Origin: an uncultured Oscillibacter sp.
GTDB taxonomy: Bacteria; Bacillota; Clostridia; Oscillospirales; Oscillospiraceae
Length of the DNA stretch: 32,000 nucleotides
Assembly (NCBI GenBank): GCA_947244595.1
Contig: CAMXKT010000002.1
Span: 47,520-79,519, forward strand
Direction: 5' to 3'
The position numbers and the translations under genes were made by a program. Positions within the stretch are counted from its first letter, which is position 1, and each line of letters begins with the position of its first letter. This document shows positions 1 through 32,000 of this stretch, piece after piece. The notes under the pieces were generated by a model that searched no databases, had not been told where the DNA came from, and saw only the letters and a list, made by a program, of their open reading frames with translations.

Positions 1-7
1 ATTCTGA

Positions 8-1726
<1,719 letters not shown>

Positions 1727-1791
1727 CCGAAGCCACGCCGTCCCTTGAAAACACTACGTTTTCAGCTTTTTCAAAAATACTGTTTTACGAA

Positions 1792-1820
1792 CCCCGCCCT
1801 TTCGACAGCGGGGCTTTTTT
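1792..1820 (+). terminator. rho-independent terminator after the recombinase gene
   Basis: CCCCGC (1792-1797) pairs with GCGGGG (1808-1813), followed by C and TTTTTT (1815-1820). Confidence 0.7.
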
Positions 1821-1827
1821 ATATGGG

Positions 1828-2847
1828 TTAGTTCAGCTTCACGGCCTTGCCTGTTCTCCACGCCTCCGTGGTGGCGTAGCCGATGGCGGTGGACTTGGTC
1901 CCGTCGTAGACGCTGACCCCGGGGGTCTTCCCCTGGAGCACGCAGTCCACAAACTCCTGGACCTCGATGAGGTAGGCCTCCTCGAACCGCTCCGGGAAGG
2001 AGCCCACGCACTCGGCGCACACGCCGTTTTGGTTGTACAGCCGGGCCTGGTTCTTCTCGGGCACGGCGGAGATGCGGATGGTGCCCTCGGTGCCCACGAT
2101 CTCCGTCTCTACGTGGTAGCCGTAGGGGGCCGTCCGGCCCACATGGATCATGCCCATGGCGCCGTTCTCGAATTTGTACACGGCCACGCCGGTCTCGTCG
2201 TCCCCGGCTTCCTTGAACTCCGGGTGCTTGAAGGTGGCGCCCATGGCGTAGACCTCCGTTGCCTCGCAGCCCAGGAACCAGCGCATCAGGTCGATGTCGT
2301 GAATGGCCATGTCCAGGAAGATGCCGCCGGAGGTCTTGGCAAAGCGGATGGCCCCGTCCACAAACGCCTCCGGGTCGATGCCCGTGGCCTTCACCAGGTA
2401 GGGCGTGCCGATGGCCCCCTCCTCGATCTTCTGCTTGGCGTAGGAATAGGACTTGTCATAGCGCCGCATGAAGCCCAGCATGAAGGTGAGCTCCGGGTGG
2501 CGCTCCACGGCGGCCTCCGCCTGCTTGCACTGGGTCACGTCCACCCCCAGGGGCTTTTCGGAGAAGACGTGCTTCCCCGCGTCCAAGGCGGCCTCGATCT
2601 GCCAGCAGTGCTCGGAGGAGGTGGTGACGATGACCACCGCGTCGATGTCGGCCTTCGCCAGCATCTCCTTGTAGTCCGTGTAGACGTCCGTGACGCCCAG
2701 CTCGGTTTTGGCGTACTCCAGCTCGGCGGGGACGATGGAACAGGCCGCCGTCAGCTCCGCGCCGGGGATTTTATAGCGGAGGTTCTGGGCGTGGACCTTG
2801 CCCAGGCGGCCAAGGCCCACAATGCCGACTTTTACTTTTTCCATCAC
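1828..2847 (-). CDS. Gfo/Idh/MocA family oxidoreductase (inositol 2-dehydrogenase-like)
   Basis: 339-aa ORF. It has an N-terminal Rossmann motif VGIVGLGRLG and an FSEKP motif typical of the family. It is the last gene of the sugar ABC operon and overlaps the permease stop by 4 nt. Confidence 0.85.
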   Translation of the reverse strand: MMEKVKVGIVGLGRLGKVHAQNLRYKIPGAELTAACSIVPAELEYAKTELGVTDVYTDYKEMLAKADIDAVVIVTTSSEHCWQIEAALDAGKHVFSEKPLGVDVTQCKQAEAAVERHPELTFMLGFMRRYDKSYSYAKQKIEEGAIGTPYLVKATGIDPEAFVDGAIRFAKTSGGIFLDMAIHDIDLMRWFLGCEATEVYAMGATFKHPEFKEAGDDETGVAVYKFENGAMGMIHVGRTAPYGYHVETEIVGTEGTIRISAVPEKNQARLYNQNGVCAECVGSFPERFEEAYLIEVQEFVDCVLQGKTPGVSVYDGTKSTAIGYATTEAWRTGKAVKLN

Positions 2848-3857
2848 TTCGCGACCTTTTCCTTTTCCTCGGCCTCCTGCTTGGCGGCGGCGGCCATGCG
2901 GCGGTTCTTGGCCTCCACGCCGGCCCGGACCACGTCCATGAAGACCGCCAGGATGATGACCAGGCCCAAGACGATGTTCTGGCCCGCGGAGTCGATGGAC
3001 AGCATGGTGAAGCCGTTCCGCAGGACCGCGATGATCAGAGCGCCCAGCATGGTGCCCACCATGGTGCCCTTGCCGCCGGTGAAGGAGGCTCCGCCGATGA
3101 TGCAGGCCGCGATGGCGTCCGTGTCATAGGGCTGGTTGGCGTTGGCACCGTTGCAGATGCCGGACCGGCCGATGGAGACGATGCCGCCCAGGGCCGCCAT
3201 GACGCCGGACATGGTGTAGCAGAAGGTCAGCACGTTGGCTGTGTTGATGCCGGAGAGCCGGGTGGCCTCCATGTTGCCGCCGGCGCAGTAGATGGACCGG
3301 CCCAGAGCCGTGCGGCTGAGGAAGAGGTGCATGATGACGTAGAGGACGATGACCACCATGAAGCTGACAGGGAAGCCGCCGATGGTGGCCTTGCCCAGGA
3401 ACTGGACGGACTCGGGGAAGTTGTTGACCATCTGGCTGCCGGTGACCAGCAGGGCCAGGCCCCAGAGGACGTTCTTCATGCCCAGGGTGGACACGAAGGG
3501 GTGGGGCAGGTGCAGGCGGGTCAGCAGGGTGCCGTTGATGAAGCCCACCACGCCGCCGGCCACGATGGCTACCACCATCATCAGGACGCCGCTGGAGACC
3601 CCGGCCTTGTTCATGGCGCCCATGACGCAGGCGCAGAACACGGCGTTGGCTCCCACGGACAGGTCGATGCCCGCCGTAATGAGGCACAGCAGCATGCCCG
3701 TCGCCAGGAAAGCGTTGAAGGCCGTCTGCTTCAGGATGCCCATGAGGTTGCTGTAGCTGTAGAAGTTGGAGTTTGCAACTGACAAAACCACGCACATGAT
3801 TACCAGGGCCAGCAGGGTTCCCATTTGGAACCCGGACCCGCTCTTTTTCTTAGTCAT
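2844..3857 (-). CDS. sugar ABC transporter permease (RbsC/AraH-like)
   Basis: 337-aa, highly hydrophobic multi-TM ORF, translationally overlapped with the ATPase gene (3850-3857). Confidence 0.85.
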   Translation of the reverse strand: MTKKKSGSGFQMGTLLALVIMCVVLSVANSNFYSYSNLMGILKQTAFNAFLATGMLLCLITAGIDLSVGANAVFCACVMGAMNKAGVSSGVLMMVVAIVAGGVVGFINGTLLTRLHLPHPFVSTLGMKNVLWGLALLVTGSQMVNNFPESVQFLGKATIGGFPVSFMVVIVLYVIMHLFLSRTALGRSIYCAGGNMEATRLSGINTANVLTFCYTMSGVMAALGGIVSIGRSGICNGANANQPYDTDAIAACIIGGASFTGGKGTMVGTMLGALIIAVLRNGFTMLSIDSAGQNIVLGLVIILAVFMDVVRAGVEAKNRRMAAAAKQEAEEKEKVAK

Positions 3858-5352
3858 CTAAACTACCTCCCCAAGCCGCTTTCATGATGTCCTCCTGGTT
3901 GAAATGCTTGCTGTCCCGGTCCACAGTGGCCATGACCCGGCCGCCCCGCATGACGACCACCCGGTCGCTCATGCCCAGGATCTCCGGCATTTCGGAGGAG
4001 ATCATGATGACGCATTTTCCCGCCTTTACCAGGCTGTTCATAACATTGTAAACCTCGACCTTGGCTCCCACGTCGATGCCTCGGGTGGGCTCGTCGAAGA
4101 TGTAGATGTCCGCCTCACTGTTGAGCCATTTTCCGATGACCACCTTCTGCTGGTTGCCGCCGGAGAGCTGGCCCACGATCTCGTCGATGGAAGGGGTCTT
4201 GATCCGCAGGGTGCTGATGTGCCCCTCGCCGGACTCCTGAATGCGCTTTTCATCCAGGAACAGCCCCGTGGTGTACCGCTTCAAACTGGAGAGCACCAGG
4301 TTCGTCCGGATGGACTCCTGGAGCACCAGGCCCTGGCCCTTCCGGTCCTCCGTCAGCAGGGCGATGCCCTCGGCGATGGCCTGCTTGGGGCTCTTGACGT
4401 TGACTTCTTTTCCCTTGATGTAGATTTTGCCGCCGTCGATGGGGTCCGCGCCGAAGACGGCCCGAACGGTCTCCGTCCGCCCCGCGCCCACCAGGCCGCT
4501 CATGCCCAGGATCTGGCCTCCGTAGGCCTCCAGGCTCACGTTTTTCAGCACGCCGCCGATGGAGAGATTCTCAATCTTCAGCATGCATTCGCCCTTGGTT
4601 CCAAACTCCTTGGGGAACTGGTTCTCCAGGGTCCGGCCCACCATGGCGGTGATGAGGGAGTCGTTGTTCCAGTCGGCAATGTCCCGGGTTTCGATGAACT
4701 CGCCGTCCCGGATGACCGTCACCCGGTCGCAGAGCTCGAAGAGCTCCTCCAGCTTGTGGGAGACGAAGAGGATGCCCACGCCCCGGGCCTTCAGCTCCCG
4801 GCAGGTCTGCATCAGCTGCTTGACCTCTTTTTCGCCCAGGGAGGACGTGGGCTCGTCCATGATGATCATTTTCGCGTCGATCAGGACGGCCTTGGCGATT
4901 TCGATCATCTGCTGGACGCCCATGCCGAAGGTGCCCGCGGCCTTCCGGGGATCGATGTCCTGGCCCAGGGACTGCATGACCTCGGCGGCCTTTTTGTGCA
5001 TGCCCTCGTAGTCCAGGAGGAAGCCCTTCTTGGTCCATTTGTTGATAAAGATGTTGTCCGTGACGCTGAGGAGCTTTTCGATGTTCAGCTCCTGGTACAC
5101 GCAGGCGATGCCCGCGGCGGCGGACTCGTTGGGATTCTTGAAGACCTTCCGCTCTCCGTGGACATAGATCTCGCCCTCGTCCGCCATGTGGACGCCGGTG
5201 AGAACCTTAATCAGCGTGGATTTGCCCGCGCCGTTCTCTCCGATCAGTCCGTGGATCTCGCCCGGCTTCACGGCCAGCTGCATGTTGTGCAGGGCCACAA
5301 CGCCGGGGAATCGTTTGGTTACGTTTCTCAGCTCAACTACGTATTCGCCCAC
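3850..5352 (-). CDS. sugar ABC transporter ATP-binding protein with duplicated nucleotide-binding domains (RbsA/MglA-like)
   Basis: 500 aa. It has Walker A GENGAGKST, a second NBD with GLVGAGRTE, and the signature LSGGNQQK. It uses a GTG start at 5352, 7 nt after GAGGTG. Confidence 0.9.
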   Translation of the reverse strand: MGEYVVELRNVTKRFPGVVALHNMQLAVKPGEIHGLIGENGAGKSTLIKVLTGVHMADEGEIYVHGERKVFKNPNESAAAGIACVYQELNIEKLLSVTDNIFINKWTKKGFLLDYEGMHKKAAEVMQSLGQDIDPRKAAGTFGMGVQQMIEIAKAVLIDAKMIIMDEPTSSLGEKEVKQLMQTCRELKARGVGILFVSHKLEELFELCDRVTVIRDGEFIETRDIADWNNDSLITAMVGRTLENQFPKEFGTKGECMLKIENLSIGGVLKNVSLEAYGGQILGMSGLVGAGRTETVRAVFGADPIDGGKIYIKGKEVNVKSPKQAIAEGIALLTEDRKGQGLVLQESIRTNLVLSSLKRYTTGLFLDEKRIQESGEGHISTLRIKTPSIDEIVGQLSGGNQQKVVIGKWLNSEADIYIFDEPTRGIDVGAKVEVYNVMNSLVKAGKCVIMISSEMPEILGMSDRVVVMRGGRVMATVDRDSKHFNQEDIMKAAWGGSLDD

Positions 5353-5430
5353 CTAATCATCACCTCATTCTCTTGGAAATCCGTGGTTTCGCAACACACC
5401 GGTTCTGGAAATATGTTACAGGAGGAAGAG

Positions 5431-5469
5431 AAAAGGGGCCCCGCTCCGGCGGAGCCGGAACGGGGCCCC
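5431..5469 (-). terminator. intercistronic hairpin/attenuator between the binding-protein gene and the ATPase gene
   Basis: 16-nt arms 5435-5450 and 5454-5469 (GGGGCCCCGCTCCGGC / GCCGGAACGGGGCCCC, one mismatch). The A-run 5431-5434 is a T-run on the minus strand. Confidence 0.6.
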
Positions 5470-5506
5470 TTCAGCTCACTTCAAAAGGGATGTACGGCTT
5501 TGCTTA

Positions 5507-6550
5507 TTAGGCCAGGTAGCCCTGGAGCTGCTCCAGGCGGGCCTGGGCGTTGGAGGGATCGACGATGCTGGCGCCGGCGTCGATGAACTCGTCCAGCTGC
5601 TCGCCCTGGAGGGCGCGGACCACGGCGTCAACGGAGTTGTAGCCCATGCTGTAGCCCTCCTGGCAGACGGACATGGTCTCTTCACCGGCCAGGATGGAGT
5701 TGCAGGCGGACTGGATGCCGTCGAAGCCCAGGAAGACGGTGTTCTTGTAGTTTTCGTTTCCGGAGGCGGCGGCGGCACGGGCGGCGGCCATGGCCATGTC
5801 GTCATTGTTGGCGCAGATGACCGCGATTCCCTCGGGGTGGTTCTGGATGATGGCTTCCATGCAGGTCACGGCCTGGTCGGCCACGGCGTTGGCGTACTGG
5901 GTCTCGTCGGAGAGGAAGGTTCCGCCGGCGGCCTCGATGCCGGCCTTGTAGCCCGCCATACGGGCCTCGTTGGTGGAGTCGCCCTGGACGCCCGCGATCT
6001 CGATGCACTTGATCTCGGTCCAGCCCCGCTCCTTGGCCAGGTTGGCGGCGGCTTCGCCGCCCAGCTTGCCCGCGGCCTCGTTGCCGGTGCCCACGAAGGA
6101 CAGGACCTCGGGGGCGTCGATGTCGGTATCCACGGCTACGATGGGCTTGGTCTGTCCGGAGATCATGTTGGCCACCATGTCCGCCTGCAGGGGGGCGATG
6201 ACATAGCCGTCAATATCTCCGTTGTTCATGTCGGTTTCGATCATGTTCAGCTGCTCGTCATAGGCCGTTTCGGAGGTGGCTCCCTTGACCGTGACGGTCA
6301 CATTGGGATGGTCCTTCTGATAGGCGTTGGCTCCGGCCACCACATAGCCCCAGTACTCGGAGGCGGTGGTCTTCAGGATGACGGAGATGTTGTAGCTCTC
6401 GTCGCCGCCGGAGGAGCCGGAATCGGCGGGCTGGGACTGCTGCTGTCCGCCGTCCGCGGCGGAGGAGTCGGCGGGCTTGTCGCCGCCGCCGCAGGCGGCC
6501 AGGGACAGGGCCATGGCAAGGGTGAGGATCAGCGCAAGAAACTTCTTCAT
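5507..6550 (-). CDS. sugar ABC transporter substrate-binding lipoprotein
   Basis: ORF 5507-6721. The preferred start is ATG 6550 (MKKFLALILTLAMALSLAACGG), which gives a signal peptide plus lipobox and is preceded by GAAAAGGAGAAAAG. The fold is periplasmic-binding-protein type I-like. Confidence 0.85.
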   Translation of the reverse strand: MKKFLALILTLAMALSLAACGGGDKPADSSAADGGQQQSQPADSGSSGGDESYNISVILKTTASEYWGYVVAGANAYQKDHPNVTVTVKGATSETAYDEQLNMIETDMNNGDIDGYVIAPLQADMVANMISGQTKPIVAVDTDIDAPEVLSFVGTGNEAAGKLGGEAAANLAKERGWTEIKCIEIAGVQGDSTNEARMAGYKAGIEAAGGTFLSDETQYANAVADQAVTCMEAIIQNHPEGIAVICANNDDMAMAAARAAAASGNENYKNTVFLGFDGIQSACNSILAGEETMSVCQEGYSMGYNSVDAVVRALQGEQLDEFIDAGASIVDPSNAQARLEQLQGYLA

Positions 6551-6614
6551 ACTTCTTTTCTCCTTTTCAAATAGTTTCCCGGAAACGTGCAGCGTCCCAC
6601 CAAAAGGTTCTGTT

Positions 6615-6657
6615 CCCCGCGCTTGAAAAGCGCGGGGAAAGGGAGTACTCCCTTTCC
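6615..6657 (-). promoter_or_regulatory. two adjacent GC-rich hairpins in the 5' leader of the ABC operon (function unknown)
   Basis: CCCCGCGC (6615-6622) pairs with GCGCGGGG (6630-6637), and GGAAAGGGAG (6636-6645) pairs with CTCCCTTTCC (6648-6657). The two hairpins share 2 nt. No T-run follows on the minus strand. Confidence 0.3.
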
Positions 6658-6715
6658 AAAATCCCTTCGGGAAATGACCGTCATGTCTCCGGTAAATACG
6701 CCCGTATTTTAGCAC

Positions 6716-6745
6716 AAGCATCCGCCGCCAGTCAAGAAGAGTATA
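6716..6745 (-). promoter_or_regulatory. candidate promoter of the sugar ABC operon
   Basis: Minus strand reads TTGACT (6745-6740), 18-nt spacer, TAAAAT (6721-6716), preceded by TGc (extended -10). Confidence 0.55.
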
Positions 6746-6865
6746 CCATATTTATACACTATCGAAAAAATAGAAGGATATTTTTGTGGATAGTATCTAA
6801 GGAAGAAACCCTGTGATTCCCAAAAATATCCAACTTTTCGACGGACAGTTTCTCAGCGGAAAAAA

Positions 6866-8692
6866 TTATTCTCTCACGCCCGCCCGCCAGTCCCGAATGG
6901 CCTTTAAAAAGATCTCGCCGTAGCGCTCCGCCTTGACTCTGCCCACGCCGGAGACCTGCAGAAACTCCTCCATATCCAGGGGCCGGAGGGCCGCCATGTC
7001 CGCCAGGGCGGCGTTGGAAAAGATCATGTAGGCGGGGACTCCCGCCTCCCGGGCCAGCCGGAAGCGGACGGCTTTCAGCGCCGAGAGCAGGCTTCCGTCC
7101 ACCTCCCGTGGAGCAGCCTGCGGGGCGGACTCCGCGGAAGACTCAGGCTCCGCCCTCTCCCGGAGGAAAACCCGCTCCCCCCGGAAGAGCACATCCCCCG
7201 CCCGGCCCGTCAACCGAAGAACGGGGTACTCCTCCCCGTCGCTGCGGAGGTATCCCCCCTCCATCAGGCGGTCGATGTACCGCTGGACACGCTCCTGGTC
7301 CACGCCTTTCAGGGCCCCGTGGGTGGGAAGCCGGTCCAAGCCCAGCTGGAGGGTCCGTTTGTCCCGGCTGCCCCGGAGGAGCTTGATGATGGCGGCGGCC
7401 CCCAGGCCGTAGGGGTGGAGCTTCTCCACCCGGGCCACGGCGGAGAGGATCTTTTGGGCCTCCACGGTGACGTCCCGCTCCGTGAAGTCCCCAACACAGC
7501 TGCCGCAGTTCCCGCAGCGGCCCCCGTGGATCTCCCCGAAGTAGTCCAGCAGCTCCGCCCGGAGGCAGCGGTCGGTCTTGCAGTAGCCCACCATCCGGTC
7601 CAGACGGCTCAGGTCCCGGCGGAGCCGGTCCGGGTCCCCCTCCTGGGCCTCCTGAGAGTGGGTGATGAGGAACTTTGCGGTCTGCACGTCCCCGGGGGCG
7701 TAGAGCAGCACGCAGCGGGCGGGGCTTCCGTCCCGTCCGGCCCGGCCCGCCTCCTGGTAGTAGCTCTCCAGGTCCTTGGGCATGTTGTAGTGGACCACAA
7801 AGCTCACGTTGGATTTGTCGATGCCCATGCCGAAGGCGTTGGTGGCCACCATGACCCGGACCTGGTCGTAGACAAAGCCCTCCTGGCTCTGGCGGCGGTC
7901 TCCGTCCTCCATACCGGCGTGATACCGGGCGGCGGGAACGCCCTGGGCCAGCAGGGAGGCGGTGACGGCGTCCACGGTCTTCCGGGTGGCGCAGTAGACA
8001 ATGCCGCTCTGGTCCGGCCGCTCCGCCAAGAAGCGGCGGAGCCAGAGATCCTTGTCCCTGGGCCGGACCACCTCGAAGAAGAGGTTGGGCCGGTCAAAGC
8101 CCGTGGTGATCCGCAGGGGCTCCCGGAGCTCCAGCAGGGTTTCGATGTCCTGGCGCACCGCCGCCGTGGCCGTGGCGGTAAAGGCCCCCACCGGGGGGCG
8201 AACGGGCAGGGAGCGCACCAGCTCCGCGATCTCCAGATAGCTGGGCCGGAAGTCCTGGCCCCACTGGGAGACGCAGTGGGCCTCATCCACCGCCACCAGG
8301 GAGACGGGAAGCTCCCCCAGCAGACGGCGGAAGCCCTCGGCCTGGAGCCGCTCCGGGGCGATGTACAGGAGCTTGCAGTCCCCCCGCCGGACCCGGCGGT
8401 AGACCTCCCGGTACTCCTCCGCATCCAGGGAGGAGTTGAGGAAGGCGGCGGGGACCCCCGCCTGGGCCAGGGCGGCCACCTGATCCTTCATCAGGGAGAT
8501 CAGGGGGGAGATCACCAGGGTCAGCCCCGGCAGCAGCAGGGCGGGGAACTGATAGCAGACGGACTTCCCCGCCCCGGTGGGCATGACGCCCATCACGTCC
8601 CGGCCGTTCAGCAGGGCGTCCACCAGGGGTTCCTGACCGGGGCGGAAGCCGCCGTGGCCGAAGTACTGTTTCAAGAGGGTCAGCTTGTCCAT
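6866..8692 (-). CDS. recQ: ATP-dependent DNA helicase RecQ
   Basis: 608 aa. The N-terminus FGHGGFRPGQEPLVDALLNGRDVMGVMPTGAGKSVCYQ and the DEAH box (VAVDEAHCVSQWGQDFRPSY) match RecQ. It also has the RecQ zinc-binding Cys cluster (CRAELLDYFGE..CGNCGSC) and a C-terminal HRDC-like region. Confidence 0.95.
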   Translation of the reverse strand: MDKLTLLKQYFGHGGFRPGQEPLVDALLNGRDVMGVMPTGAGKSVCYQFPALLLPGLTLVISPLISLMKDQVAALAQAGVPAAFLNSSLDAEEYREVYRRVRRGDCKLLYIAPERLQAEGFRRLLGELPVSLVAVDEAHCVSQWGQDFRPSYLEIAELVRSLPVRPPVGAFTATATAAVRQDIETLLELREPLRITTGFDRPNLFFEVVRPRDKDLWLRRFLAERPDQSGIVYCATRKTVDAVTASLLAQGVPAARYHAGMEDGDRRQSQEGFVYDQVRVMVATNAFGMGIDKSNVSFVVHYNMPKDLESYYQEAGRAGRDGSPARCVLLYAPGDVQTAKFLITHSQEAQEGDPDRLRRDLSRLDRMVGYCKTDRCLRAELLDYFGEIHGGRCGNCGSCVGDFTERDVTVEAQKILSAVARVEKLHPYGLGAAAIIKLLRGSRDKRTLQLGLDRLPTHGALKGVDQERVQRYIDRLMEGGYLRSDGEEYPVLRLTGRAGDVLFRGERVFLRERAEPESSAESAPQAAPREVDGSLLSALKAVRFRLAREAGVPAYMIFSNAALADMAALRPLDMEEFLQVSGVGRVKAERYGEIFLKAIRDWRAGVRE

Positions 8693-8702
8693 GGGGCCTC
8701 CC

Positions 8703-9461
8703 TTACTTTTTCACGATGAGCAGATAACGGTGGATGGTCCCCCGGACCTCGCCTTTCGCCCGGATCTCCTCCCGCATGGCGCGGAGCGCGTCGAAGCAGC
8801 GGTCCACGGAGAAGCCGGGGAACTCCCACTCAATGACCCGGGCGAACCAGACGAAGGCCCCCACGTCGTAAAAGAGGATGGGCCGGAAGGCCTCCTCCCC
8901 CCGGAGGATCTGAAAGCCCGCCTTCTCGAAAGCCGCCCGCTGTTCCCGAAGATTCATGTGGGGGAAGGGCTTGGGGGTCCCGGGGAGAACCCGCTCCACC
9001 AAATCCCGTTCGTTGTCCTCCCCCACCTGCTCCGTGAGGAACACGCCGCCGGGCTTTAAGAGCCGGAAGAGCTCCGCCGGATCGAAGGCCCCGTGGCGGT
9101 TGAGAATGATATCGAAGGATTCGTCCGGGAAGGGGATGGCCGAGGGATCGGCGCACTCCCGGAAGTCGATCCCCAGGGGCGGAAGAACCTCCTGGCAGAG
9201 CTTCACATTGGGGGGATAGCCCTCCGTGGCGGCGGTACGCTCTGGCGGATGGCCTAGGGAGCGCAGGAACTCCCCGCCCCCGGTGTCATAGTCCAGGAGG
9301 GCCATGTCCTCCCGAAGGACCTCCCGGACCAGGGCCCGATAATCCCAGGGCAGGTCGTGCTCCTCCTCAAACCGGCCCTGGATGTGGGAGAAATCCCAGC
9401 CGTGAATGTGGGCCTGGGTCTCCTCCTCTTTCCAGAGGGCCTTCCATTCCGCGTCGGTCAT
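8703..9461 (-). CDS. class I SAM-dependent methyltransferase
   Basis: ORF 8703-9494. The preferred start is ATG 9461, 8 nt after AGGAGG. It has a SAM-binding motif LLDYDTGGGEF and a later LKPGGVFL motif. Confidence 0.8.
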   Translation of the reverse strand: MTDAEWKALWKEEETQAHIHGWDFSHIQGRFEEEHDLPWDYRALVREVLREDMALLDYDTGGGEFLRSLGHPPERTAATEGYPPNVKLCQEVLPPLGIDFRECADPSAIPFPDESFDIILNRHGAFDPAELFRLLKPGGVFLTEQVGEDNERDLVERVLPGTPKPFPHMNLREQRAAFEKAGFQILRGEEAFRPILFYDVGAFVWFARVIEWEFPGFSVDRCFDALRAMREEIRAKGEVRGTIHRYLLIVKK

Positions 9462-9545
9462 GGGCCCGCCTCCTTTCCCCTCTGATTTTACCACGGAGAC
9501 TCCGGCAGTTCAAGAAGGGAAACCGCCCTCCCCCGGCGGTCCCCA

Positions 9546-9574
9546 TTGACGTTCCCCAGGGGCGGCGGTATAAT
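9546..9574 (+). promoter_or_regulatory. candidate promoter of the GNAT gene
   Basis: TTGACG (9546-9551), 17-nt spacer, TATAAT (9569-9574). Confidence 0.55.
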
Positions 9575-9606
9575 CAGAGCCATTCACCACGGCAGGAGGG
9601 CGGGAC

Positions 9607-10092
9607 ATGAACTTGACTTATAAGCGGGCGTCGCTGGATGACCTGGAACTTTTGACGGAGACGAGGATCGAGGTGCTGCGGGCGGCCAACGGGCTGCCGG
9701 AGGACACGGACATGGACGAGGTGCGGGAGCGGACCCGCCGCTATTATCAGCGGGCCCTCCCGGACGGCACGCACACCGCGTTTCTGGCGCTGGACGGAGA
9801 CCGCCTGGCGGGGACGGGCGGCGTCAGCTTTTTTCAGGTCATGCCCACCTATCACAACCCCAGCGGGCAAAAGGCGTACATTATGAACATGTACACGCGC
9901 CCCGAATACAGGCGAACAGGCGTCGCCAGCAGGACCCTGGACCTGCTGGTCCGGGACGCCCGGCGCCGGGGCGTCAAGGCAATTTCCCTGGAGGCCACCG
10001 CCATGGGGCGGCCGCTGTATGAAAAATACGGCTTTGTGCGGATGAACGATGAAATGGAGCTGCCCCTTGACTTCCCCCCTCCCCCGCTGTAA
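9607..10092 (+). CDS. GNAT family N-acetyltransferase
   Basis: 161 aa. It has the acetyl-CoA binding motif region RRTGVASRTLDLLVRDARRRG and LYEKYGF near the C-terminus. The RBS GGAGGG lies upstream. Confidence 0.85.
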   Translation: MNLTYKRASLDDLELLTETRIEVLRAANGLPEDTDMDEVRERTRRYYQRALPDGTHTAFLALDGDRLAGTGGVSFFQVMPTYHNPSGQKAYIMNMYTRPEYRRTGVASRTLDLLVRDARRRGVKAISLEATAMGRPLYEKYGFVRMNDEMELPLDFPPPPL

Positions 10093-10131
10093 AATGGCAG
10101 CGATTGACAAATACGAGCTTGGAGGCGAAGC

Positions 10132-10875
10132 ATGGAGCACACAGATCTGATCGTCTGCCGGGACCTGTCCCTGGGCTACGAGGGGCACAGCGTCCTGAGC
10201 GGCCTGAATCTCCGGGTCCGGAGCGGGGACTACCTCTGCGTGGTGGGGGACAACGGCTCCGGGAAGTCCACCCTGCTCCGGGGGCTCCTGGGGCTCCTGC
10301 CGCCCCTTTCCGGGACCATCCAGCGGGCGGCGGAGCTGGAGCGGGGAGCCGTGGGCTATCTCCCCCAGCAGACCAAGGCCCAGAGGGACTTCCCCGCCAC
10401 AGTGGAGGAGGTGGTCCTTTCCGGCTGCCTGAATCAGAAGGGGCTGCGGTTCTTCTACACCGCCGCCCAGCGGTCCCGGGCGCTGATGAACCTGGGAAAG
10501 CTGGGCGTTCTGGAGCTCCGGGGCAAGAGCTACCGGGACCTTTCCGGAGGCCAGCAGCAGCGGGTGCTCCTGGCCCGGGCCCTGTGCGCCGCCAGCCGCC
10601 TCCTGATTTTGGACGAGCCCGTCACCGGCCTGGACCCCGCCGCCGCCCAGGACCTCTACAAGACCCTGAACTATTTAAATAGGAAGGAGGGCATGGCCGT
10701 GGTCATGGTGACCCACGATCTCCATCCCGCCCTCCGGGACGCGGGGACGGTGCTCCACATCGGGCACGGGGGGACCTTCCTGGGGACTCCGGCGGAGTAT
10801 CTGGCCTCCCCCTACGGCCGAAGATTCAAGGAGGCGGGTTCTTTTCTTGAAAGAAAAGAACCAAAAGAACTTTAG
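10132..10875 (+). CDS. metal (Zn/Mn-type) ABC transporter ATP-binding protein
   Basis: 247 aa. It has Walker A GDNGSGKST, signature LSGGQQQR and Walker B LLILDEP, and resembles the ZnuC/MntB family. Confidence 0.85.
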   Translation: MEHTDLIVCRDLSLGYEGHSVLSGLNLRVRSGDYLCVVGDNGSGKSTLLRGLLGLLPPLSGTIQRAAELERGAVGYLPQQTKAQRDFPATVEEVVLSGCLNQKGLRFFYTAAQRSRALMNLGKLGVLELRGKSYRDLSGGQQQRVLLARALCAASRLLILDEPVTGLDPAAAQDLYKTLNYLNRKEGMAVVMVTHDLHPALRDAGTVLHIGHGGTFLGTPAEYLASPYGRRFKEAGSFLERKEPKEL

Positions 10876-10930
10876 CGCGCTCTGCGGTCTGGAGATCAAC
10901 CAGGCCGAAGCGACGGCAACGAGGTGCCAC

Positions 10931-11743
10931 ATGAGTTTATTAGATATGTTTGCCTTCCCCTTCATCCAGCGGGCCCTGATCGCCGGCGTGCTGGTAAGCC
11001 TGTGCGCCGCCCTGCTGGGGGTGCCCCTGGTGCTGAAGCGCTACTCCATGATCGGCGACGGCCTGAGCCACGTGTCCTTCGGGGCCCTGGCCATGGCGGT
11101 GGCCCTGGGGTTCACGCCGCTGTATTTCTCCATTCCCGTGGTCGTCGCCGCGGCCTTCCTCCTCCTCCGGGTGGCGGACAGCCCCCGGTGGAACAGCGAC
11201 GCCGCCATCGCCGTGGTCAGCGCCTCCTCCCTGGCCCTGGGGGTGCTGGTGATCTCCAAGACCTCCGGCATGACCACGGACGTGGACAACTACATGTTCG
11301 GCAGCGTCCTGGCCATGTCCAAGGCGGACGTGGCGCTGTCCGTAGTTCTCTGCGCCGCCGTGCTGACGCTGTTTCTCCTGTTCTATCACCGCATCTTCGC
11401 CGTCACCTTCGACGAGAGCTTCTCCCGGGCCACGGGGATGCGGGTGGAGCGGTACAACGCCCTTCTGGCCATCCTGACGGCCCTGACCATCGTCCTGGGA
11501 ATGCGGATGATGGGCGCTATGCTGATCTCCTCCCTGGTCATCTTCCCGGCGCTGACGGCCATGCGGATCTTCCGGAGCTTCCGGGGCGTGACCCTCTGCG
11601 CCGCCGTCACGTCGGTGGCCTGCTTCTGCGTGGGGCTCACCGTGTCCTTCGCCTGGTCCACGCCGGTGGGAGCCACGGTGGTGACGGTGAATCTGGCGCT
11701 GTTCCTCCTGGCCTGCGGAGCGTCGGCGCTCCGGCGGCGGTAA
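10931..11743 (+). CDS. metal ABC transporter permease (ABC-3 family, ZnuB-like)
   Basis: ORF 10847-11743. The preferred start is ATG 10931 (MSLLDMFAFPFIQRAL), after GAGGTG (10921-10926). The protein is a hydrophobic multi-TM protein. Confidence 0.85.
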   Translation: MSLLDMFAFPFIQRALIAGVLVSLCAALLGVPLVLKRYSMIGDGLSHVSFGALAMAVALGFTPLYFSIPVVVAAAFLLLRVADSPRWNSDAAIAVVSASSLALGVLVISKTSGMTTDVDNYMFGSVLAMSKADVALSVVLCAAVLTLFLLFYHRIFAVTFDESFSRATGMRVERYNALLAILTALTIVLGMRMMGAMLISSLVIFPALTAMRIFRSFRGVTLCAAVTSVACFCVGLTVSFAWSTPVGATVVTVNLALFLLACGASALRRR

Positions 11744-11748
11744 CACAA

Positions 11749-11772
11749 AACGGCCCGCTTTCGCGGGCCGTT
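11749..11772. terminator. hairpin terminator between convergent genes
   Basis: AACGGCCCGC TTTC GCGGGCCGTT. On the minus strand it is followed by TTTTGTGTT, so it is a convincing terminator for the HTH gene. On the plus strand the T-run is poor. Confidence 0.6.
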
Positions 11773-12002
11773 CAGCGTTTGCGGGGATAGGGCCTGGGGT
11801 CGTCGGTCAGCTCCAGGAGGTAGTCCACGCTGGTGTTATGGAATTTTGCCAAGGCACAGAGGACCTGCGGCGTTATCATGCGCTGGCCGCTTTCATAATA
11901 GGCATAGGTTCTCTGAGAAATGTCAATCGCGTCCCCCAACTGCTGCTGCGTCAAATCGCGGTCCTCGCGAAGGTCGCGGATTCTTCGGTACATCGCCATC
12001 AC
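11772..12002 (-). CDS. XRE-family helix-turn-helix transcriptional regulator
   Basis: 76 aa. The HTH_3 pattern is LTQQQLGDAIDISQRTYAYYESGQRMI. Confidence 0.85.
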   Translation of the reverse strand: MMAMYRRIRDLREDRDLTQQQLGDAIDISQRTYAYYESGQRMITPQVLCALAKFHNTSVDYLLELTDDPRPYPRKR

Positions 12003-12036
12003 CCAAAAAAAGCATAGGCTAGAGCAAGATATTCTA

Positions 12037-12065
12037 TTTACATTTTGAACACATTGTTCTAAAAT
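12037..12065 (+). promoter_or_regulatory. candidate promoter for the small divergent ORF
   Basis: TTTACA (12037-12042), 17-nt spacer, TAAAAT (12060-12065). Confidence 0.4.
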
Positions 12066-12076
12066 AGAGGGGGGTG

Positions 12077-12253
12077 ATGAAGCTGTCTTACAAAGAACTT
12101 TATTTTCGGCTGTTCTCCGCCGTGACGGAGGCCCTGGCCTGTCTGCAAAACGGGCGGATCATTTCCGCTATCCAAATCCTGCTCCGCGCGACGGAGACCG
12201 CCGAGGCTGTCCATATGGAGGCGGACATTTTGCCGGACGCGCCTCTGGAGTGA
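12077..12253 (+). CDS. small hypothetical protein (58 aa), below the cutoff of the supplied ORF track
   Basis: ATG 12077 follows a G-rich SD (AGAGGGGGG). My translation is MKLSYKELYFRLFSAVTEALACLQNGRIISAIQILLRATETAEAVHMEADILPDAPLE, which looks helical. It is divergent from the XRE gene. Confidence 0.4.
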   Translation: MKLSYKELYFRLFSAVTEALACLQNGRIISAIQILLRATETAEAVHMEADILPDAPLE

Positions 12254-12281
12254 GGAAATTTTCAATCCGGCAAACTTTTCC

Positions 12282-12309
12282 TTGACATTTCCCCAAATTC
12301 CGATATAAT
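12282..12309 (+). promoter_or_regulatory. candidate promoter of the rpsF-ssb-rpsR operon
   Basis: TTGACA (12282-12287), 16-nt spacer, TATAAT (12304-12309). Confidence 0.6.
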
Positions 12310-12386
12310 AAGTAGGCTTGCAGTCGCAGGCATATCCTTGCTCTCATCGGAGAATGAGGGCCATTTGTCCAAAAGGAGGTGCAAAC
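12310..12386 (+). promoter_or_regulatory. rpsF 5' leader with two small hairpins; possible S6:S18 autoregulatory leader
   Basis: One hairpin is GCTTGC AGTC GCAGGC and the other is CTCAT CGGAGA ATGAG, both just upstream of the SD AAAGGAGG. Assignment to the known rpsF-leader motif is from position only and was not aligned. Confidence 0.3.
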
Positions 12387-12683
12387 ATGGCAAAGGTTAC
12401 TGCCAATTACGAGGTCGTGTATATCATCGACCCTGCACAGGGGGAGGAGAATATCGCCGCCCTGGTGGCGAAGTTCAAGACCCTGGCTGAGCAGAACGGC
12501 TCCGCCGTCGAGGTGGAGGAGTGGGGCGCCCGTCGTCTCGCCTATCCCATCGACTATAAGAACGACGGCTACTATGTGCTGATGAGCTTCACCAGCGAAC
12601 CGTCCTTCCCCAAGGAGCTGGACCGTGTTCTCGGTATTACCGACGGCATCATGCGTTCCCTGATCGTCTGCAAGGGCGAGTGA
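12387..12683 (+). CDS. rpsF: 30S ribosomal protein S6
   Basis: Start ATG 12387 follows AAAGGAGG. The sequence MAKVTANYEVVYIIDP...EEWGARRLAYPI is typical of S6. Confidence 0.95.
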   Translation: MAKVTANYEVVYIIDPAQGEENIAALVAKFKTLAEQNGSAVEVEEWGARRLAYPIDYKNDGYYVLMSFTSEPSFPKELDRVLGITDGIMRSLIVCKGE

Positions 12684-12696
12684 GGAGGGGCCCCGC

Positions 12697-13167
12697 ATGC
12701 TGAACAAGATCGTCATCATGGGCCGTCTGACCCGTGACCCCGAACTGCGCCGCACCCAGAGCGGCACCGCCGTCACGTCCTTCTCCATCGCCTGCGACCG
12801 GGATTTCAAGTCCCAGAGCGGCGAGAAGGAGACGGATTTCATCGACGTGGTGGCCTGGCGTTCAACGGCGGAATTTGTCAGCAAGTACTTCGCCAAGGGC
12901 CGCATGGCCGTGGTGGAAGGCCGGCTGCAGATCCGCGACTGGACCGACCGGGAGGGCGGCAAGCGCCGCAGCGCCGAGATCGTGGCGGACAACGTCTACT
13001 TCGGGGACTCCAAACGGGACAGCGGCGGCGAATACGGCGGCTCCTCTTACGGAGCGCCCCCCGCCTACGGCGCTCCTGCCGCGCCCGGCAGGACCCCTGC
13101 CTCCGGTTTTGGGGGAGGGTCTGATTTCGCCGAGATCGGCGAAGAGGACGGCGAGCTGCCGTTTTGA
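12697..13167 (+). CDS. ssb: single-stranded DNA-binding protein
   Basis: 156 aa. It has an OB-fold N-terminus MLNKIVIMGRLTRDPELRRT, a Gly/Pro-rich linker and an acidic tail EEDGELPF. Confidence 0.95.
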   Translation: MLNKIVIMGRLTRDPELRRTQSGTAVTSFSIACDRDFKSQSGEKETDFIDVVAWRSTAEFVSKYFAKGRMAVVEGRLQIRDWTDREGGKRRSAEIVADNVYFGDSKRDSGGEYGGSSYGAPPAYGAPAAPGRTPASGFGGGSDFAEIGEEDGELPF

Positions 13168-13227
13168 ATTTGATGGATTCCGGAGGGCAACTCTCCCTCC
13201 GGACACCGGAATAAAGGAGGAAAACTC

Positions 13228-13479
13228 ATGGCTTTCGATCGTGAATCCCGGCCCGCCCGCCCGACGCGGGGCAAGCGCCGCAAGGTCTGCCAGTTCTGCG
13301 CCGAGAAGTGCGAGCACATTGACTATAAGGACGCCGCTAAGCTGCGCCGCTTCATCTCCGAGCGGGCCAAGATCCTGCCCCGCAGGACCACCGGCACCTG
13401 CGCCATGCATCAGCGCCAGCTGACTGAGGCCATCAAGCGGGCCCGTCAGATCGCTCTGCTGCCCTACGTCACCGACTGA
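13228..13479 (+). CDS. rpsR: 30S ribosomal protein S18
   Basis: 83 aa. The motifs CQFCAEK..IDYKD...[27 protein letters not shown] are characteristic of S18. Confidence 0.95.
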
Positions 13480-13505
13480 CGAAGGAACGAGGAATTGAAA
13501 AAGTC

Positions 13506-13540
13506 CGGTCCGTCCCCTTGGGGGGCGGGCCGGGTTTTTC
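13506..13540 (+). terminator. terminator after rpsR
   Basis: An imperfect GC-rich stem (CCGGTCCGTCCCC ... GGGGCGGGCCGG) is followed by GTTTTT. Confidence 0.55.
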
Positions 13541-13576
13541 CCGGGGCAAAAATTTTGTTTCCCGACGGAAAAGGAC

Positions 13577-13605
13577 TTGATTTTTCTCCCAGGTTCGTTT
13601 ATAAT
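13577..13605 (+). promoter_or_regulatory. candidate promoter of tRNA-Gly
   Basis: TTGATT (13577-13582), 17-nt spacer, TATAAT (13600-13605). It ends 24 nt upstream of the tRNA 5' end. Confidence 0.6.
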
Positions 13606-13629
13606 AGCAGTGTTGTGAAAATTGAATCT

Positions 13630-13703
13630 GCAGGGTTAGTACATCGGTAGTACAACGGCTTCCCAAGCCGTGGAGGCGGGTTCGATTCCCGTACCCTGCT
13701 CCA
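13630..13703 (+). tRNA. tRNA-Gly(CCC): tRNA-Gly, anticodon CCC, CCA encoded
   Basis: Hand-folded cloverleaf: acceptor GCAGGGT/ACCCTGC, D-stem GTAC/GTAC, anticodon stem ACGGC/GCCGT with loop TTCCCAA, variable GGAG, T-arm GCGGG TTCGATT CCCGT, discriminator T, then CCA. Total length 74 nt. Confidence 0.9.
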
Positions 13704-13710
13704 CGAGGGG

Positions 13711-13740
13711 CCCTGGAACCACAATGGTTCCAGGGTTTTT
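13711..13740 (+). terminator. terminator after tRNA-Gly
   Basis: CCCTGGAACC (13711-13720) pairs with GGTTCCAGGG (13726-13735), followed by TTTTT. Confidence 0.75.
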
Positions 13741-13777
13741 CCGTTCCCCGTGGAGGCAGGTTTCCCTTTGGTTTCCC

Positions 13778-14974
13778 TTATTGGCCGGAAACGCTCTTGA
13801 TAAACTTCTGCATCCGTTCTGCGCTGTCCCTCTTCATCTGGTCCGTCACATGGCCGTAGACATCCAGCGTAAAGGCAGCTGTGGCATGGCCCAAATTGCC
13901 CTGTACAGTTTTGATATCATCCCCGCTTTTGATTGCGGCGACGGCGTAGCTGTGACGAAGGTCATGCACCCGGGCATCCGGCCGGCCAATCAGAGCCACC
14001 AGCCGCTTATAGTTGTTATAGACGGTATACGGCGAGAGATGCTTTCCTAATTCATCGGTAAACACAAGACCGCTGTCCTCCCAGGCTGGGCCCGCCCGGA
14101 GACGCCACTCCGCCTGTCTGCTCCGCTGGCGGCGGAGCAGCTCCATCACGAAGTCGGCGGGCGTGATCCGCCGCCACCTATCGTTTTTGAGGGACACAAG
14201 GCTGTAGCGGCGCTTCCCGGTTTCATCCTTGGCCCGCTGGAGCTGCCTGTCAATCAACAGCGTGCCCTTGTCGAAGTCCACACGGTCCCAGGCGAGGCCC
14301 AGTACTTCTCCCTTCCGCAGCCCTGTAAAGAGAGTAACGAGATACAATAGCTCAAATCGGTGGCCTTGTACCACGTCCAGGAACCGGCGGATGGCGTCAT
14401 CATCCAGCGGCTTGATATCTTTCTTTATGACCCGAGGCAATGCGCAGGGGTCCGAAGGATTCACGCGCAGATACCCAATCATAACAGCCTGTTGAAGAGC
14501 TTCATGGAGTACCCCATGAATATTCTTTATGGTCTTTGGAGATAAGCCCTTTTTGCTGAGCCCGTTGTAAAAATGCTGGATAGTGTGCGCATTCAGCATA
14601 TCAAGCCTGGCCGCCCCCAATTCCGGCAGAAGATGATTTTGGGTGATACTCCGGTATGCCTCTTGAGTCCTTGGCTTAACGCCTACAAGGTAATCCTGCT
14701 CCCAGGCTGTAAGCCACTGCCCAACTGTCAGCTTGCACGCCTCCTGGAAAATGCCCTGGCCGATCTCCGCTGTGACCTCCCGGAGCTTCTGGGCAACCTC
14801 GGCCTGGGTTTTCCCGGAGATGGAGTGCTGCTTCTGCTTCCCCGTTTTGGGGTCAAAGCCGCAGGTGTAGCGGCCCTCCCAGTATGTATATTCTTTTCCG
14901 TTCTTCTTCACGATCTTCTTTCGGATGGACCCGTCCCCAGAGGCGGCCCGTCCGCTTTTTTTACCGCGCGGCAT
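13778..14974 (-). CDS. int: tyrosine-type site-specific integrase (phage integrase family)
   Basis: 398 aa. It has an N-terminal arm-binding-type domain (KEYTYWEGRY...GKQKQHSISGKTQAEV), a core-binding domain, and a catalytic domain with GLRKGEV (Arg), HDLRHSYA (H-x-x-R) and LGHATAAFTLDVYGH (Tyr). A strong SD GAAGGAGGT lies 9 nt upstream. Confidence 0.95.
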   Translation of the reverse strand: MPRGKKSGRAASGDGSIRKKIVKKNGKEYTYWEGRYTCGFDPKTGKQKQHSISGKTQAEVAQKLREVTAEIGQGIFQEACKLTVGQWLTAWEQDYLVGVKPRTQEAYRSITQNHLLPELGAARLDMLNAHTIQHFYNGLSKKGLSPKTIKNIHGVLHEALQQAVMIGYLRVNPSDPCALPRVIKKDIKPLDDDAIRRFLDVVQGHRFELLYLVTLFTGLRKGEVLGLAWDRVDFDKGTLLIDRQLQRAKDETGKRRYSLVSLKNDRWRRITPADFVMELLRRQRSRQAEWRLRAGPAWEDSGLVFTDELGKHLSPYTVYNNYKRLVALIGRPDARVHDLRHSYAVAAIKSGDDIKTVQGNLGHATAAFTLDVYGHVTDQMKRDSAERMQKFIKSVSGQ

Positions 14975-15251
14975 GATCTATACCTCCTTCCGCCGCCCGG
15001 CAGGAATCACCTTCCAGCGTAGCGGACATAGCGGTATCTGTCCAGGACACGTTTGTCCCGGTTCCGCCGGTCAAGTACTCCAGCAACTCATGCTTGAGAA
15101 TGCGGATCTGTTTGCCGGCGCGGACGCTCTTGATCTGGCCGGAACGGACCAGGGCGAAAGCCGTGTTCCTACCGATGCAGAGAATGGGCATCAGCTCCTC
15201 CACCGTCAGCACCAGAGGAATATCATCAAAGCTCAAAGGACGGTCAGCCAT
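14961..15251 (-). CDS. xis: excisionase-family (HTH_17/MerR-like) DNA-binding protein
   Basis: 96 aa. The motif LTVEELMPILCIGRNTAFALVRSGQIKSVRAGKQIRILKHEL is a typical excisionase-type HTH. It overlaps int by 14 nt and the upstream recombinase gene by 8 nt. Confidence 0.8.
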   Translation of the reverse strand: MADRPLSFDDIPLVLTVEELMPILCIGRNTAFALVRSGQIKSVRAGKQIRILKHELLEYLTGGTGTNVSWTDTAMSATLEGDSCRAAEGGIDHAAR

Positions 15252-16137
15252 TTTCCTTCCCCTCCTTCAGCGACGCCAGATAGATATTCGTCACATCGTC
15301 TCGGCCATGCCCCAGGAGCTTAGAGACGGCCTTCCGGGCCCCAAAGGGCGTAACCCCGGCGTCGATGAAGCCCCGGTACTTCTCCGCCGCGTAGGTGTGG
15401 CGCAGGCCGTGGAAGGTCATGGGTCGGGTGGAACCTTCATCCTGAACAGTGGAGCGGTTCAGCCAAATGAACGCCTGGAGGGCCTTGATTGCCTCGTGGG
15501 TCTCCTGATCGTCGGAGACATACAGTTTATGTCCGCGCGGCGTCCGCTTCAAATCCTGCTGAAGACGCTGGACCAGGAGGTCGTTCAGCGGGACGGCCCG
15601 CACCAGGCCGCCCTTGCCCTTGATGGTGATGGCCTTTTCTTTGACCGCCTTGGCCGCCGTGGCGGTGTCGATGCGGAAGCATTCATGGATACGGAGCCCG
15701 GCGAACCGGCCCAGGTAGAATATAGAGACATAATCCTCCCGCCCACGCTCCAGAGCAATGCCAAGCATCCGCTCAAACTCGCCGGCGCTCCACGTCCGGT
15801 CGACGCCGCCGAAGGTCCGGCGCTGGAGGCACAAGTCCCCATTCCCCGGCAGCTCATACCGGGCACTGGGAATCAGGTCATGGAAAAAGCGGATGGCCGA
15901 GAGGTCCGTCTTGATGGTGGAGGTGGATTTTCCTTGCTCCTGGAGATACGCGACATACGCATAAATATGCTTCGGCGCGATATTTGCCAGCCGCTCTAGA
16001 CGATAGACCTCCGCCAGAAAGCGGCAGAAGCGCTGCATGGCCTCATAGTACCGGGCCCGGGTCTTATAGCTGCCCTGGCGGTTGTGACGGTGGAGCTTGT
16101 CCACCTGGGACATGAGATTACGGTAATGATTTGACAT
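15244..16137 (-). CDS. second tyrosine recombinase (integrase-domain protein, about 297 aa)
   Basis: ORF 15244-16188 starts with GTG. The preferred start is ATG 16137 (MSNHYRNL), 7 nt after AAAGGA. Catalytic signature: AGLRIHE (Arg), KGKGG (Lys), HGLRHTYA (H-x-x-R), LGHGRDDVTNIYL (His/Tyr). It lacks the N-terminal arm-binding domain seen in int. Confidence 0.85.
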   Translation of the reverse strand: MSNHYRNLMSQVDKLHRHNRQGSYKTRARYYEAMQRFCRFLAEVYRLERLANIAPKHIYAYVAYLQEQGKSTSTIKTDLSAIRFFHDLIPSARYELPGNGDLCLQRRTFGGVDRTWSAGEFERMLGIALERGREDYVSIFYLGRFAGLRIHECFRIDTATAAKAVKEKAITIKGKGGLVRAVPLNDLLVQRLQQDLKRTPRGHKLYVSDDQETHEAIKALQAFIWLNRSTVQDEGSTRPMTFHGLRHTYAAEKYRGFIDAGVTPFGARKAVSKLLGHGRDDVTNIYLASLKEGKENG

Positions 16138-16985
16138 AAATGCATCCTTTCTTGATTTTAAAAAAGGACGCAGCTCACCCATTGGCACAGTCCAGCCATT
16201 TCCGGCTTTTATCCGCCGGACCTCCCAGGCCGAAACCGCGCCAATGAGCTTAGACCCATTGAAAACAGCAGGTTTTATTGGCTGGGAGCAGCCGATCTAG
16301 CTGGTCCGTCTCCGTTGTATATCGTGGTCAGTATGATCGCCGTGAAGCCGCTCAAAAGCGACGGGGAAGGAAATTCCCGCGGCAGACGCGAAGCCCTGGG
16401 CAAGGCGCGGGAGAGTTCCCGCCTGCGTCCGTGGTCCCGTCCCCGGCAGAAGGACGGCGAAAGTGTGAAGGAAGTCCCGCCCTGCCGGAGGCGGAACTGG
16501 CCGGCAGTCTGGGCCGGCCCGGAAATAGAATAACTTTTCATCTGGTTTTGCATAGCGAATCCTCCTTTTTTTTACCCTTGGCAGGCGGGGGTGACTGGTC
16601 CCCTCCCGTTGCGCAGAGCGCCGGGTCCTGTTACTTTTGGACGCAAAAAAGCCCGCGCCTTCCCAGTGGGAAAACTCGGACACTTTGAAACACGGATACT
16701 GTGCTTGCTTTCGCAAAGCTCTGTTACTGTATGGCTACAGCATAGCAGACGCCCCGCAGAAAGTCAAGACCCGTTCCGGCTCCTTCATCATCATTCAAAA
16801 ATGGGCAGACTGCCCCCCTAAACACCACTCGGCGGCTTTCGCTCACCGAACGTACAACCCTTGGGATCGACCGGCCCGCCGGCGTCTCCACCACAACGTA
16901 TGCAATGCTGCTCCCTGGCAGCCCCCAGGCCAGCGGCCCGGCTCCGAGTTTCACGGAGGGCGCACAAACAATCAATAATGGTTTC

Positions 16986-17014
16986 TTTATATCACGGTTT
17001 ACAGATTTTGTCAA
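16986..17014 (-). promoter_or_regulatory. near-consensus promoter firing leftward into the ORF-poor region and the recombinase-xis-int operon
   Basis: Minus strand reads TTGACA (17014-17009), 17-nt spacer, TATAAA (16991-16986), preceded by TGa (extended -10). Confidence 0.6.
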
Positions 17015-17085
17015 TGCTTGCCTTGATATCTTCTATTCTTGGCCTATCCAGAACAGCGGGCATACTACGCCCTTTGTCACGCCGT

Positions 17086-17126
17086 TCCTCCCTAACATAG
17101 TCCGCCCTAACTTACTCCGCCCTAAT
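17086..17126. repeat. three tandem 15-bp-spaced direct repeats, TCC(T/G)CCCTAA(C/T)
   Basis: TCCTCCCTAAC at 17086-17096, TCCGCCCTAAC at 17101-17111, TCCGCCCTAAT at 17116-17126. They lie 70-110 bp upstream of the leftward promoter. Confidence 0.8.
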
Positions 17127-17144
17127 GATAGATCAATTCTATCA
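17126..17144. repeat. 19-bp palindrome TGATAGA-TCAAT-TCTATCA (operator-like)
   Basis: Perfect 7-bp arms at 17126-17132 and 17138-17144. Confidence 0.75.
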
Positions 17145-17154
17145 ACTCGAAAAC

Positions 17155-17245
17155 GGCCTGTCTAGGTGGAAACCTTCCACCCTGTAGGCTTGCGCCTCTG
17201 AGGTACAGGGTCATTATACTTTCCGGCCTAGAGGCTGTCTAGGTG
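17155..17245. repeat. direct repeat CTGTCTAGGTG (two copies) flanking two hairpins
   Basis: The copies are at 17158-17168 and 17235-17245, both preceded by CGGCCT. Between them are hairpins GGTGGAA-ACC-TTCCACC (17165-17181) and CCCTGTA...TACAGGG (17180-17210). Confidence 0.7.
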
Positions 17246-17264
17246 AAGTTTTGTCAACCAGCAG

Positions 17265-17301
17265 AAAAAGGGATGTGTCCAAGTTGGACACATCCCTTTT
17301 T
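17265..17301. repeat. palindrome family copy 1, a perfect 37-nt palindrome that also has the form of a bidirectional terminator
   Basis: AAAAAGGGATGTGTCCAA-G-TTGGACACATCCCTTTTT, centre G at 17283. It lies 14 nt downstream of the NYN gene stop. Confidence 0.9.
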
Positions 17302-17314
17302 CATTAGAATGCGA

Positions 17315-18013
17315 TCACACTTTGAACTGATCGTTCCCTTCCATATTCTTTTCTCGTTTGTATGGATTTCCACAGCTTCTTTTTCCATCAATATGTTCAA
17401 ACAGATCTCGGTCCTTGCTGATTTCCATTTCCATGGGGTCCAGCACAAAGTCAAGCCCTTCACGTCTTGCCAGTTTTGCGGCCGGAACAAAATCACTGTC
17501 TCCGGCAATCAAAACGATTTGCTCAACTTGATGCTTATATGCCAAAGAAGCTATATCCATACCAATTTTCATATCAACGCCCTTTTGCCGAATAGTTAGT
17601 TCAAAATCCTTTTCGGTAAGAGCGTCAGGCGATAGGGTCCCATTGCAAAGTTTTTTCACAGAACTATACGAAAGTGTATATACGGAGTTCGTATCATCCA
17701 AAAAGCCAAGCCTTAGTGCGACTTTCCTTTTTTCCTTCAGGCAATTTAAAAAATCACACATCCATGAATAGTCTGGTGTAGCGCCTAGATTAACCGTACG
17801 TTTCAACAGAGGATGATACATTTGTTTATTGACTGGAGCACAGTCATAATAAAAAATGCGATATAGCTCATGGTGGTATACGTGCTCTTTCAAATGTCTC
17901 CGGACATATGTAATTAAGCCGCTTGCTGTTTCCTGTGGGGAGTGCTGTCCCCACAGTTTTTTCGCCCGTTTTCGATAAAAACCACCATCAACCAAAATCG
18001 CTGTTTTCGACAT
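17315..18013 (-). CDS. NYN-domain (LabA/DUF88, PIN-like) putative ribonuclease
   Basis: 232 aa. The pattern AILVDGGFY ... KGVDMKIGMDIASLAYKHQVEQIVLIAGDSDFVPAAKLARREG matches the NYN-domain acidic-residue pattern. The gene is AT-rich: about 37-38% GC in two hand-counted 60-nt samples. Confidence 0.8.
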   Translation of the reverse strand: MSKTAILVDGGFYRKRAKKLWGQHSPQETASGLITYVRRHLKEHVYHHELYRIFYYDCAPVNKQMYHPLLKRTVNLGATPDYSWMCDFLNCLKEKRKVALRLGFLDDTNSVYTLSYSSVKKLCNGTLSPDALTEKDFELTIRQKGVDMKIGMDIASLAYKHQVEQIVLIAGDSDFVPAAKLARREGLDFVLDPMEMEISKDRDLFEHIDGKRSCGNPYKREKNMEGNDQFKV

Positions 18014-18039
18014 ATTTCTCCCTCCGCTACATATATCTA

Positions 18040-18092
18040 AAGCCCTTAGAACGGGCTCTCCCCTTATCGTGGGGGGTCTGCTCTAAGGGCTT
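18040..18092 (-). promoter_or_regulatory. long hairpin in the 5' leader of the NYN gene
   Basis: A perfect 11-bp stem AAGCCCTTAGA (18040-18050) / TCTAAGGGCTT (18082-18092) encloses an inner C-run/G-run hairpin. It ends 27 nt upstream of the start codon. Confidence 0.5.
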
Positions 18093-18138
18093 GATAGCAC
18101 AACGGGGAGGTGGCGGGGCCACTTTCGTTGTACTGCTT

Positions 18139-18167
18139 ATATTATGCTCTTGTTGCGTGTAAGTCAA
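18139..18167 (-). promoter_or_regulatory. candidate promoter of the NYN gene
   Basis: Minus strand reads TTGACT (18167-18162), 17-nt spacer, TAATAT (18144-18139). Confidence 0.5.
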
Positions 18168-18222
18168 CCTCAAATCATACTTTTTGACGTTTTCAACAAA
18201 TTATATTTGACTTTTCGTCAAA

Positions 18223-18669
18223 TTATTTAATAGAATCGCCGGTAGTTTTTTCTTCACTTTCTTTCTTCAGGTTTTCCGTTTCCTTCGCTCCGGCGGGCCG
18301 GGCGTCCCCCAGCTCCTCCATGGGGATGCTTCCCTTTACCGGCTTGGCCTCCTGCGCGGCCTTGAACTCAATGAAGGCCATGACCTCCTGCTGGGCCTCT
18401 TTGGAGAGCTTGTCGTAGCGAAGCACCAAGTAGGGGTGATCTGGGAATTTAGGAGCATCAGGAGAGCTCTCCCCTAGGAGTTCGCTGGTGGTCACATCAA
18501 GGTACTGCGCCAAAAGCTGGACCTTCTCAACAGAGGGGATACTTCCTTGTGTTGTTATTTTATTTATGAAATTTGCACCCGCTCCGCTTTCACGACAAGC
18601 TACCGTGGGTTTAATTCCACGCAAGGCACAATATTTCTTGACATTTTGCACAAGAATCTCCTTGTCCAA
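18223..18669 (-). CDS. cI-like phage repressor (XRE-family HTH)
   Basis: 148 aa with a TTG start 9 nt after AAGGAG. The N-terminal HTH_3 is VKKYCALRGIKPTVACRESGAGANFINKITTQGSIPSVEKVQLLAQYLDV. It is divergent from a cro-like gene. The inverted repeat TTTGAC-N5-GTCAAA (18206-18222) sits right after the stop. Confidence 0.8.
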   Translation of the reverse strand: MDKEILVQNVKKYCALRGIKPTVACRESGAGANFINKITTQGSIPSVEKVQLLAQYLDVTTSELLGESSPDAPKFPDHPYLVLRYDKLSKEAQQEVMAFIEFKAAQEAKPVKGSIPMEELGDARPAGAKETENLKKESEEKTTGDSIK

Positions 18670-18710
18670 GAGGCATTACTCCTTAAAAAGAATCGGCGCT
18701 TTATACAAAT

Positions 18711-18750
18711 AATCTCTATTTAGGCATTTCTATATTGACAATCTCTAATT
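18711..18750. repeat. two operator-like direct repeats AATCTCTA(T/A)TT in the switch region
   Basis: Copies at 18711-18721 and 18740-18750. The second overlaps the -35/spacer of the rightward promoter. Confidence 0.45.
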
Positions 18751-18763
18751 GGTGATTTATGCT
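18735..18763 (+). promoter_or_regulatory. candidate early rightward promoter (PR-like)
   Basis: TTGACA (18735-18740), 17-nt spacer, TATGCT (18758-18763). It lies 66 nt from the repressor start and about 480 nt upstream of the cro-like ATG. Confidence 0.5.
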
Positions 18764-19241
18764 TTACGTGTAGGGCAACCCAAGGCCCGAGAAAACAGAC
18801 AGCGACGCAGACATCCGCCGAATTTACGGAGTACAAACCGACCATTGCTGGCCGGCAGGGCGATAAGCTCACCCCATTCTCATGATAATCGGAACGCTTC
18901 GCGAGGGAAGAAGTAAAGCCAAGAGACTTGCACAAGGAATCCTCTGCCTTATCGAAGACGCGAGAAACACTCATGCCGCCCATGGTCTTATCAAATCCGT
19001 TGATTCCAGGCATCCAAATTTGTTGCTCCGCCGAAGCGGGGAACGGTCATTTTTGCCGCCCTCTCATGGTCGCCCATGAGTTCAGACTGTGCCTTCATCC
19101 CAGGGGGATGCTCCGTGTCCAGTCGTTACACCTTCCCATAAAGGGCTTGGCTCGGCGTAATCTGCTTTGCTGTCTGTTTTTCATTCTACCATTTACGCAA
19201 GGCGTAAGCAAGCCCCAATTTAATCGAAAGGAGATGAAACC

Positions 19242-19445
19242 ATGGAAATTCGCAAGTTCCGAGAGGCGGCGGGCCTGACCATGACGGAGCTGGCGGGCAA
19301 GTTAGGCGTATCGGTTCCTACCGTGTCCCGCTGGGAAAGCGGCGAGGACAGCCCTGCGTCTCCCAGGCTCCCGCTTCTGGCGGACGCGCTGGGCTGCTCC
19401 ATTGACCAGCTGTACGGGCGCGGTTCTCCCCCCGCGGCGAGATGA
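19242..19445 (+). CDS. Cro/XRE-type HTH regulator
   Basis: 67 aa. The HTH is LTMTELAGKLGVSVPTVSRWESGEDSP. The SD AAAGGAG lies upstream. Confidence 0.8.
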   Translation: MEIRKFREAAGLTMTELAGKLGVSVPTVSRWESGEDSPASPRLPLLADALGCSIDQLYGRGSPPAAR

Positions 19446-19479
19446 GAGTCCCCATTACGCAAGGAAGGAGAAACCCATC

Positions 19480-19659
19480 ATGTGGACATTATTCTTTTTC
19501 GTCACTACGCTCATCTTCGCCTGGAAATGGTCTGTTGCCCGGATCGCCGAGATGGCCCTGCTCCAGTACATACAGGACAAGGACTTTCCGTGGCCCTCGG
19601 CGGAAGAGTTTGACGAATACTGCGACTGCGCCTGGAGGGCCCTGCTGCGCCTTCCGTAA
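19480..19659 (+). CDS. small hypothetical membrane protein (59 aa)
   Basis: ATG 19480 follows GGAGAA, within ORF 19402-19659. The N-terminal hydrophobic helix is MWTLFFFVTTLIFAWKW. Confidence 0.5.
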   Translation: MWTLFFFVTTLIFAWKWSVARIAEMALLQYIQDKDFPWPSAEEFDEYCDCAWRALLRLP

Positions 19660-19704
19660 CCCGTCCCCAGCCCCCGCAGAACAAAACCGAAAGGAGGTGT
19701 CCGA

Positions 19705-19917
19705 ATGAAACCGCGCCCTTCGTCCTATGAAGCCCTTCCCTGGGTCCTGACCCCCGAGGAGGTGGCACCGCTGCTGAACGTCGGCATTTGTACCGTCTAT
19801 GAGCTGCTTCGGAGCAAGCAGCTCAAGCACACCCGGATCGGCGTGCAGTACCGGATTCTCAAACAGGACGTGCTGGCCTTCATGGACCAGGGCTCCCAGG
19901 CGGCAGAGGCCGTCTAA
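19705..19917 (+). CDS. excisionase-family HTH_17 DNA-binding protein
   Basis: 70 aa. The motif is LTPEEVAPLLNVGICTVYELLRSKQLKHTRIGVQYRILKQDV. The SD AAAGGAGG lies upstream. Confidence 0.75.
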   Translation: MKPRPSSYEALPWVLTPEEVAPLLNVGICTVYELLRSKQLKHTRIGVQYRILKQDVLAFMDQGSQAAEAV

Positions 19918-19949
19918 GCCGACCATATCACAAACAGGAGGAAAACACC

Positions 19950-20412
19950 ATGTCGGAACTGTCCCAAAACATCTACCGGACCGGGCGGATTTGTACCGGT
20001 CTCACCCAGGAGGCGGCGGCCGAGCAGATCGGCGTCGCGGCTGAAACGCTCCGGGCCTACGAGTCCGGGCGGCGGATTCCCCCCCAGTGACGTTGTGGAG
20101 CGGATGGTGGTCTGCTACCACGCCCCCGCCCTCGCTTACCGTCATCTTCATGAAACCAGCGGCCTGATCTCCTATGTGGTCCCGGAGCTGGAAGCCCGCA
20201 GCGTGCTGGAGTCGGCGGTCCGGTTCTACTTGCTACTGACCCGCTTCGCCAAGAGCCAGGCCGTGGACCGTCTGCTGGAGATCGCCGAGAGCGGTATCGG
20301 CCAGCGGGAACAGGCGGAGTTCAACCAAATCACGGCGGAGCTCCGGGAGCTGGCCCGCCCCTGCCTGGAGCTGGATATCTTCTGGAGAGACGCCGGAAAG
20401 GAGCTGTTATGA
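19950..20412 (+). pseudogene. XRE-type HTH gene split by a frameshift at a C7 homopolymer (real mutation, slippage site or sequencing error)
   Basis: ATG 19950 follows AGGAGG and encodes MSELSQNIYRTGRICTGLTQEAAAEQIGVAAETLRAYESGRRIPPQ*, with stop at 20088-20090. Removing one C from the run at 20079-20085 gives ...RRIPPSDVVERMVVCYHAP..., continuous with ORF 20095-20412. That ORF has no credible own RBS. Confidence 0.6.
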
Positions 20413-20588
20413 AACGCTATGTGATTCAGTCTCGCACCCACGACTGGGACCCCTGGGAGGTCTGTCCCGGCAAAGAGTTCTTTTCGCCGGAAGAGGCCAG
20501 GAAGGCTTTCGATGCTCTGCCCTTTAAGACGCACTACCGGATCGCCGAGGCGTACGTCCAGGTTCGCTATAAGGCCGTCAAGGAGTAG
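20409..20588 (+). CDS. hypothetical protein (59 aa), below the ORF-track cutoff
   Basis: It has an ATGA overlap with the upstream stop. My translation is MKRYVIQSRTHDWDPWEVCPGKEFFSPEEARKAFDALPFKTHYRIAEAYVQVRYKAVKE. Confidence 0.5.
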   Translation: MKRYVIQSRTHDWDPWEVCPGKEFFSPEEARKAFDALPFKTHYRIAEAYVQVRYKAVKE

Positions 20589-20597
20589 GAGGCTGTC

Positions 20598-20861
20598 ATG
20601 AACGAACAAGAAAAGGCGATGCTTCTAACCGCCGGACACAGCCGCTGCCTGCTTCCTCTGGAAAATCTTCTTGAACAAGCTATCCAGAAGCAGGCGTTTC
20701 GGTCGGCGGAGTGCTGGCGGTATGAATACAACGGGGCGCTGAAGATGCTGGAGGCCCTGCGTCTGATTTCGGCTGAGGAGTACGATGCCCGTTCAGAAGA
20801 GATGCTGTCTCGGCTTCTGCGAGCCCAGCACCCGGAAGACTATGAGGATGAGACAGCATGA
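20598..20861 (+). CDS. hypothetical phage protein
   Basis: 87-aa ORF after the SD GGAGTAGGAGG, with a helical composition. Confidence 0.55.
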   Translation: MNEQEKAMLLTAGHSRCLLPLENLLEQAIQKQAFRSAECWRYEYNGALKMLEALRLISAEEYDARSEEMLSRLLRAQHPEDYEDETA

Positions 20862-21016
20862 ACCGGCTCATAAGCGCCATACCCGTGAGGGGCGGCTGGT
20901 ATGTGCAGGTCGTACTCCCCAGCGGGAGGCTTCGGTGGATTCCCTGCGTGGGGACCTTCCGGGAGGCCATAGACCAGGCGCTCCAATGGGAGCTGGAGGA
21001 AGGAGAAGACGAATGA
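20858..21016 (+). CDS. hypothetical protein (52 aa), below the ORF-track cutoff
   Basis: It has an ATGA overlap with the upstream stop. My translation is MNRLISAIPVRGGWYVQVVLPSGRLRWIPCVGTFREAIDQALQWELEEGEDE. Confidence 0.45.
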   Translation: MNRLISAIPVRGGWYVQVVLPSGRLRWIPCVGTFREAIDQALQWELEEGEDE

Positions 21017-21162
21017 ACCGCGCAAAAAAAGACCGCCCGAAAGTTGCAGCCTTCGAGCAGTCTCGTCCAAGGGTTTGCCCTGGAATCAACGGTAAAGTTA
21101 TTATATCAGAATTCCGGCAAAATGCAAGCCCCAATCTGGACGGGGGAGGAGGTGCCTCCCCC

Positions 21163-21252
21163 ATGTCCGGATGGGTACTCGCATTGACTATGATCGGGAG
21201 CGGCTGGCTGACCAGCCAGCTGTTCCGCCTGATTGACTGGATTGAGCGCTGA
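21163..21252 (+). CDS. possible 29-aa hydrophobic peptide
   Basis: ATG 21163 lies 10 nt after GGAGGAGG and encodes MSGWVLALTMIGSGWLTSQLFRLIDWIER. The longer in-frame option from ATG 21013 has atypically AT-rich third positions. Confidence 0.3.
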   Translation: MSGWVLALTMIGSGWLTSQLFRLIDWIER

Positions 21253-21289
21253 ACCCTCTCTGAATCTCAACAACGAAAGGAACGCCGTA

Positions 21290-22378
21290 ATGAGCATTTT
21301 GGAACATCACTTTCCCCCGCTGATCGCAGAAAAATACGGCGTGAACGCGGCAATTTTCCTGCGGGATATCTACCATTGGTGCAGCACCAACCGCGACAAT
21401 GAACAAAACCTTCACGAGGGCCGGTGGTGGACCTATCAGACCATCAAAGGGCTGTGCCGCCGCCACCCCTACTGGACGAAAAACCAGGTTGAGCATATCA
21501 TCAAGACCTGCCAGGAAAAGGGGGCTCTGCTGTCCGGGCATTTCAACGAGGACCCCCTTGACCGGACGCGGTGGTACACCCTCACCGACGAGGCGTGGGA
21601 ACTGTTCGAGGGGCCGCTTCCCATTTCGGAGATTTCCGAAATGCATTTCGGAAAAGATACCCCTGCAAGCCGGAAAAATCAGAAATGTAATAATGATAAA
21701 CATAAGACAGAAAATATAAAACATATATATGCGCAGCCCGCCGCGCAGGGGTGTGTTCAGGACGTGGAAACGGCGCTGTCCTCCGTGGAAGTACATGACG
21801 ATAACCGCTCCGCCGTCGCTGAGGTCGCTTACGCGCTTGAGCAAAGCGGCTACCTGTGCCAGTGCAATGTCCTGGTGCCCTCAAGGGGGACCGGCGACCA
21901 GTACCGGGGCCGGATTAACATTGTCGCCACCAGGGATGGAAAGACAGTCGCACTGTCTCTCGACCGAAAGACTATCCGGGAGAAGAGCGTGTTCATGCTA
22001 AGGGAATTTCCTTGCGACTGCCGGATCGTTCTGCTGAGAAGCGGAGAGATTCCGCTTCCCCCGGCTGGGATCGACGCGATACTCTCTCTTCAGGTTACGA
22101 ACGGCGAGGATGACTTCCTGCGTTTCTGGGCCGCTTACCCCCGGAAGGTGGACAAGCAGAAGGCATTGAATGCCTGGAAGAAACTCTCTCCGGACGGAGA
22201 GCTGTGCCAGGTGATTGCGGCGGCCCTGGAGGAGCAGAAGCGTTCCCCCCAGTGGCTCAAGGACGGCGGAGCCTATATTCCCTACCCTTCCAGCTGGCTC
22301 AATGGCCGCCGGTGGGAGGATGAGAGCGGGCCAGCGCACACCGCCTCTGAAACTGAGGAAGGAGTGACGTACATATGA
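21290..22378 (+). CDS. phage replication initiator / replisome organizer-like protein
   Basis: ORF 21233-22378, preferred start ATG 21290. It has an N-terminal winged-helix-like region and a low-complexity AT-rich linker. The C-terminal motif FLRFWAAYPRKVDKQKALNAWKKL...WLNGRRWED recurs in phage/plasmid DnaD-like organizers (from memory, not searched). Confidence 0.6.
   Translation: MSILEHHFPPLIAEKYGVNAAIFLRDIYHWCSTNRDNEQNLHEGRWWTYQTIKGLCRRHPYWTKNQVEHIIKTCQEKGALLSGHFNEDPLDRTRWYTLTDEAWELFEGPLPISEISEMHFGKDTPASRKNQKCNNDKHKTENIKHIYAQPAAQGCVQDVETALSSVEVHDDNRSAVAEVAYALEQSGYLCQCNVLVPSRGTGDQYRGRINIVATRDGKTVALSLDRKTIREKSVFMLREFPCDCRIVLLRSGEIPLPPAGIDAILSLQVTNGEDDFLRFWAAYPRKVDKQKALNAWKKLSPDGELCQVIAAALEEQKRSPQWLKDGGAYIPYPSSWLNGRRWEDESGPAHTASETEEGVTYI
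21622..21654. repeat. three copies of CATTTCGGA (two direct, one inverted), including a 22-bp perfect palindrome; ori-like
   Basis: CATTTCGGA at 21622-21630 and 21644-21652, with the inverted copy at 21635-21643. The palindrome TTTCCGAAATGCATTTCGGAAA spans 21633-21654 and is followed by a very AT-rich stretch to about 21735. Confidence 0.75.
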
Positions 22379-23721
22379 GCGTGCTTGTGTCCGAGCTGGC
22401 CATGGAGGCCCAGATCAACGTCCTGGGCTCCATGCTGATCGACTCCGAAGTCGTCGGTCCCCTGCTTCACCGGCTCACGGCGGAGGACTTCATCGAGGGC
22501 CGGTATCGGAACATCTTCCTGGCCGTCAAGAGGCTCCAAAGCCAGGGGAAGGAGCCGGACCCCCTGCTGGTGAATGACGCGCTGGGCGGGAATTACCGTG
22601 AAATCCTGGCGGGTCTCATGGAGTGCACCCCTACCTCCGCCAACGCGATGGAGTACGCCGCCGTCCTCCACCGGGCCGCCCTGCAATACCACTTGTCGGA
22701 GCTGGGGGAGCAACTGGCAGCGGCGGCCGCCTCCAGCTTGGATGAGGCCCGGACAGTGGCGGACAAGATCACCTCTCTGGCCTGTGAGAAACCCGGCGTG
22801 CGAATCACGGATCTCCGCCAATGCTACGAGGAGTTCCTGGACCGCCACGCCGAGGGCAAGAAGCCCGCCTATTTCACCTGGGGCATCTCCGCCTTGGATG
22901 AGCGTATCTACGTGGAGCCGGGAGACTTCACCGTCCTGGGCGGCTATCCCAGCGCGGGCAAGACGGCCCTGGCGCTGCAAATGTCCTTCCACATCGCGGA
23001 GCAGAAGCGGGTGGGCTATTTCTACTACGAGAACAACGACAAGAAGCTCTTTGACCGGCTGGTTGCTCTCAAGGCCAAGGTGTCCTTCGGGAAGATCAAG
23101 CGCTTCGACCTCCAGGAGGAGGACTTCGAGCAGATCGTCGCCGTCCAGAACGCGCTGACGGCCCCAGCCCTGGAGTTCGTGGACGCCTCCGGCATGACGG
23201 CGGCGGACGTGCGGGCTATGGCCTTGAGCCGCCGCTATGAGCTGGTGGTGGTAGACTATCTCCAGAAAATTCCCAGCAGCCGGGGACGGCGGGGCCTCAG
23301 CGACTTTGAGCGGGTCAGCGAGGTCTCCGGGGACCTCCAGAACCTGGGCCGTCAGACCGGGACAGCGGTGCTGGCCTTGAGCCAGCTCAGCCGCCCGAAG
23401 GCGGGGGGCGTTCAGGAGCCCGGCATGCACGCCTTCCGCCAGTCCGGGCAGATTGAGCAGGACGCGGATGTGGCGCTGCTGCTGTACAAGGAGGCCGGGA
23501 AGGACCAGAAAACCGCCCGGGTGCTGAAAATCGGCAAGAACAAGGAAGGCGAGGCGAATCTCGCCATGCGGATGTATTTTGACGGCGACACCCAGAGCTT
23601 CAGCCGGGTATTCCCGGCGCCGGAGAAACAGGAGAAGCCGCGCCGGAAGGCCCAGGTCAGTTTCTGGGAGGGCTGGAAGGAGCTCCCGGACGACGGGGAC
23701 AACCCCTTTCCGGAAGAGTAA
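22375..23721 (+). CDS. dnaB: DnaB-family replicative DNA helicase (phage-encoded)
   Basis: 448 aa. The N-terminal DnaB domain is EAQINVLGSMLIDSEVV, Walker A is GGYPSAGKTALALQM, and the later motif is FRQSGQIEQDADVALLLY. It has an ATGA overlap with the upstream gene. Confidence 0.9.
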   Translation: MSVLVSELAMEAQINVLGSMLIDSEVVGPLLHRLTAEDFIEGRYRNIFLAVKRLQSQGKEPDPLLVNDALGGNYREILAGLMECTPTSANAMEYAAVLHRAALQYHLSELGEQLAAAAASSLDEARTVADKITSLACEKPGVRITDLRQCYEEFLDRHAEGKKPAYFTWGISALDERIYVEPGDFTVLGGYPSAGKTALALQMSFHIAEQKRVGYFYYENNDKKLFDRLVALKAKVSFGKIKRFDLQEEDFEQIVAVQNALTAPALEFVDASGMTAADVRAMALSRRYELVVVDYLQKIPSSRGRRGLSDFERVSEVSGDLQNLGRQTGTAVLALSQLSRPKAGGVQEPGMHAFRQSGQIEQDADVALLLYKEAGKDQKTARVLKIGKNKEGEANLAMRMYFDGDTQSFSRVFPAPEKQEKPRRKAQVSFWEGWKELPDDGDNPFPEE

Positions 23722-23754
23722 AACGCCGCCTCCCGGCGGCTGAAAGGATAGCTT

Positions 23755-24513
23755 ATGAAAACCATCGCGATCTTGAACCTGAAAGGCGGGACGGCGAAGA
23801 CCGTCACGGCGGCCACCATGGCCCGGTGCCTTTCTGCGGAATACAGCGAGTCAGTTGTGCTGATCGACGCCGACCAGCAAGGGAATCTCTCTCAGTACTT
23901 CGGCGTCACCGACACCAGCCAATGCGGCAATACCTGGACCATTCTGACGGACGGCGGCGGGTACTGGCCGGACTTCGTGACGCCGATTTCTCCCACGCTG
24001 GATCTCATTCCCTCGGGCATGGAGCTGGCCAGGGCGGACCTCCCTAACAGCGGCGCCAGGGTGACGCAGATCGAGGAGCTGCGGACCGTTCTGGCGGAGG
24101 ACGGGGTGCGGTACCTGATCATCGACCTGCCGCCGTCCCTGGGGTTTGTTGTTCAAGCGTCGCTGCTGGCGGCGGATGAGGTCATCATTCCCATCCGGCT
24201 GGACACGTTCAGCACCGCCGGCATGGCGGAGCTGGCGCGGCAAGTGGACGATATGCGGAGCATCAACCCCCGTCTCCGAGTGGCGGGTATTCTGGGGACT
24301 CAGTTTCAGCGGACCGCTTATGAGCGGGAGGTCCACCGCCTGTTGGCGCTAGAGTCCGACCTGCCGGTGTTTCAGACCTTGATCCGCATGAGCCCGCCGG
24401 TGCCCAGGAGCTTCGACGCGCACGAGAGCATCCTGACATTCTCTCCCCGCTGCGGGGCGTCGATTGACTACCGGGCCTTCGTGCGAGAATATCTGGAGGT
24501 TCATCATGGGTGA
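23755..24513 (+). CDS. parA: ParA/Soj-family partition ATPase
   Basis: 252 aa. It has the deviant Walker A NLKGGTAKT, plus LIDADQQGN and IIDLPPS motifs. Confidence 0.9.
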   Translation: MKTIAILNLKGGTAKTVTAATMARCLSAEYSESVVLIDADQQGNLSQYFGVTDTSQCGNTWTILTDGGGYWPDFVTPISPTLDLIPSGMELARADLPNSGARVTQIEELRTVLAEDGVRYLIIDLPPSLGFVVQASLLAADEVIIPIRLDTFSTAGMAELARQVDDMRSINPRLRVAGILGTQFQRTAYEREVHRLLALESDLPVFQTLIRMSPPVPRSFDAHESILTFSPRCGASIDYRAFVREYLEVHHG

Positions 24514-26395
24514 TTTCCGTTTGGCGGAGGTCTTGCGGGGCCAGCTCCAGAACGCCGGCAAAAATGTGTCCAACTTGGACACATCCGACAGCCCGCAGCA
24601 GATCGAGTACATCGACATCGGCTTGCTGGACGGAGACCCCCGGAACCGGCGGGATCTGCGGGGGCTGGAGGAGCTGGCGGCGAACATTGAGCTTTTGGGC
24701 CTCCGTCAGCCCCTCCGGGTACGGGAGAACCCCGAATCTCCCGGCCGGTTTATCATCGTGTCCGGCCACCGGCGCCGGGCGGCGCTTCAAAGATTGGTAG
24801 ACGATGGACGGGTGGACTTCGCACGGGTCCCCTGCATCCGGGACGTCTCCGCCCAATCCAGCGCCCTGCAGGAACTGCGGCTGATCTTCGACAATCTGGA
24901 TACCCAGCCCTATTCCTCCGCGGAGAAGGCCAAAATTGCCGCCCGGGTGGAGGAGCTGCTGTACGTGCTGAAAGAGGAGGGCATGGAGTTCCCGGGCCGG
25001 ATGCGGGACCAGGTGGCGGCGGCGTGCAGGATTTCCGCCCCGAAGCTGGCACGGCTGAAGGTCATCCGGGAGAAATTGGTCCCACAATACATGGGCCTGT
25101 TTGAGAAGGGCACGCTGCCGGAGCAGACAGCCTACGCCCTGGCACGTCTGCCGGAGGTTTTCCAGAAGCGCCTGGCCAACGCCCTGTCGGAGGTCCCCAG
25201 CGGCAGCATTGCGGAGAAGGTGCTGAAAAAGTACAACGAGGGCTGGCGGTGGGAGCCGGCACTCCAGTGCCCGGACGGGAAGCCCTGCAAGCGGGGAGAC
25301 ACATTCCTCCGGCGGGACTGCGAGACACACTCCTGGGAATCCTTCTGTGGCGGGAATACCTGCTGTCTGAAATGTGAGAAGTCGAAGGCCGGCTATTCTC
25401 CCTGTGAGCGCATGTGCTCCAAGGCCAAGGCCCAGCGGAAGGTCAAAAAGGACGAGGAGGCGGAGGCCGCCCACAAGCGAAAGCAAAAGAATGGCCGGAC
25501 ATACCAGAAGGAGACGCAGATCTACGCCAAGCGGCTGCTCCCGGCCATTGACGCCGCCGGACTGCCGGAAGAAGAGAGTATCCACTGGCATTGGGACAAC
25601 TGTACGGTAGCCGATATTCGCCGGTGGGCCGCCGGAGAGTTTGACGATCCGGCTGGATGGGACTGGGCACGCCTGGAGCCGGGCAAATGCGGCGAAGAGG
25701 TGAAGGTGGCCATTCTGCTGGGCTGTACGACGGATTTCCTCATGGGCTTGGCGGACGATTTCCGCCCCCCGGCGGCCCCGGAGCCCCCCGCCCAGGAGGA
25801 GCCCGCCCAGAATGTGTCCAACTTGGACACATTTCCCGAGGAGGAACAGGGGGAGGGACTGGAGGACGAAGCGGAGGAGCCCGAGGAGGAAGCCGAAGAG
25901 CCCCCTGTCCGCCGGGTCCGGTGGGAGAGCCGGGGCCGCACGCCGCCGGAGGGCAAGCCGGTCCTCACCTATGCACTTAACAACGACGGTCCGGTATACC
26001 GTGCGGTGATGTGGAAGGACGGTCAATTCAAATTTCCCAACGGGAAAAAGTTTGCGACGGGCCTCCAGTACATCCAATGGCTGGAGATCCCGCTCCCCAG
26101 CTCCGGGGAGGAGTTCCAGCTGGAGCGGGCGGAAGGACAACTGGTACTCTCCGGCTGGATGCCCGGCGGGACGTTCCCCCGGCAGCCTTGTGAGGCGGTG
26201 GCGGATTTTCGGTCCGCCGGTGAGGCCGGCAGACCCGGCGCCCGCATCCGGCGTGCCTGCTGGTTTGACGGTGAGGCTTTCCTGTTCAAACGGCACGGCG
26301 CCAAGATCGATGCGGAGTGCGTCCGCTGGATGGCTCTGCCGCCGGTGGAAGACGATGTGTCCAAGTTGGACACAAATGGAGGAGAGCGCGTATGA
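24506..26395 (+). CDS. parB: ParB/Srx N-terminal-domain protein with a long atypical C-terminal extension (629 aa)
   Basis: ATG 24506 follows GGAGG and overlaps the parA stop. The ParB-type motif is LRQPLRVRENPESPGRFIIVSGHRRRAALQ. The rest comprises a central Cys-rich segment, an acidic/Pro linker, and about 180 aa of unknown C-terminal domain. Confidence 0.8.
   Translation: MGDFRLAEVLRGQLQNAGKNVSNLDTSDSPQQIEYIDIGLLDGDPRNRRDLRGLEELAANIELLGLRQPLRVRENPESPGRFIIVSGHRRRAALQRLVDDGRVDFARVPCIRDVSAQSSALQELRLIFDNLDTQPYSSAEKAKIAARVEELLYVLKEEGMEFPGRMRDQVAAACRISAPKLARLKVIREKLVPQYMGLFEKGTLPEQTAYALARLPEVFQKRLANALSEVPSGSIAEKVLKKYNEGWRWEPALQCPDGKPCKRGDTFLRRDCETHSWESFCGGNTCCLKCEKSKAGYSPCERMCSKAKAQRKVKKDEEAEAAHKRKQKNGRTYQKETQIYAKRLLPAIDAAGLPEEESIHWHWDNCTVADIRRWAAGEFDDPAGWDWARLEPGKCGEEVKVAILLGCTTDFLMGLADDFRPPAAPEPPAQEEPAQNVSNLDTFPEEEQGEGLEDEAEEPEEEAEEPPVRRVRWESRGRTPPEGKPVLTYALNNDGPVYRAVMWKDGQFKFPNGKKFATGLQYIQWLEIPLPSSGEEFQLERAEGQLVLSGWMPGGTFPRQPCEAVADFRSAGEAGRPGARIRRACWFDGEAFLFKRHGAKIDAECVRWMALPPVEDDVSKLDTNGGERV
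24564..24584. repeat. palindrome family copy 2 (21 nt)
   Basis: ATGTGTCCAA-C-TTGGACACAT, centre C at 24574. It lies inside parB-like codons 20-27. Confidence 0.9.
25811..25833. repeat. palindrome family copy 3 (23 nt)
   Basis: AATGTGTCCAA-C-TTGGACACATT, centre C at 25822. It lies inside the acidic/Pro linker of the parB-like gene. Confidence 0.9.
26356..26374. repeat. palindrome family copy 4 (19 nt)
   Basis: TGTGTCCAA-G-TTGGACACA, centre G at 26365. It ends 6 codons before the parB-like stop codon. Confidence 0.9.
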
Positions 26396-26574
26396 GGATA
26401 CTGAACACCGGAGACCCCTGCCCCTTCTGCGGCCAGCCCATTCGGACGACAGACCCCGCCGCGCTGCGGCTGCTGGCGGCCGTGGCGGACATTGCCGGGT
26501 TCCCGGACCCGAAAAAGGAGGCCCCTGACGATGGGAACGAGATTCACGGCCCCAGAGGGGGCGCTTCGGAGTAA
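26392..26574 (+). CDS. small hypothetical protein with a CPFCG motif (60 aa)
   Basis: It has an ATGA overlap with the parB-like stop and begins MRILNTGDPCPFCGQPIRTTDP. It overlaps the next candidate CDS by 44 nt, so one of the two starts may be wrong. Confidence 0.4.
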   Translation: MRILNTGDPCPFCGQPIRTTDPAALRLLAAVADIAGFPDPKKEAPDDGNEIHGPRGGASE

Positions 26575-27181
26575 CCTGGGCCTGCTGGCCGGGACGGTTA
26601 TCCGGGAACTGCGGATACACCCCTTTCTGGATAAAGAACTGGAAGGCGGTTCTTGGAATTTCCGCCCGGAGTGGCTGGAGTTCACCATTCTGTCTGTTGT
26701 AAGCGGCGGCTACCGCTGCCGGTACTCCGGGGAGGAGGAGCCCTTCGCCTGGTCCTCCTGGAGGAGTCAGCCGAATCACGGCTACATGGAGGACGACAGC
26801 ACGCCGGTCAGGTATTACGTCAAGGAGGCGCCTCTGCCCCCTCCCTACGAGGGCAAGCCGGGGTTCTCTCCCTACGAGCTGCGGTGTATGGAAATCGACG
26901 AGGCGGCGCTGCTGATCCGGGACCCGGACGCTTTCGCGGAAGCGGCGGCCGCCCCGGAGACGGGCAAGACCGACCCGTACGCTTTCCATGAAAGGCCCTC
27001 CAGAAAATTCACGGAGCGGGGCGGGTGCCCGTTTTATCAGGGACTCCTGAACTGGGGGTGTGGCTCCAGCGTCTTGTGCGAGGCGGTCCGGCCCCATCTC
27101 CATGGTCATGTGGGGATCAAGTTCTGTGAGGAGGGCCGGAAAGCCTACTGCCCGATCTGGCGGGCAAAGGGCGGGCAGTGA
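26531..27181 (+). CDS. hypothetical phage protein with a Cys/His-rich C-terminus
   Basis: ORF 26492-27181. The preferred start is ATG 26531, 8 nt after AGGAGG. I recognise no family. Confidence 0.55.
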   Translation: MGTRFTAPEGALRSNLGLLAGTVIRELRIHPFLDKELEGGSWNFRPEWLEFTILSVVSGGYRCRYSGEEEPFAWSSWRSQPNHGYMEDDSTPVRYYVKEAPLPPPYEGKPGFSPYELRCMEIDEAALLIRDPDAFAEAAAAPETGKTDPYAFHERPSRKFTERGGCPFYQGLLNWGCGSSVLCEAVRPHLHGHVGIKFCEEGRKAYCPIWRAKGGQ

Positions 27182-27205
27182 AATGTGTCCAAGTTGGACA
27201 CATTT
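27181..27205. repeat. palindrome family copy 5 (25 nt), terminator-like
   Basis: AAATGTGTCCAA-G-TTGGACACATTT, centre G at 27193. It starts at the last base of the upstream stop codon and has a T-run on its 3' side. Confidence 0.9.
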
Positions 27206-27236
27206 TCGGAGAGCGGTCATTTTGAGAGGAGAAGCC

Positions 27237-27578
27237 ATGACAAACGAAAGAGCGATTGACCTGTTGGAATCCTACGATTTCCCGGAAGGACACCCGGATT
27301 TGACTCGGGCGGCGTACATGGGGGCGGAGGCCCTGCGAGAGGAATTGGAAGAGAGTAAGCCCCTGACGCCGGAGGAGCTCCAGGAGATGGAAGAGGGCCC
27401 GGTATGGCTTGGCGGCGAGGGCTTGGAACGGTGGGATATTTTCTGCGGCGTTTCCACCGACGGCCTCGCCTGTTTCCTGCGGGCGGCGCTGCCCATGGAA
27501 GGCTGCGGCAAGTCCTGGGTCCCCTATCTCCGCAAGCCGGAGACTCCGGCGGATGGAAAAGAGGAGGAGAACACATGA
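27237..27578 (+). CDS. hypothetical phage protein
   Basis: ATG 27237 follows GGAGAAG, within ORF 27060-27578. The protein is 113 aa and acidic. Confidence 0.55.
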   Translation: MTNERAIDLLESYDFPEGHPDLTRAAYMGAEALREELEESKPLTPEELQEMEEGPVWLGGEGLERWDIFCGVSTDGLACFLRAALPMEGCGKSWVPYLRKPETPADGKEEENT

Positions 27579-27997
27579 CCAAGCTATACGACATTCGCAA
27601 CTGGCCCAAGCAGGGACTTGATGAAATGAAATATCCTTGCATTGGCACTGTAGATACCGCCCCCAAAATCGGGAGGCTGCTGGATGTTGCCGGTCAGCAG
27701 TTCAGAGTCGGCATCCTGAATCGCAAGGATGGGCATGCTGGCGTCCGTCCTCTCGCCGTCAAGCTGAACACTTCCCCGGAGCCGAGAGAATTTGAGTTGA
27801 ATATTATCTGCCCCTACTGCGGGAACACCGACCTGGCCTCCTTTGAGCGCAGCGATGAGGACACAACTGAGTGCGGGGAGTGCGGCGGAACTATCCACTA
27901 TCAGCGCATCGTCACTGTCGAGTATACAACCGAGCCCGTGAAGCCGCCCAAGCCGATCCGGGCGCATTGGATAAAAGATGCTGGGAACGCGGAATAA
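27575..27997 (+). CDS. hypothetical protein with a zinc-ribbon motif
   Basis: It has an ATGA overlap with the upstream stop. The protein is 140 aa with CPYCGN...CGECGG. Confidence 0.55.
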   Translation: MTKLYDIRNWPKQGLDEMKYPCIGTVDTAPKIGRLLDVAGQQFRVGILNRKDGHAGVRPLAVKLNTSPEPREFELNIICPYCGNTDLASFERSDEDTTECGECGGTIHYQRIVTVEYTTEPVKPPKPIRAHWIKDAGNAE

Positions 27998-28481
27998 GAT
28001 TCGGCTCCTCGTCTTTCCCCTTGCGATTTTCCTGTCCCTATTTCTCCGGCCTCTTCCGGCCCCCGCGGTGGAGCCGCCTCCCGGCCCCGCCGTCCAGATC
28101 ATCCCGGCCCCGGTGGAGCGGACAGCTCCGGAGCCAGAAGAGGACCCCTCGTTTCCGGCGGAGGTGCACGTGATCGAGAACTGCACCGTCACCTGGTACA
28201 CGGCGGACACCTGCGGCAAGGCCCCGGACCACCCGGCCTATGGCATCACCGCCAGCGGCCTCCCCGTAGAGGAAGGCGTCACCTGCGCCGTGGACCCGGA
28301 AGTCATCCCCCTGTTCTCGACGGTCTATGTGGAGTACGCCGACGGGAGCGCCGGGACCTTCCGGGCCACTGACACCGGAGTTAAGGGGAACTGGGTGGAC
28401 ATCTACACGCCGGATTATGACTACGCCGTCCGGTGCGGCCTGCAAAGCCTGACCGTGTATTGGACGGGCCCAGAGGAGTGA
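27978..28481 (+). CDS. secreted 3D-domain protein (double-psi beta-barrel, cell-wall hydrolase-associated fold)
   Basis: 167 aa. It has an N-terminal hydrophobic signal-like segment LLVFPLAIFLSLFL and a Pro-rich linker. The C-terminus VTWYTADTCGK...GITASG...AVDPEVIPLFSTVYV...FRATDTGVKGNWVDIY is typical of 3D domains. Confidence 0.75.
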   Translation: MLGTRNKIRLLVFPLAIFLSLFLRPLPAPAVEPPPGPAVQIIPAPVERTAPEPEEDPSFPAEVHVIENCTVTWYTADTCGKAPDHPAYGITASGLPVEEGVTCAVDPEVIPLFSTVYVEYADGSAGTFRATDTGVKGNWVDIYTPDYDYAVRCGLQSLTVYWTGPEE

Positions 28482-28486
28482 ACCCC

Positions 28487-29041
28487 ATGAGCTGTAAAGG
28501 CTGCGCCTACGCCGTCTACCTCTCCGGGGCGTGGTGCTGCGATTATCTCCAGATCGCTGGCCACCGCCGCCCCTGCCCGCCCGGGGAGGACTGTACCGTG
28601 CGCGAGGCGGCGAATCTGACGAAGAAAGGAAGCGCGTTTATGAAACGAAGGGAATGGGACACGGAGAAGGCCAAGGCCCTGTATGACCAAAAGCTGTCCG
28701 ACGCCGAAATTGCGGGGAGAGTCGGCGCTACGGCCTCGGCGGTGGCTAACTGGCGGCGGAGCCTGGGGCTTCCGGCAAACCCGGAACGGCATTCGCCTCC
28801 CCAGGAAGGGCCTGAACCGAAAGCGGCGCCTCCCCCGCCTGTCTCCCTGCCGTCCCGGCCCCTGGCGCTCCCGGCCATGAAGGGCCCCGTGGAGCTGTCG
28901 GTGGAACTGGACGGCCACGCCTTCGCCCTGCGGGCCCCGGACCTGGAGGGCGCGGCGCAGATCTACGAATACGCCGGGCGGCTGCTGGGGGACATGCGCC
29001 AGGCCGCCGCCAAGCTGAAGGAGGGAATTGACGATGGCTAA
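28487..29041 (+). CDS. hypothetical protein with an N-terminal Cys cluster and an HTH-like segment
   Basis: Start ATG 28487 within ORF 28433-29041. It begins MSCKGCAYAVYLSGAWCCDYL. The segment LSDAEIAGRVGATASAVANWRRSLGL resembles a sigma-70 region 4 or terminase-small-like HTH. Confidence 0.55.
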   Translation: MSCKGCAYAVYLSGAWCCDYLQIAGHRRPCPPGEDCTVREAANLTKKGSAFMKRREWDTEKAKALYDQKLSDAEIAGRVGATASAVANWRRSLGLPANPERHSPPQEGPEPKAAPPPPVSLPSRPLALPAMKGPVELSVELDGHAFALRAPDLEGAAQIYEYAGRLLGDMRQAAAKLKEGIDDG

Positions 29042-29201
29042 GAAGAAGGCGTCCCGGATGTGTTCCCGCTTCCACTGCGACAAGCGCGGGGATCGGTTCT
29101 GCTGCGCCGACTGCGTGGAGCGGAAGCGGGACCGCTGCCGGAACCCATGTCACAACGATCCCGCCCGCTGCGGCCTGGAAGATCGGAGGCCGAAGCCATG
29201 A
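29034..29201 (+). CDS. small Cys-rich protein (55 aa), below the ORF-track cutoff
   Basis: My translation is MAKKKASRMCSRFHCDKRGDRFCCADCVERKRDRCRNPCHNDPARCGLEDRRPKP. It overlaps its neighbours at both ends. Confidence 0.4.
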   Translation: MAKKKASRMCSRFHCDKRGDRFCCADCVERKRDRCRNPCHNDPARCGLEDRRPKP

Positions 29202-29494
29202 AGGGTAACAGACGGCCGCCGCCCCGCCGCCCGGCGAGTTACGCGGACCTGCTGAAGCTCAAGGCGGAGGCGAAGAACCAGGGGATTATGGAGGCGTTTA
29301 TCATTTTCTTCAGCGCCCTGCGGGACAAAGAGGGCTTCGGCCCCACCCGGCTGCGCCGGGTCCTGGACGCGATGAACGAGTACGCCGGCAGTATCCGAAA
29401 CGGGTATGTCACCATCCAGGACCTCCAGACCACGCTGAGGGAGGAGGCGGGGATCGAGCTGACTTTTAACAGTCTGGGAGGTGGGGACAAATGA
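29198..29494 (+). CDS. hypothetical phage protein (98 aa)
   Basis: It has ATGA overlaps at both ends. It is the in-frame part of ORF 29060-29494 starting at MKGNRRPPPRR. Confidence 0.5.
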   Translation: MKGNRRPPPRRPASYADLLKLKAEAKNQGIMEAFIIFFSALRDKEGFGPTRLRRVLDAMNEYAGSIRNGYVTIQDLQTTLREEAGIELTFNSLGGGDK

Positions 29495-30216
29495 GTGATC
29501 CATCGACCTGGTATTGCGTAAGACAGCGGGCGGGACCTTTCGTCAAAGCCTTTTCTACCGACAACTACCGCCTCGTCAAACGTCTGCGGGCCCGCAGTCC
29601 CAGTCATCCCGCCCTGAGCGGTACGCCGCTGGATCGGCTGGAACTGCGGCTGGCGCTCTTTGGATACGACGGCATTTTTTACACGCTCACGTTCTCGGAC
29701 GAAACCCTGCCCCGGGACTTGGATGGGGTGATGAGGGTATGGAACGCTTTCCTCATGCGGGTGAAACGCTGGCGGAAGGGCGTGCCGCTGGACTTTTACG
29801 TTTACCGCATCGAGGGCCTCCACGGCGATTCCCGCTATCATATCCATGCGTTCCTGCGGGACAAAGACCTTCCTCCAGCGGTGGTCCAATATCTCTGGAC
29901 GTGGGGCTTTGTGGATGATGAGCCGTTTGATGAAAAGCGGGTATTGGCAGAAAAGGGCTACCGATGCCTTGCCCGCTACTTCACCAAGGAGCGGCCCGAG
30001 GTTGGCCGCCACGCCTGGGGGGATGCCCGTAAGCTGAAATCTCTGCTCCCTCCTCCAGCAGTCCACGCCTCCAAGACGGGGCGGATATCCATCCCGCGGG
30101 ACGCAGTGCTGCTTCCCGTCAGGGACGATCTTAAAAAAACGGGTTGGGGTTACTACCAGTACGCCCGCTATCTGCTCCCCCAAAAACGGCGCTTTATATT
30201 TAATCAAGAGGATTAG
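29491..30216 (+). CDS. HUH-endonuclease-like rolling-circle Rep-type protein
   Basis: 241 aa. It carries, in canonical order, motif I-like FYTLTF, motif II RYHIHAF (H-u-H) and motif III-like YRCLARYFTKE (catalytic Tyr candidates). Confidence 0.6.
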   Translation: MSDPSTWYCVRQRAGPFVKAFSTDNYRLVKRLRARSPSHPALSGTPLDRLELRLALFGYDGIFYTLTFSDETLPRDLDGVMRVWNAFLMRVKRWRKGVPLDFYVYRIEGLHGDSRYHIHAFLRDKDLPPAVVQYLWTWGFVDDEPFDEKRVLAEKGYRCLARYFTKERPEVGRHAWGDARKLKSLLPPPAVHASKTGRISIPRDAVLLPVRDDLKKTGWGYYQYARYLLPQKRRFIFNQED

Positions 30217-30228
30217 GTATATCTTCTA

Positions 30229-30258
30229 TTGATAGTCTACGACTTGAAGGCTTATATT
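30229..30258 (+). promoter_or_regulatory. candidate promoter in the AT-rich gap before the KTR-like gene
   Basis: TTGATA (30229-30234), 18-nt spacer, TATATT (30253-30258). Confidence 0.4.
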
Positions 30259-30284
30259 TTTTTACGGACAAGGAGGCGAGCCCA

Positions 30285-30485
30285 TTGCAAAGAGCAGCGA
30301 AACCTGCTAAACTAGCTGTAAAGAACGGATGGATAATCTGTCCGGTATGCAAGCAGCGAACGCATCAGCATGTCGGCCCGAATGTCGAGGCCAAAGGTTT
30401 GGAGCTTTGGTGCCATCGCTGCAAGACCGTCCATGTCGTGAATATCGTTGGTGGCCAGTGCTTCTTGGTTAGCCCGTGCCGATAG
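30285..30485 (+). CDS. cysteine-rich KTR-like small protein
   Basis: 66 aa with a TTG start 8 nt after AGGAGG. The pattern NGWIICPVCKQRT...ELWCHRCKTVHVVNI resembles the Cys_rich_KTR family (from memory). Confidence 0.6.
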   Translation: MQRAAKPAKLAVKNGWIICPVCKQRTHQHVGPNVEAKGLELWCHRCKTVHVVNIVGGQCFLVSPCR

Positions 30486-30525
30486 TCCCCCTCTGCGGAG
30501 GTGGCTGTCGGGCGGGCTTTTTGTT
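30470..30525 (+). terminator. possible terminator after the KTR-like gene
   Basis: An imperfect long stem AGCCCGTGCCGATAG ... CTGTCGGGCGGGCT is followed by TTTTTGTTTT. Confidence 0.45.
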
Positions 30526-30545
30526 TTGCGTGGAGGTGACAGCCC

Positions 30546-30920
30546 ATGGCAATGAAACCGCTCCGGCCCTGTCTCCATCCCGGGTGCGGCGTGCTGGTCT
30601 CCGGCGGCTACTGCGCCGCCCATCAGCCGCAGCCGAAGGACCGGCGCAGCGCGGAGGCCCAGGCGTGGCGCTGGATGTACGGGACGGACGTGTGGAAGCG
30701 CCTGCGTGAGGACCAGCTTTTGCGGGAACCCTTCTGCCGGGAGTGCGCCCGGCGGGGCGTGCGCCGGTACGCCACCGACGTGGACCACATCCGGGACCAC
30801 AAGGGGGACTGGGCCCTGTTCACGGACCCCGGGAACCTGGAGAGCCTTTGTCATTCCTGCCACAGCCGCAAAACGGCCCGGGATTTGTGGCAAAACCGAA
30901 GGGAAAAACGGCGCCGCTGA
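30546..30920 (+). CDS. phage HNH endonuclease
   Basis: 124 aa. The motifs CRECARRG...DVDHIRDHKGD...NLESLCHSCHSRKT fit an HNH endonuclease. The SD GGAGGTG lies upstream, and the gene sits just before the terminase. Confidence 0.85.
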   Translation: MAMKPLRPCLHPGCGVLVSGGYCAAHQPQPKDRRSAEAQAWRWMYGTDVWKRLREDQLLREPFCRECARRGVRRYATDVDHIRDHKGDWALFTDPGNLESLCHSCHSRKTARDLWQNRREKRRR

Positions 30921-31117
30921 GGGTAAACCCCAGCCCAGCTTTGGGCGCGTGGGCGTCCCGCGTGCCTGTGCGCCGGGATTCCCTGCACCCCTCCCCCCGG
31001 TCAAGAAAGTTTTGGCCGGGCGGCGCAATACCGCAAGCGGCCCTCCGCGTGGGATTTTTCCCCCACGGCGGAATCCGGGGACGACCAAAGCCGCCTGAGC
31101 GGCGGAAAGGACAGCGA

Positions 31118-31729
31118 ATGAGCGCGAAAAAATCAGCCGGCGGGACAGCCGGCAAGGGCGGCGTGAGCGCGGCCCCCACCCAGGACAACCAGATGGTGCG
31201 GGTGGCGGCGGAACAGCTGCTGACCCTGCCCATCGAAGAACTGATCCCCTACCCGAACAACGCCAGGGTCCACAGCAAAAAGCAGATCGCCCAGATACGG
31301 GCCAGCCTGCGGGAGTTCGGCTTCGTGACGCCGGTGCTGATCGACTTTGACAACAACATCATCGCCGGGCATGGCCGGGTGGAGGCGGTGCTGGCGGAGG
31401 GAATGACGGAGGTCCCCTGCGTCCTGATCAGCAGCCTCACCGAAGCCCAGCGCAAGGCGTATATCCTAGCGGACAACCGGCTCAGTGAGACCGGGGCCTG
31501 GGACCCGGAGACGCTGAAGATGGAAATGGCGGGCCTGGAGGCGCTGCGTTTCGATACCAGCGTCATCGGCTTTGACAAAAAAGCCCTCCGGGAGATCCAC
31601 GTGGAATCCTACACCCGCGCGGCGCCGGGCCAGGGAGCCGCCGGAGAGGCCGAAGCGCCGGATGAGGAGCCCTCGCCGGCAAAGCGTACCGTGTGCTGCC
31701 CGCATTGCGGCCACACGTTCGAGCCGTAA
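31118..31729 (+). CDS. ParB-like nuclease-domain protein (phage type) with a C-terminal zinc ribbon
   Basis: Start ATG 31118 within ORF 30743-31729. The motif is LIPYPNNARVHSKKQIAQIRASLREFGFVTPVLIDFDNNIIAGHGR, and the C-terminus has CCPHCGH. Confidence 0.8.
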   Translation: MSAKKSAGGTAGKGGVSAAPTQDNQMVRVAAEQLLTLPIEELIPYPNNARVHSKKQIAQIRASLREFGFVTPVLIDFDNNIIAGHGRVEAVLAEGMTEVPCVLISSLTEAQRKAYILADNRLSETGAWDPETLKMEMAGLEALRFDTSVIGFDKKALREIHVESYTRAAPGQGAAGEAEAPDEEPSPAKRTVCCPHCGHTFEP

Positions 31730-31759
31730 AAACGGGCTTTCCTGAGAGGAGTGAGAAAC

Positions 31760-32000
31760 ATGCCGGGACCGAGACAGCCCACGGATTTGATCAAGGCCAA
31801 CGGGCGGAAGCATCTGAGTAAGGCCGAGGAGGCGGAGCGCCGGAGCCGGGAGGCCCGCGTGGAGCCCGCCAGGACGGCCAAGCCCCCCAAGTGGTTCCCG
31901 GAGGAGATGAAGAAGGACTTCCGGGCCCTGGGCAAGCGGCTGATTACCGCCGGGCTTTACACGGACCTGGACGCGGACACCCTTGGCCGGTACCTGGTGG
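31760..32000 (+). CDS. terminase small subunit (P27-family-like), 5' partial in the window
   Basis: The reading frame from ATG 31760 stays open to the window end. My translation is MPGPRQPTDLIKANGRKHLSKAEEAERRSREARVEP...PKWFPEEMKKDFRALGKRLITAGLYTDLDADTLGRYLV. It follows the HNH gene. Confidence 0.65.
   Translation, partial: MPGPRQPTDLIKANGRKHLSKAEEAERRSREARVEPARTAKPPKWFPEEMKKDFRALGKRLITAGLYTDLDADTLGRYLV

Follow-up and report, generated by a model that had tools for sequence, protein, structure and literature searches.

The closest described relative of the RNA considered here is xerDC (RF03062), one of many 'orphan' bacterial RNA motifs without a known function. It came into Rfam from a survey of 224 motifs (PMC5737381), and our search of the literature found no experimental study of its function. 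The motif has three domains, P1, P2 and P3, with two inner hairpins in each of P2 and P3 and a conserved 3' tail (AUCAUACUGA), and it lies upstream of XerC/D-like tyrosine recombinase genes in Clostridia. All of these features recur at the locus described here, and homologues of its recombinase have xerDC copies above the Rfam cut-off. STAXI (RF01728) is also a structured RNA leader element linked to mobile-element recombinases, found upstream of 'XerDC'-type integrases in conjugative islands, but it is made of tandem pseudoknots and occurs in Proteobacteria, and a permissive Rfam search gave no STAXI match in the window, the whole stretch of 32,000 nucleotides that was analysed.

In the HK022 put and lambda N-nut systems, the phage genes for integration and excision are preceded by a structured RNA close to the promoter and then by terminators. 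This layout is repeated in the window, and the shared logic would be to let only transcripts that start at the right promoter through to int and xis. The put RNA of HK022 consists of two stem-loops, whereas the window element is a four-way junction that also occurs as a stand-alone terminated unit and has no evident similarity to put. P4 CI RNA and P1 c4 RNA are small structured RNAs from the leader region of prophage operons; they act by pairing with complementary sites that occur repeatedly, and their likeness to tRNA is sufficient for processing by RNase P. The small RNA of the window is likewise cloverleaf-like, and the leader has the repeated complementary heptamers CCGGCAG and CUGCCGG, but the host and the genes are different, and a brief inspection by eye of the small RNA and its flanks against the leader found no convincing pairing.

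The ORF-poor stretch studied here (Table 1) belongs to the integration module of a prophage-like element at a tRNA-Gly gene. It precedes an operon in which a second tyrosine recombinase (int) lies downstream of the first, and DnaB, ParA and ParB-like genes are found farther right in the window. The first recombinase contains Phage_int_SAM_1 and Phage_integrase domains, with weak XerC/XerD matches, and its nearest relatives, at no more than 87% amino-acid identity, are encoded in Oscillibacter and other Oscillospiraceae genomes. The initial annotation had read the stretch as a structured leader or non-coding RNA upstream of the recombination operon, transcribed as a single unit of about 840 nt, or else as a decayed gene. 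Nucleotide conservation, compensatory changes in helices and the match to xerDC bear out the structured RNA, but the hairpins cited for it are not the conserved ones. Judged from its sequence, the stretch is two RNA units and not a single 840-nt transcript: a small-RNA unit and the xerDC leader. Our reading, to which we give a probability of about 0.7, is that the stretch works as RNA, with a four-way-junction small RNA and a leader of ~500 nt built around xerDC that would control the recombinase, xis and int in cis. We infer that the role of this RNA is most likely the control of recombinase-xis-int expression in cis.

Table 1. Features of the integration module and of the stretch upstream of the recombinase gene, in window coordinates
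Feature	Position	Strand	Details
tRNA-Gly(CCC)	13630-13703	plus	
Arm-type integrase (int)	13778-14974	minus	
Excisionase-family HTH protein (xis)	14961-15251	minus	
Arm-less XerC/D-like tyrosine recombinase	15244-16137	minus	297 aa; ATG at 16137
ORF-poor stretch under study	16138-17014	minus (transcription sense)	
NYN-domain gene	17315-18013		HTH repressor-like gene beyond
Predicted sigma-70-type promoter	17014-16986	minus	TTGACA 17014-17009, 17-nt spacer, TG-extended -10 TGATATAAA 16994-16986
Predicted four-way-junction RNA (module C)	16980-16893, core 16966-16897	minus	Covariance model and single-sequence folds
Predicted small-RNA unit, variable 3' part	16892-16797	minus	Insertion hairpin, GGUUGUACG box, GAAA-loop hairpin 16847-16831, weak terminator-like hairpin
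Weak terminator-like hairpin and U-run	16815-16797	minus	In the 3' part of the small-RNA unit
Second promoter-like site	16767-16739	minus	TTGACT, 17-nt spacer, TATGCT, with TG
Predicted intrinsic terminator	16681-16644	minus	Bulged stem, then CUUUUUU; between small-RNA units and leader
Two small conserved hairpins at leader start	16622-16611; 16603-16587	minus	GGCGC-UCU-GCGC; GGGG-ACCAGUCA-CCCC
92-codon ORF	16553-16275	minus	GGAGG 16565-16561, 7 nt before ATG 16553; runs through xerDC domain
Hairpin Hc	16519-16499	minus	Upstream of Rfam boundary; covariation-supported
Hairpin Hd	16497-16474	minus	Loop CCGGCAG 16488-16482; covariation-supported
Divergent xerDC RNA motif (RF03062)	16455-16326 (helices from 16457)	minus	47.5 bits, E 4.8e-6, full model 1-126
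xerDC P1	16457-16437	minus	Loop CUGCCGG (16449-16443)
xerDC P2	16430-16384	minus	Encloses P2a and P2b
xerDC P3	16383-16339	minus	Encloses P3a and P3b; conserved 3' tail GAUCAUACUGAC follows
Single-stranded conserved box CAACGGAGACGG	16317-16306	minus	Variable stretch follows
Hairpin Hf	16219-16202	minus	CCGGC-GGAUAAAA-GCCGG, then AAA
Putative 3' expression platform	16186-16135	minus	Box GCCAAUGGGUGAG containing UGGGUGAG 16181-16174; SD hairpin; ATG 16137
SD-burying hairpin	16171-16142	minus	GCGUCCUUU/AAAGGAUGC, directly 3' of UGGGUGAG

Eighty homologous loci were collected using the recombinase protein as anchor; a DNA-level search of 200 genomes of the family returned fragments only, and the protein-anchored loci were used instead. 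The nearest loci belong to Oscillibacter, Oscillospiraceae, Flintibacter, Lawsonibacter and Flavonifractor genomes, in agreement with the Clostridia hosts of xerDC. Candidate carriers in culture are Flintibacter muris DSM 110149 (L028), Colidextribacter sp. OB.20 (L023), Lawsonibacter hominis NSJ-51 (L039), Oscillibacter valericigenes An890 (L053) and Intestinimonas massiliensis (L077). The search of a phage collection gave a sole match of 66 nt, to a repeat region outside the studied stretch. A paralogous element is present on contig C5 of the same assembly, with ~79% identity over int-xis-recombinase and 89-91% over the non-coding stretch, and the nucleotide conservation of the stretch in places exceeds that of the adjacent genes.

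By eye, the initial annotation could assign the stretch to no known RNA family. At Rfam gathering thresholds the whole window yields the tRNA-Gly alone; xerDC emerges in a permissive search, with a score that is lower than the gathering cut-off of 72.5 bits. The genome contains exactly two xerDC matches, the one in the window and the copy on C5 (47.2 bits), and none was found in 14 control genomes. Four of the 16 scanned loci (L048, L096, L044 and L039) carry xerDC above the cut-off, at 77-100 bits, and these copies precede the recombinase start by ~230 nt. Their relative position is that of the window copy, which ends 189 nt before the recombinase ATG on the same strand. A nucleotide profile of the window leader also detected homologous sequence ahead of the gene in 58 of the 63 loci with enough flank. 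The family match, the same position in homologues and the homology of the leader together identify the window element as a predicted, divergent member of the xerDC lineage. Its seven helices (P1, P2, P2a, P2b, P3, P3a and P3b) follow the consensus structure, each being 92-100% paired over 17 homologues with at least one double-changed pair apiece. The window copy differs from the Rfam family in the P2b loop, which reads UUGCCCA instead of GAGUUCAG, and in a longer P1 loop, and the Rfam model is without the upstream hairpins, the kissing loop to P1, the partner of the P2b loop and the SD-sequestering hairpin, the last of these being a feature of the window clade.

The leader was examined beyond the Rfam boundaries in a MAFFT alignment of 17 homologous leaders (16535-16135), with a structure taken from the window sequence and the Rfam model. 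Standard pairs were found in 95.9% of 1206 cells and double changes in 26 of 71 pairs; none of 500 shuffles reached the covariation score, and sliding the partners by 1-3 columns left 38-48% paired. Two long-range contacts were found in this alignment. The loop of hairpin Hd, CCGGCAG, pairs with the P1 loop CUGCCGG in 97.5% of the cells, with three pairs double-changed; the two loops read CCAGCAG and CUGCUGG in one clade and ACGGCAG and CUGCCGU in another, and distant clades have GCCGA with UCGGC or ACCGG with CCGGU at the same two places. The second contact would join the P2b loop, CUUGCCCA (16404-16397), to UGGGUGAG, with 93.3% of the cells paired, three double-changed pairs and a score reached by 0 of 500 shuffles. 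At comparable places the Rfam-typical clade has the complementary pair GUUCAG and CUGAAC, and another clade has UUCCCAA and UUGGG; two subclades have an uncompensated mismatch, and the support for this pairing is moderate. The SD hairpin (-17.8 kcal/mol, z -3.86) is near-invariant in the near clade and so without covariation there; the distant, Rfam-typical clade lacks it. A strand exchange between the 5' strand of P2 (GGACGCAG) and the anti-SD strand (CUGCGUCC) was considered and rejected, as invariance and one sequence were all that backed it.

More than 20 helices were found over 850 nt, every one of them on the strand of the downstream genes, and in both the junction and the leader alignments many G-U pairs are kept on the recombinase strand only, which points to a structure in the recombinase-strand transcript. 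It could be proposed that the inverted repeats act instead as DNA, as sites where the XerC/D-like recombinase recombines or binds, or where repressors do. The geometry of GGCCGGC, a 7-bp spacer and GCCGGCC in hairpin Hc resembles that of a core site, the promoter palindromes are probably operators, and the 2017 survey holds that comparative analysis cannot separate RNA from single-stranded DNA motifs (PMC5737381). However, G-U pairs that are frequent and strand-specific, helices that all fall on one strand, and covarying loop-loop and long-range pairings foreign to duplex DNA sites make DNA sites a very unlikely explanation of the stretch.

The absence of a convincing coding frame, noted in the initial annotation, was confirmed. 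ORFs in 16138-17014 had no match in Pfam or PHROGs, and tblastn with nine ORF translations from both strands found the same homologous loci about equally well, which reflects conservation at the nucleotide and not at the protein level. The 92-codon ORF described there, with its GGAGG 7 nt before the ATG, does exist. In the alignment, GGAGG holds its place in 17 of 17 near-clade sequences, mostly followed by ATG or TTG (two have no clear start codon), and it recurs in the L042 clade. A conserved strong SD and start codon inside the leader are at odds with a simple untranslated leader. In the region of the ORF, variable columns at the three codon positions number 32/29/42 in the window clade and 14/12/12 in a second clade. 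The recombinase gene in these sequences gives 90/67/225 and 47/30/165, a third-position bias of about three-fold. The frame of the ORF relative to the RNA motif also differs between clades. With a shifting frame and no third-position bias, the 92-codon ORF is not a conserved protein. For the same reasons the decayed gene was rejected, and a decayed or unrecognised protein-coding gene is extremely improbable in view of an arrangement that dozens of species share, with base pairs restored by compensatory changes, even if minus-strand ORFs of 92 and 139 codons are open.

The 92-codon ORF may still be a translated upstream ORF whose peptide sequence is irrelevant. It has been considered that ribosome traffic through the xerDC domain could then be what regulates, as in leader-peptide attenuation. 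The conserved GGAGG fits this idea, as does an ORF that in every case spans the full structured domain and ends 80-150 nt short of the recombinase start, and an absent amino-acid constraint is what would be expected of an ORF with an irrelevant peptide. On the other hand, the upstream ORF is missing from the Rfam-typical clade, where the best xerDC copies are found, its frame varies where it does occur, and two of the three frames are open in this GC-rich DNA anyway, which makes openness weak evidence. The GGAGG purine run could also pair within the RNA fold, as it is possible that it forms a helix strand with a conserved downstream CUUCC (CUUCCUU). Regulation by ribosome traffic is unlikely in our view, and control by the folded RNA remains the preferred reading of the leader.

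Upstream of the leader, the small-RNA unit is centred on a four-way junction of ~70 nt in which P1 (UGUGCG/UGCAUA) closes three hairpins, with conserved flanks on the 5' side (AUUGAUUGUUUG) and on the 3' side (CGUUGU...GGUUGUACG). Of the 5' half of the stretch, this piece immediately past the promoter has the widest conservation. Single-sequence MFE folding gives the same four-way junction in ~25 of ~35 divergent copies, with P1 as UGUGCG/UGCACA. Applied to a plain MAFFT alignment of the junction, RNAalifold recovered P1 alone, and a covariance model (R1) built from ten sequences and hand-seeded with the junction structure was needed. The model scores 106 bits in the window and has 41 matches in 81 sources. 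Pairing holds in 95.1% of the cells of the resulting alignment, and double changes occur in 18 of its 23 pairs. Its covariation score of 0.457 compares with 0.189 for shuffles, none of 500 of which attains the observed value, and with at most 0.085 for slid controls. These figures lean towards the structure since the alignment was fitted to the model, and the independent single-sequence folds are the safeguard for them. Covariation also corrects the nested hairpin proposed in the initial annotation at 16907-16934, which was mis-paired: it backs two separate hairpins, the junction arms P3 and P4. The two hairpins with GNRA (GAAA) loops described in the same annotation are present in the window, but their loops and pairs are not kept in homologues.

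A permissive Rfam search gave no match to the junction. Despite its cloverleaf-like topology the junction is not recognised as a tRNA by ARAGORN or by the Rfam tRNA model, both of which yield only the tRNA-Gly of the integration site, and the loop of its middle arm has 3 nt, outside the canonical tRNA loop sizes. In the window's genome the junction occurs solely in the two recombinase leaders, those of the window and of C5, and 9 of 150 sampled genomes of the family contain it. Its distance upstream of the recombinase start is 700-1250 nt in 39 of 63 loci, and some loci have tandem double copies. At locus L100, in one of these nine genomes, a strong terminator comes after the same promoter and junction, and then a membrane-protein gene that is unrelated; from this stand-alone arrangement the junction can be a free-standing small-RNA gene. 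The four-way junction is, on comparative grounds, a separate and previously uncatalogued RNA motif.

The promoter that the initial annotation placed upstream of the stretch, TTGACA-17-TGATATAAA, is present and is kept at a fixed distance from the four-way junction in ~40 related loci, the junction starting ~13 nt downstream of it. It is omitted by a simple promoter scan because its -10 hexamer ends in A. The usual form in homologues is TTGACA, a palindrome of type ACAATATATTGT and then TGGTATAAA; the palindrome stands between the -35 and -10 elements of most homologues, is degenerate in the window and may be an operator. The single transcription unit that had been proposed downstream of this promoter was not upheld, being split by the terminator-like site at 16815-16797, the promoter-like site at 16767-16739, which is kept in the closest clade only, and the intrinsic terminator at 16681-16644. 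The intrinsic terminator (-20.7 kcal/mol, z -2.35) is aligned in 17 of 17 near homologues. Of 40 loci, 39 have at least one terminator-like hairpin with a U-run in the interval from junction to gene, most often 490-565 nt before the gene starts and directly ahead of the leader, and many loci have a terminator-like hairpin 35-65 nt past the junction. With terminators between the units, an 840-nt transcript would at best be a read-through product. Since the promoter scan detected no sigma-70-like promoter between the terminator at 16681-16644 and the leader, the operon would be reached mainly by terminator read-through from upstream promoters.

These features raise the question of whether the junction itself opens the way through the terminators. 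It may be a cis-acting antiterminator or a trans-acting small RNA. As a promoter-proximal antiterminator in the manner of HK022 put RNA, it would allow only transcripts from its own promoter to pass into the operon. Its constant position ~13 nt past a conserved and probably operator-controlled promoter, its distance from the recombinase in 39 of 63 loci, the terminators that follow it in 39 of 40 loci and the lack of any detected promoter past the last of them are all consistent with such a function. L100, where the strong terminator after the junction leads to an unrelated gene, speaks against it; so do the tandem copies and the hairpins within 35-65 nt of the junction, both of which resemble small-RNA genes, and no resemblance to put or EAR in sequence or structure was seen. 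Antitermination by the junction is thus doubtful, and we prefer to see the junction as the core of a separate small RNA that precedes the leader. A guide or bridge-type RNA, as in IS110, was also looked for and rejected: the leader has no exact match of 9 nt or more to the tRNA-side junction at the tRNA-Gly gene, and across 23 loci at nine tRNA types the longest match to the tRNA-side junction averages 8.9 nt within the own locus and 9.0 nt across loci.

Taken as a mechanism, the preferred reading would start at a promoter, probably operator-controlled, from which an RNA of ~180 nt with the cloverleaf-like junction as its core would be made. The ~500-nt 5' leader of the operon (about 16640 to 16137) would begin past the intrinsic terminator and be transcribed mainly by read-through. 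Within it, the kissing loop and the long-range pairing would link the xerDC motif to the sequence 5' of the hairpin that sequesters the RBS, and the folded leader would hold recombinase translation low until it is remodelled by a factor, which could be a protein, the small RNA or a ribosome. Excision and integration functions would thereby be made only at the right time. Regulation in cis at two levels, terminator read-through and translation initiation, is the most economical reading of the predicted structures. A bolder version, in which the xerDC leader is a large folded RNA that cooperates with the arm-less recombinase as cofactor, scaffold or sensor and sets the direction or timing of recombination, with the four-way-junction RNA as its trans-acting partner, would amount to an RNA control layer for prophage excision in gut Clostridia, and we regard it as highly speculative.

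Compared with Rfam, our predictions add a leader extension of ~500 nt with two covarying long-range contacts, a divergent xerDC clade that is missed at the cut-off, a framing by terminator and SD hairpin, and an accompanying four-way-junction RNA. In practical terms, the Rfam xerDC model misses the window clade at its cut-off, and its boundaries exclude the partners of two of its own loops. An orphan motif is here given a context, as the core of a far larger leader with tertiary contacts, with a terminator on its 5' side and, in the window clade, an RBS-sequestering hairpin on its 3' side. This leader heads the recombinase-excisionase-integrase operon of prophage-like elements inserted at many different tRNA genes in Oscillospiraceae, and it is often accompanied by an uncatalogued small RNA motif. 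Several cultured bacteria carry the leader, and if it controls expression, it would act as a conserved RNA switch for the integration and excision of prophages in bacteria that are abundant in the gut.

Next to the recombinase gene, the operon leader could fold into a weak terminator-like hairpin, which is mutually exclusive with both the long-range pairing of the P2b loop and the hairpin that sequesters the Shine-Dalgarno (SD) sequence. A distant clade carries a hairpin of the form GGGYG-RACU-RYGCCC at the homologous place. The arrangement may constitute an expression platform with three states.

A module in which a tandem pair of second-type promoters precedes three repeats and a hairpin changes position from homologue to homologue. 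In the window it lies upstream of the four-way junction, the small RNA encoded ahead of the leader; in the group of locus L021 it is found between the junction and the terminator, with repeats of the AGGUCAGAU type instead; and in C5, another contig of the same assembly, and in locus L018 it forms an additional 200-nt insert 3' of the terminator. Transcription of the operon may in fact begin at this module, or the module may serve as a platform for protein binding.

Features and their positions
Feature	Position	Strand	Sequence or arrangement
Weak terminator-like hairpin, predicted	16166-16180	minus	GGGUG-AGCUG-CGUCC, then U6
Tandem promoters, second type (n=2)	within 17050-17245	minus	CACCTAGACA, including -35, 17-nt spacer, TATAAT or TAGAAT
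Repeats (three)	within 17050-17245, 3' of tandem promoters	minus	UUAGGGCGGAG, 15-nt spacing
Hairpin	within 17050-17245, with repeats after tandem promoters	minus	GGGCGUAGUAUGCCC
Tandem promoter-junction copies	L044:2675-3198		
Tandem promoter-junction copies	L062:2731-3192		
Tandem promoter-junction copies	L070:2516-2927		
Tandem promoter-junction copies	L072		
Tandem promoter-junction copies	L075		

The four-way junction also occurs as a stand-alone unit (L100:1470-1670), with the same operator-bearing promoter as elsewhere and a strong terminator at its end, beside a membrane-protein gene and no recombinase. At several loci, promoter and junction are present in two tandem copies upstream of a single recombinase leader, and the second copy is far more divergent (21-43 bits).

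A close recombinase homologue (86% identity) without the leader was found on a contig of only 3.7 kb (L019:900-1180), where a Cys-rich 88-codon ORF with a strong SD takes the leader's place and ends 3 nt upstream of the recombinase start. The MAG of the window itself also holds a paralogue of the int-xis-recombinase module, likewise headed by this leader (C5:1500-5260); its genes are ~79% and its non-coding part 89-91% identical to those of the window module. The pair represents either two strains or two prophages, which are indistinguishable here because the assembly is only 73% complete.

Across loci L017-L095, the conserved recombinase-xis-int module is adjoined by tRNA genes, ~2.2-2.7 kb downstream from where the recombinase gene starts, and these are of the types Gly, Pro, Leu, Val, Trp, Ser, Cys, Ala and Thr. 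Since so many different tRNA genes adjoin a conserved module, the choice of target is variable, whereas both the leader and the arm-less recombinase remain constant.

Follow-up and report, generated by a model that had tools for sequence, protein, structure and literature searches.

Background

KorB of plasmid RK2 (IncP) is a ParB-family protein with an adjacent ParA, IncC. Its operator OB (TTTAGCSGCTAAA) is perfectly palindromic and of odd length around a central G/C; instead of a single centromere, RK2 has multiple OB copies scattered over the replicon at promoters. In type Ia ParABS systems, parA is followed by parB and the cognate site, the canonical 16-bp parS (TGTTNCACGTGAAACA), is palindromic; for Spo0J of B. 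subtilis, the site lies inside the parB gene (spo0J). Dispersed centromere repeats are known for N15, and tandem arrays for SopB/sopC of F. The stoperators of cluster A mycobacteriophages (L5 gp71) are many copies of a short motif at gene boundaries and have been proposed to block transcription of the prophage. BisD of the integrated mobile element ICEclc is a ParB-like CTP clamp that binds bisS, an odd-length palindrome (23 bp) centred on one N, two copies of which are located about 2 kb apart inside coding genes of the element (PMC12409273). BisD has an extra C-terminal domain and, without a ParA partner, acts with BisC as an activator.

Five palindromes in an integrated prophage

In the window, that is, the whole 32-kb stretch of DNA that was analysed, chromosomal DNA of a gut Clostridia host leads into a prophage whose integration site is tRNA-Gly. 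The left end of the prophage (13630..14974) contains tRNA-Gly(CCC) (13630-13703, plus strand) and a tyrosine integrase gene (13778-14974, minus strand), and the host genes for RecQ, an ABC transporter and SSB lie upstream. Two minus-strand genes form a lysogeny operon (17315..18669): a gene for a repressor of the CI-like HTH_3 type (18223-18669) and a cargo gene encoding an NYN domain (17315-18013).

A pattern scan detected five exact copies of TGTGTCCAA-S-TTGGACACA in the window, with matches to TGTGTCCAASTTGGACACA starting at 17274, 24565, 25813, 26356 and 27184, and no near-copy was found beyond these five in the whole window at up to three mismatches. The expectation from 100 shuffles was 0.01 copies, and none of the shuffled sequences reached five. 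The initial annotation had listed five copies of this 19-nt core, none of them expected by chance in 32 kb, and no further full copies; all three statements were borne out, and the five-copy palindrome is confirmed as real. The solitary half-site GTGTCCA was not enriched in the window outside the palindromes (4 versus ~2.8 expected). The site differs from canonical parS, as had been noted, in sequence and in its odd length, and our literature search found no paper with the palindrome sequence.

Site 1 (17264..17302, no strand), at which the lysogeny operon ends, is a perfect palindrome of 39 nt (GAAAAAGGGA-TGTGTCCAAGTTGGACACA-TCCCTTTTTC); it had been recognised as such but given as 37 nt, one G/C pair too short. 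The cI-NYN operon has this palindrome at its 3' end, 13 nt beyond the stop codon of the NYN gene, which is on the minus strand; the RNA fold of either strand reaches –30 kcal/mol (z = –8 to –9). On this folding prediction, the site doubles as a bidirectional terminator-like hairpin. The coordinates of the other four palindromes, none of which has a strand, were reproduced on recomputation. Sites 2 to 4 all lie inside the parB-like gene in one common frame, encoding VSNLDT, VSNLDT and VSKLDT, respectively. Site 2 (24564..24584; 21 nt) is at nt +59 of the gene and 52 nt past the parA stop codon; it spans codons ~20–26 (peptide NVSNLDTS), and its position is kept among parB relatives at 36–70% identity. 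Site 3 (25811..25833; 23 nt) encodes NVSNLDTF (amino acids ~436–443) in a low-complexity linker with a pLDDT of <50, and four relatives (L092, L143, L232 and L244) have a copy at the equivalent place. Site 4 (26356..26374; 19 nt), 20 nt before the parB stop codon, is followed by a Shine-Dalgarno sequence and the start of the next small ORF, and the consensus of 54 homologues retains VSxLDT at the C terminus. Site 5 (27181..27205; 25 nt) is intergenic. It begins at the last stop-codon base of ORF 26492-27181, the next large ORF after parB, with its core 3 nt past that stop and an ATG at 27237 lying 32 nt downstream; its local hairpin (–19 kcal/mol) is followed by UUUU.

ParA and the ParB-like protein

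The parA gene (23755..24513, plus strand) encodes a Walker-type ATPase of the ParA/MinD family (Pfam AAA_31, 3e-30; CbiA, 2e-14) that occurs together with ParB in relatives. Unlike in type Ia systems, this ParA is short (252 amino acids) and has no N-terminal helix-turn-helix, and the element is integrated rather than an episome. The parB-like gene (24506..26395, plus strand) directly follows and encodes 629 amino acids from an ATG at 24506, with a ParB N-terminal domain of the CTPase type, a helix-turn-helix, a Cys-rich segment, a coiled coil, a disordered linker and a beta-rich C-terminal domain, in that order. The match of the protein to Pfam ParB_N (1.9e-4) is under the curated cut-off. 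The protein matches PHROG 27290 at 3e-124 as well as the ParB-like PHROG 4715, and has >2400 homologues. A profile of 54 of these homologues matched Noc, ParB and KorB in the PDB, and the top Foldseek matches were ParB-parS (6t1f), Spo0J (1vz0 and 4umk) and KorB (8qa8). Residues G87-H88-R89-R90 (codons 24764..24775, plus strand) correspond to the GxRR "box II" arginine motif of a putative ParB nucleotide-binding pocket; these columns are invariant in our alignment (A1) and align with GERR of Noc. The helix-turn-helix segment RMRDQVAAACRISAPKLARLKVIREKL (amino acids 165–191; 24998..25078, plus strand) is modeled with a pLDDT of >80 from residue ~181 onward, and its recognition helix is probably SAPKLARLKVI. 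Profile and structure models identify the ParB N-terminal domain and the helix-turn-helix fold of the protein as genuine, in line with its earlier designation as ParB-like.

The analogy with KorB drawn in the initial annotation is apt, given the odd-length palindrome, its dispersed copies and the presence of KorB among the structure matches. The window site is nevertheless unrelated to OB in sequence, has arms of 9–12 bp and lies at gene ends or inside parB. It occurs in a Firmicutes phage and in Clostridial plasmids; the window element yielded no KorA-like partner, and for the Cys-rich, coiled-coil and beta-rich C-terminal domains no counterpart was found in KorB.

Distribution among phages, plasmids and ParB-less relatives

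A search of 185,579 species genomes (596 Gb) yielded 136 copies of the 19-mer, which fell in 64 Clostridia assemblies; no genome had more than 10, and the copies lay on contigs in clusters that span at most about 35 kb. The palindrome is specific to mobile elements. In relatives of the parB gene at 27–100% identity, the palindrome or a symmetric variant of it lies near nt +56 or between parA and parB. When loci were collected solely by ParB similarity, each of the 13 had the palindrome or a variant with one or two mismatches at about nt +56 to +63 of parB. In phages of 36–45% GC whose ParB proteins are only 28–32% identical, the identical 25-mer lies within the parA-parB gap. The backbone of phage Saumur is that of an unrelated myovirus; this phage carries a variant in the gap and a single dispersed copy whose asymmetric half-sites are the same. 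Plasmid pCP13 contains AGGTGTCCCCGGGGGACACCT between parA and parB and seven copies in total, all intergenic, two of them 54 bp apart. In plasmid pCS1-5, two copies flank parAB and three more form a 174-bp tandem array resembling those of sopC, while the dispersed sites are reminiscent of N15. In the loci fetched from Saumur, the low-GC phages and the plasmids, homologues were detectable for parA and parB but for no other annotated prophage gene of the window. The identical 19–25-mer is found in hosts of 33–66% GC while adjacent proteins fall to 28% identity. These data show that the palindrome is tightly associated with a large ParB clade that includes backbone-unrelated phages and true plasmids. 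A pCP13-family mini-replicon with rep-parA-parB-PCP03 was unstable (PMC4459074).

The element also persists without this ParB. Three islands (L238, L161 and L227) carry four to five sites, with no parA or parB within the stretches fetched. In L030-type phages, DUF3102 replaces the ParB N-terminal domain and helix-turn-helix and three sites are kept; the adaptors of this group share a mutual identity of only 53%, which indicates that the replacement is not recent. The ParB-less relatives retain CI, Cro, a DnaD-like Rep and an HUH Rep together with the sites. Such retention would suit operators for another phage DNA-binding protein, perhaps the product of the nearby HUH Rep gene or a regulator of the immunity or early type, with the operators acting as stoperator-like or insulator sites that silence or partition prophage transcription units. 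The commonest contexts of the site, ~0.9 kb from a CI-like repressor gene (54 loci, where the site lies beyond that gene as does site 1) and 43 or ~400 bp upstream of an HUH Rep gene (42 loci), point in the same direction, as does the agreement of CI phylogeny with motif class in 19 of 20 loci, although this concordance is explicable by the physical linkage of the CI gene to the adjacent site. However, our search of the cI-cro intergenic region revealed no copy, and no CI, Cro or Rep homologues were detected in the fetched low-GC phage, Saumur and plasmid loci that bear the motif beside parAB. Several HUH Rep nick sites in one genome would be harmful, which counts against this Rep as reader. 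Stoperators resemble the palindrome as a short motif dispersed in many copies at gene boundaries of a temperate phage, but they are 13 bp, asymmetric and orientation-dependent and share their sequence with the repressor's own operator, whereas the window motif is a dyad. We consider such operators unlikely.

Constraint and variation of the palindrome

Among 41 distinct parB genes, the motif codons were GTG in 41/41 and TCC in 31/32, the Leu codon was TTG in 30/32 (10% background), and ACA was present in 31/41 (13% background). This extreme codon choice shows that the palindrome is selected at the DNA level beyond coding needs, a possibility that the initial annotation had proposed to examine. 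The peptide variants VSDSDT, VPESGT and VPNLGT represent compensatory changes that keep the dyad. In two genes (L004 and L021), VSNLDT is retained while a CTG Leu codon breaks the dyad; together with the shared frame of sites 2 to 4, this might suggest a protein-level VSxLDT repeat with no meaning at the DNA level. This notion, like that of a generic REP-like element of the host, is effectively refuted by the small number and clustering of copies in 596 Gb, the many intergenic copies, the codon usage and the changes of peptide that preserve the dyad. REP units also differ in that the palindrome is absent from host chromosomes.

Dispersed copies within one genome share the same variant, such as three copies of GTGTCCAATTCGGACAC in L002, two of GTGCCCGA.TCGGGCAC in L003 and three of GTGCCCAA.TTGGGCAC in L132. 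The second residue of the recognition helix is K in phages with GTGCCC-type motifs and A or E in those with GTGTCC-type motifs. This pairing breaks down in L140 and L144, where K accompanies TA, and in the L125 group, where A accompanies CG or CA. In nearest-neighbour concordance with motif class, ParB did not surpass ParA or CI. The co-variation with ParB, which the initial annotation had proposed to look for, is suggestive but weak evidence and largely reflects one clade split with exceptions.

At 39 of 196 sites, palindromy extended at least 3 bp into flanks of differing sequence (~1.6% expected), and inner positions varied symmetrically (AA..TT, GA..TC and CC..GG). Both features are as a hairpin or cruciform would predict, although quasi-palindrome correction could also produce them. 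Instead of being a duplex site for ParB, the palindrome might accordingly work where operons meet as a nucleic-acid hairpin, formed by RNA, by single-stranded DNA or as an extruded cruciform. It could then terminate or attenuate transcription between cistrons, signal RNA processing or stability, or be a structure that a factor other than ParB recognises; the copy in parB would be just one among several conserved junction positions. Core variation is mostly compensatory, and the majority of copies mark a gene boundary or a switch in coding phase, frequently with a Shine-Dalgarno sequence directly downstream. The GC-rich stem, the location of copies between genes and the A-run/T-run flanks at site 1 and at low-GC phage and plasmid copies are typical of bidirectional terminators, and persistence in ParB-less relatives fits as well. 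Structure alone, however, leaves one conserved stem sequence across distant hosts unexplained, and sites 2 to 4 have no U-tract. Imperfect copies in the parB sense strand have A.C or C.A mismatches instead of G.U, asymmetric variants are homogenised within genomes, and the pCS1-5 array and the closely spaced pCP13 pair are not terminator-like. A hairpin function is the foremost of the alternatives, with perhaps a one-in-five standing, and the extended flanks together with the terminator hairpin at site 1 make a hairpin role or a second reader possible.

The sites may also mark module boundaries, as linker sequences whose shared 19–25-mers provide microhomology for recombination and so give rise to mosaicism. 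Twenty-eight of 248 ends of BLAST HSPs between the window and its relatives fell within 40 bp of a site (6.5 expected), although distinct end-points gave an enrichment of only 6 versus 3. Many alignments began exactly at site 2, possibly because the preceding 20 codons are hypervariable. Some mosaics have their junction at the parA/parB site (ParA 82% and ParB 49% for L140; ParA 40% and ParB 69% for L143), and the swap of ParB for DUF3102 starts where the embedded site would be. Given that dyad symmetry and the plasmid arrays are left unexplained, we regard this as an improbable main function, even less likely than operators for another protein, although it is compatible with the other readings.

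A proposed loading site for the prophage ParB

We propose, with a probability of roughly 0.55, that the five palindromes are loading sites (parS/OB/bisS-like) of the prophage's own ParB-family protein. This assignment, which the initial annotation had made, is partly supported. Specificity for mobile elements, linkage to parB, occurrence on true plasmids, codon constraint, concerted variation, the ParB fold and the bisS precedent speak for it; perfect copies in ParB-less relatives, hairpin-like flanks, the weakness of the co-variation, the integrated state of the prophage and the unstable pCP13-family mini-replicon weigh against it. BisD/bisS is an even closer precedent than KorB/OB. Both elements are integrated, both ParB-like proteins have an extra C-terminal domain, and the inner core of bisS, TCCCCnGGGGA, equals the core of the pCP13-type palindrome. 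The two systems have no sequence relationship past the ParB fold, however, and differ in that the prophage system has a ParA partner and four to seven sites, embedded in the gene of their putative reader.

In the proposed mechanism, the helix-turn-helix of a ParB dimer would recognise the two half-sites (GTGTCCA), the central S lying on the dyad axis, and the dimer would then shut as a nucleotide-bound clamp and spread from the four-site cluster at 24.5–27.2 kb. Together with ParA, the clamp may position or partition excised, replicating phage genomes, and site 1 may additionally be a bidirectional transcription terminator where the cI operon ends. An integrated prophage has no obvious need of a site that is purely a centromere. 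Alternatively or additionally, the clamp may modulate transcription over operon junctions in the manner of KorB or BisD, a role that suits the gene-boundary sites of an integrating prophage better than does partition. Our comparisons with hundreds of related phages and plasmids suggest that the palindrome is a candidate for a previously undescribed site of the known ParB-docking type.

Results

The initial annotation had reported five copies of a palindrome around a parA/parB-like operon, and the count proved exact: the 19-mer TGTGTCCAA-S-TTGGACACA occurs at 17274, 24565, 25813, 26356, and 27184, against a chance expectation of 0.01 for the window (shuffles), and no further copy was found in the window at up to three mismatches. 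The perfect palindromes around these cores, referred to here as sites 1 to 5 (17264–17302, 24564–24584, 25811–25833, 26356–26374, and 27181–27205), are 39, 21, 23, 19, and 25 nt long, essentially as described. Site 1 lies 13 nt beyond the stop codon of a minus-strand NYN gene. The other four are located in or just 3' of the gene for the 629-aa ParB-like protein (24506–26395, plus strand): sites 2 to 4 are inside this ORF and are read in one common frame as VSNLDT, VSNLDT, and VSKLDT, and site 5 begins on the final stop-codon base of the next large ORF. The host portion of the window (1–13.7 kb) contains no copy. The motif, an odd-length 19- to 25-mer, is also unlike the canonical 16-bp parS TGTTNCACGTGAAACA, as had been proposed, and would represent a new specificity.

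The host chromosome portion carries RecQ, an ABC-3 permease, and SSB, and the prophage starts beyond a tRNA-Gly gene (13630–13703). Its left portion encodes, in order, a tyrosine integrase, an HTH_17 excisionase, and a second tyrosine recombinase. A gene-poor stretch of ~1 kb without convincing ORFs (16190–17260) separates the last of these from site 1, which is followed on the minus strand by the NYN gene and a CI-like repressor gene. An early operon then runs rightward through genes for a Cro-like HTH protein, a DnaD-like initiator, DnaB, ParA, the ParB-like protein, small ORFs, an HUH rolling-circle-type Rep, a Cys-rich small protein, and a second, nuclease-like ParB_N protein. The closest relatives of the prophage are in Oscillibacter metagenome-assembled genomes, at ~84% nucleotide identity. 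Flavonifractor phage Cormatin, whose ParB is 50% identical to that of the window, has been induced from F. plautii YL31, where it is an integrated prophage (PMC10197239). The integrase and other prophage genes next to tRNA-Gly, and relatives that include the integrated Cormatin, identify the element as an integrating temperate phage and no obvious plasmid-prophage.

Several other features of the prophage were recorded. The gene-poor stretch contains strong minus-strand promoter-like matches (TAGACA-17-TATAAT at 17241–17213 and another at 17164–17136), is ~84% conserved in an Oscillibacter relative (L214) at least up to 17125, and yielded no Rfam match. The NYN-domain gene (17315–18013; a predicted RNase) shares its strand with the CI-like repressor gene and lies 3' of it; GC content there is ~43%, compared with ~62% elsewhere, and relatives have other genes at this place. 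It is probably cargo expressed during lysogeny. The prophage encodes two distinct replication initiators, the DnaD-like replisome organiser (21233–22378) and the HUH Rep (29491–30216; motifs FYTLTF, HIHAF, and YFTKE), and many relatives have the palindrome 43 bp or ~400 bp 5' of the HUH Rep gene. The second ParB_N protein (30743–31729, 328 aa) matched PHROG 620 (ParB-like partition protein) and PHROG 15396 (ParB-like partition nuclease) and is unrelated in architecture to the 629-aa protein.

To determine how widely the motif is distributed, we scanned one genome per species (185,579 genomes, 596 Gb) for the exact 19-mer. There were 136 copies in 64 assemblies, all from Clostridia and mainly from Oscillospiraceae, with some from Lachnospiraceae, Ruminiclostridium, and C. 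viride. No genome had more than 10 copies, and copies on the same contig lay within ~35 kb or less, in clusters of prophage size. In IMG/VR the exact 19-mer was present in more than 120 stretches, and a variant in which GTGTCC...GGACAC is replaced by GTGCCC...GGGCAC likewise in more than 120. A host repeat of the REP or BIME kind, which the initial annotation had set against its own reading, is refuted by these few, clustered copies; their scarcity in so many genomes indicates a motif of mobile elements rather than of the host.

Given that three of the sites are coding, we compared codon usage within the motif in 41 distinct high-GC parB genes with that for the same amino acid elsewhere in the same genes. 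Valine was encoded by GTG in 41 of 41 motifs (background 48%), serine by TCC in 31 of 32 (33%), leucine by TTG in 30 of 32 (10%), aspartate by GAC in 36 of 36 (61%), and threonine by ACA in 31 of 41 (13%). In the peptide variants VSDSDT, VPESGT, and VPNLGT both halves were altered jointly, with the dyad retained. The codon bias and the dyad-keeping peptide changes thus confirmed that the palindrome is conserved beyond coding constraint. A repeat selected at the protein level (VSxLDT) was refuted by the codon usage, the intergenic copies, and the peptide changes that preserve the dyad. Dispersed copies within one genome have a common variant, including asymmetric ones, with GTGTCCAATTCGGACAC occurring three times in one related locus (L002) and the Enterocloster phage Saumur behaving alike; this pattern implies either a trans-acting, sequence-specific reader or homogenisation between copies.

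The protein encoded around sites 2 to 4 and its gene neighbourhood show several features of a ParABS system, namely a ParB N-terminal domain with an arginine motif, a helix-turn-helix, an adjacent Walker-type ParA, and a par-linked palindrome. Pfam ParB_N matched it at 1.9e-4, under the curated cut-off, and a 54-sequence profile matched the N-terminal domains of Noc, ParB, and KorB at 2e-4; G87-H88-R89-R90 (GHRR, the GxxR arginine motif) is invariant in the family alignment. An AlphaFold model from the single sequence had a pLDDT of 43, and one based on the alignment a mean pLDDT of 64 with a poorly resolved N-terminal domain. With the latter, the top Foldseek matches were C. crescentus ParB-parS, Spo0J, and KorB over ~200–220 columns, and the match to ParB 6t1f had a probability of 1.0, with the modelled N-terminal domain at low pLDDT. 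The helix-turn-helix after the N-terminal domain aligned to the ParB-parS and Spo0J-parS chains and contains the conserved motif xISAPKLARLKVIREKL. The parA gene (23755–24513, plus strand; AAA_31 and CbiA matches) is directly upstream and overlaps parB by 8 nt. In box III (canonical ENLQR; residues ~127–133), Asn130 is invariant, and family members have D, A, S, or T in place of Glu (FDN or YAN), which hints at a possible alteration of nucleotide hydrolysis.

The segments beyond the ParB core had no Pfam or PDB match: nine invariant cysteines (C255–C304; window 25268–25417), an extended coiled coil, a disordered linker with site 3 inside it, and a C-terminal domain that is beta-rich. The nine-cysteine segment suggests a metal-binding module. 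The C-terminal domain (window 25913–26335) is also Trp-rich and ends in RWMALPP, and it presumably resembles DUF551-type phage domains.

The palindrome was linked to parB well beyond the window. When loci were retrieved on ParB similarity alone, each of the 13 contained the palindrome or a near-palindromic version of it around nt +56 to +63 of parB. Phages of 36–45% GC, with a ParB 28–32% identical to that of the window, share the 25-mer AAATGTGTCCAASTTGGACACATTT in the parA-parB gap. In the myovirus Saumur only the parA and parB of the window found a match; its parA-parB gap contains GTGTCCGATTCGGTCAC, and a second copy with the same unequal pair of half-sites lies in a tail gene. The C. perfringens plasmid pCP13 (25% GC) has AGGTGTCCCCGGGGGACACCT between parA and parB and seven copies in total (GTGTCCCC-S-GGGGACAC with A/T-run flanks; L136 and L371), all seven intergenic and several in the conjugation locus (record positions 1699, 3511, 18492, 37854, 45174, 45228, and 49934). 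Papers on the pCP13 family have proposed a different 117-bp region as the putative parS. In pCS1-5 of P. sordellii, two copies flank parAB and three more lie in a 174-bp tandem array. This array (L372 44566–45103; record ~86965–87502) has 3.1 units of 94% identity in a 900-bp intergenic region, with AAGATGTGTCCCCCGGGGGCACATCTT in each unit, and is centromere-like in appearance on a toxin plasmid. The C. estertheticum plasmid pCF004-C encodes a 22%-identical ParB and has a different palindrome, TTCAACGGTG-GTTAA-CACCGTTGAA, at nt +41 of parB (L249 3057–3081). Across the ParB clade, the position of a palindrome in or next to the par operon is conserved. The parB-associated dyads of the phages, pCP13, pCS1-5, and the C. 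estertheticum plasmid thus mark a dyad at or in parB as a family trait, with a sequence that seems to drift with the protein.

Covariation of site and protein was less clear-cut. The recognition helix starts with S-A-P-K or S-A/E-S-K where sites are GTGTCC...GGACAC and with S-K-S-K or K-K-T-K where they are GTGCCC...GGGCAC, and pairing of an Ala-to-Lys change with one from T:A to C:G is chemically sensible. A tree built without the helix-turn-helix, however, traced the association mostly to a single split between clades, with exceptions either way, and a nearest-neighbour test did not set ParB apart from ParA or CI. Co-variation of site and ParB-like protein, which the initial annotation had proposed as a check, is suggestive at this level and mostly reflects that split. 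Comparing protein phylogeny with the T:A or C:G motif class did not point to a reader, as the outcome is dominated by linkage to the nearest site.

In addition, many BLAST alignments to relatives start exactly at site 2 (window 24499–24564 compared), and identity in parA does not track identity in parB from phage to phage (for example, L140 and L143). Both observations suggest a mosaic whose junctions lie at or close to the palindrome. The palindromes may, as a side effect, behave as recombination linkers.

Two groups of relatives keep sites without this ParB. Small integrated islands adjoin host groES/groEL in Oscillospiraceae, including Oscillibacter (L238 1–8000, L138 1–3400, and L227 1–7100). 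The fetched stretches encode CI-like and Cro-like proteins, a DnaD-like Rep, an HUH Rep, and a tape-measure-like protein of 660–835 aa, contain no parA, parB, or head genes, and have four or five perfect or near-perfect palindromes, one of them at the outer end. Integrase matches were present in related loci (L161 and L182). Such an island looks like a satellite or defective derivative of the phage family of the window, and in one assembly (CAJTZK) an island without ParB co-occurs with a ParB-positive prophage (contigs 3 and 7). The second group comprises phages (L030 8751–9800; L060 and L005) that encode ParA and an adaptor in which DUF3102 replaces the ParB N-terminal domain and helix-turn-helix; the adaptor retains the N-terminal peptide MSRFDITQAFQQAV of Cormatin ParB and the W-rich C-terminal domain (83% identity). 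These phages lack the embedded site and keep three others. No hidden ParB domain was found in ParB-less relatives, and ORFs beside their sites had no PHROG match.

The DUF3102 swap junction falls where the embedded palindrome would be, a domain swap in the partner of ParA. No second repeated palindrome for the adaptor was found in these phages. An 18-bp palindrome, AGGTGGAC-NN-GTCCACCT, is present in the 3' part of parA of Cormatin- and DUF3102-type phages (L001 28670–28687, L030 8636–8653, and L060 1923–1940); it is probably not a site, because it is coding (KVDESTW) and within chance expectation.

The sites may instead act as hairpins or be recognised by a reader other than ParB, alternatives that we consider, even in combination, rather unlikely. 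They would account for retention of sites in the ParB-less islands and DUF3102 phages, for the location of most copies at gene boundaries, for inner palindrome positions that vary symmetrically, and for complementarity of flanks in otherwise unrelated sequence at 20% of sites, compared with ~1.6% expected. Site 1 forms a hairpin of -30 kcal/mol with A5/U5 arms on both strands, as in a terminator; site 5 (UUUU) fits such a structure weakly, sites 2 to 4 do not, and a terminator scan picked up none of the five. A simple scan detected no promoter consensus beside sites 2 to 5, and Rfam matched only the tRNA in the window, which excluded a known RNA family. A CI operator was rejected in that the cI-cro region has no copy of the palindrome, only other repeats and one solitary half-site. 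The half-site as a promoter-like, DnaA-box, CRP-like, or sigma-54-like element was also rejected, on the basis of spacing or key bases that do not fit. It is not evident why an integrated prophage would need partition, and pKZ200, a pCP13-family mini-replicon with rep-parA-parB-PCP03, was unstable (PMC4459074). In view of the ParB-less carriers, the structural-looking palindromy, junction placement, integration, and the unstable mini-replicon, a hairpin function, a second reader, or the ParB of a co-resident phage acting in trans may be involved.

Discussion

We consider that the palindromes are best explained as loading sites for a ParB/KorB/BisD-type protein, with a probability of roughly 0.55 judged from comparative sequence analysis. 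The initial annotation thus stands in its observations and is partly supported in its interpretation: binding by the adjacent ParB-like protein is favoured by the comparative link to parB, whereas the persistence of sites in ParB-less relatives speaks against a simple ParB site. The motif is a candidate new site for a known kind of system.

KorB/IncC/OB of RK2 follows the same logic, with a ParA, a helix-turn-helix ParB, and an odd dyad with a central G/C in dispersed copies. OB is an odd-length palindrome whose central N gives a format comparable to that of the motif. This KorB/BisD-type format (odd palindrome, central N, dispersed) was found with five copies in the window, four in Cormatin, and seven in pCP13. 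BisD/bisS of ICEclc resembles the present system more closely than KorB/OB does. BisD, a ParB-like CTP clamp that has an additional C-terminal domain, binds bisS, spreads, and controls promoters, and bisS is a 23-bp odd-length palindrome that occurs twice inside genes of the integrated ICEclc (PMC12409273). The inner TCCCCnGGGGA of bisS is also the core of the pCP13 palindrome. Stoperators differ, being asymmetric, oriented copies of a repressor operator motif, whereas the motif described here is a perfect dyad that is absent from cI-cro. A recent survey of the ParB-CTPase fold describes many uncharacterised prophage and plasmid ParB variants, and a term search of its text found no mention of palindromic sites (PMC12704722). 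A literature search with the long forms and variants of the palindrome found no paper, and short 8-mers matched only irrelevant ones.

The readings can be joined in a scheme that we regard as distinctly improbable as a whole. Integrating prophages and plasmids of gut Clostridia would use the palindrome, placed in-frame in the clamp gene, as a common address for a family of clamps of the ParB/KorB/BisD type. At operon junctions the same sequence would double as a terminator hairpin, and clamp loading would gate read-through between phage modules. ParB-less relatives and satellite-like islands (int-CI-Rep-HUH Rep next to groES) would keep sites through which the ParB of a co-resident helper could sense or control them in trans.

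If binding by ParB is correct, (A)TGTGTCC-N5-GGACACA(T) would be a new specificity for a very large, uncharacterised ParB clade, which numbers more than 2400 proteins in the database searched, encoded by phages of gut Oscillospiraceae and Lachnospiraceae as well as by toxin plasmids of C. perfringens and P. sordellii. Such a specificity would provide a handle on the maintenance of pCP13- and pCS1-type virulence plasmids, on why integrating prophages have ParAB, and on KorB/BisD-style clamp regulation in Firmicutes phages. The symmetric site variants together with the helix-turn-helix variants form a ready data set for ParB specificity and orthogonal DNA labelling. Should the hairpin explanation hold, a single conserved hairpin reused at module junctions of distant mobile elements would be unusual. 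The main interest lies in the breadth of the motif among mobile elements of gut Clostridia and in the unexplained persistence of its sites without ParB.
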